Below, one piece after another: positions 1 to 64,000 of a DNA stretch of 64,000 nucleotides. The translations under genes and the position numbers were made by a program. Below the pieces are notes generated by a model that was not told the DNA's origin, did not search any database, and worked only from the letters and a program-made list of their open reading frames with translations. The DNA is from a virus (taxonomy: Duplodnaviria > Caudoviricetes): IMG/VR virus record IMGVR_UViG_2931736537_000001, positions 1 through 64,000 of that record. One strand, 5' to 3'. Positions within the stretch are counted from its first letter, which is position 1. The number at the start of each line of letters is the position of its first letter.

Positions 1-132
1 CGGCCCGGGCGGCCCAACGTCCGCCCCCCCCCCCGCCCGGCGGGGGGGGGGGGGGGGGGTGGGGTTGGGGGGGGGGGGGGGGGGGGCCGGGGGGGGGGGG
101 GGGGGGGGGGGGGGCCCCCCCCCCCCGGGGGG
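1..132. other. Poly-G/poly-C low-complexity tract, probable sequencing or assembly artefact
   Basis: Almost pure G and C homopolymer runs at the window start; normal coding sequence begins abruptly at 133. Confidence 0.7.
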
Positions 133-492
133 CTAGGAGGGGTTCGTTGCGGGCCGTGGGGCGGCGTTGGGAGCGTGCTCGATGCCGGTGTCCTCCAGGG
201 CGTACTCGGCCCGAAGAGCGCGCTGGTGCATGGCGTTGTAGGTGGCCCAGTGGACGGGTTCGCCGTAGCCCTCGTTGCCGGGGGTGGCGATGCGGTTGGC
301 GGCCACCAGCTCCAGCGCCGCCGTGAGGGCCGCGTCGGAGATCTGGTCGGCGACTTCGGGCGCTACGTGCTCGCCGAGCAGCTCGCGGAGTTTTGTGCGG
401 GCCTTCTCCCGTCCGGCGAGGAACACGGACGGGTGGGCGTCGGGGAGCTTCATGGTGGTCTCCGGGTCGGGTATGGGCCGGGCGCCGGTCAT
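133..492 (-). CDS. hypothetical protein
   Basis: GC3-biased ORF, ATGA overlap with the upstream gene. Confidence 0.65.
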   Translation of the reverse strand: MTGARPIPDPETTMKLPDAHPSVFLAGREKARTKLRELLGEHVAPEVADQISDAALTAALELVAANRIATPGNEGYGEPVHWATYNAMHQRALRAEYALEDTGIEHAPNAAPRPATNPS

Positions 493-842
493 GCCGCCGC
501 CTGTTCGCCGTCGTGGTTGTCGCAGACGAAGGCGAGCGGCTCACCGTCCTGGGGAAGGTTCAGCTCCACGTTCTCCTCCTTGCTGCACAACAGGCAGGTC
601 AGGGACACGGAGCGGAGCAGACGCAGGGGCCGGACGTGGGTGGTGGCGGGAAGGCTGAGCGGGCCGTCGCACCCCGCCAGCGTGAGCACGACCAGGGTGA
701 GTTCCGCCGATACGGGGGCCCGGCCCCCTTCGATCACCGTCAGGGCGGTGTGCGGTGCGTCGGGGAAGGCGAACACGTCGCCGGGGCGCAGCTCGTGGAC
801 GTGGACGGGGCGGTGGAAGCCGACGGTGACGATGTGGGTCAT
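489..842 (-). CDS. hypothetical protein with C-terminal CxxC...CxxH
   Basis: 3' part of ORF 489..1847; ATG at 842 (MTHIVTVG); CLLC...CDNH. Confidence 0.6.
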   Translation of the reverse strand: MTHIVTVGFHRPVHVHELRPGDVFAFPDAPHTALTVIEGGRAPVSAELTLVVLTLAGCDGPLSLPATTHVRPLRLLRSVSLTCLLCSKEENVELNLPQDGEPLAFVCDNHDGEQAAA

Positions 843-882
843 GGGAGCGTGGTCTGCCTTCTGCTGCAGCTGGGCGGGTTGA

Positions 883-1278
883 TCAGCGGGTGGGGAAGAA
901 CGCTTCGGAGAGGGCCTTGAGCGCGTCGTCCTCGAGGTCCTGCTCCTCGTGCTCGCCGCCGTGCTCGGCGACCAGGGAACGGACGAGGTCCTCGGGGACG
1001 GCTCCGAAGTGGCGGAGATGGCCGGCCTCGTCGACGTCGCCGTACTGCTTCCAGGACTCGGGGACCGGCACGAGGGTGACGAGGTAGACCTCGAGGTGGC
1101 TGTAGGGGCCGGGGTAGTCGGCGGGCGCGGTGCCGGTGCCGTAGAGCCGGGGGCGGGGCCGGGACCAGGCGCCGGGTCCCGCCTGAACGGACAGCACGGT
1201 GTCGTCGGCCAGGCGGACGCAGCGGGGCAGGCGGCCGGTGCCTTCGGCGAGGACGCGGTCGAGTCGGTCAGTGCGCAC
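883..1278 (-). CDS. hypothetical phage-type protein
   Basis: AAGGAG RBS upstream; normal amino-acid composition (LSVQAG...HGG). Confidence 0.7.
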   Translation of the reverse strand: MRTDRLDRVLAEGTGRLPRCVRLADDTVLSVQAGPGAWSRPRPRLYGTGTAPADYPGPYSHLEVYLVTLVPVPESWKQYGDVDEAGHLRHFGAVPEDLVRSLVAEHGGEHEEQDLEDDALKALSEAFFPTR

Positions 1279-1297
1279 GGGGCGGTACTCCTTGCGG

Positions 1298-1525
1298 TCA
1301 GGTGCGGTCGGGCTGGGTGGTCAGGTACGGCGCGGCCAGTTCGACCGCCGAGTCGTGCTCGGCGTCGAGCTGGAGGCCGCGCAGCTCGGCCTTGCCGCGG
1401 GCGCGGACGACATGGCGCAGGTAGCGCTTGCCGCCGTCGGCCGAGACGTCGCTGCGAAAGCGGTGGGGGCCGACGGCGCGTCCCCGGAGGCTGACGCCTC
1501 GGCTGCGGGGCCTGCGACGGGACAT
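1298..1525 (-). CDS. small basic hypothetical protein, first gene after conserved promoter 1
   Basis: GAGGAGG RBS; lies directly downstream of the promoter at 1553-1582. Confidence 0.65.
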   Translation of the reverse strand: MSRRRPRSRGVSLRGRAVGPHRFRSDVSADGGKRYLRHVVRARGKAELRGLQLDAEHDSAVELAAPYLTTQPDRT

Positions 1526-1552
1526 GCGGTCCTCCTCTGTTCGGTGGGTTCG

Positions 1553-1582
1553 ACACTAGCCTTAAACCCAATACGTAAGCAA
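1553..1582 (-). promoter_or_regulatory. Conserved promoter/operator, copy 1
   Basis: Minus strand: TTGCTT-ACGTATTGGGTTTAAGGC-TAGTGT (18-bp spacer). Confidence 0.8.
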
Positions 1583-1710
1583 CGGGCTTCCCGCGTTGTG
1601 AGGGCGCGCAGTGGTGAGGATTCGGGGCAGGAAGGTCGGCCGGTCTTGCCGCGCAGGCCAGCGCGGTGGAGCATCGGCATCGACTGTCGTTGATCTGGGG
1701 GGAGTTGGCC

Positions 1711-2160
1711 GTGCTTATCCTGTTCGCCTTGCTGCTGGCCGCGGTGGTGGCCGTTCTGCTGATGCTCGTCGTGCAGCGCCGCGAGCAGCACCGGGAGACG
1801 CTGAGGGCCGCCGTGCTGCAGACGCAGGTGGACCTGCTGAAGACCACGGCAGCCGACCCGGGGCTGGCTCGGGCCGCCGCCGGGCCGGGCCTCGCCGGCG
1901 AGGAACCCGCCGTGGTCCGACAGCACCTCTTCTTCGACGCCCAGGTGACCGCATGGGAGCTGCACTGGCGAATCGGCGCCCTGTCCCAGCAGCAGCTCCG
2001 CGCGCACGCGGAAGCACTGCTGGCCGACGAGGCGGGCCGCCTGTACTGGGAGCGCGCCCGCAGCGCCCGTCTCGGCTTGGCCGGGGACGACTCGAAGCTG
2101 CGGGCCTTCGCCGCGGTGTTCGACGCCGCCCGGCAGGAGCCGAAGACCGCCGCGCGCTGA
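1711..2160 (+). CDS. membrane-anchored DUF6082-like protein
   Basis: N-terminal TM helix, then QVDLLK..AADP..RQHLF..W..YWERAR. Confidence 0.6.
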   Translation: MLILFALLLAAVVAVLLMLVVQRREQHRETLRAAVLQTQVDLLKTTAADPGLARAAAGPGLAGEEPAVVRQHLFFDAQVTAWELHWRIGALSQQQLRAHAEALLADEAGRLYWERARSARLGLAGDDSKLRAFAAVFDAARQEPKTAAR

Positions 2161-2227
2161 CATCCAGATCACCGAGGGCCGGACGCGAGGTTCGCGTCTG
2201 GCCCTCGCGCCTATGGGCCGTCGGAGG

Positions 2228-2246
2228 GTGATTGCGAGGCAATCAT
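2228..2246. repeat. parS-like palindrome, degenerate distal copy
   Basis: GTGATTGC-GAG-GCAATCAT. Confidence 0.6.
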
Positions 2247-2317
2247 CAGACCCGGGCGCGGCGCCAGTGCACCGCCCGGCACGCCCTCCTACGGTGGGGG
2301 TCTCGCCGGAGGTCAGC

Positions 2318-3268
2318 GTGCCCCCCTTCCCTCTGCCTGCACCGCTCGCCCTGGCCCGCGCGGTGGACAGCGTCCCCGACGGCCCCACGTGGAGCCTGGA
2401 GCCGAAGTGGGACGGATGGAGATGCCAGCTGCACACCGGCACGCAGCGGGTGTGGAGTCGGCACGGCACCGACCTCTCCCTGGCCTTCTCCGACGTCGCC
2501 GCGGCGGCTGTCGGCCTCCCGGACGCCGTGCTCGACGGGGAGCTTGTCGCCGTGCTGGCCGACGGCTCCGGAGTCGCCTTCGACCGGCTGCAGACCCGCG
2601 CGGGCCGCCGAGGCCCGCGTCCCGGCGCCGACTTCACCGTGCACGTCGCCGTCTTCGACGTCCTGGCCGTCGGCGACACCGACTGGCGGCCGCGGCCGTA
2701 CACCGAGCGCCGGCGCGAACTGCTGCGCCTCCTCGATGGCGGCCCGGCCGAGCTGCGCCCAGTGCCGGCAACCACCGACCCCGCCCAGGCGCTCCGGTGG
2801 GTCGGAGCGCTCGCCGGGGTGGAGGGCCTGGTCGGCAAACCGGCCCGGGCGCCGTATACCGCCGGTCAGGCCTCCGGCTGGGTGAAGTGGCGCAGCAGGC
2901 ACACCACGGAGGCGGTGGTCATGGGCGTCACTGGGGCGACGCCGGCGACGCAGGCCCTGGTCCTGGGCCGGCCACAGGCCGGCCGCATGCGTGCGGTGGG
3001 CGTGAGTCTGCCCCTCCCCCAGGCGGTCCGGGTGGCCGTGGCACCGCTGCTGCACGGGACCGGCGGGCCGGTGAAGGAGCTGCCGGGCACCGTGGGCGGG
3101 CTGCCCGGCGCGGCCCCGGTCCGCTACGTGCCGGTGGAGCCGGAGGTGGTCGTCGAGATCGAGGTCGACCAGGCGCGGCTGGAGTTCGGCCGGTACCGGC
3201 ACAGGCCCCGGGTGCGGCGGGTGCGCGGCGACCTGGGGCCGGGCCACCTGTCCGAGGACCCCGGATAA
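2318..3268 (+). CDS. ATP-dependent DNA ligase (LigC-like)
   Basis: EPKWDGWR (motif I), LDGELV, FDVL, EGLVGK, WVK, C-terminal OB domain with RYRH; start uncertain. Confidence 0.9.
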   Translation: MPPFPLPAPLALARAVDSVPDGPTWSLEPKWDGWRCQLHTGTQRVWSRHGTDLSLAFSDVAAAAVGLPDAVLDGELVAVLADGSGVAFDRLQTRAGRRGPRPGADFTVHVAVFDVLAVGDTDWRPRPYTERRRELLRLLDGGPAELRPVPATTDPAQALRWVGALAGVEGLVGKPARAPYTAGQASGWVKWRSRHTTEAVVMGVTGATPATQALVLGRPQAGRMRAVGVSLPLPQAVRVAVAPLLHGTGGPVKELPGTVGGLPGAAPVRYVPVEPEVVVEIEVDQARLEFGRYRHRPRVRRVRGDLGPGHLSEDPG

Positions 3269-3271
3269 CGG

Positions 3272-3410
3272 GAAAGGCCCACCTCGCGAGCGGTGGGCCT
3301 CTCAAGGAGCGCTCCGGGACTCTTACCCGGCCCCCGACCCCGACCCCTCCATTACGGAGGTAAGGGGGCCAGCTCTTCATGAGCCGCTCTTCCGCCCGGG
3401 CCCGGGCGGC
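3272..3410 (-). ncRNA. candidate structured small RNA
   Basis: Lies between a -10 box (TATAGT, 3417-3422) and a terminator hairpin (3275-3300); consists almost entirely of stems. Confidence 0.4.
3275..3300. terminator. hairpin terminator, possibly bidirectional
   Basis: AGGCCCACC-8nt-GGTGGGCCT just after the ligase stop; TTTCC tail on the minus strand. Confidence 0.6.
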
Positions 3411-3417
3411 ACCACAA

Positions 3418-4044
3418 CTATACAACGCTGCGTTGTACGAAGTCGAGGGGGTTCCGGCCCGGTTCGGCCAGCCAGCCGGGCGCCGCGGCGGGGGCGGCGT
3501 CGTGCCCCACGACGTACGGGCCGTCCCGCGTGACGGTCCCGGCAGCTGGGACGTACGAGCCGGTGCAGTGGACCTCCACGTGCCAGGCGAGCGGGCCCGG
3601 CGCGGTCGGCGGGCAGGTCCCCGCCGGGCGGGCGAAGTACAGGTGCACGCGCCCGCCCGGCCCGTACACGCTGTACGTCTCCACCGGCAGCCGCGCCCGC
3701 TGCTCCTCGAGGAGCAGCGCCAGGACGTCTGCGCCGTCAGCGACGCCGGGCCGCCGGTACGGCCCGGGCAGGGCTTCCCCCGCTACGGCGGGCACCAGGT
3801 CGAGCACGAGCAGGCCGGAGGCGCACGGGACGATGCCCACGTTGAAAGGCCCGCTGTCCCAGCAGCGCACAATCCGCCAGGTGTTGGTGGTGGCCCGGGC
3901 CGACCAGTCCTGCACGGCCGGATCGGTGGTGCCCGGGCGCAGCGGGAAGACGTGCCAGCCGCGGGCGGCGGCGGCCAGCGCCACAGCCCTCAGCTCCTGC
4001 TGCCGGGCTCCCAGGGAGGCCAACGCCCGCCCGCGGCCGTTCAC
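3418..4044 (-). CDS. bifunctional DNA primase/polymerase N-terminal domain protein, possibly inactive
   Basis: AAARGWHVFPLRPG..P...W...ATT...NVGI...LLVLDL...GRVHLYF; the DxD motif reads DLV. Confidence 0.8.
   Translation of the reverse strand: MNGRGRALASLGARQQELRAVALAAAARGWHVFPLRPGTTDPAVQDWSARATTNTWRIVRCWDSGPFNVGIVPCASGLLVLDLVPAVAGEALPGPYRRPGVADGADVLALLLEEQRARLPVETYSVYGPGGRVHLYFARPAGTCPPTAPGPLAWHVEVHCTGSYVPAAGTVTRDGPYVVGHDAAPAAAPGWLAEPGRNPLDFVQRSVV
3421..3437 (-). promoter_or_regulatory. 17-bp palindromic operator (second family) overlapping a -10 box
   Basis: TACAACG-CTG-CGTTGTA; minus-strand context GACTTCG-TACAACGCAGCGTTGTA-TAGTTGTGGT closely matches the 10408 promoter. Confidence 0.6.
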
Positions 4045-4847
4045 CGGTGGACCTCGCCCCAGGTCCCGCGCCGCTCGGCCGCGGTCGGCAGGTCACCGCG
4101 CCGCTCGGTGAAGGCTGGCGGCATCTCGTCGTCGAGGGCGTTGCCGACGATGACGTTGCGGTCCATGAAGTCGAAGGGCATCCGGCCGTCGACCTCGAGC
4201 CAGAGCGCGGTCCGCGCGAGGTCGACGGCGACCGGGTCGATGTCGACACCGAAGACGCACTCGCGCATGACGACCGGCAGGGCGTGCTTCAGGTGCACGG
4301 CCGGGGCCGGAGTGACGCCGGAGACGCGCTCCGCGAGTCGCCGGGCGATCAGCCGGGTGGCCTCGATCAGGAAGACGCCGGCGCCGCACGCCGGGTCGAT
4401 CACGAGGATCTGCAGCACGTTGCCGGGATCCGGGTGCTGGGACAGCTTGCCCAGTTGGGGGCCGAAGCTCAGGCGGCACATCGCCGCGGCCACCTCGGGT
4501 GGCGTGTACCAGGAGCCGAGTGTGGCGCGGGCCCCGAGGCCCTTCCTGTCGACGGTGGCGCTGCCGTCCGGTCCCCGGGAGACGGTGAGCTGGAGCAGCT
4601 GCTGGTTGACCTCGCCAAGGTCCATGATGTGCCAGCCGTCCAGCGGTCCCAGGGCGTCGAGGGCCTGTTCGGCGGCCGGGTCGGCCGGCCGTGTCAGCCG
4701 CGGAGGCTGCAGTCCCCGGGCCTGCGCCAGGCGGTCGATGAGGCAGCGGAGCGTGTACTGCCGGGCCTGCGGCCAGTCGGCTGTCTGCGCGTACGCCTGG
4801 GCGGCGTTGGCGCAGGCGGTGACTGCGGCTTCCGGGGTAACGGTCAC
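4041..4847 (-). CDS. N6-adenine DNA methyltransferase-like protein with SAM-binding half only
   Basis: GSWYTP, IDPACGAGVFL, FGVDIDPVAV, GNAL; ends before any NPP(Y/F/W) motif. Confidence 0.8.
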   Translation of the reverse strand: MTVTPEAAVTACANAAQAYAQTADWPQARQYTLRCLIDRLAQARGLQPPRLTRPADPAAEQALDALGPLDGWHIMDLGEVNQQLLQLTVSRGPDGSATVDRKGLGARATLGSWYTPPEVAAAMCRLSFGPQLGKLSQHPDPGNVLQILVIDPACGAGVFLIEATRLIARRLAERVSGVTPAPAVHLKHALPVVMRECVFGVDIDPVAVDLARTALWLEVDGRMPFDFMDRNVIVGNALDDEMPPAFTERRGDLPTAAERRGTWGEVHR

Positions 4848-5317
4848 CTCTCCGGCTCCCCTGCTGCCTCAGACGCCGTGGCGGCCGGCTTCTGCTCCCT
4901 CGGCGGCATGTAGGGGTGCCAGTGGGCGACTTCGCGGTGCTTGAGGTTGCTGGCGACGACGGTGGGCCAGTCGAGGTCAGGGAAGCGCCGGGGCGAGACC
5001 GGGTGCTTCTCCCAGTTCGGGGCGCCCGTGTCGTCGGCAAGCAGGGCCTCGACGAGGCACTCGTGGCACACGCCGGTGACGAACCCTTCGCCCTTGCGCT
5101 CGTGGTGCAGGTGCAGGTGCCGGTAGGACGCCTCGCGCAGCAGGCGCTCCCAGTTGACGGCCCGGGCGACGCGTTCCACGACGGCCTCCATGGCGTCCTT
5201 GACCGCCCAGTAGTCGTCGGTGGGCATGTTGACGCATTCGCCGCGCAGCCCGTTGAACTGCTGGGCGCCCAGGACGTCCTGGGTGAGGGCGCCGATGATG
5301 GCCTGCCTGTTGGGCAT
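4844..5317 (-). CDS. hypothetical protein
   Basis: AAGGA RBS; GTGA overlap with next gene; follows promoter copy 2. Confidence 0.65.
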   Translation of the reverse strand: MPNRQAIIGALTQDVLGAQQFNGLRGECVNMPTDDYWAVKDAMEAVVERVARAVNWERLLREASYRHLHLHHERKGEGFVTGVCHECLVEALLADDTGAPNWEKHPVSPRRFPDLDWPTVVASNLKHREVAHWHPYMPPREQKPAATASEAAGEPER

Positions 5318-5390
5318 GAGAGTCCTTCGTGAAAGGGCCCCGAACTCCACCGAGGCGGAGGCCGGGGCCGGTACGGGGTGGGCTGCAACT

Positions 5391-5418
5391 ACCGTACTAA
5401 AACCCAATACGTAAGGGC
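5391..5418 (-). promoter_or_regulatory. Conserved promoter/operator, copy 2 (divergent -35)
   Basis: Minus strand: GCCCTT-ACGTATTGGGTTTTAG-TACGGT. Confidence 0.7.
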
Positions 5419-5437
5419 CAGGTTTAATGGCTATCTG

Positions 5438-6241
5438 TCAGGCGGCTGGCGCCTCCTCTGCGGCCCCCTCCTGCTCCCGGCGGAGCTGGGCCAGCGTCAG
5501 GCGGTGGGTCTCGCCCCGACGTATGCGCTTCAGGATCGACACGTCCTTGCCGAGGAAGACGCGGATGCCCTCCTCCTCCCGCTCGGCGCGGGCGTACCGC
5601 TCCGGGAAGGTGGCCAGCAGGTGCTTCCACTGGCCCTGGCCAGCCCGAATGCACGCGCCACCACAGTTGTTGTGGGCGAAGCCGAGCCCGTACAGACGCG
5701 GTGGCTCCAGCCCGAGGTCGCGCAGCTCGTCCAGCAACTCGTCCTTCGAGCGGTCGGGACCGTCGAGCAGCGGAAACTCGACTTGCCACGGAGCCCAGTT
5801 GCGTTCGATGGCCGCCGTGCGGGGCCGGTCCTTCTTCGTCGGCTCGATACCCACGTAGACCCGGGACGTCTCCGGCGGCGCGTACTGCTCCATCCACTCC
5901 CGGCAGGGAATCTGCTTCAGGAACTTGGTGCACGCGGCGAACCGGTCGTTGCCCAGGAAGCGGATGTCGCGGAAGAGCTGCCATGGGTCACGGCCGTCCT
6001 CGACGACCGTCAGGGGCACACCGATGAAGTCGGAGACGTCCCGGCTGAAGCGCCACAGGTCGGGGTCCTCGACCTGGGTGTTGGCGATCAGCAGCGCCAT
6101 CGCCTCGGGGCCGACCCGCTTGGCGATCCGGATCGCGGTCAGGGCCGACCCGGCGCCCCCGCTGAACTGGACGACGTGACGGGTGCCGGGGTGGGGCACC
6201 CCCGGCGCCTGCGCGCCGGGGGTGCTGCTCGCCGTGGTCAT
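5438..6241 (-). CDS. PAPS-reductase-like PP-loop (adenine nucleotide alpha hydrolase) protein
   Basis: HVVQFSGGAGS PP-loop, EDPDLWRF, CTKFLK, HNNCGGAC. Confidence 0.75.
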   Translation of the reverse strand: MTTASSTPGAQAPGVPHPGTRHVVQFSGGAGSALTAIRIAKRVGPEAMALLIANTQVEDPDLWRFSRDVSDFIGVPLTVVEDGRDPWQLFRDIRFLGNDRFAACTKFLKQIPCREWMEQYAPPETSRVYVGIEPTKKDRPRTAAIERNWAPWQVEFPLLDGPDRSKDELLDELRDLGLEPPRLYGLGFAHNNCGGACIRAGQGQWKHLLATFPERYARAEREEEGIRVFLGKDVSILKRIRRGETHRLTLAQLRREQEGAAEEAPAA

Positions 6242-6702
6242 CGGGCCTCGGACTCCCCTGGGTCGGTCGACTCGACGGCCTGGTCGGCCTGCTCCGGGCC
6301 GGAGGTCAGGAACGCGGCGAGCGCCCTGTCCCCCGCACCGGACTCGGCGTCCTTCTTCTTGACCTGGTCGAGCAGGAAATTGCGCTGCGTCTGAAGGCGG
6401 CGGACCAGGGCGAGCAACGTGCGCACGTCCTCGCGGGCGTGGCCGACGAACACGGCGTCGGCCTGGACCTGGGCCCAGTCCTCCTCGGCCGTCCTCTCGC
6501 GGTGCGCCGGGTCGTTGTCGAGAGGCTCCTCATCCAGCCGGGCGATTCCCCGGCGGGCGCGGTAGCCGTGCCCGGTCTCCTGCAGGTCGGCGGCGATCTC
6601 GATGAGGCCGCCCGACTCGTAGACGCCCCAGGGGCCAGCGGTGGCGGCGGCTTCCCGGGCCTCGATCTCGGCGAGCTGCTGCTCGGTGGGAAGGGTGGTC
6701 AT
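6238..6702 (-). CDS. phage Ead/Ea22-like protein
   Basis: AAGGAG RBS; LAEIEAREAAATAGPW...DAVFVGHAREDVRTLLALVRRL. Confidence 0.6.
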   Translation of the reverse strand: MTTLPTEQQLAEIEAREAAATAGPWGVYESGGLIEIAADLQETGHGYRARRGIARLDEEPLDNDPAHRERTAEEDWAQVQADAVFVGHAREDVRTLLALVRRLQTQRNFLLDQVKKKDAESGAGDRALAAFLTSGPEQADQAVESTDPGESEAR

Positions 6703-7314
6703 GCTGCTCCTTGTCGGGCTCGTGCACGTTCCAGAACCGCCGTCACGGCGTCCTGGCGTAGTCGTCGGTGGATGGGTGGACCGCACTCGCCGCGCATCCC
6801 GAGGCTGCGAAGTCGAGAGGCGGAGGATCTCGCCGGGCCGCAGGGGGCGGCCGGTCTCCAGCAGGTGCTGCACGGAGGCCGGCGAGGCCCAGTCGTAGTC
6901 CGACCAGTCGTCGGCCAGGGCGGTGTTGCAGCCGCAGGCGCAGCGGTACCGGGTGACCAGGAGGAGCGCGCTGGCGGGCTGGACGTCGCAGCCGTCCCAG
7001 GGGAAGCCGTCGGCGAGCCTGATGAGCGGGCCGTCCGCGGCCGTCCAGGCCGCGCCTTGGCAGGGCAGACAGGTGCAGCCCGGGTCGGCGAGCTGGGGCG
7101 TGGCCCAGTACGGGTCGGTGAAGTGTTCGGCGAGGACCAGGCCGTCGCCGCCCGGCAGGTGGAGGCCGGGGAAGTCGGCCAGGATCGTGTCGCCGAGCCG
7201 GACCTCGTCGGCGCGTAGCACCTCGGCCCGGGCGAGGTCGGCCGCCGGGACGGCGGCGTAGTCCCCGCCGGTGGGCCGGGGCGGGATGGCGATGCGGTAG
7301 GGGATGCCGGTCAC
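6703..7314 (-). CDS. hypothetical Cys-rich protein, in frame with the downstream Ead-like gene (no separating stop)
   Basis: 5' part of ORF 6238..7314; GTGA overlap with the upstream gene. Confidence 0.45.
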
Positions 7315-7685
7315 TCGTCGTCCTCGGTCAGGTGCCGCAGGTCGATGGCCCAGCCGATCTGTCCGGTCGCCCGGCGGGTGCCCATGTGGATCACGCCGGG
7401 CATGTAGCCGTCGCGCAGGGGCTGCCAGTTGTGCAGCCGGTGGTCGTGCAGGGCGGCGATCAGGTCGAGGGCGAAGGCGTCGTGCGGGGGCTCGGACCGG
7501 AAGACGGCCGTCTCATGGCTGGGCGTGCCGTTGGCGACCCGCCGGTAGAGGCGGACCTCTTCCTGGCCGGTAGCCACGCTCAGCAGCAGCAGGGCGCTGT
7601 GGGCCGGTGGGGTACCGGCCGGGAGGCCGGCTGCGAGCAGGGCCCGCAGCCGGTCCGCCGACGCCTCGGTGGCGTTCAGTCCCAC
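7311..7685 (-). CDS. hypothetical protein
   Basis: 3' part of ORF 7311..7985; GTG start overlaps the previous stop. Confidence 0.55.
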   Translation of the reverse strand: MGLNATEASADRLRALLAAGLPAGTPPAHSALLLLSVATGQEEVRLYRRVANGTPSHETAVFRSEPPHDAFALDLIAALHDHRLHNWQPLRDGYMPGVIHMGTRRATGQIGWAIDLRHLTEDDE

Positions 7686-7906
7686 TTGCGGACCCCGCTC
7701 TCGCAGTGCCGGGTCAGCCACTCGCGACCCTGGCGCGGGTCGAGTCCGGCGTTGCCGATGCGGCGGCCCTCGGAGTCGTTGGTCAGCACCAGGAACTTGC
7801 CGGCATTGAGCTGCTCGACCGCGTAGCGGATCGCGTCCTCCTCCCGCTCGGCGGCCATCCATTCGGCGCCGGTCTGCGGTGCGTCGGCCGTGGTGTTCGC
7901 CGTCAT
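7676..7906 (-). CDS. small hypothetical protein
   Basis: First gene after promoter copy 3; GAAGGGGG RBS. Confidence 0.65.
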   Translation of the reverse strand: MTANTTADAPQTGAEWMAAEREEDAIRYAVEQLNAGKFLVLTNDSEGRRIGNAGLDPRQGREWLTRHCESGVRKWD

Positions 7907-7946
7907 CGCCGGCCCCCCTTCCTATCCGGGTGTGTACGTGCGTCAG

Positions 7947-7975
7947 ACCATAGGCGAAACCCAATACGTAAGCAA
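7947..7975 (-). promoter_or_regulatory. Conserved promoter/operator, copy 3
   Basis: TTGCTT-ACGTATTGGGTTTCGCC-TATGGT (17-bp spacer). Confidence 0.8.
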
Positions 7976-8136
7976 TAGCGTTCAACGCGGTTTTGATCTT
8001 GACTCCGAGGGCCGACCAGAGCGTTCATGGAGGTGCCCGGGGAACACCGCGAAGCGCACGCGCCACGGGCACCGCAGCACCAGCTGCCCCCGGCCGGGGA
8101 GCTCCCGAATGCCCAACCCGAGGAAACGAGGACACG

Positions 8137-8772
8137 ATGACGAACACCCAGGCCCCGGCCGAGCTGAAGCCCTCCGAGAAGAAGGCGCTCGCCGCCCTCG
8201 CCGAGCACTCCGGCGCGACGGCCGCCGAGATCGCCCGGCACGCGGGGATCGGCGGATCGACGGCAGGCAAGGCCCTGAAGACCCTCGAGAGCTGGAACCG
8301 GGCCTACCGCGAGCACGGCGAGAAGGACGGCGCCCGCCGGACCCCGGACCGCTGGTTCCACCGGCCGGTCGAGACCACGCCCGCCCACATCTCCGACGAG
8401 GCCGAGGCCCCGGCGCCCGCCGAGGCGCAGGCGCCGGTCACCGAGGAGGCCCCGGCGCCTGCCAAGGACGCGGCGGACAGCGCCCCGGACGCGGCCGAGG
8501 CGGCCGAGCCCCAGGGCCCGGCGCCGGAGGCCGCGACGGAGGCGGACACGGCCCCCGCCACCAAGCGCCTGGCGCGCGGCGGCCTGCGGCAGATGGTCTA
8601 CGAGTACCTGGAGACCCACCCGGCCGAGGAGGTCACCCCCTCCCGCCTGGCCAAGCACCTCCAGCGCAGCGCCGGGGCGGTCGCCAACGCCCTGGCCAAG
8701 CTCAAGGACCACGGCCAGGCCGACCTGGTCGGCGAGAGCCCTCGCCGCTACCGGCTCGCCGGACAGGCGTAG
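8137..8772 (+). CDS. double winged-HTH (MarR-like) DNA-binding protein
   Basis: ATAAEIARHAGIGGSTAGKAL and VTPSRLAKHLQRSAGAVANAL separated by an Ala/Pro/Glu linker; GAGGA RBS. Confidence 0.8.
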   Translation: MTNTQAPAELKPSEKKALAALAEHSGATAAEIARHAGIGGSTAGKALKTLESWNRAYREHGEKDGARRTPDRWFHRPVETTPAHISDEAEAPAPAEAQAPVTEEAPAPAKDAADSAPDAAEAAEPQGPAPEAATEADTAPATKRLARGGLRQMVYEYLETHPAEEVTPSRLAKHLQRSAGAVANALAKLKDHGQADLVGESPRRYRLAGQA

Positions 8773-8780
8773 TACCCATC

Positions 8781-8812
8781 GGGGCCCGCCCGCCGCACGG
8801 CGGGCGGGCCCC
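8781..8812 (+). terminator. perfect GC hairpin
   Basis: GGGGCCCGCCCGCCG-CA-CGGCGGGCGGGCCCC after the stop codon. Confidence 0.6.
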
Positions 8813-8831
8813 CTCCCAGGAGGAGGACTTC

Positions 8832-9020
8832 ATGGCCCGCATGCTCAGCGCGACCACCCGGCGCCACGCCGGGCACCCCTGCCGCTACGCCGGGCGTGGC
8901 TGCACCTGCTACTACTTCCTGGGCGCCCTGACGCACCCGCGCCAGCGCGGCATGGTCCGCGCCATGCAGCGCCGCAGGGCCCGGGCCGCCGAGAAGCGCT
9001 CCTGGCAGGCCGCCGACTGA
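8832..9020 (+). CDS. small basic protein with Cys residues
   Basis: AGGAGGAGG RBS; MARML..C..GCTC..RRRARAAEKRSW. Confidence 0.6.
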   Translation: MARMLSATTRRHAGHPCRYAGRGCTCYYFLGALTHPRQRGMVRAMQRRRARAAEKRSWQAAD

Positions 9021-9200
9021 CCCCGTCCTCGGCCGGGCCGTCCCAGGCGGGGGCGGCCCGGCCTTCGCGTCGTTCGCCGTGGCCTCCAGGCCGGCGCTGC
9101 CCGTGGACATGTGCCGGCAGCGACGCGCGGCGCACGGCCGGCGGTGCCGGTCCCAACCACGCGAGCGGGGCCCGCCGTTGGGCGGGCCCCGTCGGGTTCG

Positions 9201-10205
9201 TCAGCGGGCCAGGACCAGGACCTTCTCCCCTCCGATCAAGGGGGCGTCCTCCGGCCCGGCGATGTAAGGGCTGATCCAGATCGGCTTGTGCGCGCCGCGC
9301 GAGGGGTACCACTGGTTTTTCCAGTGGCCTCGTACGACCCAGCGGTGCTGGTACTCACGGGTGCCGGGCTGCTCGGCCGGGTCGGCGCCCCGCTCGGTGC
9401 GGGCCCGACGCAGCCGGATCAGCCGGACCTCGGTGCCGTAGTCCCGGTCCATGCGCTGGATCCGGCGCCGGGAGGCCCTGTCGGCGGTCACACGCTCGCT
9501 CGTGGCGAGGGTCTGGCCCATGAGCAGCCAGGTCGCCTGGATCAGCCGCAGAAGGGCAACGTCGGCCTCCGGGGTGTCGCTCAGGTCGGGCTTGCCCGCC
9601 TCGATCAGCGTGGTCCGCTGGTAGGTGAACCCGTGGATCGGGTGGATGTTGGCCATCCGGCCGGGCGCGACGTGCGCGAAGTGCTGGCGCAGCCACGCCT
9701 CGTTCTCGGCCGGGTCCTGGTCGCCCAGGTAGTTGGGCAGGGAGGCTTCGACCTGGTCGAGGTACTCGCGGGTGCCGCTCCAGTAGTCGATGGCCAGGTG
9801 CCCGAGCCAGGGCCCCCAGGTGACCAGCCGGATGGGCTGGTTGCCCGCCGCCTCGTACCGCAGGGGCGGGTCCTCGAAGGCGAGCATCCCGACCGGGGCG
9901 GGCAGGTCCTCCGGGCGCATCTCGAAGTCGGTGAGGCTCTCGGCGGCGTGGTGTGCCAGGGCCGTCATGTCGCTGGTGACGTAGAAGAGTTCCGCAGCGC
10001 GCAGTCCGGCGGCCGTGCGGGCGGCCAGGCCCTGCGGGGTGGTGATGCCGGGCGGCAGGAGGTCGTCGAAGGAGGTCCGGGCGGCGGGCGGCAGCATGCA
10101 GTGCAGCCAGTTCGCCATGCCGTCGCGGCCGCGGTCGGCGGCCCAGGCGGCGAGGTCGGCTCTGACCTCGGGTATCTCGCGGGCGGTGGGTGTCGTGACG
10201 GCCAT
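9201..10205 (-). CDS. conserved phage-type protein with C-terminal VRGHW motif
   Basis: HRWVVRGHWKNQWYPS...IWISPYIAGP; AAGGGGG RBS. Confidence 0.75.
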   Translation of the reverse strand: MAVTTPTAREIPEVRADLAAWAADRGRDGMANWLHCMLPPAARTSFDDLLPPGITTPQGLAARTAAGLRAAELFYVTSDMTALAHHAAESLTDFEMRPEDLPAPVGMLAFEDPPLRYEAAGNQPIRLVTWGPWLGHLAIDYWSGTREYLDQVEASLPNYLGDQDPAENEAWLRQHFAHVAPGRMANIHPIHGFTYQRTTLIEAGKPDLSDTPEADVALLRLIQATWLLMGQTLATSERVTADRASRRRIQRMDRDYGTEVRLIRLRRARTERGADPAEQPGTREYQHRWVVRGHWKNQWYPSRGAHKPIWISPYIAGPEDAPLIGGEKVLVLAR

Positions 10206-10407
10206 GGCCGTCCCCCTTTTCAAGATCGGCAACATCGGGGTGACGAGACATTCGCGTGGATCCCGCGAGGACATCCAGCGGTGTGCGCGATGTGGCCGTC
10301 TGCCGTGGGAGAACTGGGCTCGGGGGTCCGCCGGCCGTGCGCCGGCACCCGCAGGGCGCGGCCTGGGCGCGGCCGGCGAGCCCCTTCTCCGTACCGGGAA
10401 ATCGATC

Positions 10408-10435
10408 TTGACTTTACAACGTTAGGTTGTATGGT
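10408..10435 (+). promoter_or_regulatory. sigma70/HrdB-type promoter containing the 17-bp palindromic operator (second family)
   Basis: TTGACT-16nt-TATGGT; TACAAC-GTTAG-GTTGTA at 10415-10431. Confidence 0.7.
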
Positions 10436-10471
10436 TGTGGTCGTGCGAACGCCCCGCACCGAGGAGAGACC

Positions 10472-10723
10472 ATGAAGACCGCGCACCCGCTCGCGCAGGC
10501 CAAGACCGAGATCCTTCTGCACTTCGACGCCCTGTACGGCGAGGAGTGCACCGAGATGCAGACCCTGATCGACGCGGTGGCGGACGCCGCCGCGACTGGT
10601 AGCCCGGAGGCCCTGAGCCGGGCGCGGGTGGCGTTCCACCTGCAGAAGGACGCCCTGTACGGCGAGGAGTACGAGACCCTTTCCGGGCTGCTCGACAGCC
10701 TGGTTGCCGCCGCCGAGACCTGA
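10472..10723 (+). CDS. small acidic protein with internal duplication
   Basis: GAGGAG RBS; DALYGEE occurs twice (22-bp direct repeat at 10526-10547 and 10649-10670). Confidence 0.75.
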   Translation: MKTAHPLAQAKTEILLHFDALYGEECTEMQTLIDAVADAAATGSPEALSRARVAFHLQKDALYGEEYETLSGLLDSLVAAAET

Positions 10724-10778
10724 CGGGCACGGCGCCCCCCGTGCCCCTGCCGGGCTACGGGGGCGCCGCCTGTGAGCC

Positions 10779-11807
10779 CTACGCGATGCGACGGCCGGCG
10801 AGGGCTGCCGGGCGGACGGTGCCCGGCCCGAAGCGGCGGTTGGCGCGGTCGATGGCCGTCTCCGCGCGCCGGACGTTCTCCTCGCTGCGGTCCAGGGAGA
10901 TCTGCTCGGCGACGCGGTCGGCGTCCACGAGCTGCTCGGCGCGGACGGTCACGGCCCGGATCCGGGCCCGCTCGAGGTTCAGGCCGTTGAAGATGCGGTA
11001 GGCGCACTCGCGCAGGTCGGCGTCGTGCGCGGTGGCACTCGGTAGCTTGCGGGCACGGGTGAGCAGGGACCGGTCGGCCATGCGCAGCTGCAGCTGGAGG
11101 CCGGTTGCGGCCTGCTCGCGCTCGCGCAGCCGGGCTCCTATGACCACGACCGTCTCCAGGATGGCCGCGCGGATGCGGTCGCCGTCGAGTTCATCGCGGT
11201 CGAAGCGCCTGCTCTCGCTGGTGGAGCGGGGCAGGTCGGTCGGGGTGACGCGACGGTGGTCCTCGCCGCGGGCCCGCTGCTGCAGCAGCCGTCCGTCCCG
11301 GCCCCCCAGGAGCCGCTGGGCGGTGAGGGCCGGGACACCGGCCAGCAGGCCGATGCAGTGGATGCCGTAGTCGCGCAGGGTCGCGGCCTGGCGCCGGCCG
11401 ATGCCGTACAGGGCGTCGATGGGCAGTGGGTGCAGGAAGGCGGCGACCGCTTCGGGGGTGTCGGGGACGAGTCGGATGCCGCGCGGGCCCGGGCGGGCCG
11501 ACGCTGTCGCGGCGAGCGCCCAGTTCGAGGCCACCCCGACGTGGACGTCGACGCCGGTCAGGGCGAGGGCGCGGACGCGGATGATCTCGGCGAGTTCGTA
11601 CGGGGTCCGCCGGTGCAGGCGCAGGACCCCGGCGAGGTCGACGAGGGCCGCCCCGGGCGGGAGGACCTGGACGACCGGGGAGATCGGGTCGAGGACTTCC
11701 AGGACGGCGCGGTAGAGGGGCTCGGGTGTGCCCGGGGGGACGCGCAGGTGCAGCACGGTCGCTCGCAGGGCGGCGTCCTCGCCCGGGTCTGGTGCTGGCG
11801 TGCTCAC
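10779..11807 (-). CDS. ImuB/DinB-like Y-family polymerase homolog, apparently non-catalytic
   Basis: ISPVVQVLPP.AALVDL, HVGVASNWALA, FLHPLPIDALYGIG, little-finger domain, IDRANRRFG; N-terminal catalytic Asp motif absent. Confidence 0.85.
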   Translation of the reverse strand: MSTPAPDPGEDAALRATVLHLRVPPGTPEPLYRAVLEVLDPISPVVQVLPPGAALVDLAGVLRLHRRTPYELAEIIRVRALALTGVDVHVGVASNWALAATASARPGPRGIRLVPDTPEAVAAFLHPLPIDALYGIGRRQAATLRDYGIHCIGLLAGVPALTAQRLLGGRDGRLLQQRARGEDHRRVTPTDLPRSTSESRRFDRDELDGDRIRAAILETVVVIGARLREREQAATGLQLQLRMADRSLLTRARKLPSATAHDADLRECAYRIFNGLNLERARIRAVTVRAEQLVDADRVAEQISLDRSEENVRRAETAIDRANRRFGPGTVRPAALAGRRIA

Positions 11808-11820
11808 CCTCCCCAGACTA

Positions 11821-11836
11821 TCGAAACTCTGTTCTA
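11821..11836. promoter_or_regulatory. LexA (SOS) box
   Basis: TCGAAA-CTCT-GTTCTA versus actinobacterial consensus TCGAAC-N4-GTTCGA; 14 bp upstream of the imuB-like start. Confidence 0.65.
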
Positions 11837-11854
11837 TTCGCGTGGGGGCGGGAC

Positions 11855-12730
11855 TCAGTTCGTCCTCCGGTTCGTCAGGTGCGGTCCGATGTAGCCGACG
11901 ATCACCAGGCCGGAGGCTCCCTTGCCGGCGAGGTCGTCGCGGAAGTGGACCCGCGGACAGACGTTGCCCCGGCCGGCCAGCTTCAGGTGGGCCTGCATCT
12001 CGACCCGGGCACCGCCGACGCCCGGGAAGAGCCGCTCCCGGCCGTGCGCGCCCATGGTCGCTTCCGTCTCCGTCATCGCCAGCTGGCTCGACGGGTACGC
12101 CCGGGCGCCGGCTGGGGGGCGCTGACAGAACTGGTGGAAGCCGCCTCCGAACCCGTTCTTGCGGTGCTCGGCGTACGACTCGAGTGCGCACAGGCCCTGC
12201 CACGCCTTGGAGGCCCAGGTCCGGCCGGCGGTGTGCTCGTCGAGGGAGAGGGCGGTTCGCCTGTCCGCGGTGACCTCCACGTGTTCGAAGACGTCCAGGC
12301 GCTGCCACAGCTCCGCGAACGACGCCGGGAGGTCGAGAAGTGCTGCCGTGGCCGCGGCGACGTCCTCGTAGCGGCCCTGCTTCAGCAGGAGTGCTCGCAG
12401 GGCGTCCGCCTCGGCGCGGGCGTGCTCGAGCTCGCCCAGGGTGAGCAGGTGGTCCTCCATCTCCGTCTCCCGCGCAGTCTCCGCTTCCCTACGCTGCTCC
12501 TCGGCCCGGCAGACGGTTCGGCCCGCCTCCTGCAGCTGGTGGCTGGCTTCCGCGAGCAGTTCGTTCAGCACCGCGACTTCGGTCTCGAGGTCGGCCGCGT
12601 CGGTGCGGGGCTGCGGGACTGTCTCGAGTCGCTCGGGGCTGGGGGCGGGGCGGGGTCGGCTGCGGCCGGGGCCGCGGCGCCGGCCACGCGTGGAGCTGCC
12701 GCGGGTGGACGATCGGGGGGTACTGGTCAT
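11855..12730 (-). CDS. coiled-coil protein with putative RelE/ParE-like C-terminal domain
   Basis: Coiled coil followed by AHLK...PRVHF...VIVGYIGPHL. Confidence 0.55.
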   Translation of the reverse strand: MTSTPRSSTRGSSTRGRRRGPGRSRPRPAPSPERLETVPQPRTDAADLETEVAVLNELLAEASHQLQEAGRTVCRAEEQRREAETARETEMEDHLLTLGELEHARAEADALRALLLKQGRYEDVAAATAALLDLPASFAELWQRLDVFEHVEVTADRRTALSLDEHTAGRTWASKAWQGLCALESYAEHRKNGFGGGFHQFCQRPPAGARAYPSSQLAMTETEATMGAHGRERLFPGVGGARVEMQAHLKLAGRGNVCPRVHFRDDLAGKGASGLVIVGYIGPHLTNRRTN

Positions 12731-12775
12731 CGGGGAGCCTCCAGGACGGTCGCTGGGACTGCTGTCGGTACGCGT

Positions 12776-12804
12776 GTGGGCCGCCTCCGGGGGAGGCGGC
12801 CCAC
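12776..12804 (-). terminator. hairpin after the NUDIX gene
   Basis: GTGGGCCGCCTCC-GGG-GGAGGCGGCCCAC. Confidence 0.6.
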
Positions 12805-12825
12805 AAGGTGTTCAGTTGAGGACGG

Positions 12826-13236
12826 TCAGCGCGTGAGCTTCTGCCGGGCCTCATGGACGATCTCGTCGTGGTCGAAGGCGAGGTCGCCGGTCGTTGCCAG
12901 CGGCACCCACCGCACGGCTGCCGCGTCGTCCCCGGCCCGGGCGGTGGTGTCCTCGGGGACGTTGATGAGGTACGCGGTGCTGACGAAGTTGCCGCGCGGG
13001 TCTCGTCCGGGACAGTCGAAGACGCCGACCTCGACCAGGTCCGACTCGCGAACCCGGACGCCGGTCTCTTCCAGCAGTTCCCGCGCTGCGGCGGCCCGGG
13101 GAGTCTCGCCGTCGTCCACGAAACCGCCGGGCAGCGCGAGCTTCCCCTTGTACGGGGGCCAGCCGCGTCGGATCAGGAGGACTTCGTCCCCCTTCATGCA
13201 GACCACGTCGGCGGTGTTCTGGACGCTTTCGGTCAT
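12826..13236 (-). CDS. NUDIX hydrolase (ADP-ribose pyrophosphatase-like)
   Basis: ALPGGFVDDGETPRAAAARELLEETGV Nudix box; RDPR; LAFDH. Confidence 0.92.
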   Translation of the reverse strand: MTESVQNTADVVCMKGDEVLLIRRGWPPYKGKLALPGGFVDDGETPRAAAARELLEETGVRVRESDLVEVGVFDCPGRDPRGNFVSTAYLINVPEDTTARAGDDAAAVRWVPLATTGDLAFDHDEIVHEARQKLTR

Positions 13237-13297
13237 TGCCTTTCCCTTCTCGGGTGTGCGGGTGCGGGCGGCCTGGAGGCCGGGAATCTGTGGTCTC

Positions 13298-14011
13298 TCA
13301 GGGGAAGGTGGTGTCTAGGAAGTCGGCGCAGGTACGGGCGGTGCGTCGAGTGCTCCGGGTGACCTGGGTGGGGACGGTGCGCAGTTTGTCCGCCAGGACG
13401 CTGGCGTGCAGCACGTTGATCTCACGGTTCTCGTCGCCGTGCTCTCGGTGGAACTGGACGTGGCCGCCGTTGGCGACGCTGGCCCCGTGCACCGGCAGCG
13501 CCTGGGCGACGCCGATGTGTCCCAGGTCCTCGCTGTTGCCGTTGAGTGCCTGCGCCACGGTGTCGGCCGCGTGCAGCACCCAGTCCACCGCGATGTCGCC
13601 GTCGGCTCCGCCGGCCTGCAGACCGTCGTCGTCGAGACGGATCTGCGCGTCCTGGGGCCAGTCCCAGTCCATGCAGACGACCACGCGGTTCGCGGACGGC
13701 GGCACGCACAGGTGGTAGACCCGGTCGGGGTCCTGGCCGATCGGGCGGGCGTGCAGCAGCCGCCAGCCGTCGTGGCGCAGCGTCGACAGGTACCCGGCGG
13801 TGCGGTTGGTGAGCCGGGCGTGGCGTCGGGTGGCGCGGTCGGGGCGCGAGCGGCCGACCTGGGCGCCTGCGACCGCTGTCGTCCCTCCCATGAGCAGGGC
13901 CCAGCCCAGGCCGCCGGTGACGCCGCCGAGGACGGCGCCCGCCGTGCCGGTGGCCAGGCCGTACGTGGCGGTGGTCGCGGCGCGTTCGGCCCGTAGGCGG
14001 ACTGTGGTCAT
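13298..14011 (-). CDS. membrane-anchored degenerate NERD-like protein
   Basis: Gly-rich TM region, then RTAGYL..L...GWRLLHAR.I...VYHLCVPPS; acidic and Lys catalytic residues missing. Confidence 0.55.
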   Translation of the reverse strand: MTTVRLRAERAATTATYGLATGTAGAVLGGVTGGLGWALLMGGTTAVAGAQVGRSRPDRATRRHARLTNRTAGYLSTLRHDGWRLLHARPIGQDPDRVYHLCVPPSANRVVVCMDWDWPQDAQIRLDDDGLQAGGADGDIAVDWVLHAADTVAQALNGNSEDLGHIGVAQALPVHGASVANGGHVQFHREHGDENREINVLHASVLADKLRTVPTQVTRSTRRTARTCADFLDTTFP

Positions 14012-14685
14012 CGTCGGTCTCCTTCCTCTTCCTCGTAGCGGGGCAGGACTGTGGAGGCGACGGCGGCCACGGTCTCGGCCCACCAGGGGTCGGGGCGGCC
14101 GGCCATCGTCCGCAGGACGGCCACCAGGTCATCGGCTGGGACGATGCGGACGCCGTCGAGGGCGAAGCCGCCGCCGGCGACCGGTGCGTTGTGCATGGCG
14201 ATCAGGGGGGTTACCGCAACGGGGCGGGTGTGTCCTCGTCGGCGCAGGGCTTCGCGCAGGGACTCGCGCATCCGGGTCGTCTCCAAGCGGACGCTGCCGA
14301 TGACCGAGCCGTAGTCCTTCTCTCCGTGGAACAGGCGGCCGTTGACCGGGAGCACCTCGTCGTTGCGGTGCCACAGCTTCGCGTCGACCGGGATCACGTC
14401 CCCGCTCGGCGCCACCAGGAAGATGTCGACGTTGGCCGAGTGCATGCCGGGGATGCTCCGGTCGAACAGGCCGAACCAGCCCTCGTCGGCCAGGGGGCGC
14501 ACCAGGGCGGCGGTCCGGCGCTCCCCCTCGGCGCCGGCCCGCGAGTTCCGCGCCAGGGTCATGGCCTCGGCCGGGATCGCGGCGGGGAAGCCGAGCGCGG
14601 CCTTGAGGCGGGCGAGCAGGCCGGTGGGGCGGGCCGCGCGTAAGACGGCGTCGGCCCGCTCGTCGGCGGACCTGCCCGCGCTCAC
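14008..14685 (-). CDS. NERD nuclease-related domain protein
   Basis: GAEGERRTA..L...GW..LFDRSIPG..ANVDIFLVAPSG.VIPVDAK.W. Confidence 0.85.
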   Translation of the reverse strand: MSAGRSADERADAVLRAARPTGLLARLKAALGFPAAIPAEAMTLARNSRAGAEGERRTAALVRPLADEGWFGLFDRSIPGMHSANVDIFLVAPSGDVIPVDAKLWHRNDEVLPVNGRLFHGEKDYGSVIGSVRLETTRMRESLREALRRRGHTRPVAVTPLIAMHNAPVAGGGFALDGVRIVPADDLVAVLRTMAGRPDPWWAETVAAVASTVLPRYEEEEGDRR

Positions 14686-15485
14686 CGCCGCAGCCCCAGG
14701 ACCTCGAGCGCGTGCACCTGGTACAGGACGGTGCCGTGCTGGCGGAAGGCCGCGGGGCCGGAGCTCCAGCCGCAGGTGCACTCCAGTGCCGTGGCGTCCT
14801 GCGTGGTGGGTCGGCTCCACGAGGGGATGTGCTGCTTGTCGTTGGCCCACAGCTGGCTGGCGTGCTCCGGGCAGGCGAAGCCGACGGCCGAGCCGGACAT
14901 CCATCCTTCGCCGTGGATGCCGTTCTTGCCCTGCCACACGTCGACGATGTCCAGTTCGTGGAGGCAGCCGGGCACGAAGCAGTTGCGCTTGGTGCTGCCG
15001 TGTTCCTCCCACTGCTTCCAGCTCGCGTTGAGGCCGGTGGCCAGCAGGGACAGCACGTCGTCGCCGAGGTACTCGGCGAGGTCCGTCACGCTCATGGGGC
15101 GGCTGGCCTGGGCGAATGCCGCCTCGGCCTCCTTCTTGGCCTGCTCCGCCCAGTCCGTCACCTCGACGCCGGCGGGGGCGGCGATGTTCCGTTCGATCCA
15201 CAGGCTGACGCCGAGCTGGTGCGGGCCGTCGCCGAGGGGGCCGTGGTAGAAGTCGGTGAACGCCTGGCCGTACTTCGGGTCGATGCCGTTCAGGAAGTGC
15301 AGCGTCCGCAGGGACAGCGCGGCCAGTGTGCCGGCGACGCTCTGCCAGCCCAAGGTGGCCGGGTTGACCGGCTGCGGGGACACCACGGTGCGCAGGTACA
15401 GGTGGGCCAGGTCCTCGAGCGTCTCGGCCACCGTGGGCAGTTGGTCGTCGGTCTCGTCGGTCGTGTGGTCGGTCCGGTCGCTCAT
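14682..15485 (-). CDS. hypothetical protein with C-terminal Cys/His motifs
   Basis: GAGGAA RBS; CFVPGC, CPEH, CTCGW. Confidence 0.7.
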   Translation of the reverse strand: MSDRTDHTTDETDDQLPTVAETLEDLAHLYLRTVVSPQPVNPATLGWQSVAGTLAALSLRTLHFLNGIDPKYGQAFTDFYHGPLGDGPHQLGVSLWIERNIAAPAGVEVTDWAEQAKKEAEAAFAQASRPMSVTDLAEYLGDDVLSLLATGLNASWKQWEEHGSTKRNCFVPGCLHELDIVDVWQGKNGIHGEGWMSGSAVGFACPEHASQLWANDKQHIPSWSRPTTQDATALECTCGWSSGPAAFRQHGTVLYQVHALEVLGLRR

Positions 15486-15509
15486 GAGGGCTGTTCCTCT
15501 CGTCGTAGG

Positions 15510-16070
15510 TCAGCAGTCCGCCGGTGCGTAGGGCACCAGGGGGGCGGTGTCGGGCTGGTAGAGCGGGTGCAGGGGCTGGCCGGACCGCGTGGTGCCGAAG
15601 CACCGCAGTCCGACGCCGCGTCGCCACAGCCGGGTGGTGACCTGTTCGGCGCGGCCGCGGAAGGTGCCGTGCGCGCCCCAGGCCGCGATCACCAGCGGTG
15701 AGGTGGCCACGGTGTGGTGCAGGAAGGAGTCGGCGTACGCGCCGACCGGGTCGAGGTCCTTCCTGAGCGCGGCCGGGTCGGTGGCGCAGCGGGCGAAGAG
15801 GTTCACCACCGCAATCCCGCCGGCCCGCTCGCGCCGCGCGAAGGAGATGCAGCGGGTGACGGTGGGGTCGTTGGCCCGGGCGCCCGCGGTCGACGGGTTG
15901 AGCATCACGAAGACGGCGAGCGGCCGGGCCGGGTCCCACATCCGGGTCAGCAGGTACCGGTGGGTGCGGGCCTTGTTGAAGACGGCCGTGCCCAGGGGGC
16001 GGTCCTCGAAGCCGTGGTCCTCCTCGGCGACCAGGTCGGCCAGCACCGGTTCTGCGAGGGCCGCTGTCAC
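15510..16070 (-). CDS. DUF1643 family protein
   Basis: RYLLTRMWD, FVMLNPSTA, DPTVTRC, VVNLFA, IAAWGAHG, HPLY. Confidence 0.9.
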   Translation of the reverse strand: MTAALAEPVLADLVAEEDHGFEDRPLGTAVFNKARTHRYLLTRMWDPARPLAVFVMLNPSTAGARANDPTVTRCISFARRERAGGIAVVNLFARCATDPAALRKDLDPVGAYADSFLHHTVATSPLVIAAWGAHGTFRGRAEQVTTRLWRRGVGLRCFGTTRSGQPLHPLYQPDTAPLVPYAPADC

Positions 16071-16804
16071 GCGCCGGCCTGTCGCCGCGGGCGGATCTCG
16101 TAGTGGGCCAGCAGCGCCTTGGCGGCATTGAGGTGGTGCTGGCGCTGCGGCGCGGGCAGCGTCGCCCAGTTGGGCCGCTGGCTCTGCACGGTGTGCAGGC
16201 GCTGCGCCAGTGCGTCCACGGCGATCTCCTGCTCCTTCTGGAAGTCCAGGAGGTGGGTGTGGAAGGCGCGGTTGTACCGGGCGTCGGCGAGGGCGTGGTG
16301 CGCGTCGCCGATCTCGTCGCGCTCCAGGACCGGCAGGGGTGCGCCGAGCTGGCGGCGCCAGACCTCGAGGTCGGTGAAGATGCGGGGCACGCCTGGCGGC
16401 ATCTGGTTCCAGTCGTTGCCGAAGAGGCGGTGCAGGTAGCCGATGTCGTCCTTGCCCCAGTCGGCCAGCAGCTCCGGCTCGGTCTCGCCGGGGAAGTACG
16501 CGGCGACCTCGTCGGCGATCTGGGCGGCGGACCGGCCGTGCCGCTCGTAGTCGGGGTGGCTGGTGTCCCAGGTGATGTTGGCGACGGATCCGTCGGACCA
16601 GCGGGTGACCTTGACCGGCAGGTGCGGCAGGACGTGGTCCGGGATGAAGGAGTGGTCGACCAGGGCGTGCAGGTCGGCGTCGGTGTTGACGGCGTAGTAG
16701 TCGGCGGCCGGGAAGGTGTCGTCCGTCAGGCCGATCGACAGCAGCCCGGTCAGGGTCGGGTTTCTCGGGTCGAACTCGGTGTCCAGATAGACGTAGTGGC
16801 GCAT
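16067..16804 (-). CDS. DEDDh 3'-5' exoribonuclease (Rv2179c/RNase AS-like)
   Basis: YLDTEF, LLSIGL, YYAV, HHALADARYN. Confidence 0.85.
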   Translation of the reverse strand: MRHYVYLDTEFDPRNPTLTGLLSIGLTDDTFPAADYYAVNTDADLHALVDHSFIPDHVLPHLPVKVTRWSDGSVANITWDTSHPDYERHGRSAAQIADEVAAYFPGETEPELLADWGKDDIGYLHRLFGNDWNQMPPGVPRIFTDLEVWRRQLGAPLPVLERDEIGDAHHALADARYNRAFHTHLLDFQKEQEIAVDALAQRLHTVQSQRPNWATLPAPQRQHHLNAAKALLAHYEIRPRRQAGA

Positions 16805-16844
16805 GCGGGGTGGCTCCTTGCTGTGCGGTGGGTGGGCTGGGTGG

Positions 16845-17222
16845 TCAGCCCCGCCGGTCTTCGAGGCGGGGTACGCCGGCGTGGACGTGCTCGGCGCGCT
16901 CGGCTGCGGCGATCAGGGCGAGGCCCAGGCGGCGGGCGTCGACGGGGAACATCGCGCCGAAGTCCTCGCCCGGCGCCATGCAGTCGGGCGAGGACACGTA
17001 CACGGCTCCGCTGGTGTCCGGGTCGTCGACGCTGCGCACCCACCAGGTGGGCGTGGTGCGCCGTCGGCCGACGGTGCGCTGTTCGATGACCCACTCCCAG
17101 CCCGCCATCGGGTGGTCGGCCGGGTTGATCCGGGTGGGCCGGGGGCGCTCGCCGGACTGGGCGAGCGCCACCAGGTTCTCCAGTTCCTTGCGGACCTCCT
17201 CGAGGGTGAGGTCCTCGATCAC
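16845..17222 (-). CDS. hypothetical protein
   Basis: 3' part of ORF 16845..18596; GTGA overlap; DARRLGLALIAAAERAE. Confidence 0.6.
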   Translation of the reverse strand: MIEDLTLEEVRKELENLVALAQSGERPRPTRINPADHPMAGWEWVIEQRTVGRRRTTPTWWVRSVDDPDTSGAVYVSSPDCMAPGEDFGAMFPVDARRLGLALIAAAERAEHVHAGVPRLEDRRG

Positions 17223-18313
17223 AGGGCGCCACCGTGGGTGCCGTAGCCGTCCAGCAGCTCGTGCAGCCACCGGTACTCGCGACTGGTTGCCCAGGCCCGG
17301 ACGCGGGCGACCTGCTCGCGCAGCTCCGCGGACTCGGCCGCGACGACGTCGTCGACGCGCTTGTCGAACTCGGCGGCCTCGGCGTCGGACCCGTGTTCCA
17401 CCAGCGCCGCCAGTCGGCCCCGTGCCTCCGAGGCCGGCGTCTTGCCCTCCTTCGGGACGACGTAGCCCTTGCCGTCGCAGGCGGAGCACGCGGCGATGGT
17501 GGCCTCCTTGACCTGGTCGAGCCAGAAGGCGACCTGCTCGTGCCAGTCGTCCACCGCCGCGTCGTAGTTGTGCCCGAACACCGCGGCGGGCACCGGCAGG
17601 TCGAGGCTGCGATCGACCATGACCTGCACGGTTCGCCCGGACTTCAGCGGCTTGCCGCCGCGCCCGAGGTTGGCCCGGAACGTGGTGCGCGGCTGGTCGA
17701 ACGGGACCTTCACCGTCACGTGCAGGCCCGGCTTGCCCTGGTAGTCCACGAAGCAGTACTGAACGCCGGGCATGGCCTTGATGAGCTGCTCGAGGTGCTG
17801 GCGCAGACCGGGGATGTGCCCGGGGAAGAGGTGCCGGTACTCCGGGCGCTGGGTCAGCTCCTCTGGGAGGTCCGCCTTCCACTGCAGCTCGTCCGGTCCT
17901 GGCGGTACCCGGCCCTCGAGCGGCATGAAGGGGCCCTCGTAGACGTGCTCGACGGAGTCGAGGTTCTCGGTGACCGCGTCGTACAGCTCCCAGTACTCCT
18001 CGTGCGCTGCGGTGCGCTCGTCGTATTCCTCGACGCTGAGGGTCTGCGGGTAGCGCGTCGACAGGGCGGTCTGGTCGTTCAGCTCGTACCGGACGGTCCG
18101 GGGCCTGGGCTGGTAGACGGCGGTGATCTGCTCGGCGTGCCGGTCGCCGGCGAACCAGTGGTTCGTGGTCTCCGCGACGGGCTCCAGCTGGTTGGCCGGG
18201 TCGCTGTCGGCGTAGACGGCGGTGCGGGTGCCCGGGGGCCGCTCGGGGTTGGGCAGGTAGTACGCCCACCGGCCGTCGGGCAGATGCAGGGCGTAGCGGG
18301 GCTGGGTGGTCAC
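17219..18313 (-). CDS. hypothetical protein with a CxxCxGxG zinc motif
   Basis: Typical codon bias; AAAGG RBS; CSACDGKG. Confidence 0.75.
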   Translation of the reverse strand: MTTQPRYALHLPDGRWAYYLPNPERPPGTRTAVYADSDPANQLEPVAETTNHWFAGDRHAEQITAVYQPRPRTVRYELNDQTALSTRYPQTLSVEEYDERTAAHEEYWELYDAVTENLDSVEHVYEGPFMPLEGRVPPGPDELQWKADLPEELTQRPEYRHLFPGHIPGLRQHLEQLIKAMPGVQYCFVDYQGKPGLHVTVKVPFDQPRTTFRANLGRGGKPLKSGRTVQVMVDRSLDLPVPAAVFGHNYDAAVDDWHEQVAFWLDQVKEATIAACSACDGKGYVVPKEGKTPASEARGRLAALVEHGSDAEAAEFDKRVDDVVAAESAELREQVARVRAWATSREYRWLHELLDGYGTHGGAL

Positions 18314-18327
18314 AGGTTCGTGGCCTT

Positions 18328-18675
18328 TCAGGTTGTGGCCGGGGCTGCTGCGAGGGCGGCGATGCCGCCGCCGAGGAGCGCCAGGAGCTGGACGGTGAGG
18401 CAGAGCAGTTCGAGGGCGCCGACGAGGGCGGCCTGCAGGACGTACGCGAGCGCCCGGGTCGCTTCTGCGACGGCACGGTGGGGGTCTTCGTGGCCGATGC
18501 GGCCGAGCAGGGCGACGGTGAGGGTGTAGGCGAAGAGGGCCGCACCGGCCTGCCAGTAGAGGTTCGCCCCGTGCTGTGCGGTGGTGTCGAAGACAAGACG
18601 CCCGGCGATCAGTCCGCCTACGGCCATGAGGAACGGCACGAGCTGGGCGGCGAGTCGGCGGGCGGTGGACGTCAT
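18328..18675 (-). CDS. small multi-TM membrane protein
   Basis: GGAGG RBS; three hydrophobic segments; follows promoter copy 4. Confidence 0.65.
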   Translation of the reverse strand: MTSTARRLAAQLVPFLMAVGGLIAGRLVFDTTAQHGANLYWQAGAALFAYTLTVALLGRIGHEDPHRAVAEATRALAYVLQAALVGALELLCLTVQLLALLGGGIAALAAAPATT

Positions 18676-18775
18676 CGGAGCCTCCGTAGCGGGATGGTGT
18701 GCGGCCGCGCCCCGCCGGGGGGAGTGCGGGACGCGGCCGGTGCAGGGCCCGGGGAGGGTGGGCCGTGCAGAACAG

Positions 18776-18804
18776 ACACTAGCCAAAACCCAATACGTAA
18801 GCAA
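18776..18804 (-). promoter_or_regulatory. Conserved promoter/operator, copy 4
   Basis: TTGCTT-ACGTATTGGGTTTTGGC-TAGTGT. Confidence 0.85.
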
Positions 18805-18819
18805 CGGGTTTCACCCCGT

Positions 18820-19737
18820 CTACTCCCCCGCTGCCACCTCTTCGGCGGCCTTCTCCAACTCCCGCACCGCACGGTCGAGTGCGTCGCGCTGATGCCCCAG
18901 GACGGCGACCGCCCGGGAGAACCGCTGTCCGGCGCGCTGCCGCTCGAGATGCGGCTGCACGAACGCCGCCAGCGCCTCCACGGCCTCGTCGGTACCGACG
19001 ATCCGCCCCCAGCCGCCGGCGCCGAGCCGCCCGCCGAGGGCCTTCTCCAGCCGCTCAAGGAGCGCGAGCTTCTCCTCGACGCGCGGGTCGCGTGCAGTGC
19101 CGGCCTCGTCGCGCAGCCGCTGCACCTCCTGCCGGTGCTTGTCGCCGAGTTCGTCGCGCTGGCGGCGAAGCGCGTTGTACCGCACGGTCTCGGTGTTGGT
19201 CAGCAGGGTGACCAACAGGCCGGGGGTCAGCTGCGGGGTGCGTTTCGCCGGCTCAACCACCGTCAGGAACCTGCGCCCGCGGGCCTTGGGCACCAGCAGG
19301 CCCCATCCTTCGGGGAGTTCGTCGGGGCGGGCGACGTCGGTGTTGGGGACGACCAGCCAGAACCGTGAGCTGTGCGGCCACCACGCCTCGGCCTTGCCGG
19401 GGTCGCGCAGTTCGCGGAGCCAGTCGGCGCGCTGGGTCTTGACCTCGCAGACGTCGATGTCGCCGCCGCCGCGGCTGGCCCAGGTGCTGATGTGGACGGC
19501 GTCCGCCCGCCGTCCGGCCCGACCGGGGGCGGTGACCTCTGTGAGGAACACGGCGCCGGGCAGCTCCTCCCCCGGCTTGATGAAGTGGTCGCGCAGCATC
19601 CGGGTCAGCACCTCGGTGGTGATCGCTGGGACGCCGCGGTGGCGCCTTCGGCCGGCCGGTGCGGGGACGGCCAGCGCGGTCTGCCCCCCGCCGGTGTCCG
19701 AGGCGGCCGGTAACCCGGGCGTGTGTGGTGACGTCAT
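18820..19737 (-). CDS. MmcB-like PD-(D/E)XK endonuclease
   Basis: RRADAV...EVKTQRADWLREL.DPGK...FWLVVP...ELPEGWGLL; GGAGGAG RBS. Confidence 0.75.
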   Translation of the reverse strand: MTSPHTPGLPAASDTGGGQTALAVPAPAGRRRHRGVPAITTEVLTRMLRDHFIKPGEELPGAVFLTEVTAPGRAGRRADAVHISTWASRGGGDIDVCEVKTQRADWLRELRDPGKAEAWWPHSSRFWLVVPNTDVARPDELPEGWGLLVPKARGRRFLTVVEPAKRTPQLTPGLLVTLLTNTETVRYNALRRQRDELGDKHRQEVQRLRDEAGTARDPRVEEKLALLERLEKALGGRLGAGGWGRIVGTDEAVEALAAFVQPHLERQRAGQRFSRAVAVLGHQRDALDRAVRELEKAAEEVAAGE

Positions 19738-19768
19738 GTTCTCCTCCGGTCCTCTCCGTCGGTCGCGT

Positions 19769-20248
19769 TCAGTGGGCTGCGGCTTGGGCGCGGCGCTCGC
19801 GGTAGTCACGGATGTAAGCCGCGTGCGCGTCCCGGCAGGACTGGCACGGTTCCTCGTAGCGGCGCCGGTGGCGGTGGTACGCGGCCTCCGTTCCGCAGGG
19901 CTTCTGCGGACGGCGGTGGCGCTTGCGGCGGGCTGCCGACTCGAGGCGGCAGGCCTCCCGGCACGGTGCGCAGGCCCGTTCCCGCAGGCGCTGGTGGCGG
20001 CGGTAGCCGCGCATCGTGCCGTGTGGGAAGGGCTGGTCCTTGCGCTTGGGCGGCAGCAGGTGCCGTTCGGCGACCGAGAGCAGGGCGGCGACCTGCCGGT
20101 CGGTGGCGTCGATGCCCATGCGCCGGACCGCGTGCAACATGGCGTCCAGGGCCTGGTCGTGGCCGGGTGACCCACCGATGCCGGCTGGCGCGGAGGGCTG
20201 GGCCGGCGCCACCGTGACCTCTGCACGCTCGAGGACAGCGGTCCCCAT
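19769..20248 (-). CDS. protein with two (H/C)GT..Y.RH....C..C zinc-finger-like repeats
   Basis: HGTMRGYRRH..ACAPC and CGTEAAYHRH..PCQSC. Confidence 0.7.
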   Translation of the reverse strand: MGTAVLERAEVTVAPAQPSAPAGIGGSPGHDQALDAMLHAVRRMGIDATDRQVAALLSVAERHLLPPKRKDQPFPHGTMRGYRRHQRLRERACAPCREACRLESAARRKRHRRPQKPCGTEAAYHRHRRRYEEPCQSCRDAHAAYIRDYRERRAQAAAH

Positions 20249-20709
20249 CAACGGCCCACCCTGCATTCTGCGGCTGGGGCGTGCGGGGAACACTCGTAAC
20301 CGTGCTCCGGGCAGGTGATGTCCTCCCAGCCCCGCCTCCAGGCCCGTTCGCTGTGCACGACCGGCCCCCAGTGCGCCCTGGGGTATGCCTGCCGCTGGAA
20401 GCCGAAAGCCCGCGGTTCGGTGGTGCCCGGGTACAGGGCCACGCCTTCGCAACGGAAGAGGGCCTCACCGAGGCGGTACAGGCGCTCCGGCTCGAAGAAT
20501 GCGTCCGCGGGGACGTCGTCGTCGCCGTCGAGGTAGAGGAGCTGTCGTCCGAGGGCCTCGCGCTCCTGGTCGTCGACGGCGAGGGCGGCGGGCTGCCCGT
20601 CACTGGTCGTGCAGGGGATCCAACTGGTTTTGTCGTCGGTCCCGGCCGGGGGGAAGACGTCCTTGTTCCAGCGCAGTTCGGTCACGGTCACGGTGCTGGG
20701 GTCGGTCAC
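20248..20709 (-). CDS. hypothetical protein
   Basis: AAGGGA RBS; coupled to the next gene. Confidence 0.65.
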   Translation of the reverse strand: MTDPSTVTVTELRWNKDVFPPAGTDDKTSWIPCTTSDGQPAALAVDDQEREALGRQLLYLDGDDDVPADAFFEPERLYRLGEALFRCEGVALYPGTTEPRAFGFQRQAYPRAHWGPVVHSERAWRRGWEDITCPEHGYECSPHAPAAECRVGR

Positions 20710-20797
20710 GGCGAGGTCCCTTTCACACGCGGGGCAGGGAGGACGAGGGGTGCTCCGGCCCCGGAGGCAAGCCGGGGCCGGAGCGGGGCGGCCGGGG

Positions 20798-21223
20798 TCA
20801 GCCGGTCAAGCTGAGGACGTTCTCGGCGAACCGCAGCGCCGTCGGACGGTCCAACTGCTGCTGCGGGGCTCCGGTACGGGACCGGTCCAGGAGGATGGCG
20901 AGGTGGCGCAGGGAGTCGGCGGCGGCGGCCAGGGCCGCGTCGTCGTCCTTGGGCCGAACAACCACCGGCCGCGGGATGCGGGGGTCCTGGCTGAGGCACA
21001 GCTCGCCGTTGATGAGTTCGACCATGCCCCGGTCGTAGGCCGCGTCCCCGCTCGAGGCGAAGGTGAGGAGGGCCAGCCCGTTGGCCTCGGAGACCTGTAT
21101 GGACTTCATGTCGATGTCCTGGTCCTGGAGGGCGGTGGCGGCGAGGTTGGTCAGCAGGGCGGCGGTGGACCGCAGCATGGCGTGGGCCTTTCGAACGGTG
21201 AGCTGGAGCCGGGTGATCGGCAT
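20798..21223 (-). CDS. hypothetical protein
   Basis: GAGGGG RBS; normal composition. Confidence 0.65.
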   Translation of the reverse strand: MPITRLQLTVRKAHAMLRSTAALLTNLAATALQDQDIDMKSIQVSEANGLALLTFASSGDAAYDRGMVELINGELCLSQDPRIPRPVVVRPKDDDAALAAAADSLRHLAILLDRSRTGAPQQQLDRPTALRFAENVLSLTG

Positions 21224-21295
21224 GGGAGCAGTGCCCCTCGCGGTGGGGCCGGGGGCCGGGCGGGATCGGTCGTCCCCGACCCGGCCCCCAGGTCG

Positions 21296-21667
21296 TCAGT
21301 TGACCGGCACCAGGAGGGCGAGCACGTTGCGGTCGCCGGTGCGGCGGGATCCGGAGAGCAGGGCCGTAAGGACCTCGGCCTCCGGCGGGCCGTCCGTGGT
21401 GCCCATGGCGACGAACACCTTCAGCAGGAGCCGCACCTGGTCGCGGGTGTCGTCGCTGTTGGGCGGGTGCACCCCGGCGGTGCGGGCCGCGCGCCCGAAG
21501 TCGGTGTCGGTGAGCCGCTCGATCATGGCGGGGGTGGCCTGCTCGCCGAACTCGACGAAGAGGGCCATGGCCATCTCGATGGCCTTCACGAGCCGGTTGT
21601 GGGCGATGCAGATCGCGCCCGGGGTGCCCTTCGGGTACACGTCGCGGGCGGTGCGCAGAGCCGTCAT
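21296..21667 (-). CDS. hypothetical protein
   Basis: GGAG RBS; normal composition. Confidence 0.65.
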   Translation of the reverse strand: MTALRTARDVYPKGTPGAICIAHNRLVKAIEMAMALFVEFGEQATPAMIERLTDTDFGRAARTAGVHPPNSDDTRDQVRLLLKVFVAMGTTDGPPEAEVLTALLSGSRRTGDRNVLALLVPVN

Positions 21668-21724
21668 ATGGGTCTCCGTTCATCAGAGTGGGTAAGCGGG
21701 TGCCGACTTGGGGCTGGCGGTACG

Positions 21725-21750
21725 GGGCCGGGGCCCGTAGGCCCCGGCCC
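21725..21750 (-). terminator. hairpin
   Basis: GGGCCGGGGCC-CGTA-GGCCCCGGCCC. Confidence 0.55.
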
Positions 21751-21757
21751 TGGCCGG

Positions 21758-22036
21758 TCAGGCGACCGGCGGGGTGACCTTCACCTGGTAGTCGCTGGCG
21801 ACGATCTGGTTGGCCGCCGCCCGCTGGCTGTCGGCGCTGACTCCGGTCAGCAGTCGGGCGTGCTCCAGCAGGGCGGCCCTCTGGTTCGCCGCGTCGGCGG
21901 GGGCCAGAGCCTTCAGCTCCGCCGTTACGGCCTCGACCTGGTCGGCGGGCACCGTGTACCGGACCGCGCCGGGCACCGTGTAGCCGTTGGTGTCGATCAG
22001 GCGAAGCTCGTGGGTGGCGGTGGCGGTGGTGGTCAT
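21758..22036 (-). CDS. small hypothetical protein
   Basis: AAGGAG RBS; first gene after promoter copy 5. Confidence 0.7.
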   Translation of the reverse strand: MTTTATATHELRLIDTNGYTVPGAVRYTVPADQVEAVTAELKALAPADAANQRAALLEHARLLTGVSADSQRAAANQIVASDYQVKVTPPVA

Positions 22037-22082
22037 TTGCCCAGCTCCTTGGGTGTTTCGCGTGTCTTTGTCGGCACCCCAG

Positions 22083-22111
22083 ACACTACGCGAAACCCAA
22101 TACGTAAGCAA
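22083..22111 (-). promoter_or_regulatory. Conserved promoter/operator, copy 5
   Basis: TTGCTT-ACGTATTGGGTTTCGCG-TAGTGT. Confidence 0.85.
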
Positions 22112-22141
22112 TAGATCCCCGAAGGGTTTCGAGCATGCGAG

Positions 22142-22169
22142 AGGGCGGCCTCCAGGTGGAGACCGCCCT
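22142..22169 (-). terminator. hairpin insulating promoter copy 5
   Basis: AGGGCGGCCTCC-AGGT-GGAGACCGCCCT. Confidence 0.55.
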
Positions 22170-22218
22170 GGTCAGAGCATGGGCCGGCACGGCGCGGTCG
22201 CCGGTGTCGGCGAGTCCT

Positions 22219-23145
22219 CTACGCCGCGGCGCCCACGACGTCGCGAGGCTGCTGCGGAACGTACGCCCGTCGCCAGGGAACCGTCCGACCGTCGTTGCGT
22301 GCCTTCGCCTTTTCCCGCTCCCAGGCCCGGGAGACCGCGGCCTCTGTCATCTCCAGCCGCTCGGCGACCTGCTGCCTGGGCAGGTCCGCCCACTCCATTA
22401 GGTGAAGGAGCACTTCGTGCCGGGCCGCAGCGTCCAGGATGACCGACTCCCCCAGCAGGAACCGTGTCGCCAGGTTCTCGCCCTGCGTGAGCAGCGATAC
22501 CTGGGCATCGGTCTGCGCCACCGCCGACGGATTGTCGATCAGCTCGTCGTCCCACGCCAGCGGACCGTGGAAGCCGGCGGCCTGCGCCTGCCGTCGGCAC
22601 CGCTCAGCGCGCCACGGTGCGACCCCGTGGTCTTCGGGCCTTTGGTCCCACAGCTCGTCGTACAACCGGGCTACGTCGCGGGCCAAGGCCGCGGACACAC
22701 GCGGGAGGTGCAGCTTGTTGCGGAATCCCTGCACGGAGCGTCCAGCGCGTTGCGCAAGCACCGCGCGTGACCAGCCGACGGTTGCCAGGGCTTCGACCCG
22801 GCGCCGTGTACCGGTGGAGTCGACGCTGGCACTGTCGGGGAAGTCCTCGAGCTTCGGCCAGAAGGCCAGCACGGCTTGTCCGACCTCCTTCGTGATCTTC
22901 TCGCCCCGCCCGAATCCCGACGTGCCCGCTGTCGCGTGCCTCAGCGCGTTGGGCTGCAGGCCCAGCGCCTGCTCCACTCCCGACCGCGGCATGCCCAGGT
23001 CCGCCAGGAGGCGAAGGTGCGCTCGCACCGGCTCCGCCGGCATGAACGGATCCCATTGGCCGTACGCCTTCAAGCGACGGTGGCGGGACGCCCAGCGAGC
23101 GTGCGCCGCCCGTTCCGCGGGTCCTCGCCGCTTCTTCGTGCTCAC
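22219..23145 (-). CDS. actinophage-type multi-HTH DNA-binding protein
   Basis: AEPVRAHLRLL..GM, DSTGTRRRVEALATVGWS, PLAWDD..IDNP, C-terminal HTH. Confidence 0.75.
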   Translation of the reverse strand: MSTKKRRGPAERAAHARWASRHRRLKAYGQWDPFMPAEPVRAHLRLLADLGMPRSGVEQALGLQPNALRHATAGTSGFGRGEKITKEVGQAVLAFWPKLEDFPDSASVDSTGTRRRVEALATVGWSRAVLAQRAGRSVQGFRNKLHLPRVSAALARDVARLYDELWDQRPEDHGVAPWRAERCRRQAQAAGFHGPLAWDDELIDNPSAVAQTDAQVSLLTQGENLATRFLLGESVILDAAARHEVLLHLMEWADLPRQQVAERLEMTEAAVSRAWEREKAKARNDGRTVPWRRAYVPQQPRDVVGAAA

Positions 23146-23798
23146 GCCTCCGCCTCCAGTTCCTGCGTCGCGCGGGTCGAGGTGGTGACGCGTACGCCAA
23201 GGTACGCGGCGACGTCGACGTGCCGGGCGCCTCGGGCGCGCAGGAGGCAGATGACGTCCGCGTAGTCGTCGCGGAGGCGCTGCCAGAGGGGGCGCCGGTC
23301 CCTGCTGGCCCGGCGGCTGATCGCCCGGCCTGGCCCGCCGGTCCACCACACCGCCACTCGCACGGTGATGGCGTCGACGGTGATGCCCTCGGCGGTGAGG
23401 ATGTCGGCGATGCGCAGGGGGGCGTGGCCGGCGGCCCGCAGGTTGTGCAGCCGGTACCGCCAGCGGGGGGTCAGCAGCTCCTGAGCGCGCTCCAGGTCCG
23501 GGTGCTCACCGATGAGTTCGGCGACCTCGAGAACTCGGCGCTGTCCGACGTCGAGACCGCCGACCATGCCCCAGCTCTCCTCGACGTCGACGGCAGCCCG
23601 ATCGGCCAGGCACCGAAGGCGGACGGGGCAGGACAGGCACGTAGTGCGGGCCCGTGCTTGTGCCGCGAGGCTGGTGCCGTAGAAGTCGCGGTCTGCTTCG
23701 GCTGTTCGGCAGGCGCTGCGGTTCGTCCAGTGGCTGCCCTCGGCCGTGACCGGGACCGCCGCGGCGGTCGGGCGGCGGGTGAGGACGGCGGTGCTCAT
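23142..23798 (-). CDS. WhiB-family protein with C-terminal HTHs
   Basis: W...SAC...C..CPVRLRC...WGMVGGL. Confidence 0.8.
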   Translation of the reverse strand: MSTAVLTRRPTAAAVPVTAEGSHWTNRSACRTAEADRDFYGTSLAAQARARTTCLSCPVRLRCLADRAAVDVEESWGMVGGLDVGQRRVLEVAELIGEHPDLERAQELLTPRWRYRLHNLRAAGHAPLRIADILTAEGITVDAITVRVAVWWTGGPGRAISRRASRDRRPLWQRLRDDYADVICLLRARGARHVDVAAYLGVRVTTSTRATQELEAEA

Positions 23799-24247
23799 GC
23801 TGCTGCTCCCAGGGGGTCGAGGAGGGTGAGGTGGTCGGTGGGCAGTCCGCTGAGGTCCGTGATCACCAGGAGGAGCCGGGGTCCGGGCTTGGCGACCTGG
23901 CCGAGGCGCATGTCGGGGCCGATCACGCGGGTGGAGTCGTCGTCGTCGAGCACGCCGGCGTCGACGACGCCGTCGAGGGCGGCCTTCGCGGAGGGGTACC
24001 AGTTGCCGGGGTCGCGCCGCTGCCGGTTGATCGGCTGCAAGTAGCAGGTGACGTAGACACGTTCGAGGTGGGGCACCTTGGCGTCCAGGGCGGCCTTACG
24101 GCCGGCGGCCCGCAGTTCCCTGGTGAGCCGGGCACGTTGGGCGATGGTGGGCCGGTCGTTGGAGTTCATCAACTCCAGCCCCAGGGGGAGCTGGATGCGG
24201 TGCACGGCCAGGGGGGTGGTGGGCACAGGGCCGAGGTGATGCGTCAT
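23795..24247 (-). CDS. RusA-like Holliday junction resolvase
   Basis: NSNDR, RRDPGNWYPSAKAALDGVVDAGVLDDD. Confidence 0.8.
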   Translation of the reverse strand: MTHHLGPVPTTPLAVHRIQLPLGLELMNSNDRPTIAQRARLTRELRAAGRKAALDAKVPHLERVYVTCYLQPINRQRRDPGNWYPSAKAALDGVVDAGVLDDDDSTRVIGPDMRLGQVAKPGPRLLLVITDLSGLPTDHLTLLDPLGAAA

Positions 24248-25452
24248 CGGCTGTTCTCCGTCCAGCTCGTGGCCGCGCGCGGGGCCGGGTATTCGTCGTG
24301 GGTGCGGCCGTCCAGTTCGCGGCCTGCGGCCTTCTTGCCGACGCTGTACACCTGGGTGAGGCGGGCCCTGCTGTGCCCGGCGCGCACGGCTTCGCCGTAG
24401 CGGGGGCCGTCCGGGTAGTCCAGGTCGCCGGGGGCGTACAGCGTGCCGTCGTTGGCGATCGTCATGCCCTCGCCTCGTGGTCCGCGCACGAGGCGGCCGT
24501 CGCGGTCGACGGGGGCCTCCGGGCCCCACTGCCCCCACTGTTTGAACAGGAAGGGCACGTCGGATTGGGCGCACTGGTCGCGCAACGTCCGGAACCAGTC
24601 GGGGTGGGCGGGGCGGGCGCCCGGGCCGGACTCGCCGCCGGCGACGACCCAGTCGAGCCGGGGGTCGACCGTCAGCTCCTGGAACACGCGGCCGCGGTCG
24701 TCGGTCTTCTCCGGGCCCCAGCCGGGCCGCCCGGTGAGCCAGTAGGTCAGCTTCGGCCGGCCACGGCCGGGGACGAGGGGCCCGTACAGGTCGATGGGGC
24801 CGAGAAGGGGTTCGGCGCTGATCCAGCGCACGGCGGCCGGGGTGGTCAGCAGGGCGGGGATCCGCATGTCGGCCGTCTTCTGGTCCTCGACCGACACCCC
24901 GAGCCACAAATTCGGCAGGGGCTTGGCGAAGCTGCTCCACCACTTGGTGCGGTGCTGCTCGCGCTCGTACCGCGACAGGCCGGGTGTCGTCTCGTCAGCG
25001 ACGAGGCGGGCCTCGGCCTCCTCGCAGAGCAGTCGGAAGTTTGGGCTGTCCAACAGGGCTCGCATGCGGCCGTGCCGCTTGGTGAGGACCTGGTAGGTGT
25101 GCCGGGGAGTGAGCGCCATGACCGCGAGGATCCGGGCGATCACCTCGTCGGGGACCTGGTCGTGGAACAGGTCGGACTGGGAGTTGACGAAGACCTTCTG
25201 CGGCTTGGTCTTGCGCAGCGGGTCCAGGAGCCGGCTCTCCACGACGTTGACGCGCCCGGTCCAGTCCAGGCGTCCGTCGACGGTGTGCGTGGTGCCGGCG
25301 AATGCCGTGGCCATCTTGGGGCTGGGGTGGTGGGAGCGGATGTGCGCGGTGCGGATGGCGTAGCACCTGTCGCAGCCGCTGGTCACGCGGGTGCAGCCGA
25401 TGATCGGCGACCACGTCATGTCCGTCCACTCGATCGCGCTAAGCGTCGTCAC
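24244..25452 (-). CDS. DUF5131 (phage Gp37/Gp68) family protein
   Basis: IEWTD.TW.PIIGCTRVTSGCDRCYA, FVNSQSDLFH, YQVLTKR, WLGVSVE, SAEPLLG, WVVAGGESG, FLFKQWG. Confidence 0.92.
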   Translation of the reverse strand: MTTLSAIEWTDMTWSPIIGCTRVTSGCDRCYAIRTAHIRSHHPSPKMATAFAGTTHTVDGRLDWTGRVNVVESRLLDPLRKTKPQKVFVNSQSDLFHDQVPDEVIARILAVMALTPRHTYQVLTKRHGRMRALLDSPNFRLLCEEAEARLVADETTPGLSRYEREQHRTKWWSSFAKPLPNLWLGVSVEDQKTADMRIPALLTTPAAVRWISAEPLLGPIDLYGPLVPGRGRPKLTYWLTGRPGWGPEKTDDRGRVFQELTVDPRLDWVVAGGESGPGARPAHPDWFRTLRDQCAQSDVPFLFKQWGQWGPEAPVDRDGRLVRGPRGEGMTIANDGTLYAPGDLDYPDGPRYGEAVRAGHSRARLTQVYSVGKKAAGRELDGRTHDEYPAPRAATSWTENSR

Positions 25453-26149
25453 GTCCGGCTCCTCCTTCGGTGTCCTTGAGGAACGACAGGTCCAGGTCGG
25501 CCTTGGGTCGCCACAGTTGGAGGGCACCGTTGCAGGGCACGGGCTCCTCGAGCGGGCGCAGGTCGGCGAACTCCCAGTGGAAGACCTCGGGGTCGCCCCA
25601 GGGCGTGCAGCAGCCGTTCTTCTCGAAGTGGCAGCCGGCCAGGCGGCCCACCGCGATGACCGCACCAGTGACGAACTCGTCGCGGGCGGGCAGCCCGGGC
25701 AGGGCCCGCACCCGCTCGTCGGTGCGCAGGGCCGCGTAGTGCAGCTCCTTGCCCGCGTGCAGGAGCACGGTGCAGCCGAGGAGCGCGGCCGGCGCGGGCC
25801 AGGTGCGGTTCTCGACGGGCTTGCCGTTCAGCAGCGCCCAGGCGTACGGCTGCTTGACCGTCAGCCCTCGTACGTCCCTGGGCTTCTGGCCGGTGGCCCG
25901 ATGGCTGCACGTGCCGACGAAGCAGGGACGGGCACGCTCGTGCCACTCCTGCTTGGTCAGGCGCTCCAGCGTCCAGCCCTCCGCGGCCTCACGGCGCCGG
26001 TCGGCGATCCGGGGCACGATCTGCTTGTAAGCGTCCTCTGCGAGCGGGCCGGCCTCGTCGACGTAGGTGGAGGACTGGGCGCACCCGGCGGGGTCGAAGC
26101 GGACCCAGTGGTCGGTCCCGGTGTCTGTGGGGGCAGGGTGGCTGCTCAT
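25439..26149 (-). CDS. ASCH-domain protein
   Basis: LTVKQPYAW..GKPVENRTW..LLHAGK..GAVIA..EPVPCNGALQLW. Confidence 0.85.
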   Translation of the reverse strand: MSSHPAPTDTGTDHWVRFDPAGCAQSSTYVDEAGPLAEDAYKQIVPRIADRRREAAEGWTLERLTKQEWHERARPCFVGTCSHRATGQKPRDVRGLTVKQPYAWALLNGKPVENRTWPAPAALLGCTVLLHAGKELHYAALRTDERVRALPGLPARDEFVTGAVIAVGRLAGCHFEKNGCCTPWGDPEVFHWEFADLRPLEEPVPCNGALQLWRPKADLDLSFLKDTEGGAGRDDA

Positions 26150-26709
26150 GTGGTGCTGTCCTTGTCTCCGGGGCATCCCTCGGCCTCGCGGCGCACGGCG
26201 GCCAGGTCGTCGGGGTGCTTGAGCTGCTTGGAGTGGATGTGGTCGTGGCGGCAACGGCTGCGTGCCGCCAGCTGGCCGTCGGTGTAGTGCAGGTCGGTGA
26301 AGTCGTCGACGAGGGCGACGGCCCGGCCGTCGTCGTCGCCGGTCCAGTCCCCGGGCTCGATCGGGACCGCGTCGATGCCGGCGCTGGCCCAGACGAGGAC
26401 GGTGTTGGTCCAGGCGTCGTACTCGGCGGTCTGGGCCAGCGTGCGGTCGGCAGGGTCCGGCACCGGGGGCTCGTCGGGGTGCAGCGGGCCGGGCTCGTCG
26501 ACGCGCAGTCGTGCGGCGAAGTCGGCGCTGGCGCACGCGTTGAGCAGGGCGAAGGCGAGCTGCTGCAACGCGAAGGGGTCGCCAGTGATGGTGCCGGCGG
26601 GTCCGGTGACGATCCCCTCGTACATGCCCATGGCGCCGCGCCGGGTGTCGACCTCGTACTGCTCGTCGCGTTCCGGATCGAGGGCGGTCAGGGTGATGGA
26701 GGCGCTCAT
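26146..26709 (-). CDS. hypothetical protein
   Basis: ATGA-coupled on both sides. Confidence 0.7.
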   Translation of the reverse strand: MSASITLTALDPERDEQYEVDTRRGAMGMYEGIVTGPAGTITGDPFALQQLAFALLNACASADFAARLRVDEPGPLHPDEPPVPDPADRTLAQTAEYDAWTNTVLVWASAGIDAVPIEPGDWTGDDDGRAVALVDDFTDLHYTDGQLAARSRCRHDHIHSKQLKHPDDLAAVRREAEGCPGDKDSTT

Positions 26710-27014
26710 GTCTCCGCCCCGCCCGTGCCGATGGCGCCAGGGCGCCCGGTGTCGATGCGGTCGGCGGCCTCGACCACCTGGGAGGTGATCGAGAGCTCAC
26801 GGGCGAAACGGATGAGCTGTTCGGGGCTGCCCTCGAGGATGATGCCCTCGAAGTGCAGACGACCGTAGTAGGTGCCGTCCCAGTCCATGACCGACTCGGC
26901 GTCGTAGGCGGTGTCCTCGGTCAGCAGGATGCGGACGGGGACCGGTCGGCTCGGCTTGGGCTTCAGCAGGCCGTCGGCCAGCGCCTGCACGGTGCGGAGC
27001 AGTTGCTGCAGCAT
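26706..27014 (-). CDS. hypothetical protein
   Basis: GAGGAG RBS. Confidence 0.65.
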   Translation of the reverse strand: MLQQLLRTVQALADGLLKPKPSRPVPVRILLTEDTAYDAESVMDWDGTYYGRLHFEGIILEGSPEQLIRFARELSITSQVVEAADRIDTGRPGAIGTGGAET

Positions 27015-27036
27015 GGTGCGTTGTTCTCCTCGGGTG

Positions 27037-27309
27037 TCAGGGGCGGCCGCGACGGGTGCGGCGGAACGTGGCCTCGGCGTTGCGGTCGAAGTTGAGGCCG
27101 TCCGCGTAGCCCTCCGCGTACTGGGTCTCGGCGACGGCGGTGCGGCCCTCGGCGATGAGGGACTCGGCGAGGGCGTTCAGCGAGTCCTTGCGGACGGCGG
27201 TGATGTCCGGCTTCTCGGTGGCGGCGTCGATGCGTCCCTCGAGCAGGCCGGCGATGTAGGGGTGCGGCGCACCGGTGGTGAAGGCGGCGGTGAAGGTCGT
27301 GAGGCTCAT
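27037..27309 (-). CDS. hypothetical protein
   Basis: AGGAG RBS. Confidence 0.7.
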   Translation of the reverse strand: MSLTTFTAAFTTGAPHPYIAGLLEGRIDAATEKPDITAVRKDSLNALAESLIAEGRTAVAETQYAEGYADGLNFDRNAEATFRRTRRGRP

Positions 27310-27330
27310 GGCGTAGCTCCTGTGTCGGCT

Positions 27331-27600
27331 TCAGGGGCGGACGGTGAGGTGGGCGGCCAGGGCCCGGGCCCACGCGAGGCGGGCCTGGTGCGCGGCCGGG
27401 TCGGTGCGCAGGGTGGCGGTGGCGTCGGCGACGTACACCGCGGCGATCGGTCGGTCGAGGGCGCCGAGCTGCAGCTCGGTGTGGTGCGCGGCCTGCCGGG
27501 CGGTCGTCGTGTCGACGGCGCCGGTGTGGTCCAGCGGCGCCAGGTACAGGGACATGACGGTCCGGCAGGTGCCGGGCGCGGTGGGGGCGGCGGTGGGCAT
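27331..27600 (-). CDS. hypothetical protein
   Basis: AGGAG RBS. Confidence 0.6.
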   Translation of the reverse strand: MPTAAPTAPGTCRTVMSLYLAPLDHTGAVDTTTARQAAHHTELQLGALDRPIAAVYVADATATLRTDPAAHQARLAWARALAAHLTVRP

Positions 27601-27661
27601 GGGCGGGGTCTCCTGTCCGCCGGTGTCCGGTCGGCCGCCCGTGGCCGCCGACCGGGTCCGG

Positions 27662-28075
27662 TCAGGCGGCGAGTTCGGTGGCCTTCTGGTCCAGGGAGTC
27701 GGCGGTGCGCAGCAGGCGGCCCATCACCTCGGTGCGGGTCGGCGGCTGCGAGGCGCGGTTCGGCGCGGTGGCGGCCCAGTAGGAGACGCGGTCGATGACC
27801 TCGTCGGGCCCGTCCCCCGGCATGGTCACCTCGGTGCCGAGGGAGTCGTAGACGGCGCGGATCGCGGCCATCGCCCAGGTGCTGGCCTTGATGAGGCCCA
27901 GTGCCGCATCGGCGTCGGCCCGGAAGGCCTCGGGCAGCACGCAGGTCGCGGCCTGGTACAGCGCTGCGCAGATGTCCAGGGATCCGTCGGGGGCGACGAA
28001 GTTCCTGTCGGCGGTGTTCAGGCCGTGCTGCTCGAGGAGTTCGACGGCCCGGCGCAGGTGGGCGGAGGTGTGCAT
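27662..28075 (-). CDS. DUF6197-like protein
   Basis: HLRRAVELLEQHG...GSLDICAAL...W...PTRTEV...L. Confidence 0.6.
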   Translation of the reverse strand: MHTSAHLRRAVELLEQHGLNTADRNFVAPDGSLDICAALYQAATCVLPEAFRADADAALGLIKASTWAMAAIRAVYDSLGTEVTMPGDGPDEVIDRVSYWAATAPNRASQPPTRTEVMGRLLRTADSLDQKATELAA

Positions 28076-28240
28076 GGTGGGTCTCTCCAGCCGGTGGTGG
28101 ACGGCGGTTCGCGGTTGGCCGGCCGGGCGCGCGACTTGTCCAGCCGCGCGCCCGACCTGTCGGGGTCCGGCTCGGCCCCCGGGAGCCTCCCGGGGGGTGG
28201 AGGTTCGACCGGGCGGGGCCGAGCCGGAGTTGAGGGGTGC

Positions 28241-28624
28241 CTAGTCCCAGCGGGCGTCGAGGGTGGTGTCGGGGCGCCCGTAGTCGGGGTCGTTGGCGAG
28301 GACCTCGGCGGCGTGCTCGTCGCAGAGGGTCAGGCCCTCGACCTCGCGCGCCGTGTCCGCGTTGAAGATCAGGCCGCAGGTGTTGCACTCGGCGATCTCG
28401 GCGGTGGCGGGCAGGGTGATCCCGGCGTTCGCGGCGGCCTCCTGGGCGACGCGCAGGCGCTCGACCTTGTCGTCGAGGCCGCCGTCGTCGGTGGCGGCGC
28501 CGCCCTCGTATCCGAGCAGTTCCATCAGGGCCCAGTGGAGGTCCTGCTGTGCCTGCGGCAGGTCGGCCAGGTTGCGCTCGGTCCGCAGCTTGGTGGTCGG
28601 GCGCTCGGGGGCTATCGCGGCCAT
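28241..28624 (-). CDS. small acidic protein with CxxC...CxxH
   Basis: GAGGA RBS; first gene after promoter copy 6. Confidence 0.7.
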   Translation of the reverse strand: MAAIAPERPTTKLRTERNLADLPQAQQDLHWALMELLGYEGGAATDDGGLDDKVERLRVAQEAAANAGITLPATAEIAECNTCGLIFNADTAREVEGLTLCDEHAAEVLANDPDYGRPDTTLDARWD

Positions 28625-28668
28625 CGGGTCCTCGTTCCGTAGCGGGGTGTTCTCTGTCGGCGCTCCAG

Positions 28669-28697
28669 ACACTACGCAAAACCCAATACGTAAGCAA
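28669..28697 (-). promoter_or_regulatory. Conserved promoter/operator, copy 6
   Basis: TTGCTT-ACGTATTGGGTTTTGCG-TAGTGT. Confidence 0.85.
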
Positions 28698-28724
28698 GGG
28701 GTTTGAGGGATGTGGGCATGAGAA

Positions 28725-28760
28725 AGCCCCCGCCGGGATCGGTCGATCCCGGCGGGGGCT
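28725..28760 (-). terminator. intrinsic terminator
   Basis: Perfect 16-bp stem AGCCCCCGCCGGGATC-GGTC-GATCCCGGCGGGGGCT with a short T tract on the minus strand. Confidence 0.75.
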
Positions 28761-28784
28761 GCTGTGCTTGGGGGAGCGCTCCCC

Positions 28785-29144
28785 CTATGTGCTGGCCGGC
28801 TTCTTGTTGCTCGTACCGTCCCCGTCTTCGTCGCCCTGGCGCTCGCGGTGCAGGACCAACACGTCGGACAGCGAGACGAGGTGCCGCCTGCCTCGGACCC
28901 ACACCTTCACGCCGGCGGCTTCCACGTCGCGCCGAAGCGTCGAATGCGACACGGCACGGCCGGTGGGCTGGAAGAAGCGCGCGGCGGTGTGGAAGTCCAC
29001 GAGGTCGTCCGGCGGTACCGGCCGAGGCTTGGAGGAGCGCAAGGGATCACCATCATCGTGTCCGCGGCCGGCCGTGGGCGCGACCGCTGCGGAGGCATAG
29101 CGGGTGGGGCTAGTTGGCGACCTGCTGAAGTCGCCGTTCGGCAC
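28785..29144 (-). CDS. small MerR/Xis-like HTH protein
   Basis: LVDFHTAARFF...VSHSTLRR...GRRHLVSLSDVL; start uncertain. Confidence 0.5.
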   Translation of the reverse strand: MPNGDFSRSPTSPTRYASAAVAPTAGRGHDDGDPLRSSKPRPVPPDDLVDFHTAARFFQPTGRAVSHSTLRRDVEAAGVKVWVRGRRHLVSLSDVLVLHRERQGDEDGDGTSNKKPAST

Positions 29145-29679
29145 GCTCGGCGGCCAGCTGGGCCAGGGTCCACATCCGGGGCCGCTCGCCCACGGCGCAG
29201 TACCTGTTCACGCACATGGCGGCCTTGTGGGTCGTTACCCAGATCAGGCCCCAGGTACGGCAGGCCGGGCAGGGCTCTTGCCGGATGACGTCCTTGTCGC
29301 CCATCAGCAGCGCCGAGGAGACGGAGTGCCGCCACTCCATGGCCTCGAGGTACGTCTGCCAGTCCATGCCGAGGTGTTCGGCTTGGACCCGGGCCCGCTC
29401 ATAGGCGCCGGCGCGGCCGGGCCCACCAGGAGCCGCCGGCGGTGGCGCTGGCGCCTGGCGCGCGGCGGCGATGAAGTTGGCCACCTCACCGTCGCAGGCG
29501 GACAGGTGGTCCAGCACCGTGTTGTTCGCGGGCGCGGGGCTGTGCACTCGAGTGCCCGAGCGCCCGGTGCTCGGGTCGGCCGTCGACCCGGCCCGCTTCC
29601 AGTCTTCGCTGTCCAATTCATCGAGCAGGTCCGCCGGTTCCTGGACCCCCCACGAACCGGTTTCGGATGGCTCGATCAT
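29110..29679 (-). CDS. hypothetical protein with C-terminal zinc finger
   Basis: CPAC...CVNRYC. Confidence 0.65.
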   Translation of the reverse strand: MIEPSETGSWGVQEPADLLDELDSEDWKRAGSTADPSTGRSGTRVHSPAPANNTVLDHLSACDGEVANFIAAARQAPAPPPAAPGGPGRAGAYERARVQAEHLGMDWQTYLEAMEWRHSVSSALLMGDKDVIRQEPCPACRTWGLIWVTTHKAAMCVNRYCAVGERPRMWTLAQLAAERAERRLQQVAN

Positions 29680-29878
29680 GTTTCCCCACCCCCATGCAAT
29701 GCCCGACCCCGGTGCGTGCAGAGGGACGCGCGGCGGAGCGGAGCTACGCTCTGATCCTAAAGCGATACGATGGGCAATCATGCCATGGGCACATGCGTTC
29801 GGACAGGACTAAACCAAACCGTTTTCGCCTCTGGCCTGCACTGTTACAGACTTCGAACAAACAGCGCCCGGCAGCGGA

Positions 29879-30235
29879 CTACGGTGCCCGCGGCAGGAAG
29901 TCGGGTGCTCGTACGGCCTCGACCGCCATCCCGGACAGGTAGCTGGCCTGGGACTCGCTCAACACGCCGGCGGCGCGGGCACCGTCGATCAGGAGGCCGA
30001 AAGCGGCCGCGGTGATGCGGTGGGCCTCAGCCGTGCTTTCCTCGGTGAGTGTCCGGCCCATGTCGCGGTAGATCTTCTCCCACCAGGCGGCCACCTGCGG
30101 GTCGGTCGGGTTGCCGTGCTCGTCCGCGGTGATACCCGGCCGCAGGGGAATCACGGTGGCATCCGCAGAAGCGGATCGGGTTACGCCGCCGTGCTCCCCG
30201 CCGGGTTCGTCTCGCGCAGCCAGGCTGGGGCCCAT
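29879..30235 (-). CDS. hypothetical protein
   Basis: GGAG RBS; helical C-terminus. Confidence 0.55.
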   Translation of the reverse strand: MGPSLAARDEPGGEHGGVTRSASADATVIPLRPGITADEHGNPTDPQVAAWWEKIYRDMGRTLTEESTAEAHRITAAAFGLLIDGARAAGVLSESQASYLSGMAVEAVRAPDFLPRAP

Positions 30236-30563
30236 TACTCCACCTTCTTCCGGCTGGGTTCTTGAGGGCACACAGGGACCGCCGGTGGCCCCCGTGCCGA
30301 GCCAGAGTGTCAAGATCCTTGTGGTTGCACCAGGGGAACCAGGTCAACTTGACGACAAAGTGATGTTCTCAAGGAGACCTTCTGACACGTTCCGGCATAT
30401 AGGGGGGCGCCCCTACGCACGTGAGCTGCCGCGTCCGATGTTGCCGACAAAGAACACGCACCGCCGCGCGAAGGGGCGCCAGAGACCCACCAGGGGAGTG
30501 CGCACACCCCCCGGTGACACCGCGAGTGTAGCGCGCGTTGGTTCCAACCAACACTGATCTCGG

Positions 30564-30635
30564 GATTGGTGATTGCGGCGCAATCACCAATCACCGGTCT
30601 GCGCCTGTCTGCGGCCGTGATTGCGGGGCAATCAC
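30564..30635. repeat. two parS-like palindromes downstream of parA (30569-30587, 30617-30635)
   Basis: GTGATTGC-N3-GCAATCAC; the first extends to GATTGGTGATTGC-GGC-GCAATCACCAATC. Confidence 0.85.
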
Positions 30636-30639
30636 TCCC

Positions 30640-31515
30640 CTACCTGGCCGCCCTCGTGAAACCCATGGCCTTGGCGACGGCGAGGTAGTCGGCGGTGGCT
30701 TCGCCGGCGCGGTCGAAGTACAGCAGGACCTTCTGGTGCGCGTAGCTCTCGGGGATCTTCGTGGACCGGCGGATGCCGAGCTGGCCCTTCGTGCTGCCGG
30801 GCAGCACCAGGTCGCCGTAGGCGTCATGGGCCATGTTCTTGCCGTCGTCCCAGACCGCGCCCTGAGAGCGGTGGGTGGGCACGTCGACCATGAGGACGCC
30901 GGCCAGCTTGGCGTGCGCGCCGTACTCCGCGAAGTCCTCCATGATGGCTTCGATCTTCTGCTCGATGCGGGTGAGCCCGCGCAGTTCCTTGAAGCCGGGC
31001 TTGATGCAGGCGACGACCTCGTCGCTCGCCAGGATCGCGCCGATGACGACGAGGCCGAGGCTTCCGGGGCAGTCGATGATGATGACGTCGTAGTCCCCCT
31101 TGACCTGGTCCAGAAGCCGCTTCAGCCACAGCTCGCGGGCCATGGCCGTGGTGAGGTACTGCTCGGCGTTCTCCATCTCCCCCGAGCCCAGCACCAGGAA
31201 GAGGTTGTCGATGGGCTTCGTGCCCTCGGCGCCGTGCGGGCCGCAGAGCGCCGGCACGATCGCATCCTGGAGCTTCACGCTCTTGTCGGTGAGGCAGTCG
31301 TAGATGGTCTTCTGGCCCTCGAGCTGGTCGGGGAACATGTAGCCGAGCGCAACGGAGGCGTCGCACTGGTCGTCGGCGTCCACGACCAGGACCTTCTGCC
31401 CGAATTCGGCGAGCTGGGCTCCGAGGTTCACGGCCGACGTGCTCTTGCCCGAGCCTCCGACCTGGTTGGTCATCGAGATGATCCGGGGAACGCGCTCTGC
31501 CTGGACGGTCGTCAT
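30640..31515 (-). CDS. parA: ParA-family partition ATPase
   Basis: NQVGGSGKST, VLVVDADDQ, YDVIIIDCPGSLG, C-terminal ADYLAVA. Confidence 0.9.
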   Translation of the reverse strand: MTTVQAERVPRIISMTNQVGGSGKSTSAVNLGAQLAEFGQKVLVVDADDQCDASVALGYMFPDQLEGQKTIYDCLTDKSVKLQDAIVPALCGPHGAEGTKPIDNLFLVLGSGEMENAEQYLTTAMARELWLKRLLDQVKGDYDVIIIDCPGSLGLVVIGAILASDEVVACIKPGFKELRGLTRIEQKIEAIMEDFAEYGAHAKLAGVLMVDVPTHRSQGAVWDDGKNMAHDAYGDLVLPGSTKGQLGIRRSTKIPESYAHQKVLLYFDRAGEATADYLAVAKAMGFTRAAR

Positions 31516-31528
31516 GGAGATCTCCACA

Positions 31529-31695
31529 GTGATTGCCCCGCAATCACGCACGGACCGGCGGGGGAGTGACACCGCAGGGCATGGTCCGGGCGTACGCGTG
31601 GCGGGTGGGTACGGGCCCTGCCGTGCAATCCGCCGGGGCCGGCAGCCAGCGGGCTGGCCGGACGATGGGGGAGTAGGTGATTGCCCCGCAATCAC
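31529..31695. repeat. two parS-like palindromes between parB and parA (31529-31547, 31677-31695)
   Basis: GTGATTGC-CCC-GCAATCAC twice. Confidence 0.85.
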
Positions 31696-31845
31696 CGCGT
31701 GCGCGGGGCCGGCGCGGTGAGAGCGCGGCAGGCACGGCAGGAAGAGGAATGCTGGCCGCACGGTATCGCGCAACACTCCAGAAACGCCAGTCGCCCCGGC
31801 GAAGATTCACTCACCGGGGCGAACGGATAGGCGAAGGAACGGCCG

Positions 31846-33045
31846 TCAGTCGTTCAGGATCAGCTCCTGCAGCTCCTCGAACTCCCTGGGGGAGAGGCGC
31901 TCCTTCAGTCCCGTGTAGATGTCCTTCGGGGTGGTCACTGCGATGACGCCTCGCTCGGCGAGGGTGGCGACCGTTCCCGACGGGCTCTGCTGGCCGGAGC
32001 CACCGGTGCCGGAACCAGTGTCCCGTCCCGCGGGGTTGGTGGTGACCAGCGACGTGTCGGGCTTGGCCTCGCCCTGGCCCTGGTCGGCATCCTGCGTCTT
32101 CTCGAGGTCGGTGCTGCGCTGCCCAGGAACCGAGGAGTCCCCGCCGGCGTCTGACCGGTCGGCATCCGGCTGCGGGTTGCCCTGTCCGGCGTCCCGCTGC
32201 TGGGTGTTGTCCCCGGCCGGCGGCGCTCCCTGCTCCTGGAGGTCGCTGCCCTGCGTCTCGTTGGACTGCGGCGTGCCGGGGAGCTGCTGCTCCTCGAGCG
32301 ACACCTTGCTCTTCACGATGGCCTCGGCCTGCGCCAGGGACAGCTGCCCGTCGACGTACGCCTGCTGCAGGTCCTGACGGAGGCCGGCCAGGACGGTCGC
32401 TGCCTCCTTGATCGGCAGGAGCCGTTCGCCGCCGAACTCGAGCTCCAGGCCCTTCTGCTTGCACCAGTGGTCGATGACCGCCTGCTGGAGCGGCTCGATC
32501 AGCTTCAGCAGCTTGATCTTGTGGGAGATGGCCGTCTGGGAGATGCCTCCGAGCTTCTTCGACAGCTCCCGCTGCGAGATGCCGAGTTCTTCCAGGGCGG
32601 CCTGGTACTCCGCGCCCTCTTCGATCGGGTCGAGGCCGAGACGCTGCTCGTTCTCCTTGATGGCGGACAGTCGCAGCGAGCCGTTCTCCGCGACGGTCTT
32701 CCTCACGAAGACCGGGACTTTCTCCAGGCCCTTCATCTGCGCTGCGGCCAGTCGGCGGTGGCCGTGCAGCACGACATAGGGCTTGCCCGACTTCTCGACG
32801 TAGTCCTGGTGCTGCGGGTAGTGCGTCACGTACGCGGCAGCGGGGACGACGGTGAGCGCTTGGACGACACCGTCGCCGTCGAAGGATTCGGCAAGTCCTT
32901 CGACAGCACGGAGCTTCTTACGTCCGTTCTCCGGGCTGGGCAGGAGGTCCGACACAGGGACCTCGGCGGTTCCCTTACTGAAGAGACGCTGCTGTCCCGC
33001 TGCCTGGCGGGCCTGGTTGAGGCTGAGGTTCGGCATTCCGGCCAT
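31846..33045 (-). CDS. parB: ParB-family partition protein
   Basis: LLPSPENGRK, LAES, HGHRRLAAA, ENEQR..LDPIEE, SQRELSKKLG.SQTAISH (HTH). Confidence 0.9.
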   Translation of the reverse strand: MAGMPNLSLNQARQAAGQQRLFSKGTAEVPVSDLLPSPENGRKKLRAVEGLAESFDGDGVVQALTVVPAAAYVTHYPQHQDYVEKSGKPYVVLHGHRRLAAAQMKGLEKVPVFVRKTVAENGSLRLSAIKENEQRLGLDPIEEGAEYQAALEELGISQRELSKKLGGISQTAISHKIKLLKLIEPLQQAVIDHWCKQKGLELEFGGERLLPIKEAATVLAGLRQDLQQAYVDGQLSLAQAEAIVKSKVSLEEQQLPGTPQSNETQGSDLQEQGAPPAGDNTQQRDAGQGNPQPDADRSDAGGDSSVPGQRSTDLEKTQDADQGQGEAKPDTSLVTTNPAGRDTGSGTGGSGQQSPSGTVATLAERGVIAVTTPKDIYTGLKERLSPREFEELQELILND

Positions 33046-33215
33046 GGGGTCTCCGGGGGAGGGTGGTGCTGATGTAGTGGGTCTCGGCCGCGAGCTTATC
33101 CGTCTGGATGCGGCGGCCGGAGGGGTGGCGTCCTACCGGAGTGCTCATCGTGTCCCGTTTGGGCGGAAAGGCACCCTGGAATTGGGTTCCGACGCGAAGA
33201 TGGGGCGGCGCGGGG

Positions 33216-33398
33216 GTGATTGCGGGGCAATCACTCGGCGGCGTACTCGACGCCCAGCTACTCGTCCTCGATCAGTATGCCCGGTCCCTCTGCCGGTTCC
33301 GTGAGCAACACCTCCTGGTACTTCGGTTCCAGGAAGAGCACCGTCGGTATGTCCGGCCGGGGGTAGCCGACCGACGGCGGTGATTGCGGGGCAATCAC
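33216..33398. repeat. two parS-like palindromes upstream of parB (33216-33234, 33380-33398)
   Basis: GTGATTGC-GGG-GCAATCAC twice. Confidence 0.85.
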
Positions 33399-33454
33399 CG
33401 GGGACGTACGGCGGGTCTTGTAGGGCGGCACGTGCACGAACGGGTCCTCATCTC

Positions 33455-34255
33455 TCAGGCCGCGCCGGTCGTTCGGCGTGGCGTTGGCGGGGCGGTGCTG
33501 TCGGCGGCCGCGCGTTGACGGCGGGCGTACCGCAGTGCCCGGGCGTGGCTGTCGGCCTTGCGCCGGGCTTCTTCCTCGAGCGCCTGCTGGACGTACTGAG
33601 CCTCGGCGTGGTCGTCAGGGTCGGCCTGGATGCGGTCAGGCGTGAGGCGTTCGTACTGCCGCTGCGGGACGGCCGCGTCTCGCCGGGCCTTCGCCTCCTG
33701 GAGCTGCTCCCGTATCTCGGCGTACTCCGCTGTCGGCGGGGTTCCTGGCGGGACACGCCGTGTCGCGGACTCTGAGACGGTGACAGAGGGCTCAGGACGT
33801 GCTGGCGGTCGGTAGGCACCTTTGCGGATCCGGATCCCGGCGAGAGTACCGGCCGGCAGGGCGCGGTTGACGTCGTCGACGATCTGCCGGGAGACCAGGG
33901 AAAGCATCCTCGCCCAGGAGTCCGACTCGCACACCACGGTCAGCGTCTTGGACACCTCGTCGTAGGCTGCGGCCTGCCAGTGGGCGGCGCGCTCGGCGCC
34001 GACGATGTCGGCCCAGCGGTTCAGGAGGCTGCCGCCGTCGGCGGCCTTCTCGTAGCCGTTGTCGACGAGCCACTGCTGCAGAAGGCCCTTAAGTGCCTGC
34101 GGGTCGCGTCGGTCGCCGCGGTGGAGGCGGACGGTGCGCTTCGCCTTCTGCGCCGGCGCCTGCCCGCCTCGTTGCCGGGCGGCCTCCTTGGCCTGGCGCA
34201 GTGCGATCCGGGCGAGGTCGGCTCCGCTCGAGGACGGGCCGCCGGCCGTCACCAC
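33455..34255 (-). CDS. DciA (DUF721) family helicase-loader-like protein
   Basis: GADLARIALRQAKEAAR..RRDPQ.L..W.DIVG...H......LTVVCESDSWA..L. Confidence 0.8.
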   Translation of the reverse strand: MVTAGGPSSSGADLARIALRQAKEAARQRGGQAPAQKAKRTVRLHRGDRRDPQALKGLLQQWLVDNGYEKAADGGSLLNRWADIVGAERAAHWQAAAYDEVSKTLTVVCESDSWARMLSLVSRQIVDDVNRALPAGTLAGIRIRKGAYRPPARPEPSVTVSESATRRVPPGTPPTAEYAEIREQLQEAKARRDAAVPQRQYERLTPDRIQADPDDHAEAQYVQQALEEEARRKADSHARALRYARRQRAAADSTAPPTPRRTTGAA

Positions 34256-34536
34256 GCGTCCTCCGGTGATTGCCCCGCAATCACCTCTGCGGTGCCTGGG
34301 GTGCTCGGCGCAGCGACTGCGGGTGATTGCGGGGCAATCACCTGGCGGGTCGGGGCTGCGACCGCGGCGGTCGGGCACTGCCAGTCGGAGCCGCACTCGC
34401 GGCACACTCGTCGGCCGTCACCCTCTAGGACCTGCGGGCGGTGAAGCGCGGCGGCGGCACGGAGCCGCTCGAGTTCGGCGAGCAGGGCTTCCAGCTGCGG
34501 GTCCGTTATCGAGCTGGCCGTGAGCTGCTCAGGCAT
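34249..34536 (-). CDS. small hypothetical protein whose 3' end contains two parS-like sites
   Basis: GGAAGG RBS; LH...CRECG..W.CPT. Confidence 0.55.
   Translation of the reverse strand: MPEQLTASSITDPQLEALLAELERLRAAAALHRPQVLEGDGRRVCRECGSDWQCPTAAVAAPTRQVIAPQSPAVAAPSTPGTAEVIAGQSPEDAW
34266..34341. repeat. two parS-like palindromes (34266-34284, 34323-34341)
   Basis: GTGATTGC-CCC/GGG-GCAATCAC. Confidence 0.85.
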
Positions 34537-34558
34537 AAGTCACCTTCCTGAAAGGCCG

Positions 34559-35908
34559 TCAGTGCAGGCGGATGTGCGGGTTGTTGGAGTTCGCGTCGAG
34601 GCTCAGGCACAGGTCGACCAGCTCATGGCCGTACAGGGCATAAGCCACCGCCGGCCCCATCACCTCGTACGCCGACAGCACGAGGCTCGGGTCGCCGCGG
34701 TACTTGTAGGCGGCCCACCCGTCCGCGCACATCTGCGTGCGGGTCTCCTGGTCGAGGCCGGTGAGGCCATCGACGGCGGGCCGCTCCTCACCCGCCTGTT
34801 GGAGGCGCATCTCCTGGACGGCCGCGCCGAAGTCCGCATTCGGAGCCGAGGCGTTGGCCCAGTCCTCCTGCAGCTGCGCGTCAGCCTTCCGGACAGCGCG
34901 CTCACGCAGGAGCTGGCTGGCGATGTACGTGTGGGGCCGGTTCGGCCGCCAGTCGAGGCCGACGGCGACCGCAGGGGAGATGTCCCAGAGCCAGGCGTCG
35001 ACCTGCTCTTCGCTGCATCCCTCGGCCAGCTTGTCGACCAGCACCCACGACAGCTCGGTGATCTTCGCTCGCTGGGTCCAGTTGTGCAGCGGCCGGAGAC
35101 GGCGGGCCAGACGGTCCGCGGCCTGGAACAGAGCCGCCGTCACTCGGTGCCCCAGGGTGCTCTTCTTCGGTGGCTTGCTCTTTGCGGGCCGCGCGCCGCG
35201 CGTAGCTTTCTCTTTCCCACCCACTTCAGCAACAGGTCCGTCGGGGGAACCACATCGGGAAGGGGGCGCAAGGCGCCTCCCAGCAGTCCGCCGGGCCTGG
35301 GCGACAGCCTGCTTCCGGCCGGCCTCGGTGTACCCGACGATGCGGGCCTCGTAGCCGGTGCCGCTGAGCCGGTGGCCCTTGGCGGTGTCGTAGGCCGGCG
35401 GGATCGTGGCGCCGTAGATCGTGGCGGTGGCGGTGTACTTGCGGCCGGGCAGCCGCAGGTTGCGCTTGGAGCCATGCTCAAGCCAGACCAGGGCACCCAT
35501 CTCGCGGAGGTAGCTCACGTGTCGCTTGACCGTGGACTTGTCGACGCCGAGCGCCGCCGCGGTGTCCAGGAGGCGGTACAGGACGATGCCGCGGTCGTAG
35601 TCCATGCGGGACGCGAGGTCCATGGCGACGCGGACGGTGGTCTGGTTCGCCTTCGGGTGCAGCTGTGCCTCGTAGATCATCCAGTCGAGGGCGACCAGCC
35701 AGTCGCGGGGTTCGGCTCGGCGGGACGAGGTGTGCACGACGTCCTGGGCGCTGCCGCGGACCAGCTCGAAGCGGGCGCGTGCCTCGGTCGCGACCGAGGC
35801 CGGGGTGGGGAGTTTGGGCGTGGATGTGTCGCCCGCAGGGGTGGTGAACGGCCCGACACTCCGCGTCTGGGCAGGGTCAAGCTGACAAAGGGCAGCAGTG
35901 TGCTGCAT
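34559..35908 (-). CDS. putative plasmid replication initiator (winged HTH)
   Basis: TAAALGVDKSTVKRHVSYLREMGALVW HTH, ATIYGATIPPAYD; resembles Rep proteins of Streptomyces circular plasmids/plasmid-phages; adjacent to dciA-like and par genes; start uncertain. Confidence 0.65.
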   Translation of the reverse strand: MQHTAALCQLDPAQTRSVGPFTTPAGDTSTPKLPTPASVATEARARFELVRGSAQDVVHTSSRRAEPRDWLVALDWMIYEAQLHPKANQTTVRVAMDLASRMDYDRGIVLYRLLDTAAALGVDKSTVKRHVSYLREMGALVWLEHGSKRNLRLPGRKYTATATIYGATIPPAYDTAKGHRLSGTGYEARIVGYTEAGRKQAVAQARRTAGRRLAPPSRCGSPDGPVAEVGGKEKATRGARPAKSKPPKKSTLGHRVTAALFQAADRLARRLRPLHNWTQRAKITELSWVLVDKLAEGCSEEQVDAWLWDISPAVAVGLDWRPNRPHTYIASQLLRERAVRKADAQLQEDWANASAPNADFGAAVQEMRLQQAGEERPAVDGLTGLDQETRTQMCADGWAAYKYRGDPSLVLSAYEVMGPAVAYALYGHELVDLCLSLDANSNNPHIRLH

Positions 35909-36215
35909 GATGGGCTTCGTCGTCCTCTCCGGAAGGCGGCAAAACGAGGCCCCTACGGGGGGCTCGGATGCCTTTCGAAACACGAAACGGGCCGGTGGGA
36001 ACTGCCTCGTGGAGTGCTTCTGAAGGTGGGATCGAGTGGTACTCCGCCCCTGGTACGGGCGGTGAAGTCCCGAACGGCCGAGTAGCGACCGGACGAACGG
36101 GTCCTAGTGGCAGAGCAGGCGGGCAACCTGAACTGACCACCGTTGGAAGTGGCCGCGCGAGGCGACTGGTTGACGGGCAATCAACCGGTCAGCGAGCAGC
36201 GGCCGGCGGAGCGTT

Positions 36216-36234
36216 GTGATTGCGGGGCAATCAC
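36216..36234. repeat. parS-like palindrome upstream of rep
   Basis: GTGATTGC-GGG-GCAATCAC. Confidence 0.85.
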
Positions 36235-36687
36235 CTCCGCCGGAGGATCTACGTCATGCCAGCCCCCCTCCGGGGGAGGACCTGGCCTTCCCTCTTGCGC
36301 TGCGAGATGACGCCGAACACGGCGCGGCAGGCGAGGGGTTGAGAAGGCGGAACAGTCCGAGACAGGCCGAGAACTGCCCGCGGGCGCGGCGCGTGCGCGC
36401 TGCCCGGGTGGGTCCCCTCTCGCCGTGCACTGGGTGCACGGGTACCATGGCTCATGCCTCGGCCGTCCCAATCACGGTCTCGGCGCTCTACGGCCCTCGT
36501 TACCCCGGCTGCTACTCCGGGGGTGGCGGGGGCCATATGCGTTGTCGGACTTGTGCGGCCACCGGGTCGGTGATCCCCAAATATGGCCAGGGCTGAGCCT
36601 ACCTCTGTGACCGGGTGCATTGCGACCACCTTCACTCCCTCGTGTCGATACGACTTTCCACACGTGCTCATCGCGTGTCCTTCCTGG

Positions 36688-37134
36688 TCAGGCCGCCGTA
36701 GCGACCGGGGTGTTGGGCGCAGCGTCAGCCTCGGGGGCACGTCGCCGGGCGCGCGCTCGGCTGCCGGCGCCCCGGCAGCGCTTGCACGGGCAGCGCCGCT
36801 TGGTGTAGCGGGCCTCCGTGCCGTGCTGGTCGACCTGACGTTGAGGGCCGGCCGCGCGCCGGGCTGCCTTCCCTTCCTGCTGCGCCTGGGCCAGTGCCTG
36901 GGCGAACGTGGCGTTGTCACGGCGCAGGTTGTACACCGGCGTCCTCGACAGGCCGGCCGAGGCGGCGGCCTCCGCGACCGTCGCCCCGGCCCGTATGTCG
37001 GCGAGCAGCTGCGCGATGCGCTCCGGACTCGTCAGGGCCGGAGGGCGGCCCCGGCCGCGCCGCACCGCCGGGGACGACGGTGCGGCGCCCTGCTCGCCGA
37101 CGGCCGTGCGTGGGGGCCGGAGATCCGCCGTCAT
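36688..37134 (-). CDS. HTH protein with AT-hook-like GRP motif and HGT..Y...CxCxxC finger
   Basis: RGRGRPP, GATVAEAAASAGLSRTPVY, HGTEARYTKRRCPCKRC. Confidence 0.65.
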   Translation of the reverse strand: MTADLRPPRTAVGEQGAAPSSPAVRRGRGRPPALTSPERIAQLLADIRAGATVAEAAASAGLSRTPVYNLRRDNATFAQALAQAQQEGKAARRAAGPQRQVDQHGTEARYTKRRCPCKRCRGAGSRARARRRAPEADAAPNTPVATAA

Positions 37135-37715
37135 GCCGCATCCTGCAACGGCACCGGTGTGGACGCGCACGAGGCCGCTCCCAGGTGGGAGTTGGCCCGT
37201 GCGATGACCTCCGGCACGCTCAGCTCGTCCTGGTGGAAACCGAGCTGCTTGCACATCTGCGAGTACACCCACTGGACGTTCGGGAAGGGCCGGTCCATCT
37301 CGACGGCCGCGGCCCGCAGGTCCGGCTGCTTCGTCAGGATCTTCAGCAGCGTCGCCTGGGCGGGCGAGGGCTTCCAGTTCGTGACCGGCTTGGGCCGGGC
37401 CCCCGCCTGCTGGGCCAGCCGGGCACGCCGCTTCCGCTGGCCTCGGCGCTCGGCACGGCGTTCGTCCGCGGACAGGCCGCCCCACACGCCCTCGCTCTCC
37501 CAGACCAGTGCGTACTGCCGGCAGGCCAGCATGACCGGGCAGCCCTGGCAGACCGCCTTCGCGGCGTCGATGTTGACCGCGCCGGGCGTGAAGAAGAGGT
37601 CGGTCTTGTAGGCCGGCTCCCCGAGTTCATCGGTCTCCGCGCAGGCACGCAGCGACCAGTAGGGGTGGGCTTCGAGTTCGGCCAGGGCGGCGATTCGGTC
37701 CATGGTGTCGTTCAC
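37131..37715 (-). CDS. WhiB-family transcriptional regulator
   Basis: W..RAC...DLFF...AKAVCQGCPV..ACRQYAL...GVWGGLSADERR. Confidence 0.9.
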   Translation of the reverse strand: MNDTMDRIAALAELEAHPYWSLRACAETDELGEPAYKTDLFFTPGAVNIDAAKAVCQGCPVMLACRQYALVWESEGVWGGLSADERRAERRGQRKRRARLAQQAGARPKPVTNWKPSPAQATLLKILTKQPDLRAAAVEMDRPFPNVQWVYSQMCKQLGFHQDELSVPEVIARANSHLGAASCASTPVPLQDAA

Positions 37716-37924
37716 TCCTCACGGGACTGCGCCCGATTGATCACGTCGGTGGCCTCGGCGACGACGAGGGCTTCAGCCAGCTCCGAACGGGTCCGGCGGT
37801 GCACAGCACGCTCAAGGACCCGGTCGAGCCGTTCGCCGGCCAGGGCTTCGTCGATCCGGCGGCGGTGCCACCGCACGGCGGCAGCACCGGCCAGCGCCGC
37901 GGCAGCGATCCAGCGGATACGCAT
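37712..37924 (-). CDS. small hypothetical protein
   Basis: GGAGGT RBS; GTGA overlap. Confidence 0.55.
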   Translation of the reverse strand: MRIRWIAAAALAGAAAVRWHRRRIDEALAGERLDRVLERAVHRRTRSELAEALVVAEATDVINRAQSREE

Positions 37925-37981
37925 GGGAGATCACCTCCCTCCACGGCGCGGTCGGGGCCAGGACGGCCGCCGGGCGGCGGA

Positions 37982-39268
37982 TCATGCCGCCAGCCCGAAC
38001 GGCTCGAGGTCCTGGCCGGTGATGAATTCGAAGGCCATCGCCCCGATGTCGCGGGCGATGTTGGGGGTCACGGCCATGCCGACCATGGAGACGAGCTGCT
38101 GGTCGCGCTCCTTCTTCTTCTCCGCGGTCGCCACCAGCTCGTACGTCTCCGGGAAGGACATGGCGACCTTGCGTTCGTCGACCGTCAGCAGCCGGGCATG
38201 CCGGTCGCGGACGTCCTCGGCGGTGCCGTTGACCCACAGGTGGTGGTTGCCGCCTGCGGTCAGCGTCGACAGCGGCCGGCTGGTCGGCCGGTGCGTGGAC
38301 CCGCCACCTCGCAGCTCGGCGATGAACGGGGCACCGCCGTACAGCCGGTGCCCGGCCTGGATCTTCCGCCAGGTGTTCGCGCTGCGCGGGCCGGCGTACC
38401 GGTCGCCGATCAGCGGGCCCGGGTCCGAGTGGTCCAGGATCTCGGCGACCGGCCGCAGCGCGTACGGCTCCAGCGCCACCGTGGCGCAGTGCCGGTGCGG
38501 GCACCGCCAGATGTACTGCGCCCGGTGCTTGCCCCACGGACGCTGCGGCGAGCACGAGTCGGTGGTCTTCCATGCCTGCAGCGCCTGGACCTTGCCGTGC
38601 CGCGCGCACGCCACCATCGGCCGGAGCCACTTGTCGAAGTTCGGCGTACGGCCGACGGACTCGTGCCAGAAGATGACGTACATGCGGTCCCGGCTGCTGT
38701 GTGAGGCCGGCCCGTACGCCGCGGCGTGCGCCGAGTTCGCGTAGACGATGCGGTGGCGGTAGCCCCAGACCCGCATTTGCGCGATCCACGCGTCGAAGGC
38801 GGCGCCCCGGTTGTGCTCCGGTCCCCACCAGCGGGCTTCGACCACGTTCTCGACGACGATGAACAGGTACCCGTGGTGCTCGGCGAACCGCGGGACGCAG
38901 TGCATCGTGGCGCGGGAGCGGATCGCGGTCTCGTCAGTGCCGTTCGTGGAGAACAGCCCGTCGACGAACTCGCCCTGCAGTCGCTTCCTGCCCGCCGCGA
39001 TGGTGTGGAAGGTGCACTCCGGGCTCGACCACATTGCGTGCGTCCGCGGCCAGGCCGACGGAATCACCTGGGACAGGTCCGCCAGGTGCACCCGCACCCT
39101 GGGGTGATTGGCCCGGTAGGTGGCCACGCAGTGAGCGGCGTGGTTGCCGGCCTGGGCGACGACGGTGCCGGGGACCTGTTCCAGGCCGGCGCCCGCCCCG
39201 CCGCCCCCGGCGAACTGGTCGCTCCACGTCACGGCGGCCTGGTCGTGCCACGTCACGGCGTACGGCAT
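37982..39268 (-). CDS. C5-cytosine DNA methyltransferase
   Basis: DQFAGGGG (motif I), SPEC (IV), VENV (VI), SRDRMY (VIII), FP..Y (IX), G.AV (X). Confidence 0.9.
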   Translation of the reverse strand: MPYAVTWHDQAAVTWSDQFAGGGGAGAGLEQVPGTVVAQAGNHAAHCVATYRANHPRVRVHLADLSQVIPSAWPRTHAMWSSPECTFHTIAAGRKRLQGEFVDGLFSTNGTDETAIRSRATMHCVPRFAEHHGYLFIVVENVVEARWWGPEHNRGAAFDAWIAQMRVWGYRHRIVYANSAHAAAYGPASHSSRDRMYVIFWHESVGRTPNFDKWLRPMVACARHGKVQALQAWKTTDSCSPQRPWGKHRAQYIWRCPHRHCATVALEPYALRPVAEILDHSDPGPLIGDRYAGPRSANTWRKIQAGHRLYGGAPFIAELRGGGSTHRPTSRPLSTLTAGGNHHLWVNGTAEDVRDRHARLLTVDERKVAMSFPETYELVATAEKKKERDQQLVSMVGMAVTPNIARDIGAMAFEFITGQDLEPFGLAA

Positions 39269-39296
39269 CAGGCAGCCACCGCCTGCTGCCGGACCA

Positions 39297-40283
39297 TCAC
39301 GCCGCTCCCTGCTGCCGCTGCGCTCGCGCCGCAGCCTTCGCCTCGCGCTGGCTGCGGGCATACGCCGCAGCCAGCCGGTAGGACACGACGTCGCCGAGGG
39401 TGGTCGGGTTACCGGACGGGTCGAGGGCCGCCATCTTCGACGCCCGGCACGCCTGGATCTCACGCGCCAGCTCGGACAGCGCCTCGTACGTCGCCTCACC
39501 GTCGTAGGCCCGGTGGAGGAAGTCGACGCGCGGCGCGCGGTCGACGCCCGTCTCCGCCCAGGTCCTGAGCTGCTTGCCGACTTCGACCGGGTCGGTGAGC
39601 AACTCGTTGCTCAGACCAGGCGCGTTGGACTTCGTGACCCACAGCTCGTGGGTGGGCAGCATCGAACCGGTGAAATCGACTTCGTACTCGAGCCCGTCGC
39701 GGGCTTCCATACGGCCGGCCGCACGGGCTGGCATCGTGCGGCCCTGGGCATCGGTCTCCAAGACGAACTCCACGCGGTTCCGCAGGGTTGCGACGACGTG
39801 TCCGGGAAAGGCGAGTACCGCGTTGACGCTCTGCCGCTCCAAGGGCCGCATCTCCTCCCAGGCGGCGTCCTTGTTCGCGGCTGCGCCCCCACGCATACCG
39901 GTGGCGATCTTGCCGACCTGGTCGCGGATGCCGTCCGGGCCGGCCCAGAACGCCGACCAGCAGTCGAGGACGACGACGTCGTAGGGTGCCGCGGCGTAGA
40001 GCGCCAGGCACAGGTCGCGCGGGGCGAAGGTCTCCATCTCGATCACGTCGAAGGCGACCTGGCCGGCGTACTGCTTCGACTTGCCGCGCTCGGTGTCGAT
40101 GACGGCGATGCTCTCGCCCAGCGCGGAGGCCATGCGCAGGGCGGTGAGGGTGCGGCCCGAGCCGGGCGGCCCGTCCAGCAGGGCCCGGACCGGGCGGGCC
40201 TCCTTCTTGGCGGCGGCGAACTGGAAATGGGTGTGCGGAACCAGGCCGCCCGCAGATGCGGGGGCCTCGGCGGCGGTCGCCAT
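39297..40283 (-). CDS. Sak4/AAA_24-like ATPase
   Basis: GPPGSGRT, IAVIDTER, YDVVVLD, HVVATLR, RDGLEYE.D, TKS. Confidence 0.8.
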   Translation of the reverse strand: MATAAEAPASAGGLVPHTHFQFAAAKKEARPVRALLDGPPGSGRTLTALRMASALGESIAVIDTERGKSKQYAGQVAFDVIEMETFAPRDLCLALYAAAPYDVVVLDCWSAFWAGPDGIRDQVGKIATGMRGGAAANKDAAWEEMRPLERQSVNAVLAFPGHVVATLRNRVEFVLETDAQGRTMPARAAGRMEARDGLEYEVDFTGSMLPTHELWVTKSNAPGLSNELLTDPVEVGKQLRTWAETGVDRAPRVDFLHRAYDGEATYEALSELAREIQACRASKMAALDPSGNPTTLGDVVSYRLAAAYARSQREAKAAARAQRQQGAA

Positions 40284-40368
40284 GAGGTGGGTCTCCTATG
40301 AGGTTGTTCTGTACGCGGAGGGCCGGGCCGGTGTCGGCTTCCAGCCGCAGGCGCCCCCGCGCGGTGTC

Positions 40369-40905
40369 TTACTCCTGGCCGGCCTCGCCGCCCAGATAGT
40401 CATCGCGCAGGTACTGGGTGATGACCCGGGAGGGGTTCACCAGGAACTTCAGACGCTCCTTGTCGGCCTTGCAGCGGGCGTCGATAGGCGCCCAGTCGTC
40501 GTCGCTCATCCGCAGGCTCGCGCTGGGCAGGGACTTGGCGGGCTTCTCGCCCGATGCCCGGCGGGGCGCCCGGACCGGCTTGACCGGCTCGATGTCCCCG
40601 GCGAGGTACTTGGCGAAGCCCTCGCGCATCACGTCGGCGAGCGCCTTGCGTTCCCGGCTCGCCTTCCGCTCCGCTGCCTCCTTGACGTCCAGCGGGATGT
40701 ACAGCGGCCGGGAAGGCAGGTCGCCCGACTCGTCGCGCATCCTCCACACCGCGCGGCCGGCGGCCCGGGCCAGCGCCCCGAACGCCGCGGCGTCGCCCTC
40801 GAGGACCCCGAAGTCGGTCTTCATCTTGGCGACGCCGCCCTCGGCAGTCACCTCGTAGGACGTCTGGTCGGTCAGGCGGAAAACGGGGGGCTGTTCGTCA
40901 GCCAC
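40369..40905 (-). CDS. putative tandem ribbon-helix-helix regulator
   Basis: SRPLYIPLDVKEAAERKA..LADVMREGFAKYL and SASLRMSDDDWAPIDARC..PSRVITQYL; GAGGA RBS. Confidence 0.6.
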   Translation of the reverse strand: MADEQPPVFRLTDQTSYEVTAEGGVAKMKTDFGVLEGDAAAFGALARAAGRAVWRMRDESGDLPSRPLYIPLDVKEAAERKASRERKALADVMREGFAKYLAGDIEPVKPVRAPRRASGEKPAKSLPSASLRMSDDDWAPIDARCKADKERLKFLVNPSRVITQYLRDDYLGGEAGQE

Positions 40906-41042
40906 GGCGACGGATCCTCTCGACGGCGGAGCGCGCCGGATGCTCGCCGGCGCGACGGTGAACGACATGTGAGACCTCACTTTCGCAGAACCGTGCCGGT
41001 GACCTCGCTGGTGCGTGCTGCACCAACCGTCCCGGCGGCCCC

Positions 41043-41071
41043 ACAGTAACTAAAACCCTATACGTAAGCAA
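41043..41071 (-). promoter_or_regulatory. Conserved promoter/operator, copy 7, at the divergence point of the left and right arms
   Basis: TTGCTT-ACGTATAGGGTTTTAGT-TACTGT; possible rightward -10 TATGGT near 41083. Confidence 0.8.
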
Positions 41072-41140
41072 CGGGTTAGAGCTATGGTGTGGACCGTCCA
41101 GTCCCGCGATCGCCACATGGCGCCCATGAAGAGGATGCAG

Positions 41141-41707
41141 ATGCCCGACTCCACCGCGACCGACTCCCCGACCGTACCCGCCTGGCTCGCCGCGGCCATC
41201 GAGGCCGACGAGCACCGGAAGCTCAACGAGAAGGCCAACGAGATCCAGCGCAACAAGATCTCCGCCGACCTGATCAACCGAAAGCTCGACATGTACGGCG
41301 TCGAGCCGCTTCACCCCGCGCACACCGACGAGTGCGGCCACCTGGTCGGCGCCGTCCTCGCCATGCCCGACTACGACGAAGGCACCTACGAGGTCCGGGC
41401 GATGTGGGACGAGGACAGCAAGCAGATCGAACTGCACACCAGCGACTGGATGGACGACCAACCCCAGTTCGGCCGAGTCCGCCTGATGAACAGCCTCGCG
41501 GACGTCGCCACTGCCCGGCACGAGACCCCGAAGTTCCCGGCCCCCCGGCGGGACTTCCGCCTCGAGGCACTGCACGCAATCGACAACGTGAGGCCGGACA
41601 ACATCAACAACGCGGCGGCCGAGGCCATCGTGACCGCCATCAACGGGCTCACCGCCGCGATCCTTCACCAGACCGAGGTCATCGCCCGGGGCAACGACCG
41701 GCTCTGA
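41141..41707 (+). CDS. hypothetical protein
   Basis: GAGGA RBS; strong codon bias; hairpin after the stop. Confidence 0.75.
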   Translation: MPDSTATDSPTVPAWLAAAIEADEHRKLNEKANEIQRNKISADLINRKLDMYGVEPLHPAHTDECGHLVGAVLAMPDYDEGTYEVRAMWDEDSKQIELHTSDWMDDQPQFGRVRLMNSLADVATARHETPKFPAPRRDFRLEALHAIDNVRPDNINNAAAEAIVTAINGLTAAILHQTEVIARGNDRL

Positions 41708-41845
41708 CACGACGGCGGCAACGCGAAGGGGCCGCCACCAGGCAGCTGACGGCCCCTCGCTGTCTCGTCTCCGCATGCCGCGTACGGCGCGGCCAGCGTA
41801 ACCGATCTTCGTTCCAGCGCACAGCCCCCACTTTCCACAGGCACA

Positions 41846-41864
41846 GCGATTGCCCCGCAATCAC
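41846..41864. repeat. parS-like palindrome (one mismatch)
   Basis: GCGATTGC-CCC-GCAATCAC. Confidence 0.7.
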
Positions 41865-41895
41865 CGTGAGCCCCAGAGCAGAAACGGAGCCCCTC

Positions 41896-42369
41896 TTGAG
41901 CAGCCCCGCCGCGCCCCGCCGCCGGGTACGAGAGCGCACCGAGGGCTGGCGCAAGGGCGACGCGGTCATCGTCGACCGCACCACGCGCCGGCCCGCTCTC
42001 GGCAACCCCTTCGACCTGGAGTGGGTGTACAGCCTGAAGCTGGCCGAGCGCGGCGACCGCCCGGCCGCGCACGAGGCCGCCGTCGACCTGTTCGCCAAGT
42101 GGCTGGCCGGCGACCGGACCTACCTCGACAGCAACGACGACGACCTGCGCCGCGAGCGCGTCCTCGAGCACCTGCAGCAGCTCCGCGGCAAGGACCTCGC
42201 CTGCCCCTGCAGGGAACGACTGCGCTGCCACGCCGAGGTCCTCATGCAGTGGGCCAACGCCGACCCGACCGAGACCGCCCGGTACGTCGCCCTTGCCCGG
42301 CACCGGGTCGACCGCGCCCGCGCCCGGCAGGGCCTCCCGCCGGTCAGCCGCCTGCTGGAAGCCGCGTGA
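41896..42369 (+). CDS. DUF4326 family protein
   Basis: V.R....GNPF...LRGKDLAC.C....CHAEVL..WAN. Confidence 0.85.
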   Translation: MSSPAAPRRRVRERTEGWRKGDAVIVDRTTRRPALGNPFDLEWVYSLKLAERGDRPAAHEAAVDLFAKWLAGDRTYLDSNDDDLRRERVLEHLQQLRGKDLACPCRERLRCHAEVLMQWANADPTETARYVALARHRVDRARARQGLPPVSRLLEAA

Positions 42370-42754
42370 CAGCCCCCGCCCGGCCAGCCGTGCCCAACGT
42401 TCCGGAGACCGCCGCCGCGTGGATCCGGGAGCACGTCCTGGCGCCGCTGCAGATCCCGCCCGCCTGGCCGGAGTGCCCCTGCCAGGGGGAGTCCAACGCC
42501 TGCGCGCACGGCCGGCACAACGAGTGCGGCCACGAGCAGTGGATCGCCTGGGGCGGCTACGAGCACGAGACCGTCATCAGCCAGGGCTTCGCCGGCTTCC
42601 CCTGCAGGGGCGCCTTCGGCCTGTACGGCAACGCCGACGTCTACCTCGCCGACCGGCGCTGCCGCACCCGCTGCAACTGCCCCTGCCACCTCCCGAGCCC
42701 AGCACTGCTCCGTCCCACACCGAGCAACTCGACCTGTTCCCGGAGGAGCAATGA
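42366..42754 (+). CDS. Cys-rich (DUF6248-like) protein with apparent frameshift near 42690
   Basis: AAAWIREHV..CPCQ..C..GRH..C..CNCPCH in one frame; natural end EQLDLFPEEQ-stop (ATGA overlap) in another frame. Confidence 0.55.
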
Positions 42755-43641
42755 AGCGACCGACCACCCACTACATGGCGACCCGCCCGGACGGCACCGT
42801 CCCGCCCACCGACCGCGACCAAGCCCGGTACTTCGAGGGGCAGGGCGAGACCATCCCCACCGTCAACCTCGCCGAACACGTCGGCCGAGTCGTCGACCAC
42901 CCCAGCCCGGGCGCAAAGTGGTACGACGACCGCCCCTTCTCGTACTTCCACATGTACACCCGCCCCGGCGAGGTCCTCGAGCGCGTCGGGTGGCCGGCCC
43001 GCCTCTTCGTCGTGAAGCCCCTGGGCGAGGTCGGCAACTGGGGCGGCGTGCACTACCCGTATTGGCGGATGTCCCACCAGCTGGAGGTCCTCGAGGAGAC
43101 CGACATCTGGCGGGCCTTCGGCCACCGCGGCGAGCGGGTCCTGGACCTCATCGACCGGCAGATCCCCGACCTGGCCCGGCAGTGGGCCGCAGAGTGGGTC
43201 ACCGACCCGGACGGCTCCCGCTGCCGCTACGCCACCTGGGCCGAGCGGCGCTCGGAAACCCAGGTCCTCGAGCAGTGGGTGTACTGGAGGGCGCGCTACT
43301 CCCGCCGGTCGGCCGCCGCCACGATCGCCGAGTCCCTCGCCCGGGCCGCCGGCACAAAGGCCGCGCGCGAAGCAGGGGCCGACGAGGAGGCCACCACGGC
43401 CATCGCCACCCGCGCCTGGTGCCTGGCCGCAGCCGAGCTGCTCCACGACCGGCTCCGCCGCAGCGACTACGAGAAGCAGCTCCGGGACCTGCTGCGCGGC
43501 AGTCCCCACCTCGTAACCGCCTCGACGGGCACGGTCATCGGCACCGCGGCGCCCAAGGGCACGCCCCCGAAGCGCGGCATCCCGATCACGGCGTCGAGGA
43601 CCGGCTCGCCGGCCAAGGGCAGGCCGCGGACCACGACCTGA
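42751..43641 (+). CDS. hypothetical protein
   Basis: GGAGGAG RBS; strong codon bias. Confidence 0.75.
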   Translation: MKRPTTHYMATRPDGTVPPTDRDQARYFEGQGETIPTVNLAEHVGRVVDHPSPGAKWYDDRPFSYFHMYTRPGEVLERVGWPARLFVVKPLGEVGNWGGVHYPYWRMSHQLEVLEETDIWRAFGHRGERVLDLIDRQIPDLARQWAAEWVTDPDGSRCRYATWAERRSETQVLEQWVYWRARYSRRSAAATIAESLARAAGTKAAREAGADEEATTAIATRAWCLAAAELLHDRLRRSDYEKQLRDLLRGSPHLVTASTGTVIGTAAPKGTPPKRGIPITASRTGSPAKGRPRTTT

Positions 43642-43742
43642 CCCACCCGGAACCACACCCAGGCCGCCGCCTTACCCGCCCGGGCGGCGGCCCACCGCAC
43701 ACCCTCGGGCGGACGCCGAGAACACCAGATCGGAGACCCGAA

Positions 43743-44006
43743 GTGCCCGACCTCGCCGGCGACCTGGCGAACGCCGAAGACGAACTGGCCCGCTTACGGG
43801 GCATCGTCGCCAACACCACGGCGTGGATCCACGACGACGCCTACGACATTGCGGCCCGCCGCGCCCTCGCCCAGCGCCTGAAGCTGCCCGAGCCCTCACC
43901 GCGGACGCGCTCCACCGACGGTGCACCGGACAGGCACCGGCCCGTCGGCGACCACAGCCCGGGCCCGAACGCAGGCCGGAGCACCCTCTCAGCAACGGAA
44001 GACTGA
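43743..44006 (+). CDS. small hypothetical protein containing a TTA codon
   Basis: GGAG RBS; 3' part of ORF 41850..44006; in-frame TTA at 43794. Confidence 0.5.
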   Translation: MPDLAGDLANAEDELARLRGIVANTTAWIHDDAYDIAARRALAQRLKLPEPSPRTRSTDGAPDRHRPVGDHSPGPNAGRSTLSATED

Positions 44007-44010
44007 CCTG

Positions 44011-44238
44011 ATGCCCATCGCTGACGCCGAGCTGGCCGCCGCCGAGGACTTCCGGCGCACCCTGGCCAGCCACGACATGGAGAGCCTGCTCGACCTGCTG
44101 GGCGCGCACAGGGAACAGGCGATCACGAGCCTGCGGAAGGCGCTCAGGGCCCTGCGCGCGGACCTCGACGCCCAGGCCGCCAGCCACCGGAGGCTGCTCG
44201 CCCTCCTGACCGCTCCCACCGCTGGAGGCCACCGATGA
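44011..44238 (+). CDS. small coiled-coil protein
   Basis: ATGA-coupled to the next gene. Confidence 0.6.
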   Translation: MPIADAELAAAEDFRRTLASHDMESLLDLLGAHREQAITSLRKALRALRADLDAQAASHRRLLALLTAPTAGGHR

Positions 44239-45083
44239 CCGAGGTCCGCACCCCTGACGCCGCCGTGGCGACCCTCACCCGCGCGTACGAGCTGCTCGAG
44301 GACGACGGTGCCACGCAGCACCTCGGGGTTCTTCGCCAGCCGCTGGCCGACCTGTTCGCCGACCACCTGAGCGGCGACCGCCACGGCCCGATCCGCACCG
44401 CCGCCCCGGCCGAGCCGGCCCCGGTCCTCGACGAGGTGTTCAACCGGCCCGGCAGCGGAGCCTGCTACAGCTGCGGAGACACCGGCGTGCGGTACGACGG
44501 CGTTGGCCCCGAAGGACACGAGTGGTCCACGCAGCAGTGCTGCTGTCAGCACGAGCACTGCAGGTGCGGCGCCTGCGGCGGCTTCCCCTGCGAAGAAGTC
44601 GCCACCGTCGTCCACCTCGCCGCCGTCCTGCTGCGCCAACACGGACCCCACGACGCGACACACCTGGCCGCAGTCCCGTCCGTCGAGCACGCTGGCCAGC
44701 AGTACCTCCTCGGCTACCCCTACGCCGACCGCGACGGTGAACAGTGGGAAGTCCTGGACTACCCCGCCCACGACGGCACACCGTTGGCCCTCCTCCTGCC
44801 CGCGGGCGCCGGCGAGCCCACAGCGCTGCCGGAGATCCTCGAGGCATACGGTCCGCTGCGCCGCATCGCCCACCCGGGCGCCACCGCCCCGGCCCCCGAA
44901 GAAGCTCTGCCCTACTGGGGGCAGAAGCGCTGGGAGGGCGCTGTCGCCCGCTGCACGGGCATGCGGCACCTGGCCCCGGTCGGAGACGACGGCCTGATGA
45001 ACACCCACTCCATCTCCGAGGGCTTCACCGGCCAGTGCCCCGGGTCGAACCAGCCGCCGCGGACCGCCCCATGGCCGCAGTGA
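44235..45083 (+). CDS. Cys-rich hypothetical protein
   Basis: GGAGG RBS; CYSC, CCCQHEHCRCGAC, H...CPGS. Confidence 0.7.
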   Translation: MTEVRTPDAAVATLTRAYELLEDDGATQHLGVLRQPLADLFADHLSGDRHGPIRTAAPAEPAPVLDEVFNRPGSGACYSCGDTGVRYDGVGPEGHEWSTQQCCCQHEHCRCGACGGFPCEEVATVVHLAAVLLRQHGPHDATHLAAVPSVEHAGQQYLLGYPYADRDGEQWEVLDYPAHDGTPLALLLPAGAGEPTALPEILEAYGPLRRIAHPGATAPAPEEALPYWGQKRWEGAVARCTGMRHLAPVGDDGLMNTHSISEGFTGQCPGSNQPPRTAPWPQ

Positions 45084-45409
45084 CTCCCGGGCAGGTGGCA
45101 CTCGGCGACGCGACCGCCCCGGCCTCCACGACACCCGACACCGTGCCAGCCGGCTGCTACTGGTGGACCGACCCGGACGGCGACCTCTGCCTCATGCCCG
45201 GCTGTATGGCCCGCGTCCAGGACCCCGAAGCCGAGTGCACCTGCGACAAGCTCGGCGCCCGCCTGCGCCGCGCCGAGGAGAAGCTCAAGGCTCGGCAGGA
45301 GGCCCAACGGTACGCCAGCACCTGGTGGGACGCGCTCACCGAAGCCGTCCGCGCACACCCCGACGCCGCACAGATCCTGGCCGACGCCCGCCGCCGGGCC
45401 GGCCGCTGA
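45080..45409 (+). CDS. hypothetical protein
   Basis: GTGA overlap; CLMPGC..CTC. Confidence 0.6.
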   Translation: MTPGQVALGDATAPASTTPDTVPAGCYWWTDPDGDLCLMPGCMARVQDPEAECTCDKLGARLRRAEEKLKARQEAQRYASTWWDALTEAVRAHPDAAQILADARRRAGR

Positions 45410-45425
45410 ACGGAGGACCCCGACC

Positions 45426-46208
45426 ATGGGCGCAGCCCTGCACCTCGCACACACCGCTCACCCCTCGCCCGGCGACGGTCATCGCACGAGGGGCAAGGGC
45501 GGCGGCGGGGGCGAGACCTTCGCCGACTTCGCCCGGCAGGTCTACAGCGACGAACGCGCAACACCGCAGGCCCGGGAAATGCTCCTCGCCTTCGGCTACG
45601 CCACGATGGTCGCCCACCCCGACGACGATCGGGACGGGGACGCCATCTGGGCCACCGCCCGCCGCGCCATGGGAACTACCCGCACCGGCCGCGAGTGGCG
45701 CCTGGACCAGGCCGTCGCCGACGACGCCCCCCGCTACTCCTCCAACCGGGACCGCGCGCGTCGGGTGTGCGTCGCCCCGCGGCTGCGGCCCCACCCCGAC
45801 GGACCCGACGACTTCCGCAACCAGCGCGGCATCTGCGGTAGCAGCGCCGACTGGGAGCACCACGCCGTGGAGAAGCAGGCCGGCACCGGCTGGTACAAGT
45901 ACCACTGGTACTGCCGACGCCACCTCGACCACCTCGCTCGCGTCCGCGAGCAGCTGCGCGCACCCAACAGCCGCGCGCCCGAGCCGATCCCCAACCGCGG
46001 TGGCCTGCTCCCCGTGTACTTCGAGTCCGACTGGCTCGCCATGTACCGCCAGCGCCTCGGCGTCCCCGACTGGGAGCCCCCGGTCTACGGCATCTGCGCC
46101 GACGACTGGCCCGTGCCCGGCGTGGAGAAGGTCCCGCCCCGCCCTCGGCTCCGCCTGGCCGCGGTCGACGGAACCGTCCTGGTCGAGGCCCCCGACGCCG
46201 GCCATTGA
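45426..46208 (+). CDS. hypothetical protein
   Basis: GGAGG RBS; CG...WYCRRH...PIPNRGGLLP. Confidence 0.75.
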   Translation: MGAALHLAHTAHPSPGDGHRTRGKGGGGGETFADFARQVYSDERATPQAREMLLAFGYATMVAHPDDDRDGDAIWATARRAMGTTRTGREWRLDQAVADDAPRYSSNRDRARRVCVAPRLRPHPDGPDDFRNQRGICGSSADWEHHAVEKQAGTGWYKYHWYCRRHLDHLARVREQLRAPNSRAPEPIPNRGGLLPVYFESDWLAMYRQRLGVPDWEPPVYGICADDWPVPGVEKVPPRPRLRLAAVDGTVLVEAPDAGH

Positions 46209-46247
46209 GCCCCTCCTGAACCGACACAACCCCCGGAGACACACCTC

Positions 46248-46742
46248 ATGACCTTCGCGTACAAGGACCCCGACGGCTTCGGCCTCCTCATCACCCGCAC
46301 CACCGATCAGCGCGGCCGCGAGGTCCTGGACCTCTCGGTCAGCAACCCGGCCGACGGCCAGGGCTGGCAGAGCGGCAGCAACGTGCAGATCCCCGAGGAG
46401 AAGCTCCTCGCCGGCGTCCAGGAAACCGCCACCGCCTCCACCGACCCCCGCCAGCCACTGCGCCTGGTCATCGAACGGCCCGAGCCCGGCGACTGGCACG
46501 GACGCCTCGACGTCCTCGAAGCGCTCGAAGACGCGGGCTGGACCGCCGATCCGGAGTACCCGCTGAGCATCCTGCGCCACCCGTCCGGCGCCGTCTGGGC
46601 CGTGACCAACGAGTCCGGCGACTCCGGGCTCACCTGCCCCAATGGGGCGAACACCGCCTTCCCGTCGGACACTCCATCCATCGTCGTCATCGCCGCCTGC
46701 CTCGCTGCCACCCACACCACCGTGCCCAGCGAGGCCAGGTGA
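46248..46742 (+). CDS. hypothetical protein (DUF317-like C-terminus)
   Basis: GGAG RBS; L.DAGW...AFPSDTP..V..A. Confidence 0.6.
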   Translation: MTFAYKDPDGFGLLITRTTDQRGREVLDLSVSNPADGQGWQSGSNVQIPEEKLLAGVQETATASTDPRQPLRLVIERPEPGDWHGRLDVLEALEDAGWTADPEYPLSILRHPSGAVWAVTNESGDSGLTCPNGANTAFPSDTPSIVVIAACLAATHTTVPSEAR

Positions 46743-47128
46743 CCGACGAACTCGCCGAGCGGCGAAGCAGCGCCCGGGCGGCCCACCGCCGGCCGGGCCG
46801 GGGCGCCGCGCCGACGCCGCCTGCCGAACCGCCCCGCTGGGTACGGACCTTCGTCATCCCCCGGGACGCCTGCGAGCCGTGCGCCCGGCACCACCACCAC
46901 CGCTGCCACGGCGTCGACGTCCTCCTGGACCCCATCCCCGACTGCCCGTGCGACTGTGGCGACCCGCGCAACCCGCTGCTCCTCAACGCCCGGGCCTGGG
47001 CCGACCTCGCCCTGTACGCCCCTGACCAGGTGTGGGTGGCCGCCATGTTCGAGCGGCAGCGCGCCGCCGGCATCCACCAGTGCACCTGGCGCAACGACGA
47101 CAGTGGCCTGCGGGCTGCCAAAGGGTGA
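46739..47128 (+). CDS. Cys/His-rich hypothetical protein
   Basis: GTGA overlap; CEPC..HHHHRC..CPCDC. Confidence 0.6.
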   Translation: MTDELAERRSSARAAHRRPGRGAAPTPPAEPPRWVRTFVIPRDACEPCARHHHHRCHGVDVLLDPIPDCPCDCGDPRNPLLLNARAWADLALYAPDQVWVAAMFERQRAAGIHQCTWRNDDSGLRAAKG

Positions 47129-47500
47129 AGATCGGTCTCCTGGGCAGCGTTCATGTGCCAGCATGGGCTCGTGCAGTCGAAACGATCGCGTGTCCGCAAG
47201 AGCCGGGGCCAGACGGCCCTGTTGCTGCGCGCATTGATCGTTCTGGCGCTGGACATGTTCCTGGGCGTGGGGGCAGCGGGGGGCCGTCGAGGCCTTGGGG
47301 GGCACGCTTGGGGCACCTGGTCGCAGATGGCGAGGGTGTTTTTGTGGCCAGCACTTCGGCTTCAGAACTGAGAGTTCCTTCCCGAGCCCTTGAGGGCCTC
47401 CGGAGGAACCCGTGCGCATGCGGGACGCTGCGCTCATCGACGAGCTGAAATCGCGGGTTTCCCTCTTCTGCTCACCTCAGACGAGAGAGATCCATCAGGC

Positions 47501-47704
47501 ATGTCTCAGCAGAACCCGGCACAGCGCGGCGAGAACGAACCTCTGAACCGTGACGAGCGGACGCCGGCAGCGGCGCCGCAGGCCGACGCTGTCCCGAGGG
47601 CAGCTCTCGTTGGCGCGGTCAAGGGAACGATGATCGGCCTCGGAACCAAGGCCGGGAAGTGGCTCTGGGAGAAGGGCGTGGAGCTGAAGGACCACTGGCA
47701 GTGA
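47501..47704 (+). CDS. small hypothetical protein
   Basis: Amphipathic C-terminus; weak RBS. Confidence 0.45.
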   Translation: MSQQNPAQRGENEPLNRDERTPAAAPQADAVPRAALVGAVKGTMIGLGTKAGKWLWEKGVELKDHWQ

Positions 47705-47768
47705 GTTGTACGCCGGTGACCTTGCAGGCTTCTGATCTGCGGGTTTGGGCTCAACGGACTTCCATCTA

Positions 47769-47789
47769 TGCAACGTAGCGTTGTAATGT
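47769..47789 (+). promoter_or_regulatory. 17-bp palindromic operator (second family) overlapping -10 TAATGT
   Basis: TGCAACG-TAG-CGTTGTA at 47769-47785. Confidence 0.6.
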
Positions 47790-47841
47790 GGGGGGTGTTG
47801 GCGGGGACGGTCCCCGCCACACACCACGGAGGGAGCCCCCC

Positions 47842-48345
47842 ATGGCCACCACGACGGACACCGCCTACACCACCGGCGACATCGTCAAGGGCCGCCCCCT
47901 GAAGGAGGGCGTACCGCAGCCGGTCCGGAAGGGCATCGTCCTCCGCCTTTACGGCAACGACGCCTCGAGCGGCTACCTCGTCTGGTGGTACGGCAAGGGC
48001 CCCGCCTCCATGAAGACCGTCTCCTTGATGTTCGGCCGCGAACTCCGCCGCGCCGGCGTCCTCGAGGACCTGTCCCTGCGGCTGATCACCACCATCGAAC
48101 GCGGCGCCGCGACCTTCAACGACGCCCTGCCGATCGCCTACAAGGCCGGGAACCTCCGCCTTCGCAGGCGGCGCTTCCGCATCCAGGACGTCCCCGCCGA
48201 CTGGTCCCCGGCCCACCGCTGCTGCCTTGAGTGCGGCAACACCGAGCCCCAGGTACGGCTGAAGGCCATCACCCACACCGGAACCTCCCAGCAGGCCCTC
48301 GCCTGCGACCGGCACGCCGACCAGGTCGGCGCCGCCCTGGGCTGA
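47842..48345 (+). CDS. hypothetical protein with SH3-like N-terminus and C-terminal CxxC...CxxH
   Basis: GGAGGGAG RBS; GDIV...GIV...GYLVWW; hairpin after the stop. Confidence 0.7.
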   Translation: MATTTDTAYTTGDIVKGRPLKEGVPQPVRKGIVLRLYGNDASSGYLVWWYGKGPASMKTVSLMFGRELRRAGVLEDLSLRLITTIERGAATFNDALPIAYKAGNLRLRRRRFRIQDVPADWSPAHRCCLECGNTEPQVRLKAITHTGTSQQALACDRHADQVGAALG

Positions 48346-48469
48346 CCTCCAGCCCCAGTAGCCCCCGCTCGCGCGCGGGGCTACGGCTCCTTCAGCACCT
48401 GGGCGATGCGGCACGTCTATGGTGCGGCCTATTCACCCCGTGCGGCCCATCCGGCTGCCACCGAGCCGA

Positions 48470-49831
48470 TCAGGCTGGCCTCTCCACGGTCTGCGACAGC
48501 AGGTAGTGCTGCACCGCCTCGACGACGTGCTCGGGGTGCCCGCCGACGCGCTGCCCAGGTTGCAGAGGCCGGTCGGCGACCGCCGACCACCCGCCGGCCT
48601 CGTCAGCGACCTTGCTGAACAGCCAGGCCAGGTTCGCGGCAACCTCCACGTACACGTCCGGGCCCGTCACCCAGCCCTGCACGACCCGCACGAGTTCCGA
48701 GACCGCGGCCTCGTCGAACCGGGTCTTCTTCTCCGCCAGGTCCACGCCGACGTTCCACGCCAGGCGCACCATGTCCTCCGACTCCCACGAGCCCTCCCGG
48801 CCGGCCATCATCCGGTAGCGAGCTCCGCCCTCCCGCCCGGCGCCCGCGTCCTCGAGCACGAGCCGGTACAACGCCACCAGCAGCGACCCCGCCGCCTTCC
48901 GACCGGCACCGACCAGAGCCGCCTTCACCGCGGCGCAGTCCTCATCCGTCGGCGGCACCACCGGGCGCAGCGGCCCCCGGGTCAGTTCCAGCATGGTGAA
49001 GTCCAGCGTCTCCAGCTCACGCCGGTGCCCACCGTCCGCGTCGAACGTCCCATCCCCGCTGCGCAGGTACCAGCCCTGGTAGAACCGGTCGACGACGCGG
49101 TACGGCCGCCGACTGCTGGAGCTGGTCTTCGCGGCGCCCCCGCGCGCGTTGGGAACCATCTCCGGCAGGTCCTGGCCGGCCGCCTCGCCTTGCGGCTCCC
49201 GTACGGCAGCCGCCAGTTCGGTCCGGCGTGCAGCGACCAGCGGAGCCCACCCGGCGGGCATCTCCGCGTGCTCGCCACCTGTGTGCGCAACGAACTGGGC
49301 TCCGTTGTACAGGGCCAGCGCCTTCTCGTTGTCGAGCGGCATGGCGACGGGGTGACCTTCGACCGGGACCGGGTACTGCTCGAGGACCCAGGCTTTGCCG
49401 GCGTCGTAGAAGTCGGTGACGACCGCTTCCCACTCTCCCGCACGAGCCCACGGGCGAACCGCCCAGGCGTTGACGAGCAGCATCGCGCCGACGTGCCCCG
49501 GCAGTTGCTGCTCCGGCTCCCAGCCCTGCGGCAGGACGACGACGTCGGCCCGGCCCTCATACTCCTCGCCGGTCTTCTCTCGGCGCAGCGTGTGCAGCTG
49601 GTCAGCGAGGGCCTGGACGAAGGCGTGCCGGTCGAGGGCGGCCGGCACGGTGCAGGCGAACACGAACGGCACGACGTGCAGCTCCATGGGCGGGGCTGTG
49701 GGGTCGGCCGACTTCTGCGACGCGGAGGCGCCGCCGTCCAACGTGTGACTGGCCTGGGTGTAGCGCCTCTCGCGGTTCTCGCCCTGGGCGGCACGGATGG
49801 CGCGGGTACGGGCGCGGGAGTCCTTCGGCAT
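48470..49831 (-). CDS. multi-domain hypothetical protein with short basic N-terminal motif
   Basis: AGGAG RBS; MPKDSRARTRAIRAAQGENRERRYTQA. Confidence 0.8.
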   Translation of the reverse strand: MPKDSRARTRAIRAAQGENRERRYTQASHTLDGGASASQKSADPTAPPMELHVVPFVFACTVPAALDRHAFVQALADQLHTLRREKTGEEYEGRADVVVLPQGWEPEQQLPGHVGAMLLVNAWAVRPWARAGEWEAVVTDFYDAGKAWVLEQYPVPVEGHPVAMPLDNEKALALYNGAQFVAHTGGEHAEMPAGWAPLVAARRTELAAAVREPQGEAAGQDLPEMVPNARGGAAKTSSSSRRPYRVVDRFYQGWYLRSGDGTFDADGGHRRELETLDFTMLELTRGPLRPVVPPTDEDCAAVKAALVGAGRKAAGSLLVALYRLVLEDAGAGREGGARYRMMAGREGSWESEDMVRLAWNVGVDLAEKKTRFDEAAVSELVRVVQGWVTGPDVYVEVAANLAWLFSKVADEAGGWSAVADRPLQPGQRVGGHPEHVVEAVQHYLLSQTVERPA

Positions 49832-49992
49832 CGGAACACTCCTGGTTCACGGCATGCCCCACGCGCACGCCGCACAGTCAAGAGTGGGGCGATGCAGGCC
49901 GCACGAGGAGTCGGAGACGTCTTGTCCGGCTGTGGGATCCCGGGCGTGGGCCGGCTCCCTCACGGAGTCTGGCGGTCGTGCACCGCCGCGGC
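49832..49992 (-). ncRNA. candidate cis-regulatory leader RNA, copy A
   Basis: CCCACGCC..CGGACAAG..GCCCCAC..GCGTGGGG..RBS; -10 TAGAGT at 49997-50002. Confidence 0.5.
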
Positions 49993-50036
49993 TCCGACTC
50001 TAGCGGACCGGCCTGCCCTCCCACAGTGCGTCTGGG

Positions 50037-50312
50037 TCACCGCGTGCGGGGCGCTCCGGGGTAGCCGACCGCGTCCGCGTACCGGGAGGCCTCGTTCACC
50101 AGCCAGGCCAGCTGCCTCCCCGCGGCCGCCACGTCGCCGTCTTCCAGCTTGGCCATCCCGTACCCGTAGGAGTACCCGGCCATCCGGCTCAGGACCGGGT
50201 CGAGCTTCTCCGTGCTGATGTCCCGCAGGAACCCGAACCACGTCTCGAGGTCAACGCGCAGCGCCTCGACGCTACGGTCCCGGCCTGCCGGTATGTCGTC
50301 GCTCTTGGTCAT
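50037..50312 (-). CDS. small hypothetical protein
   Basis: Normal composition. Confidence 0.6.
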   Translation of the reverse strand: MTKSDDIPAGRDRSVEALRVDLETWFGFLRDISTEKLDPVLSRMAGYSYGYGMAKLEDGDVAAAGRQLAWLVNEASRYADAVGYPGAPRTR

Positions 50313-50342
50313 CCGCCGAGGGTAGATCGCGCCCCGGACGCT

Positions 50343-50978
50343 TCACACACTGGCCGGTGTCCCGGGCAACCGGTGGCCCGGTACCCACCACGCCGGCGGC
50401 TGCGGGGCGTCGTCCTCCCACTGGTACAGGGTGAGGTCGTCCTGGTGCTCGTCGGAGTGGCCACGCCACCGCGTGCAGTACTGGCGCCCGTCGCCGGGGG
50501 CGACGTACATGGACGGGCACCGGTTCTTCCCCTGGAAGCGGACCCGCAGCTCGTCGGGGTAGGTCGTGGCTGGCTCCACGGTCCAGTCCGCGGCCTCCAG
50601 CGTGGTGACGAGGATGCGCACCGCCTCCACCGCAGGCTGGGGCTCCAGCCGTACGCAGCCGCCGCGGCTGACGTCCTGCCCGAGCGACGTGCTCGAGATG
50701 GTGTACGGGTACTTGCGCAGGGCCCGGTCGGTGAGGTCCCACATCCATTCGCGCGTCTCCACGAGGAAGTACCCGGTGCGCCGCTCGACTCCGGCGCGCG
50801 TGGGGAACTCGTGCAGCCGGTTGACGTCGACCTCCCGCTCACGGCGGCCGGTGGCTGCGTCCGCGATGCGTACCCGCTTCCCGCCCGGGCGCACGATCCG
50901 CACGTACCGGGTCACCGCGTCCTCGGGCTGCCCGCACGGCGCGTACACCTGGCCGCGCTTGAGGTGACAACTCTCCAC
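50343..50978 (-). CDS. hypothetical protein
   Basis: GGGAG RBS; C...C....GH...H motif. Confidence 0.65.
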   Translation of the reverse strand: MESCHLKRGQVYAPCGQPEDAVTRYVRIVRPGGKRVRIADAATGRREREVDVNRLHEFPTRAGVERRTGYFLVETREWMWDLTDRALRKYPYTISSTSLGQDVSRGGCVRLEPQPAVEAVRILVTTLEAADWTVEPATTYPDELRVRFQGKNRCPSMYVAPGDGRQYCTRWRGHSDEHQDDLTLYQWEDDAPQPPAWWVPGHRLPGTPASV

Positions 50979-51056
50979 GGCAACTCCCGGGCTCGCCTGG
51001 CGACCCGACGACTCTATCCCCGCCCGGTCCAGCCCACCGGCCCAACGCCGGACCGG

Positions 51057-51611
51057 TCAGAAGCTCGCGGCCGGCATCCCCCCGGACGGCCACACGCAGC
51101 CCTCGCAGCGATCGTTCCGGTCGTGCCCGGCCACCTCCCAGTGCGCCTGCTTCAGCGCCCAGAAGGCCGCCCGGTACGTTTCCCGCGCGCGCAGGCACCA
51201 CTCCCGTTCCACGGCGTTGAGATGCGACCAGCACGCCTGCAGGCCGTCGACCTCGACGAAGCCCTCCGGCCACTCCGCGGCCTGTCGGGTACAGGGCCTG
51301 CCGTCCTCCCGGGCCCGGGTACACAGCGGCTTCTCGGTGCCGAGCCGGGCGCCCCACGGCGGGCTGGTGAACCGCACCCAGTCCGCCGGCAGCGTCCGGA
51401 CGACGCCTGGCGGCGGCAGCCGCACGTCCAGGTGTAGGCGCCCGCGGACGGCCCGCTGCCCGGCAGGCTCGGTGTCGATCGGGACCCCGGTCGACGCCCA
51501 CGACCCGGCCAGCCGCTCAGCGATGGCCTGCAGCGTGGCAGCGTCGCCGGCCACGATGTCCACCACGGCCAGCCCGGGCTCCGCCACGAGGGCGCGGTTG
51601 ATGTCTCCCAT
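51057..51611 (-). CDS. DUF6207-like domain plus Cys-rich domain
   Basis: EPGLAVVDIVAGD..T.......L...WAS.G...R..LDVR. Confidence 0.65.
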   Translation of the reverse strand: MGDINRALVAEPGLAVVDIVAGDAATLQAIAERLAGSWASTGVPIDTEPAGQRAVRGRLHLDVRLPPPGVVRTLPADWVRFTSPPWGARLGTEKPLCTRAREDGRPCTRQAAEWPEGFVEVDGLQACWSHLNAVEREWCLRARETYRAAFWALKQAHWEVAGHDRNDRCEGCVWPSGGMPAASF

Positions 51612-51799
51612 GCCGATGGGGACCGCGTCCGCCGGGCGGTAGTTGCGCAGCGGCGATCAGTTCACTCTGCCGGATGACGTCCCGCCTGAAGCTGCCTAGC
51701 CCAGGGATCCACTCCGAATCCCCCGGTACCAGGCCGGAACAGTGTCGTCCGCCCATAGCCTGGTCGGGGAACAACGAACGTCACGAGGGAGCACACCGG

Positions 51800-52387
51800 G
51801 TGGACTGGATCGTCACTGCTACCCAACAGACCGCCTCGAGTAGCAGTCCCGTCTGGCTGTCGGCTCTGCTCGGTGGTGTCGGCGCGATGCTGGGAGGCTC
51901 GATCACCTCTGTGGTGGCCTGGCGTGTCCTGTCCGACACGAAGTCGGCCAGGCGGCGTGCCGAAGAGCGCGAGGCGTCAGCGGCCATCAGCGCCGCCCTC
52001 CTGAAGGTCCGCCAGAAGTACAAGAATGACGGCATGGGCACCGACCGGCTCCCGGAGGGGTTCGACACCTGGCCCGACTACTTCCACTCGCTCCTTGGCG
52101 AAGCGGAAGTCGCTGTCCTGACCTTCACCGACAGGGGTCTACGGGACCGCCTCACCGGCTCCCTCGATCTGCTGATCTGGGGCGCCCACGATGACCAGCT
52201 ACTTCACGAGAGCCGCCTGAGCTTTCCACGCGTGGTGGCGTACGCGGCGTACAACGATGCCCTTGCGTGCCTCGGCGCCAACCTCCGCAACGAGCCGCTG
52301 CCCAACCCCACAGACACTTGGACTACGGCGCACCGCCAGCTGCAGTGGCAGGAGGAGCAGGTACGGCGGGCAGAAGCAGGAGAGTAG
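51800..52387 (+). CDS. membrane-anchored hypothetical protein
   Basis: GAGGGAG RBS; TM segment WLSALLGGVGAMLGG. Confidence 0.65.
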   Translation: MDWIVTATQQTASSSSPVWLSALLGGVGAMLGGSITSVVAWRVLSDTKSARRRAEEREASAAISAALLKVRQKYKNDGMGTDRLPEGFDTWPDYFHSLLGEAEVAVLTFTDRGLRDRLTGSLDLLIWGAHDDQLLHESRLSFPRVVAYAAYNDALACLGANLRNEPLPNPTDTWTTAHRQLQWQEEQVRRAEAGE

Positions 52388-52589
52388 CCGCAGCACCACT
52401 GTGCCGTCCGCAACGCTAAGGCGATCGCCCGGCTGCGGACGGCCCTGGCCCGAGCAGTCCGGCCGGCCCCGCCGCTCTCGTACGGCCTCGGGGCACGTCC
52501 TAATCATCCCACCGGGCAACGGGCCGTCAGCGGGCGACCGTCGATGCGGTCCGTACCCGGTTGTCGGCGGCAGCCGGTACCGTAGTGAC

Positions 52590-52771
52590 CACGGCATGAC
52601 GCGAACCGCCGTTTCCGCTGCCGCCCCAGCGCCCACGCCGCACCGGGGCAGCGCCGTCGGACAAGGACCGCACCAGGGTCCCGCGCAGCACCACCTGAAG
52701 CACCCGTCCGTCCGGCTGCGCCCCTCACGCGACGTCCGGCGGGAAGCGTGGGGTCCCGCATGGAGACGACC
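52590..52771 (+). ncRNA. candidate cis-regulatory leader RNA, copy B
   Basis: CCCACGCC (52632), CGGACAAG (52658), CCCCTCACGC (52721), GCGTGGGG (52746), GGAG RBS. Confidence 0.5.
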
Positions 52772-53335
52772 GTGACCAAAGCAGGCAGCGACTACCTCAA
52801 GAACCAGGCCCGCGAGATCCGCAGGACCACAGGCCGGCGGCTCCCCGACATCCTCGCCGAGCTGCGCGCCCCCCGCCGGGCGCCGTCCAAGGAACTCGTC
52901 CCGCTGTGCAAGGGCTTCGCACACCCCATCGACGGAGGGCGCTGCGCCCAGGTGGCCGGCCACCCGGGCCACTGGACGTGGTGCGGGTCAGAACCGCACT
53001 TCGCCGCGCACGTCTGGCAGGGCTACGTCGAGGCCCGGGACGCCGCCGAGCACGCCAAGCACGAGGCGTGGCTGGCCTCCCTGACCGCCAAGGAACGCAC
53101 GGAGTACGAGGCCGAGCAAGAGGCCGCGCACTGGGCGCAGATGGCCGAAGACGCCCGCGAGCCGTACGACCCGGACGAGGAGAGGGCCATCGAATTCGCG
53201 CTCGACGCAGCCGACGAGGAACGCTGGGAGGCGCAGCGGGAGGCGGAGATGACCGAGCGGGCCGACGACGACGGCTACGTCGACCTCACCGATGACGAGT
53301 ACTACGGGTACTTCGCCGACGAGGACCCCCGATGA
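52772..53335 (+). CDS. protein with basic N-terminal motif and very acidic C-terminus
   Basis: GTG after GGAG; LKNQAREIRRTTGRRLPDILAEL. Confidence 0.7.
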   Translation: MTKAGSDYLKNQAREIRRTTGRRLPDILAELRAPRRAPSKELVPLCKGFAHPIDGGRCAQVAGHPGHWTWCGSEPHFAAHVWQGYVEARDAAEHAKHEAWLASLTAKERTEYEAEQEAAHWAQMAEDAREPYDPDEERAIEFALDAADEERWEAQREAEMTERADDDGYVDLTDDEYYGYFADEDPR

Positions 53336-53856
53336 CCAGGTACTGGTCGGTCGTGCAGCACCGCGCCGCCGAGTACTCCCTCGCGCAGCAGCAGCCCGGC
53401 GCCTCCCTGCTGGCCGGCCTGCCGGTGATGGCCGCGCACGCCGCCGCCTTCTCGGCTTTCCACACCCTGCACGTGGCGCAGTTCTGCCTGGCCGTCATCG
53501 TGTCCGAGGACTGCCCCGACCACCTGCGCGGACCGGCGGGCGTCCCGGACCTGGCCCGCCTGGTGCCCGCCGACACCGACGCCCTCACCGTGCTGGCCAC
53601 CGCCGAGGACCAGCGGGCCCTGTTCGGCTCGGGGCTCGCCGAGGAGCTGCGCAACGTGGAGGACCAGGTGGCGGCGACGGGCCGCGCCCGGGCGGCAGTC
53701 CAGCGCGTGCTGGACCAGGTCCCGCACGGGCTCGCCGGCCGCCAGCGGATGCTGGACATCGTCTACGAGCTCCGGGACGACCCGCGGGGCATCTCCGCGT
53801 TCCTCGCCCTGACCGCCGTGGCGCTGCGCGAGGTCGCGGTCCCCTCGCCCGGATGA
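53332..53856 (+). CDS. hypothetical protein
   Basis: ATGA overlap. Confidence 0.65.
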   Translation: MTRYWSVVQHRAAEYSLAQQQPGASLLAGLPVMAAHAAAFSAFHTLHVAQFCLAVIVSEDCPDHLRGPAGVPDLARLVPADTDALTVLATAEDQRALFGSGLAEELRNVEDQVAATGRARAAVQRVLDQVPHGLAGRQRMLDIVYELRDDPRGISAFLALTAVALREVAVPSPG

Positions 53857-53885
53857 CGGGCACCGCCCGCCGGCACCGGGCCCCG

Positions 53886-54170
53886 TCAGGAGGGCTGCGC
53901 GCCCTCGGCAGGCCCGGTGCGGACGACCGATGCCATGAAGCCGAGGCCGGAAGGACGCCAGGCGTCCGCGCCGGTGGGGCCGAGAGCGAAGCCCGCCTCG
54001 GCGAGACGGCGGCCTGCCGCCTCCTGCTGGAAACCCTCCCACTCCGGGAGGTCCACCGTGGCCTGGACGGCGAGGTCCTCGTCGAGGACGTTGAGCTGGT
54101 AGCCGTGCTCGACCCGGCCGTCATCGTGCGGGTGGCTGTTCGGCGTACAGACGGCCATGAGACCGGACAT
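53886..54170 (-). CDS. small hypothetical protein
   Basis: AGGAGG RBS. Confidence 0.6.
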   Translation of the reverse strand: MSGLMAVCTPNSHPHDDGRVEHGYQLNVLDEDLAVQATVDLPEWEGFQQEAAGRRLAEAGFALGPTGADAWRPSGLGFMASVVRTGPAEGAQPS

Positions 54171-54260
54171 GGGGACCTCCTGGGGGTTCACAGCGGCCGG
54201 AGCGGTTCGGGATCCGGCCGCGCCCCATCGTGCCGTACAGGGCTGACAGCCGGGGCGGGT

Positions 54261-54521
54261 TCAGGACGCGGGCACGACCGTCGGGCCCGCGATCCGCATC
54301 CGGGCGCCGTCGTACTGCACGACCTCGCCGGGCAGGATGAGCAGGCCCGCTTCTCCGTCGCGCCAGGCCTCCCCGATCCGGCGCACCTGGACCGCGGGCC
54401 CGCTGGCGCCGGCCATGAAGACCGTGGGGTCGATCTCCCAGCCGTGACCGGCCAACCACTGCTCCAGAGCGAGGGAGTCCCCGGTGCTCGCACCCCGCGG
54501 CCACTCGAACGTACTCGTCAC
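54261..54521 (-). CDS. small hypothetical protein
   Basis: AAGGGGA RBS. Confidence 0.55.
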   Translation of the reverse strand: MTSTFEWPRGASTGDSLALEQWLAGHGWEIDPTVFMAGASGPAVQVRRIGEAWRDGEAGLLILPGEVVQYDGARMRIAGPTVVPAS

Positions 54522-54723
54522 GCCAATCCCCCTTCGACCGTGCACTCCGTGGACCCGATCCTGCCACCGCCCACTGACACCCCACCGGCCGGCGACCGCA
54601 CGCCGGGAAACAGTGTGCCTGCGAAGCACAGGCGGAGCGTGGCGGCCCCGCCCTCTTCCGTAGGCGTGGCCGCGGGTGCCAAGCCTTGGAAACACAGGAA
54701 CGGGCGCCGGGTCGATGCTGGCT

Positions 54724-54975
54724 TCACAGCTCCCGGTGGATCACCTCGACGCCGTCGGCCCACGTCCGCACCGGCTCCCGTTCCTCGCCGGCGTCCACCT
54801 CGAGCGTGACGGTCACCCCGCGGACGCTGCCGTGCGTCCCGACCAGCGCCCGGAACTTGCGCAGGGCCACCTCGCCGTCGGCCCAGGTCCCCTCGATCGC
54901 CGGGCCGCCCTTGCGGAACGTCATCCGTACGTGGAAGTCCCCGCCGTCGGAGGGCTCGGCGGGCGGGGTACTCAC
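54724..54975 (-). CDS. small hypothetical protein coupled to the recombinase
   Basis: GTGA overlap with the recombinase stop. Confidence 0.55.
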   Translation of the reverse strand: MSTPPAEPSDGGDFHVRMTFRKGGPAIEGTWADGEVALRKFRALVGTHGSVRGVTVTLEVDAGEEREPVRTWADGVEVIHREL

Positions 54976-56141
54976 TGCTGCTCCGCGGCGCGCTGCTTCT
55001 CGCTCACCTTGTGCCAGGGGTTCTCCGCCCGGCTCTGCGCCCGGTCGAGGTACTCCTTCTTCACCGTGGCGCTGCCCGGCTTCCACCGGCCCTGCTTCGT
55101 CGGGTCGCCGCCGGCGTCCGCGATCTCCTGGGCGCCGCCGCGTCGCAGGCCGTGCGCGGTGATGTCCTGCCAGTTGGGCAGGTCGGCGGCGTAGGCCATG
55201 CCCCGGATCCAGTCGTTGACGGCGTCGCCGGTGACGAAGTCGCCCCGGACCGTGGCGGTGGCCCGGGACTGCAGCGTCCCGGCGACCGTCAGGGCCCGCA
55301 GCACCGGCCCCGAGTCGACGCCGAGCCGGTGCAGGCAGTTCAGCCAGTCCCGGGTGGCCTGCACCGGGTCGTACAGGCCCTCGTCGCCGGCGGAGGGCAC
55401 CCAGGTGTCCTCACCGTGGGCATCCTGGTCGGTCTTGGAGTAGGCGACCCACTGGGCCACGCCGCCGTCCTCGACGGTCAGGTCCTCGATCGTCAGGTCG
55501 GCCAGTTCGATCCGCCGGTTGAGGGCCTTGCGGCCGACGACCACCACGAACCGGTTCCGCAGCCCGATGGGGTGGCGCAGGTCGCAGGTGTCGACCATCG
55601 CCCGGGCCATCGCGGCCGTGATGGCCGGCGCCTTACGGACCCGGTTCCGCTTCAGCCACTGCTTGCGGTACTCGCGCAGCAGGCCGCGGGCCTTGCTGGT
55701 GCCGGGCTTCTTGTCGTCGGGCATCCACGTCCGCACGGCCGACAGGTACGTGCTGATCGTGTTCGGGCTCATGCCCCGGGCGATCAGGTGCGCGCAGTAC
55801 TCCACGTACGTCGCCGTCGTGCAGGGCCGCGCGACCCGGCCCATCCCGTCGCACCACTCTTCGAACAGCTTGCGCTGGTTCTTGTAGTTGCGGTCCGTGT
55901 TGGCCGGCGCCGACTCTTCCTCCAGGCGCCGGGCGGTCTCCTCGGACACCTCGAAGTCCCGGCGGGTGTACCGCGGGGCGGTGGCCTCGCTCGGCAGGGC
56001 CTCGCCGGGGTAGAGGATTGTGTGCTGGTCGACGGGCGGCTTGGCGGGCGCGGCCGGAAGTGGCACGGACGGCAGGACTTCGTCGTCGTCGACCAGCTCG
56101 GCGTCGACGACCTCGGTGGGCTCGAGTTCGGACGTGGTCAT
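54972..56141 (-). CDS. Cre-like tyrosine recombinase (putative multimer resolvase)
   Basis: ANT.R.Y...F..WC N-domain; GLRNR...RRIEL, SKTDQ, HGLRRGGA, GRW, EY (R-K-H-R-W-Y catalytic set). Confidence 0.9.
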   Translation of the reverse strand: MTTSELEPTEVVDAELVDDDEVLPSVPLPAAPAKPPVDQHTILYPGEALPSEATAPRYTRRDFEVSEETARRLEEESAPANTDRNYKNQRKLFEEWCDGMGRVARPCTTATYVEYCAHLIARGMSPNTISTYLSAVRTWMPDDKKPGTSKARGLLREYRKQWLKRNRVRKAPAITAAMARAMVDTCDLRHPIGLRNRFVVVVGRKALNRRIELADLTIEDLTVEDGGVAQWVAYSKTDQDAHGEDTWVPSAGDEGLYDPVQATRDWLNCLHRLGVDSGPVLRALTVAGTLQSRATATVRGDFVTGDAVNDWIRGMAYAADLPNWQDITAHGLRRGGAQEIADAGGDPTKQGRWKPGSATVKKEYLDRAQSRAENPWHKVSEKQRAAEQQ

Positions 56142-56419
56142 GGCGTCACCGAGCCGCAGCCGGGCGGGGAGCGACGGGCATGGACGGGGCCTTTCGGGAG
56201 CGGGCGGCGCGGGGAGGGACGCCGTACAGCTAGTTGATCACTGTTTGTGGTGGTTAGCGGTGTGTTGGGCGGCACACCGCCGGGCGGAGGCGGCACATGG
56301 GCGGCCGGTCGTGCCTGCGGCCGGGCAACCGCAGGTCACAGCCTGATCAACACGGCCGCACCGTACGGACGGGCGGGAGACGCTGGGCACCACCACACCA
56401 CCTTGGGGGGAGCACTCCT

Positions 56420-56683
56420 GTGTCCGACGAGCCGAGCTACCGCGACGTCCAGTCCGCGGTGAGGGTCGAGAAGTTCCGCATATGGTTCGCTTGGTTCTCC
56501 GGCGGCTTCATCATGCTCGGCATCGCGCTCGCCTGCCAGGACATCGCCGTCGTCAGCGTCATCACGCAGGTCCTGCTGGTCGTGCTCGGCATCCTGTCCA
56601 CCATCGCCGCGGTGACGATGTCCAACCGGCTCAACCGCCGGGCCGCAGAGGCCCGCCGGCGGGTCCTCGGCGACGACATGTGA
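56420..56683 (+). CDS. small two-TM membrane protein
   Basis: GGGAG RBS; two hydrophobic helices. Confidence 0.7.
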   Translation: MSDEPSYRDVQSAVRVEKFRIWFAWFSGGFIMLGIALACQDIAVVSVITQVLLVVLGILSTIAAVTMSNRLNRRAAEARRRVLGDDM

Positions 56684-56699
56684 CGTCGGCCGCGGCGTC

Positions 56700-57293
56700 T
56701 CAGGTCTCCGGGGGCCGCTCCTCGGCGGCAGGGCGCGCGATGGACGGCTCCCGCTGAGTGAGCACCAGCGCCACGGTGTCGAGGAGCCGACGGCCGAGGT
56801 GCTGCAGCTCCTGCTCGTGCGCGGCCAGGGCCGTACGGCTGGCGGTGCTCCGGAACTCCAGGGCCTCGCGCAGCGCGTCGGCGGCATACGCCATACGCCC
56901 CAGCGCCTGGTCCTCGTCGTGGGCGGTCGGCACCGGGGCCGTCGGCAGCCGCTCGAGGAGCTGCTGCAGCTCGGCGTCCGGGACCGCAGCCGCGGGCCGG
57001 TTCTCCAGGAGTGCGCCGCGCAGCGTCTCGGCGATCGGCTGGGCGGGCACATGGAGACGGTCCGGATCGGCCCGGCGGGCGGCGACGAAGCGGGCGAAGA
57101 CACTGGTGTCCTCGGGCATGGGCAGTCCTAGGGTTGCGGCGAGAAGCGCCTCGGCGGAGATGCCGTGCGCGTAGCGGCAGGTGGGGTTCTGGCAGGCGTG
57201 CACGTTACTGGCCGGCGCGAAGTACAGAGCCGTGCCGTGCACCGGGCAGCAGCACAACTCGTCGCACCGGTGCAGTGCGCGGACGGCGGTCAC
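56700..57293 (-). CDS. hypothetical protein with N-terminal zinc finger
   Basis: CPVH...ACQNPTC; GTGA overlap. Confidence 0.6.
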   Translation of the reverse strand: MTAVRALHRCDELCCCPVHGTALYFAPASNVHACQNPTCRYAHGISAEALLAATLGLPMPEDTSVFARFVAARRADPDRLHVPAQPIAETLRGALLENRPAAAVPDAELQQLLERLPTAPVPTAHDEDQALGRMAYAADALREALEFRSTASRTALAAHEQELQHLGRRLLDTVALVLTQREPSIARPAAEERPPET

Positions 57294-57802
57294 GGGCGCA
57301 TCCCGGTCAGCCGCTCGGCCACCGGTACGGAGGCGATGTCCCGGGCGCCGGCCACGCCCTCGCTCAGCTCGGTCAGTTCGCGGCGCACGTCCCCGTGCTC
57401 GGCGGTTCCGACCAGGGCTGCGGACAGCATCTGCCCGACCGGGTCGCTGTAGGCGTGCTCGCCCCGGCGCACCGCGCGCAGCCGGTGCAGGTTCACGACG
57501 TCCCAGGCCCGGTTGTTGGACTCGCGCACGGCGACGCTGGCGTCCCGGGCGGCCTGCAGGGAGCGCAGTATGCCGACGACGTTGTGGCTGGCGAGGTGCT
57601 CGAGGACCTTCGCCTCCAGCAGCGCGGGGGCGCTCGGCCGGGTGGCGTCGTCGTCGTGGTGCCAGTCGCAGCCGTCCAACGGGCAGGCGTAGCACGGCCA
57701 GAGCTCCAGGGCCGCGCGGCTGTAGTGCGGCGCCTGGCCGTGGTCGGCCTTCCACAGGCCCGCATGCTTCGCGGCCTGGAGGGCGCTGGATGCGTGGCTC
57801 AC
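57290..57802 (-). CDS. hypothetical protein with C2H2-like motif
   Basis: GGAGG RBS; YACPLDGCDW...HLASH. Confidence 0.65.
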   Translation of the reverse strand: MSHASSALQAAKHAGLWKADHGQAPHYSRAALELWPCYACPLDGCDWHHDDDATRPSAPALLEAKVLEHLASHNVVGILRSLQAARDASVAVRESNNRAWDVVNLHRLRAVRRGEHAYSDPVGQMLSAALVGTAEHGDVRRELTELSEGVAGARDIASVPVAERLTGMRP

Positions 57803-57816
57803 GTCGGGGACCTCCG

Positions 57817-58149
57817 TCACTCGGGGGTGGGAAGGCCGACGAGGTGCTGCGGCGGCTCGTCGTCGCCGTAGACCAGGGCGAGTTGGTGGATGACGGCGGT
57901 GAGGCCGGGCAGCAGAGTCCGAGCGCCGGACTCGTTGGGCGGGGTGAAGCCCTCGAGGTCGAAGTTCAGCGCCCACGCGTGCAGGAAGCTGTCGTCGCGC
58001 CGGGCCCGGGCGGAGGCCGCCTCGTACAAGTCGAGGACGCGCAGCACAGCCTTGTGCAGCTCGGGCGCGGCATCGGCTGGGGCGCCAGCGATCGTCTCGC
58101 GTAGCCAGGTGACGGTCTCGTCCGTTCGGTCCGGCAGGGGCTCGGTCAC
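57817..58149 (-). CDS. hypothetical protein (DUF6221-like)
   Basis: WLR...K..LRVLDLY...LALVY. Confidence 0.55.
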   Translation of the reverse strand: MTEPLPDRTDETVTWLRETIAGAPADAAPELHKAVLRVLDLYEAASARARRDDSFLHAWALNFDLEGFTPPNESGARTLLPGLTAVIHQLALVYGDDEPPQHLVGLPTPE

Positions 58150-59303
58150 TGCATCTCCGTTCGGGGGCGGATTGCGGACGGGCGCAAGTTCTTCCCGTCT
58201 TCATGGGCTTGGACGTGCGAGCGAGCATCGACGACGAACATGGCCCACCGGGTGTTACTGCGGAACTTGAAGTCGGAGATCACGCGGTCCGCATTCAGTA
58301 GGTTGCTCAGTGATCCCAGTCCGGGAAACAGGTAGTTGCCGACTGATCCAAGGGCCATCGTGCCCAGGGTGCGCAACAGGGTCGGTCGATGCTGGATTCG
58401 AAGCGCCTCATCACGAGCCGCGTCAATGAGCTGTTCGACCTGCTGCGCCAGTGCCGTTGCAGTGCCGGCGGGCGAGGGGCGCCCTGTGAGGAACTCCCGC
58501 AGGTCCTTGATGCGCTTGTCGCTGCGCAAGTCGGAGATGTAACCGTGGTAGGCCCCTCGGGGAGTCAACCTCTCAGCGCTTCGGAGGTGAAGGATTTCCT
58601 CAATGGCCGTGATCTGGGTTGCGTGAAATTGCGCCCCATCGAGGTCATCACCGCCGGTCGTCTGCCAGAGGCTGGGCAGCACCCCGGAGCCGGAGTTGAT
58701 GATGACGTCCATCGGGCCGAGGCCGAGAGCGTCCGCGATCAGGAACTGGGAGAGTTGGTGCAGATCTGCCCACACGCCGAGCCATGGGGTCTCAGTGTGC
58801 TGGATGGGCGCCAGCGAGCAAGTGTAACCACCGGACTCCATGGCGTGCGTGAGGTGATCGCGCAGCCGACTGTGCTGGGCCCAGCGGCGCGCGTACTTGC
58901 GGTTGCGTGCGGGGTCGGCCGCCGCCCCGGGGCCATCGGCGTGCTGCTCCGCCCAGAGGGCCCGCAACATCCGGAGGCCGTCTGCGCCTGCCTCCTCGGC
59001 AGTCTTCGCCAACTGGGGGTCGTCAGAGACAAACTTCACGAAGTCAAGGTTCTGCATGTCCGCCGGACAATGCCTTCGCTTCAGAAACCACAGCTCGTCG
59101 TAGCAGAGTGCTAGTCCGTTCGCGTTCTCCAGGACTGCGTTCGGCCAACCGATGCGTCCATCGGGTCGATAGATGTAGGCATGGTCGAAGAAGGCGGGAG
59201 CGAAGTCGCCTAGGAACGCCCGACGTTTCGTCGGCCGCCAGCCCCCCGCCTGTGAGGTCCCTGGAACCATGACAGTGGGCTGCTGCGGTTGGTCGTTGTC
59301 CAT
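58146..59303 (-). CDS. hypothetical protein of atypical (lower-GC) composition
   Basis: 385-aa ORF; GGAGAGG RBS; many A/T-ending codons. Confidence 0.75.
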   Translation of the reverse strand: MDNDQPQQPTVMVPGTSQAGGWRPTKRRAFLGDFAPAFFDHAYIYRPDGRIGWPNAVLENANGLALCYDELWFLKRRHCPADMQNLDFVKFVSDDPQLAKTAEEAGADGLRMLRALWAEQHADGPGAAADPARNRKYARRWAQHSRLRDHLTHAMESGGYTCSLAPIQHTETPWLGVWADLHQLSQFLIADALGLGPMDVIINSGSGVLPSLWQTTGGDDLDGAQFHATQITAIEEILHLRSAERLTPRGAYHGYISDLRSDKRIKDLREFLTGRPSPAGTATALAQQVEQLIDAARDEALRIQHRPTLLRTLGTMALGSVGNYLFPGLGSLSNLLNADRVISDFKFRSNTRWAMFVVDARSHVQAHEDGKNLRPSAIRPRTEMQ

Positions 59304-59335
59304 GCCCTCTCCCCCTCAGGATCGTTCCTGACGAA

Positions 59336-59369
59336 CCAGCCTCGTATAAGGGAATTTATACGAGGGTCC
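59336..59369. other. loxP-like recombination site
   Basis: CCAG-CCTCGTATA-[AGGGAATT]-TATACGAGG-GTCC: 9-bp perfect arms, 8-bp asymmetric spacer; TCGTATA/TATACGA core identical to loxP. Confidence 0.7.
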
Positions 59370-59619
59370 CTACGCGGTCCGCCACGACACCATGTCCGCA
59401 GGGGGAGAACCAGTACGACGTCGGGAGTCCGCCCCGGCCGCGCACGTAGCTCTGCACCCCGGCGCCGCACTCCAGGCACGGTGGCAGCGGCCAGTCCTCG
59501 GGGTAAGGGAGGCCACCGGCTTCGAACACCTCCTTGCGGAGGTCCAGGACCCGGTCGAGGGACTCGATCCGCTCGAGCGGGAGGATTACCCGGCCGTCGA
59601 GATCACGTGATGTCGGCAT
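59356..59619 (-). CDS. small hypothetical protein ending inside the lox-like site
   Basis: CLECG...PCGH. Confidence 0.55.
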   Translation of the reverse strand: MPTSRDLDGRVILPLERIESLDRVLDLRKEVFEAGGLPYPEDWPLPPCLECGAGVQSYVRGRGGLPTSYWFSPCGHGVVADRVGTLV

Positions 59620-59692
59620 GCGGCGAAGCGTAGTGTCCCGCCGGGCACCTGCAGCGGGCGTTCGCCCGATCGAGGGATGCCGTCCGCCCGTC

Positions 59693-59902
59693 CTACGCGG
59701 TCGGCCTCCATGCCGGCTCGGCGGGAACGGGAAGCTGGGCGTCGCAGTCGGGGCAGAGCCGGGCCACCAACTCGCCGGTCGGATAGGCCCGTACGGGAAG
59801 CGGCGTGAGGTGGTGGCACCGCCCCCGGATCCACTCCTCGGGGCCGCCGGCGGTGGTCACCTCCACCCACTCGAAGCGCGGATCGTCGGGCTCACCGTTC
59901 AT
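59693..59902 (-). CDS. small zinc-binding hypothetical protein
   Basis: GGAG RBS; C.H...GELVARLCPDCD. Confidence 0.55.
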   Translation of the reverse strand: MNGEPDDPRFEWVEVTTAGGPEEWIRGRCHHLTPLPVRAYPTGELVARLCPDCDAQLPVPAEPAWRPTA

Positions 59903-60147
59903 CGCCGCGGCGTTGCTCCGTCCCGCCGGCTGTCCAGGGGAAGCACCAGGGGCACGAGTCGGAGCAGCACAGCGGGCCAGGCCAGCAGCAGCCACGTCAG
60001 CAGCCCGGGCAGGTTGTCCTCCCGGCCGCGCAGGGGCAGGGCCGCGCTCTCCGTCCCGGCGGGCCGGTTCTTCACCACGAAGACGACGATGCTCGACGTC
60101 ACCAGCCAGTTGGCGAGCCAGAGAGCCAGCAGCACGGAAGGAGTCAT
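59899..60147 (-). CDS. small two-TM protein
   Basis: Hydrophobic helices; ATGA overlap. Confidence 0.55.
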   Translation of the reverse strand: MTPSVLLALWLANWLVTSSIVVFVVKNRPAGTESAALPLRGREDNLPGLLTWLLLAWPAVLLRLVPLVLPLDSRRDGATPRR

Positions 60148-60157
60148 ACCCCTGAAC

Positions 60158-60406
60158 CTACCCGTCCAGCGGGCCCGTGCGACCTTGCGCGCCGGGGCCC
60201 AGGCGGTGCCGACCCTGCTCGTCGACGACGATGACGGGCGGGCAGGCGGGGCACGAGTGCAGCTTCCAGCTTCCGATCCAGCGCCATCCCGCCTCCCACA
60301 GCGGCTTCCACTGCGCGTCGGCCGGCTTCGGCACGCTGGTCTTGCACACGCTGCAGGACACGGTGGCGGCGGCTGCTGCCGCGACGTCTGCTGTGGTGGT
60401 GCTCAT
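60158..60406 (-). CDS. small zinc-ribbon protein
   Basis: CSVC...GW...CPAC. Confidence 0.6.
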   Translation of the reverse strand: MSTTTADVAAAAAATVSCSVCKTSVPKPADAQWKPLWEAGWRWIGSWKLHSCPACPPVIVVDEQGRHRLGPGAQGRTGPLDG

Positions 60407-60475
60407 GAGGGCAGCGTATCCGCCGTCGTGGGACCGGTGCTGGTGGGCGCTCGTGTGCAGCGCAGTAACCATTCT

Positions 60476-60491
60476 TCGAAATCTTGTTCCC
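60476..60491. promoter_or_regulatory. weak LexA box upstream of lexA
   Basis: TCGAAA-TCTT-GTTCCC. Confidence 0.45.
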
Positions 60492-60552
60492 GTGCGGTGA
60501 ATGTCCGGATACCGTCTGTGGAAGCAAGATCGCACGTTGGGGGGACACGCCC

Positions 60553-61215
60553 ATGCACGTCACTGCCGAAACCAGTACCGAGAGGCCCCCGGGCCCCCGC
60601 GCCCGCGGAGAGGTGCTGACCGTCCGCCAGCAGAAGATCGTGGCGTACATCGCTCGCTTCCTCGACGAGCACGGCTACCCGCCGTCGATGCGCGAGATCG
60701 GCGCTGCCGTGGGCCTGTCCAGTACCTCGTCCGTCGCCTACCAGCTCCAGGCTCTGGAGAAGAAGGGCGCGCTGCGTCAGGACCCCAACCGCCCGCGCGC
60801 CTACGTCCTGGCGGACAGCCGGACCGAGGCGAGCCCGGCCGTCGTTGCCCACGTGCCCCTGGTGGGGCGCATCGCCGCCGGCACGCCGATCCTGGCGGAG
60901 GAGATGGTCGAGGACGTGCTCACGTTCCCGCGGCACGTCGTCGGAGATGGCGAGCTGTTCGCGCTGAAGGTCGTGGGCGAGAGCATGATCGGCGCGGCCA
61001 TCTGCGACGGAGACGTGGTGACCGTCCGCCGGCAGGCCAGCGCCGAGCCGGGCGACATCGTGGCCGCCATGCTGGACGGCGAGGCCACGGTCAAGCGCCT
61101 GAAGCGGGACGCGGGACGGGTCTGGCTGATGCCGCACAACCCGGCGTACGCGCCCCTCGCCGGCGACGAAGCGGTCATCCTCGGCAAGGTCGTCGCCGTC
61201 CTGCGGACCCTATGA
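60553..61215 (+). CDS. lexA: LexA transcriptional repressor
   Basis: [36 protein letters not shown] (Ala-Gly cleavage site), GESM (Ser), ATVKR (Lys). Confidence 0.95.
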
Positions 61216-61428
61216 CGCTGCGGCGCGAGGCGGGCCATCGCCGGCCGCCTCGCGTTCCGCCTTCCACGCGGCGTACAGCACGGGGTTCCCGGTCCACCAG
61301 TGGCACCGGCCGCAGTAGCCCTGCTCCACGTCCTTGGGGTGCCACGACTGCGCACCGCACTCGGGGCACACGATCGACGGCCGCGGATCGGTGACGGCAG
61401 CGGATGAAGGAAGCTCGAACTCACGCAC
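61210..61428 (-). CDS. small zinc-finger protein
   Basis: [22 protein letters not shown]. Confidence 0.6.
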
Positions 61429-61472
61429 GACAGAAGGCTAGCCCCTGCCGCTCCCGGCTACGGTAGGCGCTC

Positions 61473-61736
61473 ATGAACGCCTACGAGCGGGCCGCGCGAC
61501 GCGCCCTCGCCACCACCGGCCAAACCCACCTCACCACCCGGCAGTTCGCCGCGCTCCTCGACCGCGTCGAGGAAGCCACCCCGCATGCACAACAACTCCA
61601 ACGCCTTCACCCCGGACACGCCACCACCCGCGAGCGCCTGCACGCCGCTGGCATGACCTGCGCACAGATTGGCCTCCACGACGACGGCGACCCGGAGTTC
61701 CTCGACGCGCTGTTGCAGGAGATCGCCCGCACATAG
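61473..61736 (+). CDS. small hypothetical protein
   Basis: Plausible ORF with weak RBS. Confidence 0.5.
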   Translation: MNAYERAARRALATTGQTHLTTRQFAALLDRVEEATPHAQQLQRLHPGHATTRERLHAAGMTCAQIGLHDDGDPEFLDALLQEIART

Positions 61737-61808
61737 GCCCCGGCAACAGCCCACCTCGGGCCGCGTCGGCCGACGGACTGGCCAGGGCGCGGCGGGGACA
61801 ATGAGCGG

Positions 61809-62408
61809 GTGAATCCCCGTGACCTCGAACTGACCCTCGCCGCCGCCCGCGCGGTTGGCCCGTGCCCGCCGGGCGAGGAGGCGGCCTGGACCGACCAGGT
61901 CCGCGCCCGGGCCATCCATCTCTACACCCTCGCCGACACCGTCGGGCAGGACCTCCAGCGCCTGGACGCGGCGAAGCAGTTCACGGCGACTCTGCTGTCG
62001 CTGCGCCTCGAGGACACGAGCACCCGGGGCGTCCTGGTGGTCCGCAATACCTCCGGCGAGCTGGAGCAGCTGCGCACCGACCGCGGCGACTCCGACGCGG
62101 GGCGGGCCATGATCGAACGGGCCCGCGTGCTGGTCGGGCACCGGCTGCGGGTGTACCGCGTCAACGAGCAGATGGCCGGCAACCCCAAGATGCAGGTGCG
62201 CACCGTCGTCCACCTGACCGACTACGGTCCGGACACCGACCCGGTGCACGAGCACAGCGCGAAGGAGAACGTGCTGGCCGCGGCCGAGGGAGACACAGAT
62301 GCCGCCCGCCGGGCCTGGCTGGACGCGGGGCTCCCCGAGACGGGGTCGGTGTCCGTCCACCAGCTCGCCGCGGCGCTCGCCAAGCTTCCTGCAGCAGACG
62401 CCGGCTGA
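61809..62408 (+). CDS. hypothetical protein
   Basis: Strong codon bias; EQLRTDRGD..GRA...LVGHRLRVY. Confidence 0.7.
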   Translation: MNPRDLELTLAAARAVGPCPPGEEAAWTDQVRARAIHLYTLADTVGQDLQRLDAAKQFTATLLSLRLEDTSTRGVLVVRNTSGELEQLRTDRGDSDAGRAMIERARVLVGHRLRVYRVNEQMAGNPKMQVRTVVHLTDYGPDTDPVHEHSAKENVLAAAEGDTDAARRAWLDAGLPETGSVSVHQLAAALAKLPAADAG

Positions 62409-62516
62409 CCATCCGCCGGAACGCACGTACGCCGAACGGCGCGGGCCTCTCCCGGAAGGGGACGGCCCTGCACCATTCGGCGTACGGTTCCGATGTCGAG
62501 TCAGAACGGAGCCAGT

Positions 62517-63755
62517 ATGCCTCTCTCCAGTGACGAGCACATCGGTACGCGCGTGCGGATCGCCAGAAACGCCGCCGGCCTCACACAAGTCGAACTCGCC
62601 GACTTCCTCAACCGGGCCGAGAGCTGGATGGCGAACGTCGAGTCCGGCCGCCAGGCCCTCGACCGCTTCTCCGTCATCACAGCGATCGCCGACCGCTGCG
62701 ACGTGGACGTGGTCTGGCTGCTGGGCCAGCCCTACCGGCTGCAGCGCGGCGGCGGCAGCCTCGCCCACGCGCACATCCCCGCCCTGCGCACGGGCCTTCG
62801 CCGGGCCGGCCTGATCCTGTCCGGCCACCCCGGGCTCAGCCCCCAGGGCCCGCCGGCCGACCTCACGGACATGCGCCGCCGCTCCCGCGCGGCGAACGCC
62901 GCCCGCCAGGCCGCGGACCTGCCGAAGGTCGCCACCCTCCTGCCCCACATGATCGAGGACCTCAACACGACCCTGCTCTTCGCGCACGACCGCGGCCGCG
63001 ACGACGTCCTGCGGCTGCTCGTCGACGCCGCCCGCACCGCACGGATGGCCCTCAACCAGCTCGGATACCCCGACTTGGCCTGGATCGCCGCCGAGGTGGC
63101 GGCCGGCGCGGCCGGGCAGCTCGACGACCCGGTCGTCAAGGGCGCGGTCGCGTGGGACCGATGCGGCGCGCTGCTGCATCAGGCCTCGCTGAAGGACACG
63201 GTCGCGGTCGCCGACGCGGCGCTGCGTGACCTCGAGCCGCACACCACCGGACAGGACAGCAAGGCGATCTCCCTGCGCGGCGCCCTGCACCTGCGGTGCG
63301 CCATCGCACACGCGCGCGGCAACCAGAAGTCCGACGCCTGGGCGAGGATCGACGCCGCCCTGGACGACGCCAACCGGCTCGGCGAGGGCTGGTACGACGT
63401 CGACAGCCACACCGTGTTCGGCCGCGGCACCGTCGCGGTGCACGCCGCCGAGGCGGGCGTCGAGGTCGACCAGCCGGACACCGGGCTGAAGAAGGTGCCG
63501 GCCGTGACCGTCGGGGAGGTGCCGAGTCGAGAGCGGCGCACGCACTACGCCATCGACGAGGCGAGGGCCCTGCACCGCATGGGCAAGAGCCCCTCGGCCG
63601 TCCAGAAGCTACGCGCGGCCGCCGCGGACGCCCCGTTCTACGTGCACGCCGACCCCATGGCGAGGGCGCTGGTGAGCGACATGGCCCGCATCGGAGTGCC
63701 GTCGCAGAAGAGCGCCCTGTCGAGCCTGATTCGGCACATGGAGCTGGTGCACTGA
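62517..63755 (+). CDS. XRE-family HTH regulator with helical-repeat C-terminus
   Basis: IG.RVR.AR...GLTQVELA..L.R.ESW.ANVESG; TVFG. Confidence 0.9.
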   Translation: MPLSSDEHIGTRVRIARNAAGLTQVELADFLNRAESWMANVESGRQALDRFSVITAIADRCDVDVVWLLGQPYRLQRGGGSLAHAHIPALRTGLRRAGLILSGHPGLSPQGPPADLTDMRRRSRAANAARQAADLPKVATLLPHMIEDLNTTLLFAHDRGRDDVLRLLVDAARTARMALNQLGYPDLAWIAAEVAAGAAGQLDDPVVKGAVAWDRCGALLHQASLKDTVAVADAALRDLEPHTTGQDSKAISLRGALHLRCAIAHARGNQKSDAWARIDAALDDANRLGEGWYDVDSHTVFGRGTVAVHAAEAGVEVDQPDTGLKKVPAVTVGEVPSRERRTHYAIDEARALHRMGKSPSAVQKLRAAAADAPFYVHADPMARALVSDMARIGVPSQKSALSSLIRHMELVH

Positions 63756-63772
63756 ACGCCCCCCGCCGGAAA

Positions 63773-63797
63773 CGCCCCCTAGTTTTTCTAGGGGGCG
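63773..63797. promoter_or_regulatory. inverted repeat (terminator or operator)
   Basis: CGCCCCCTAG-TTTTT-CTAGGGGGCG. Confidence 0.5.
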
Positions 63798-63868
63798 CGG
63801 TGCCCGGAGCCCATCATCCTCAGACGGGTCACATTCCGTATCTAAGTGATCACCTGGGGGTATCGGCG

Positions 63869-64000
63869 ATGGAGCCGATCAACACCCGCGCACCGGCAGA
63901 CGCCGCACGCGCCTACGTTCAACTGGGCTGGCCCGTCGCCCTCGGACACCGATGGCGCCCCCGACAGGGCTGCACCTGCGACAACCCCGCCTGCCCGGCG
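63869..64000 (+). CDS. bifunctional primase/polymerase N-terminus, cut off by the window end
   Basis: AARAYVQLGWPV..G.....GCTCDNPACPA. Confidence 0.65.
   Translation, partial: MEPINTRAPADAARAYVQLGWPVALGHRWRPRQGCTCDNPACPA

Follow-up and report, generated by a model that had tools for sequence, protein, structure and literature searches.

An apparently undescribed leader RNA family of actinomycete accessory DNA and the basic N-terminal peptide tag encoded after it

The analysed window comprises 64,000 nucleotides (positions 1 to 64,000) of the viral record IMGVR_UViG_2931736537_000001, which is 141,694 bp long in total. Two genes of the window, A and B, open with a basic helix-Gly-turn-helix motif directly after a leader, and the features of both loci are collected in Table 1. 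The two halves of the gene A body were found apart from each other on other plasmids. The GTG at 52772 is the annotated start in gene B homologues. An upstream ORF (52257-52775), which overlaps gene B by GTGA, was ruled out by 1- and 2-nt indels in the homologous leaders, and leader B was regarded as non-coding because the indels of these leaders are not multiples of 3. Leader B is about 80-87% identical across four plasmid homologues, whereas their proteins share merely 44-61%. In 39 of 40 family members a TAnnnT hexamer is situated upstream of the model match, its end 1-19 nt away; judged from this -10-like box, the leader RNA would start close to the implied transcription start. No promoter and no antisense terminator were detected within leaders A and B by a consensus scan, the consensus used being of the E. 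coli type and weak for Streptomyces.

Table 1. Features of leaders A and B and of the genes that follow them (window positions).
Feature	Position	Strand	Basis or remark
8-mer CCCACGCC	52632-52639; 49943-49950	+; - (reverse complement)	Sequence read
8-mer CGGACAAG	52658-52665; 49921-49928	+; - (reverse complement)	Sequence read
8-mer GCGTGGGG	52746-52753; 49857-49864	+; - (reverse complement)	Sequence read
Promoter-like stretch TTGTCG ... TACCGT/TAGTGA, leader B	52561-52588	+	Sequence read; TAnnnT 7 nt upstream of leader
Leader B, structured 5' UTR of gene B	52591-52771	+	Models R1, R2
P1 hairpin, leader B	52591-52612 (52591-52595 with 52608-52612)	+	Covariation
PK1, leader B	P1 loop CGCG 52600-52603 with 52682-52685	+	Covariation
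P2 long hairpin, leader B	52614-52661 (outer 52614-52617 with 52658-52661)	+	Apical loop CCCACGCC 52632-52639
Unpaired junction CAAG, second half of CGGACAAG, leader B	52662-52665	+	Near-invariant columns
P3 hairpin GGACC/GGUCC, leader B	52665-52681	+	Covariation
P5 hairpin, leader B	52739-52759	+	Loop GCGUGGG 52746-52752, PK2 partner of P2 apex
Ribosome-binding site GGAG, gene B	52762-52765	+	Sequence read; 6 nt before GTG 52772
N-terminal motif coding region, gene B (VTKAGSDYLKNQAREIRRTTGRRLPDILAELR)	52772-52870	+	AlphaFold2, hhalign
Gene B, 187 aa	52772-53335	+	Cys/His-rich middle, acidic tail; no known family
-10-like TAGAGT, leader A	49997-50002	-	7 nt upstream of leader; sequence read, family pattern
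Leader A, divergent family member	49832-49989	-	Models R1, R2
P1, leader A (GGCGG/CCGCC)	49971-49987	-	Sequence inspection
PK1, leader A	Loop GCACGA 49976-49981 with UCGUGC 49901-49906	-	Sequence inspection
P2, leader A (UCCG/CGGA outer, GGGA/UCCC inner)	49925-49966	-	Apex CCCACGCC 49943-49950
P5, leader A (CGGCGUG/CAUGCCG)	49850-49872	-	Loop GCGUGGG 49858-49864
Ribosome-binding site AGGAG, gene A	49839-49843	-	Sequence read
N-terminal motif coding region, gene A (MPKDSRARTRAIRAAQGENRERRYTQASHTLDG)	49733-49831	-	hhalign, blind HMM
Gene A, 453 aa	48470-49831	-	Two-part body; no known family

According to the first-pass annotation, the two leaders share four elements in the same order. The 8-mers were all located in both leaders where they had been placed, strand included. 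Three of the four elements turned out to be near-invariant blocks of the leader family outside the window, whereas the proximal GCCCC(T)CAC segment, present in 6 of 38 members (shuffled mean 8.8), does not characterise the family. The direct comparison of leaders A and B gave values at the chance level: 5 shared 8-mers were counted, compared with a mean of 5.4 in 2,939 random window pairs, and a collinear chain of at least three 8-mers was present in 796 of these pairs (27%). In the MAFFT pairwise alignment of the two leaders the distal motifs were left unaligned. Pairwise alignment and k-mer statistics were thus discarded as uninformative, and the membership of both leaders was decided by their relatives. 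A comparable result was obtained with the N-termini, which had been described as similar: the direct likeness of A and B was weak (hhalign 21%, E 1e-3), whereas each matched a profile made from the 31 other N-termini of the family, the A-type with 97% (E 4.2e-11) and the B-type with 93% (E 2.4e-7). The blind peptide HMM scored the N-terminus of A weakly (10.2 bits) and failed with that of B (1.0 bit).

Both window leaders were recovered by blind covariance models. With the R2 model, from which A- and B-type sequences had been left out, the scores in 351,329 searched bases were 56.9 bits for leader B (E 1.7e-12) and 31.0 bits for leader A (E 6.9e-6). R2 was seeded from 8 close sequences because the helices were misaligned in the MAFFT seed alignment A6. 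In a blind search of the whole 141,694-bp record the E value of leader A was 2.8e-6. The R1 model, a poorer one than R2, gave 136.3 bits for leader B; leader A, whose type was not included in R1, reached 20.1 bits (E 0.01), which is marginal, yet the top non-self match in the window. The ordered combination CCCACGCC..CGGMCAAG..GYGTGGG was detected at only two sites on both strands of the record, i.e. in leaders A and B. The likeness of the two leaders might also be a functionless coincidence of G+C-rich DNA, a reading consistent with the k-mer test, the weak direct peptide similarity and the failure of the blind HMM with B. This is very improbable in view of the recovery by blind models, the confinement of the motif combination to the two leaders, the covariation described below and the profile-profile links that tie each N-terminus to the family.

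Family members were found in DNA of Streptomyces, Nocardia, Nonomuraea and Streptosporangium, to a large extent in plasmids, and the carriers are mainly actinomycete plasmids and other accessory DNA. With an L010-type leader as the blastn query, 33 plasmid records were retrieved, and no match was obtained among all 50,697 phage records. Among the 61 Streptomyces genomes sampled, 7 had an R1 match. Member L007 is located on the S. clavuligerus megaplasmid. The Rfam 15 cmscan of window positions 47000-55000 (E up to 10) revealed nothing in either leader, and with five further members (E up to 1) only sub-threshold microRNA-like hairpins were reported elsewhere; the leader had earlier not been recognised as a named riboswitch, which agrees with the lack of an Rfam match in all these sequences. 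In the portions of the literature returned by a full-text search, no description of this leader RNA or of the N-terminal motif turned up. Leaders A and B are members of one 5' UTR family of about 150-190 nt, which is apparently undescribed.

The leader fold consists of hairpins P1, P2 and P3, a variable region and P5, and stops a few bases short of the ribosome-binding site. It is locked by two long-range pairings, PK1 between the P1 loop and the strand after P3, and PK2 between the P2 apical loop CCCACGCC and the P5 loop GGCGUGGG. In leader B, P1, P2, P3, P5, PK1 and PK2 can all form. Leader A can form P1, P2a/b, P5, a 6-bp PK1 with a sequence unlike the consensus CGCG:CGCG, and a 7-bp PK2, its P3 being just 3 bp long; its P5 was also obtained by constrained single-sequence folding and is present in alignment A8. 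In general, constrained MFE folds of single sequences were noisy in this G+C-rich RNA.

Hairpins P1, P2, P3, P5 and the P1-loop pseudoknot are backed by covariation. In alignment A8, which was fitted to our own helices and favours them, PK1 and PK2 being absent from the underlying model, 91.4% of the cells were paired compared with 78.8% in shuffles, and none of 500 shuffles reached this level. Both sides were altered in 26 of 38 base pairs, and the covariation score was 0.317, compared with 0.121 for shuffled alignments and at most 0.059 when slid. Changes on both sides were observed in 5/5 pairs of P1, 4/5 pairs of P3 (e.g. GGUCU/GGGCC and GGAUC/GAUCC in other members) and 3/4 pairs of PK1, where 94% of the cells were paired. 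Covariation was detected in 2/4 pairs of P2a, 5/5 of P2b and 7/7 of P5, the P2 apex being invariant. Compensatory variants of PK2 occurred in five members: GCCACGCC:GGCGUGGC in L154, CCCACGUC:GACGUGGG in L155, CCCACGCU:AGCGUGGG in L172, CUCACGC:GCGUGAG in L178 and, as an entirely different pair, CCGCGA:UCGCGG in L168. Many G-U pairs are compatible with the sense RNA only. The invariant unpaired bases are those of the P1 loop, CAAG and both kissing loops, and the CAAG junction columns were near-invariant in alignments A3 and A6. In a crude comparison of cognate and non-cognate duplex energies, with usable anchors in 36 of 40 sequences, the p values were ≤ 0.0002 for P5 and P3, 0.01 for P2 and 0.065 for P1; PK2 was marginal (p 0.054) and PK1 gained no support (p 0.86).

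The pairings proposed by RNAalifold on MAFFT alignments, CCCGCG:CGUGGG in one case and a nested CCCACGC:GCGUGGG helix in another, were dropped and replaced by P5 and the kissing-loop reading after the inspection of 39 sequences. A local apical stem GGCG/CGCC in P2 performed no better than shuffles. The first-pass annotation had assigned GCGTGGG two alternative partners and concluded that a mutually exclusive switch is formed. The pairing with distal CCCACGC is upheld by the compensatory changes, whereas the proximal complement, restricted to 6 of 38 members, is rarer than in shuffles, and the switch is not supported. No conserved mutually exclusive expression-platform pairing, as would mark a riboswitch, was found among the 38 members. 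The distal CCCACGC:GCGTGGG pairing is more plausibly a tertiary contact between two (kissing) loops of a single fold. CGGACAAG, earlier regarded as a free element, is divided between the 3' strand of helix P2a (CGGA) and the conserved unpaired junction (CAAG).

The association with the N-terminal motif was apparent from the co-occurrence of the two. With 50 of 55 model matches (at least 20 bits), the leader runs into an ORF which opens with the basic helix-turn-helix motif of about 33 aa; the other five comprise two decayed genes, two leader remnants and one likely false match. The motif is situated at the extreme N-terminus and is followed by a loose linker and then by any of many unrelated bodies. 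In 48 modules the bodies fell into 22 unrelated BLASTP clusters, including WD40, nitrilase and BtrH-like proteins, most having no known family, so the suggestion that leader and motif move as a unit before unrelated cargo was borne out. The leader is also missing from those homologues of the gene A body in which the motif is absent (L015-L019). Only one of the two partners depends on the other: the leader was never found without the peptide, and the peptide does occur without the leader. The peptide is found at the start of proteins preceded by a different, short leader (L179, L182, L183), indicating that it is not restricted to this RNA, and also of chromosomal enzymes with other leaders, which indicates some function of its own. 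The module of structured leader and tag is real and apparently new.

In the AlphaFold2 monomer of the gene B motif, helix 3-20, a turn and helix 24-32 (pLDDT about 84) are followed by a disordered linker, and the peptide is predicted to be an isolated basic helical hairpin on that linker. No match for the motif was obtained in Pfam, NCBIfam and PHROGs, and the ESM Atlas search gave generic helical matches only. The best match in the PDB profile search was the helix-turn-helix part of the DNA-binding antitoxin VapB30, which was not significant (E 0.63). Plasmids commonly encode autorepressors that bind DNA with their N-terminus, and this match, such as it is, would fit a motif that acts as a small ribbon-helix-helix-like or helix-turn-helix autorepressor on operators between promoter and start codon, blocking its own transcription, the conserved region then working as DNA. 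Such a role is unlikely. A significant ribbon-helix-helix match and an N-terminal strand with two helices were both absent from the motif, the model having no beta strand and a second helix of only about 9 residues. Furthermore, pairing of the helices is maintained on one strand by G-U pairs and compensatory changes, the conservation extends over about 170 nt after the -10 box, unlike short repeated operators, and no direct or inverted operator repeats were found in the family alignments.

Autogenous translational control via the leader and the N-terminal motif is our best guess, held tentatively. The folded leader would act as a translational operator, the motif of the newly made protein would bind it at the kissing-loop core or the CAAG junction, and each cargo protein would limit its own translation. 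Ribosomal proteins and lambda N act on their own leaders. The one-way dependence of leader on peptide is the pattern expected of an operator and its binding domain. On the other side stand the other settings of the peptide and its nearest solved structure, the above-mentioned non-significant match to a DNA-binding antitoxin, and the co-inheritance of leader and peptide could reflect a mere recombination unit. The ribosome-binding site was not consistently paired or in a helix across the members, and therefore it is not evident how occupancy of the leader would block the ribosome.

It is also possible, if rather doubtful, that the leader senses something else, such as a small molecule, a plasmid or host protein or a small RNA, and coordinates accessory plasmid genes. 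The tag would then serve separately in nucleic-acid binding, localisation or delivery, and its adjacency would arise from the exchange of promoter, leader and tag as a 5' cassette. The complex pseudoknotted fold with its invariant unpaired bases resembles riboswitch aptamers; plasmids often hold two leader copies, each ahead of a different gene; one body family can carry different leader and tag subtypes (L050 compared with gene A); and the tag is present without the leader. However, the downstream genes share no function that suggests a ligand, and an irrelevant tag predicts intact leaders ahead of untagged genes, of which 0 were seen in 50. A nascent basic hairpin that grips its own mRNA leader, tethering the product to its template or slowing early elongation, would serve to keep the product acting in cis or localised, and not to control its amount by feedback. 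Proteins that act in cis are favoured by mobile elements, and the motif, always at the extreme N-terminus, has about the length of the exit tunnel plus a few residues, before a flexible linker. This idea is improbable: it is purely speculative, the same observations fit feedback control equally, and the ordinary enzymes among the bodies have no obvious use for cis-action. The portable cassette, in which an N-terminal RNA-binding hairpin of about 33 residues and its cognate kissing-loop operator would travel jointly between actinomycete plasmids and provide autogenous control or cis-tethering for any fused cargo, is possible but doubtful.

Should the fold be confirmed, a large, well-covarying double-pseudoknot RNA class would be added for actinomycetes, a group in which little of the plasmid biology has been mapped. 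What sets the family apart is that the RNA is strictly paired with a protein tag and not with gene function; to our knowledge, the known autoregulatory leaders are each bound to a single protein family. A transferable unit of operator and binding domain, if true, would give mobile DNA a new means of setting the dose of unrelated accessory genes and would be a ready expression-control part for Streptomyces. About two dozen unknown plasmid protein families are flagged as one regulon-like set.

The leader is comparable with riboswitches and orphan Rfam candidates in its size, its pseudoknots, its invariant junction bases and its place in the 5' UTR. It differs in having no Rfam match and in being associated with a protein tag instead of a pathway. 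In IncB/IncI-alpha plasmids, pseudoknot-activated repA/repZ translation is under antisense RNA control. Their plasmid leaders also contain a hairpin loop whose partner is a distal sequence close to the ribosome-binding site; they precede a replication gene in another host phylum, whereas many diverse genes are found downstream here, and no antisense promoter was found opposite the leaders by the E. coli-type consensus scan. Autogenous translational operators in mRNA leaders are exemplified by ribosomal protein leaders such as that of S15 and by phage T4 gene 32. They share with the present family a structured, often pseudoknotted leader adjoining the ribosome-binding site, binding by the own protein being our proposal here. 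Each of them serves one protein family, in contrast to one RNA and one small domain before at least 22 unrelated bodies. In lambda N and P22 N, an arginine-rich peptide at the N-terminus binds boxB, a hairpin of its own leader (nutL). The short basic helical peptide at the extreme N-terminus and an RNA hairpin in the leader of the same transcript are common to both; however, boxB is a 15-nt antitermination hairpin, and the present fold has several helices in about 170 nt and no sequence likeness to it. Rop/Rom of ColE1, a protein with the fold of a helical hairpin, binds kissing-loop complexes of RNA, and a helix-turn-helix hairpin protein and a loop-loop RNA contact on a plasmid are thus found in both systems. 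Rop is a free-standing dimer of 63 residues which acts on an antisense pair, whereas here a hairpin of about 33 residues is fused to cargo and the kissing loops lie in one RNA.

A new 5' UTR family, which covaries well and is pseudoknotted, was found to be coupled to an N-terminal helical-hairpin tag of about 33 residues and swapped among unrelated cargo genes. Genes A and B of the window both carry it. As a mere pair, the leaders of A and B were unremarkable. The 8-mers placed in both leaders by the first-pass annotation were all at the correct positions; the leaders had 5 common 8-mers, while random window pairs averaged 5.4, and an ordered chain of at least three 8-mers was present in 796 of 2,939 random window pairs. 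In the MAFFT alignment of both leaders, proximal GCGTGGGG was the sole aligned element. Across the complete record, A and B were the only sites of the ordered motif set and of a peptide pattern. The case for a shared leader family depends on the relatives, not on this pair.

The approximately 185 nt 5' of gene B were 80-87% identical across four plasmid homologues, whereas their proteins were merely 44-61% identical. An upstream ORF in leader B was excluded because of 1- and 2-nt indels among the homologous leaders. With blastn, leader B matched six more Streptomyces plasmids, intergenic and in the same orientation, with a different gene immediately downstream each time; these genes start with the same type of peptide (e.g. 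MSPKKQSTAARKARAEARQGAKFTAALR, MTKNGSNARKARIRTHASKTGATYRQAAQAL). A full-length gene A homologue from another plasmid had the same leader blocks and N-terminal MTRDRKRKLKIRAEMAALGLSYDEAA. In five shorter homologues of the A body without a tag-like N-terminus the leader motifs were likewise missing. On five plasmids (L015-L019) the first half of protein A has stand-alone homologues that lack both leader and tag and adjoin DUF6545 and MAB_1171c-family transporter genes.

Scanning a single genome of each species for the pattern gave at least 120 stretches, and 80 loci were examined. The matches listed came from Streptomyces, Nocardia, Nonomuraea, Streptosporangium and actinomycete MAGs, and the covariance model R1 had 35 matches at E <= 0.1 within the 80 loci. 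R1 detected the leader in 7 of the 61 Streptomyces genomes sampled. The L010-type leader, another subtype, matched 33 plasmid records by blastn and no phage record among 50,697; two leader copies per plasmid were frequent. The first-pass annotation had not recognised a named riboswitch, in agreement with the comparison with Rfam, where no matching family was found. No earlier description of the leader family was found in the literature listings.

The membership of A and B was tested with blind models. R1, built from 12 leaders with the A-type excluded, detected leader A only marginally, as the top non-self match in the window (20.1 bits, E ~0.01; runner-up 17.4 bits). R2 was seeded with 8 close L010-type leaders, both A-type and B-type being excluded, and its structure was derived by reading 39 non-redundant leaders. 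Over 351 kb, R2 recovered leader B with 56.9 bits (E 1.7e-12) and leader A with 31.0 bits (E 6.9e-6); the 53 matches at E <= 0.05 were all family-like in appearance. On the full record R2 matched B, A and one weak 15-bit site without the peptide.

In the 53-sequence leader alignment A8, which was fitted to helices P1-P5 and not to the pseudoknots PK1 or PK2 and which includes two decayed genes and some remnants, the proposed structure paired 91.4% of cells (shuffles 78.8%, 0/500 as high). Changes on both sides were detected in 26 of 38 pairs, and the covariation score was 0.317, compared with 0.121 for shuffled alignments and at most 0.059 for slid partners. The covarying pairs were 5/5 in P1, 2/4 in P2a, 5/5 in P2b, 4/5 in P3 and 7/7 in P5; PK1, formed by CGCG of the P1 loop and CGCG after P3, had 3/4. 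A cognate duplex-energy test, cruder than the A8 analysis, supported P5, P3 and P2, with PK2 marginal (p 0.054) and PK1 without support (p 0.86). As G-U pairs are frequent, the structure was assigned to the sense strand. The strand-specific covariation speaks against the region acting as DNA, as the operator of a ribbon-helix-helix-like domain; that explanation is improbable.

According to the first-pass annotation, GCGTGGG can pair with either a distal or a proximal segment as a switch. The distal pairing stood: CCCACGCC is the P2 apical loop and GCGTGGG the P5 loop, and these pair as the kissing loops of PK2. The pairing is unchanged in most members and compensated in five, identified by eye, two of which were misaligned by the model: CCCACGUC:GACGUGGG in L155, GCCACGCC:GGCGUGGC in L154, CUCACGC:GCGUGAG in L178, CCCACGCU:AGCGUGGG in L172, and the wholesale replacement CCGCGA:UCGCGG in L168. 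The proximal complement is present in A and B but in just 6 of 38 members, below shuffles, and no conserved switch was found in these 38. A local stem at the P2 apex was tested and had no support. An extra complementarity of 8-9 nt, e.g. CCGCCGGAC with GUCCGGCGG, was observed in B-type leaders and in L031, L035 and L158; it may represent an alternative pairing. A TAnnnT hexamer lies 5' of the model match in 39/40 members, its end 1-19 nt away (TAGAGT, 7 nt upstream, in leader A), so the conserved RNA starts at about the likely transcription start.

Of the R1 matches of at least 20 bits, 50/55 lead directly into an ORF opening with the motif; 2 decayed genes, 2 leader remnants and 1 probable false match account for the rest. 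Loci L006, L007, L151 and L152 comprise two frame-shifted B-type genes with the leader largely intact and two leader remnants without an ORF. The motif consensus is approximately M-[PT]-K followed by a basic helix in which an Arg is nearly invariant, then a turn with Gly and finally [YF]-[TP]-x-A-[LA]-R. For the gene B product, AlphaFold2 predicted two helices (3-20 and 24-32, pLDDT ~84) joined by a turn and followed by a disordered linker. The N-terminal motif proposed to be shared by A and B was matched by each through the family profile: against the other 31 family N-termini, hhalign gave 97% (E 4e-11) for the A-type and 93% (E 2.4e-7) for the B-type. The direct A-B comparison gave just 21% (E 1e-3), and the blind peptide HMM was weak for A (10.2 bits) and failed for B (1.0 bit). 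Since the direct likeness is weak and the likeness to the family profile strong, A and B are linked via intermediates, in RNA and peptide alike. Beyond the motif the proteins are unrelated, as had been noted for A and B: 48 module bodies fell into 22 BLASTP clusters, one body being a WD40 propeller. The body cluster of A holds both A-type and L010-type leader-and-tag subtypes.

In the reverse search, the peptide profile matched in 36 of 121 Streptomyces genomes. Of the 30 loci listed, 10 had an adjacent R2 leader (E < 0.01), 3 a weak R2 match in the correct place and 3 leader blocks recognisable by eye; in 3 a nitrilase-family gene lay behind a variant leader, and in 3 a chromosomal gene was preceded solely by a short hairpin that covers the ribosome-binding site; 2 were ambiguous, 5 were probably false peptide matches and 1 lay at a contig end. 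The dependence is one-way: the leader requires the peptide, and the peptide does not require this leader. The variant leader of the carbon-nitrogen hydrolase (nitrilase-family) genes L163, L171 and L175 (..CCUCC..GGAGGCAAAGGGAC..) was missed by R2. The conserved chromosomal Streptomyces proteins of L179, L182 and L183 have the same motif (MTTNRGRKDVIRDRMAATGESYNVAARNL) behind a leader of only ~45 nt, with a CCUCCUGG..CCAGGAGG hairpin over the ribosome-binding site.

The record (141,694 bp, 71.7% G+C), whose first 64 kb are the window, is viral by IMG/VR class and has plasmid-like gene content. Relatives of both genes are located on Streptomyces plasmids, and the record may be a plasmid or phage-plasmid despite its label. 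Proteins A and B had zero matches in Pfam, NCBIfam and PHROGs. In protein B, Cys and His residues form a conserved cluster at ~46-71, where the model quality is poor; a three-helix region was modelled with confidence at 77-164, and the C-terminal tail is rich in Tyr and very acidic.

Features of the window and of related loci
Feature	Location	Strand	Detail
Gene A	48470-49831	minus	AGGAG 8 nt 5' of ATG
Leader A	49832-49989	minus	
Leader B	52591-52771	plus	
Gene B	52772-53335	plus	GTG start at 52772; GGAG 6 nt 5' of GTG; same start annotated in three homologues
Extra complementarity, leader B	52654-52662 with 52735-52743		P2a 3' strand and junction : P5 5' strand
Terminator-like hairpin and T-rich tail	52809-52825	minus	antisense, within motif-coding part of gene B
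ParA, ParB, ATP-dependent DNA ligase, C5 cytosine methylase, DUF5131, tyrosine recombinase	2213-3268, 24244-25665, 30640-33045, 37982-39499, 54972-56141		
L006	1324-1503		
L007	1500-1684		
L163	1501-2532	plus	
L171	583-1590	minus	
L179	1156-1623	minus	
L183	1501-1971	plus	

As to its role, we infer tentatively that the leader would be an operator bound by the N-terminus of its own product. This reading fits best because the dependence is one-way, the hairpin is basic and isolated, and the leader lies beside the ribosome-binding site. That the leader senses some other ligand, the tag being co-inherited, is almost as likely; co-translational tethering by leader and nascent peptide is an unlikely explanation. 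For an operator bound by the product's own N-terminus, precedents are the leaders of ribosomal proteins and lambda N/boxB.

Follow-up and report, generated by a model that had tools for sequence, protein, structure and literature searches.

A lox-like site kept upstream of a Cre-type recombinase gene in Streptomyces plasmids and phage-plasmids is very probably the crossover site of the recombinase

The sequence analyzed here (the window, 64,000 nucleotides) is the first 64 kb of a 141,694-bp IMG/VR record that is rated 97% complete. Matches to PHROGs identify a large terminase, a portal, a tape measure protein, and an endolysin among the products of the record, which also carries a ParB-type partition gene (31846 to 33045, minus strand) in which PF02195 matches above its cutoff at 32668 to 32964. 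The Pfam models PF05065 (capsid) and PF04860 (portal) found no match in the record, the portal and terminase having been recovered with PHROGs. Both ends of the record (positions 1 to 120 and 141,560 to 141,694) consist of G/C homopolymer runs without a terminal repeat. The last 3.5 kb and the first 3.5 kb map to positions 141,664 to 146,957 and then 148,493 to 150,999 of NZ_CP054917.1, and this adjacency of the two ends indicates that the molecule is circular or circularly permuted. NZ_CP054917.1 is itself recorded as linear. On the basis of its terminase, portal, tape measure, endolysin, and ParB genes, we classify the replicon as a phage-plasmid. A prior interpretation of the same DNA (the sequence-only reading) had called it a P1-like plasmid-prophage; the genes for a phage-plasmid lifestyle are present, and the term "P1-like" holds for that lifestyle only. 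A blastn search of phages with the 5.8-kb region of interest recovered only Streptomyces phage Gilgamesh, at 3% coverage.

Within the window, a 34-bp lox-like site occupies positions 59336 to 59369. The plus strand reads CCAGCCTCGTATA-AGGGAATT-TATACGAGGGTCC, with arms at 59336 to 59348 and 59357 to 59369 and a spacer at 59349 to 59356, and the minus strand, which is the strand of the recombinase gene, reads GGACCCTCGTATA-AATTCCCT-TATACGAGGCTGG. A repeat finder reports a perfect 10-6-10 inverted repeat, with arms at 59340 to 59349 and 59356 to 59365 separated by 6 nucleotides (nt); in the 13-8-13 register of lox sites, 10 of the 13 arm positions are symmetric. The letters given for this site in the sequence-only reading are identical to those that we re-read, and the 9-bp arms and 8-bp spacer described there are the same repeat in the lox register.

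The 34-bp site is not a chance feature. When up to 2 mismatches are allowed, TCGTATA-N8-TATACGA occurs at one place in the window and in 0 of 100 dinucleotide-preserving shuffles. For the 10-nt half-site, when up to 1 mismatch is allowed, there are three occurrences in the window versus a mean of 0.32 in the shuffles, and two of the three are the arms of the site itself. The third (CCTCGTACAA, 58020 to 58029, 1 mismatch) is situated inside a 110-amino-acid (aa) open reading frame (ORF) 1.3 kb from the site, and its presence is within what chance allows. The entire 141,694-bp record contains one copy of the site at up to 3 mismatches.

The site is flanked on both sides by ORFs of the minus strand. 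Upstream, an 87-aa ORF without a family match (59356 to 59619) ends within the site, such that its TAA stop codon forms part of an arm. Downstream, a leader with a purine-rich ribosome-binding stretch (59304 to 59335, minus strand) leads to the start codon of the first gene, which encodes a 385-aa protein (P0002; 58146 to 59303, minus strand). P0002 has no match in Pfam, PHROG, NCBIfam, or PADLOC. Its gene is a lineage-specific insertion: positions 58164 to 59307 have no counterpart in the closest relative (L005), tblastn detects no relative of P0002 in the other 68 loci, while the site persists, and the G+C content over the gene is 0.67, as opposed to about 0.72 elsewhere. It had been allowed that the palindrome might be only an operator for the 58146–59303 gene. 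That possibility fails and is rejected, since P0002 is an insertion that is absent from L005 and the other 68 loci while the site is kept, and the site is thus not a private operator of P0002. The look-alikes of P0002 in a protein atlas are hypothetical proteins, with DUF6236 assigned to 12% of the members of one cluster, and its leader and N terminus resemble the small ORF that follows the site in Streptomyces atratus-type plasmids (L003 and L008).

Between P0002 and the recombinase gene are three further ORFs on the same strand and one on the opposite strand. The 110-aa ORF (57817 to 58149, minus strand) overlaps the P0002 stop codon and is the first gene after the site in two relatives (L005 and L009). 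Two more minus-strand ORFs lie at about 56700 to 57800, as judged from a blastn alignment of window positions 56720 to 58163 to L004 and from the annotation of L004. All three are common to NZ_CP054917.1, where two are homologous to genes intervening between the site and the integrase gene. A probable 128-aa ORF on the plus strand (56297 to 56683) occupies the interval between this cargo and the recombinase gene; its third-position G+C content is 0.87, and its PHROG match is weak (E = 0.0098). If this ORF is real, the recombinase gene in the lineage of the window needs its own promoter, which it probably has. A PADLOC search with six proteins of the site region yielded no match. On the other side of the site, 3 kb upstream and on the opposite strand, there is a gene for a 420-aa XRE-type regulator (62493 to 63755; phrog_5823, E = 1e-67).

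The recombinase (P0001, 389 aa; 54972 to 56141, minus strand) is of the Cre type by profile, fold, and catalytic residues. Searches of Pfam, PHROG, and NCBIfam return weak integrase or Xer matches, and as a single sequence searched against the PDB, P0001 matches Cre and Tre with E values of 0.02 to 0.4. A profile built from 39 relatives matches Cre with an E value of 8e-17 (64.5 bits, Cre residues 38 to 331), and the next best matches are to a XerC-like protein (4.9e-7) and XerD (3.5e-6). The AlphaFold model of P0001 has a mean pLDDT of 74, with the first 60 residues disordered; in a Foldseek search with this model, ranks 1 to 30 are all Cre or Tre (E values from 4.6e-10, TM score by target of about 0.65), followed by Xer and lambda integrase (from 1.9e-5). 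Among 39 recombinase sequences, R195, K236, R333, W353, and Y364 show no variation, and the conservation of H330 is at least 90%. These residues align with the SGHSAR, GGW, and NYI segments of Cre, with Trp replacing the second His, so that the R-K-H-R-W-Y set is kept. A Cre-like tyrosine recombinase about 3.2 kb from the site had been pointed out from the sequence alone, and the gap measures 3,194 bp. Residues 13 to 24 of P0001 (about 56070 to 56105, minus strand) contain an acidic motif, D-A-E-L-V … L-P, that is at least 90% conserved in the 39 recombinases. This motif falls in a low-confidence part of the model, the alignment to Cre beginning only at profile position 70, and it may be a docking motif for a partner.

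The association of site and recombinase extends across the relatives of P0001. Our protein-side analysis covered 54 loci that encode such relatives (36 genome loci and 18 viral loci, among which L013 and L042 are duplicates, as are L017 and L046, and L023 is nearly the same as L034), and each was searched for an 18-nt core, GTATAATTTCCCTTATAC, with up to 4 mismatches. The core is present exactly once in 40 of the 54 loci and always lies upstream of the recombinase gene in a constant orientation. In 35 of these 40 loci, the distance from the site to the start of the tblastn match is 29 to 1,023 bp. The longer gaps belong to the clade of the window (2,250 to 2,854 bp in L005, L006, L007, and L009), and the 3,194-bp gap in the window itself is due to inserted genes. 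In one of these relatives (L009, 3883 to 4982), the recombinase frame is broken, with an open frame of only 96 aa from the start of the match, and the upstream site is kept with one change.

The 14 loci that lack the core comprise 5 gene fragments (L025, L029, L032, L033, and L039) and 9 distant or partial relatives with 28 to 38% identity, one of which (L030) offers only 164 bp of upstream sequence to search. Among the fragments, L029 is a truncated chromosomal copy of the recombinase gene with 93% identity. A plausible site of its own was found near only one of the distant relatives without the core: in L038, which is chromosomal and whose recombinase is 28% identical, a lox-like palindrome, CTGGCTCTTGATA-ATGTTCCT-TCTCTAGAGCCAG (7908 to 7941), lies 93 bp upstream of the gene, with 11 of 13 positions symmetric and a spacer similar to that of the family.

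The converse search, beginning with the DNA, gives the same association. Across all of IMG/VR, 14 stretches contain the exact core; 9 of them are contigs from the protein-side set and 5 are new, and a relative of P0001 lies downstream in 13 of the 14. Of the 5 new stretches, 4 encode recombinases that are 45 to 48% identical and had been missed by the protein search, and one of these 4 (L070) has a perfect 13-8-13 site. The sole stretch without a recombinase (L083) has unrelated, AT-rich arms. Across the loci of both analyses, the recombinase gene is the only constant neighbor of the site, and no regulator gene travels with it. The pairing of site and recombinase that was proposed for this one locus is therefore a property of the family, the core being found in 40 of 54 recombinase loci and the recombinase in 13 of 14 core stretches.

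Plasmid records display the same arrangement, often in a more compact form. The 5.8-kb query matched 51 PLSDB records, mostly over its recombinase part, and in several Streptomyces plasmids the site region is directly beside the integrase gene. In NZ_CP109329.1, the site is about 200 bp upstream of the integrase gene with a small ORF between them, and L003 and L008 likewise have the order site, small ORF, recombinase. In L023, L026, L034, and pFP11, the recombinase gene starts directly after the site, which in pFP11 is 17 bp before a gene annotated as "site-specific integrase." When PLSDB was queried with 46 nt around the site, 29 Streptomyces records matched, 28 of them at one place each. The exception, NZ_CP109593.1 (48,614 bp), has two cores spaced by exactly half its length, and 1,742 of 1,742 compared bases are identical between the halves, which marks the record as a head-to-tail dimer, either real or a product of assembly, whose 24,307-bp unit contains the site and the recombinase gene. 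We therefore rejected this record (L063, L065, and L067) as a natural two-site arrangement.

Counting that of the window, there are 41 sites with 37 distinct sequences, and the spacer is 8 bp long in all 41. Among the 37 distinct sites, arm positions 8 to 13 (CGTATA) are nearly invariant on both sides, and strong conservation is also seen at positions 3, 5, and 6 on the left and at positions 3, 4, and 6 on the right. Positions 10 to 13 read TATA in 36 to 37 of the 37 left arms. A T occupies position 7 in 20 of these left arms, and its complement, A, is found in 23 of the 37 right arms; the window has both the T and the A. The spacer, A-(T/A)-TTCCCT, is almost invariant and as conserved as the arms, and its near-invariance holds down to 45% protein identity. 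Arm symmetry ranges from 5 to 12 of 13 positions and is at least 10 in 20 of the 41 sites. Symmetric co-variation between the arms is weak, in that only positions 2 and 7 exceed shuffles (12 and 24 of 1,000, respectively), and A/G variation at arm position 12 is confined to the right side and never occurs on the left. In the vicinity of the 41 recombinase genes, there is no other recurrent 13-8-13 palindrome in the best 25 of 150 other palindromes.

Variants of the arms follow the clades of the recombinase tree, which is expected for linked DNA and so does not constitute independent evidence. Five pairs of related plasmids are discordant: their mosaic breakpoints fall in the right arm or immediately past it, and a similar difference separates the window from L005. 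These breakpoints would be compatible with crossover in the spacer and are not decisive. Their position, in or just beyond the right arm, and the occurrence of the commonest right arm in many lineages prevent their assignment to the spacer, and we rejected them as proof of spacer crossover. In lineages with a left arm starting GTAGCC or GTACCC, a conserved GTTACC is located 4 nt upstream of that arm (e.g., in L017 of the GTAGCC class, 7650 to 7662) and forms a short imperfect inverted repeat with the outer arm bases; it may be an accessory element.

That the site is kept just upstream of the recombinase gene across this family of Streptomyces plasmids and phage-plasmids indicates that it is very probably the recombinase's own crossover site. 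The fuller reading, which we regard as probable, is that the element is the lox-type core site of the 54972–56141 enzyme, with dimer resolution as its main job and a probable additional role as a promoter or leader. Each of the two 13-bp arms would be bound by one recombinase monomer, and after synapsis of two such sites, strand exchange would take place over the asymmetric 8-bp spacer, as it does in Cre/loxP. Given a single site per replicon, the element would serve mainly to resolve dimers of the circular phage-plasmid to monomers for ParB-based partition, and it might also circularize incoming phage DNA. Of the features expected of multimer resolution, a single site is seen in 28 of the 29 PLSDB records and in the record of the window, and the latter also has a ParB partition gene. 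From such comparisons of sequence we infer binding, strand exchange, multimer resolution, promoter activity, and autoregulation alike. Running counter to this reading are a spacer that is as conserved as the arms, the modest symmetry and weak co-variation of the arms, the 3.2-kb gap with a probable ORF on the opposite strand, and the 9 relatives (28 to 38% identity) that lack the core.

The conservation of the spacer points to a second function. Read toward the recombinase gene, the end of the left arm and the start of the spacer spell TATAAT in 32 of the 41 sites and TATAAA in 6, including that of the window. In all 41 sites, an ORF of at least 40 codons, preceded by a purine-rich ribosome-binding site, starts 4 to 67 nt after the right arm, and the ORF upstream ends at or inside the site, such that the site takes up the short interval ahead of the first recombinase-side gene. 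A near-invariant spacer containing TATAAT, followed by a ribosome-binding site and an ORF, suggests that the site probably doubles as a promoter or leader of the downstream genes, and a promoter would explain the conservation of the spacer most simply, more so than would a crossover region. Occupancy of the site by the recombinase could then damp the expression of those genes. For a sigma-70-type promoter, a −35 hexamer would be expected 16 to 18 bp upstream of the −10 hexamer, and a scan for consensus promoters found no −35/−10 pair in the window.

A more specific version of this reading can be put forward only tentatively: a dual-purpose element, in which the crossover site has a spacer that supplies the −10 element of a promoter reading toward a variable slot for cargo genes and, for most lineages, toward the recombinase gene as well, such that occupancy couples copy state to expression and the slot is a preferred landing place. 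If so, plasmid copy state (dimer or monomer, and the number of sites) would be coupled to expression of the recombinase and of the genes in the slot, and the slot behind the site would preferentially receive genes such as the 385-aa insertion.

The main rival to a crossover site is that the element is a promoter and operator only, bound by the recombinase as a pure repressor or by some other regulator, with the crossover site elsewhere or missing from the plasmid. The TATAAT in 32 of 41 sites, the ribosome-binding site and ORF 4 to 67 nt after all 41, and the near-invariance of an asymmetric spacer down to 45% protein identity all accord with this rival, as do the A/G variation at position 12 of only the right arm, where a transcript could start, and the many sites with only 5 to 9 of 13 positions symmetric. 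We nonetheless consider it unlikely. The element is 34 bp in extent and conserved out to arm position 3 on both sides, which is more than a dimeric operator would be expected to span and is in keeping with a Cre-type footprint, and the inner seven bases of both arms are those of loxP. Among the best 25 of 150 other palindromes near the 41 recombinase genes, no further 13-8-13 palindrome recurs. Moreover, the recombinase gene rather than a regulator is the constant neighbor, the window scan detected no −35/−10 pair, and the roles of promoter and crossover site can coexist.

It is very improbable that the element is instead an attP-like core for chromosomal integration with a partner site in the host genome. 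Records do annotate the gene as an integrase, and there are chromosomal relatives, namely, the truncated copy with 93% identity (L029) and the one with 28% identity (L038). Set against this, the elements are plasmids or phage-plasmids with a partition gene of their own, the nearest solved relative is Cre and not the lambda-type integrases, and the chromosomal L029 fragment has no site. In addition, the core is simple and symmetric, and no arm-type repeats were noticed, this not having been a systematic search.

Less probable still, to the point that we rejected it, is that the inverted repeat acts as an RNA hairpin, for example, as a terminator or as an element for processing or stability, located after the upstream ORF and ahead of the downstream genes. 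The repeat can fold into a 10-bp stem with a 6-nt loop, a structure that includes the stop codon of the upstream ORF, and inner positions 10 to 13 have 13 G-U-compatible changes on the sense strand versus 0 C-A changes. Counted across the whole arms, however, the changes have no strand bias (24 G-U-compatible versus 20 C-A, with 83 other mismatches in 481 cells), no run of T follows, the terminator scan found none, and conservation is highest in the loop (the spacer), which is unexpected for a plain hairpin.

The recombinase and its presumptive crossover site most resemble Cre/loxP of phage P1. P0001, whose nearest solved relative is Cre, has Trp at the position of the second His, and the two systems share the 13-8-13 layout, a site upstream of the recombinase gene, and one site per replicon. 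When compared to the P1 record (NC_005856) with the recombinase gene downstream in both, each arm of the window site matches loxP at 9 of 13 bases, including all seven inner bases, and the spacers, both of 8 bp, have 3 of 8 bases in common. The observation in the sequence-only reading that the inner TCGTATA/TATACGA and the spacer length are identical to those of loxP, while the outer bases differ, agrees with NC_005856. The order in P1 (lox, the small gene cra, and cre) parallels the site, small ORF, and recombinase in L003 and L008, and in both cases the host replicon is a phage living as a plasmid.

The two systems also differ in several respects. The likeness of P0001 to Cre as single proteins is marginal (E values of 0.02 to 0.4), and the N terminus of P0001 is extended by about 60 residues that are conserved and acidic. 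The outer arm bases and the spacer of the Streptomyces site differ from those of loxP, and its arms are imperfect. Unlike that of loxP, the spacer of this family is nearly invariant and contains TATAAT, and 3.2 kb separates the site from the gene in the window. The Streptomyces pair has a high-G+C actinomycete as its host, and its recombination activity is predicted.

Other Cre-type pairs, such as Vika/vox, Nigri/nox, Panto/pox, and the YR series, are described, in the parts of the reports covered here, as having been discovered by the same logic of a Cre-like gene with a lox-like palindrome nearby (PMC3553980, PMC10250229). According to the main text of the latter, active targets have a G(T)-A-T(G)-A motif beside the spacer and a T at arm position 7, and the window site has both of these features (PMC10250229). 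The tested targets presented there have at most about 2 asymmetries, and many sites of the Streptomyces family are more asymmetric than this (PMC10250229). The mining screens, as the same text outlines them, applied tblastn from Cre, Vika, Nigri, and Panto and required arms of 13 to 15 bp with up to 2 asymmetries within 1 kb, filters that the window site, with 10 of 13 positions symmetric and a distance of 3.2 kb, would fail (PMC10250229). This comparison was confined to that main text, which is accompanied by a supplementary list of some 500 candidate pairs and in which the terms "Streptomyces," "Actinobacteria," and "Actinomyc" are absent (PMC10250229).

If the site is the target of the recombinase, the likely job of many "integrase" genes of Streptomyces plasmids and phage-plasmids would be to keep circular replicons monomeric, each with a defined target, and the Cre/lox type would extend to high-G+C Gram-positive hosts. 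That the inner arm bases are those of loxP, though the proteins barely align one to one, bears on how enzymes of the Cre type read DNA. The pair is also a candidate Streptomyces-native recombinase and target with natural arm variants and, as such, a possible tool for actinomycete engineering alongside Cre.

Site-specific recombination systems of this general kind exist in enterobacterial plasmids. The rfsF site lies upstream of an operon that ends in resD, and the ResD protein resembles Cre. Like the pair considered here, ResD/rfsF of F-type and IncR plasmids is a plasmid tyrosine-recombinase system with a named gene and site and with cargo inserted beside the site, as set out in the part of the report covered (PMC9412624). 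It differs in having enterobacterial hosts, and the likeness is one of description.

Neither a Cre-type system nor a lox-like site of Streptomyces is described in the literature covered, which did not extend to supplementary materials or to the first reports on pFP11 and pZL12. The account of Streptomyces plasmid-phages in PMC4487206, in the part covered and again leaving aside the original pFP11 and pZL12 papers, mentions integrases only as possible integration functions and no lox-like site. The same part describes pZL12 and pSLE1 as circular Streptomyces plasmids with phage particle genes and ParAB (PMC4487206), and by this description, the replicon of the window is of the same type. Beside the phage packaging and tail genes, the record also encodes an FtsK/SpoIIIE-like protein of the Streptomyces conjugation type (record positions 119,932 to 122,472; L061, 15932 to 18472), and the element may have two modes of movement, as a phage and by conjugation.
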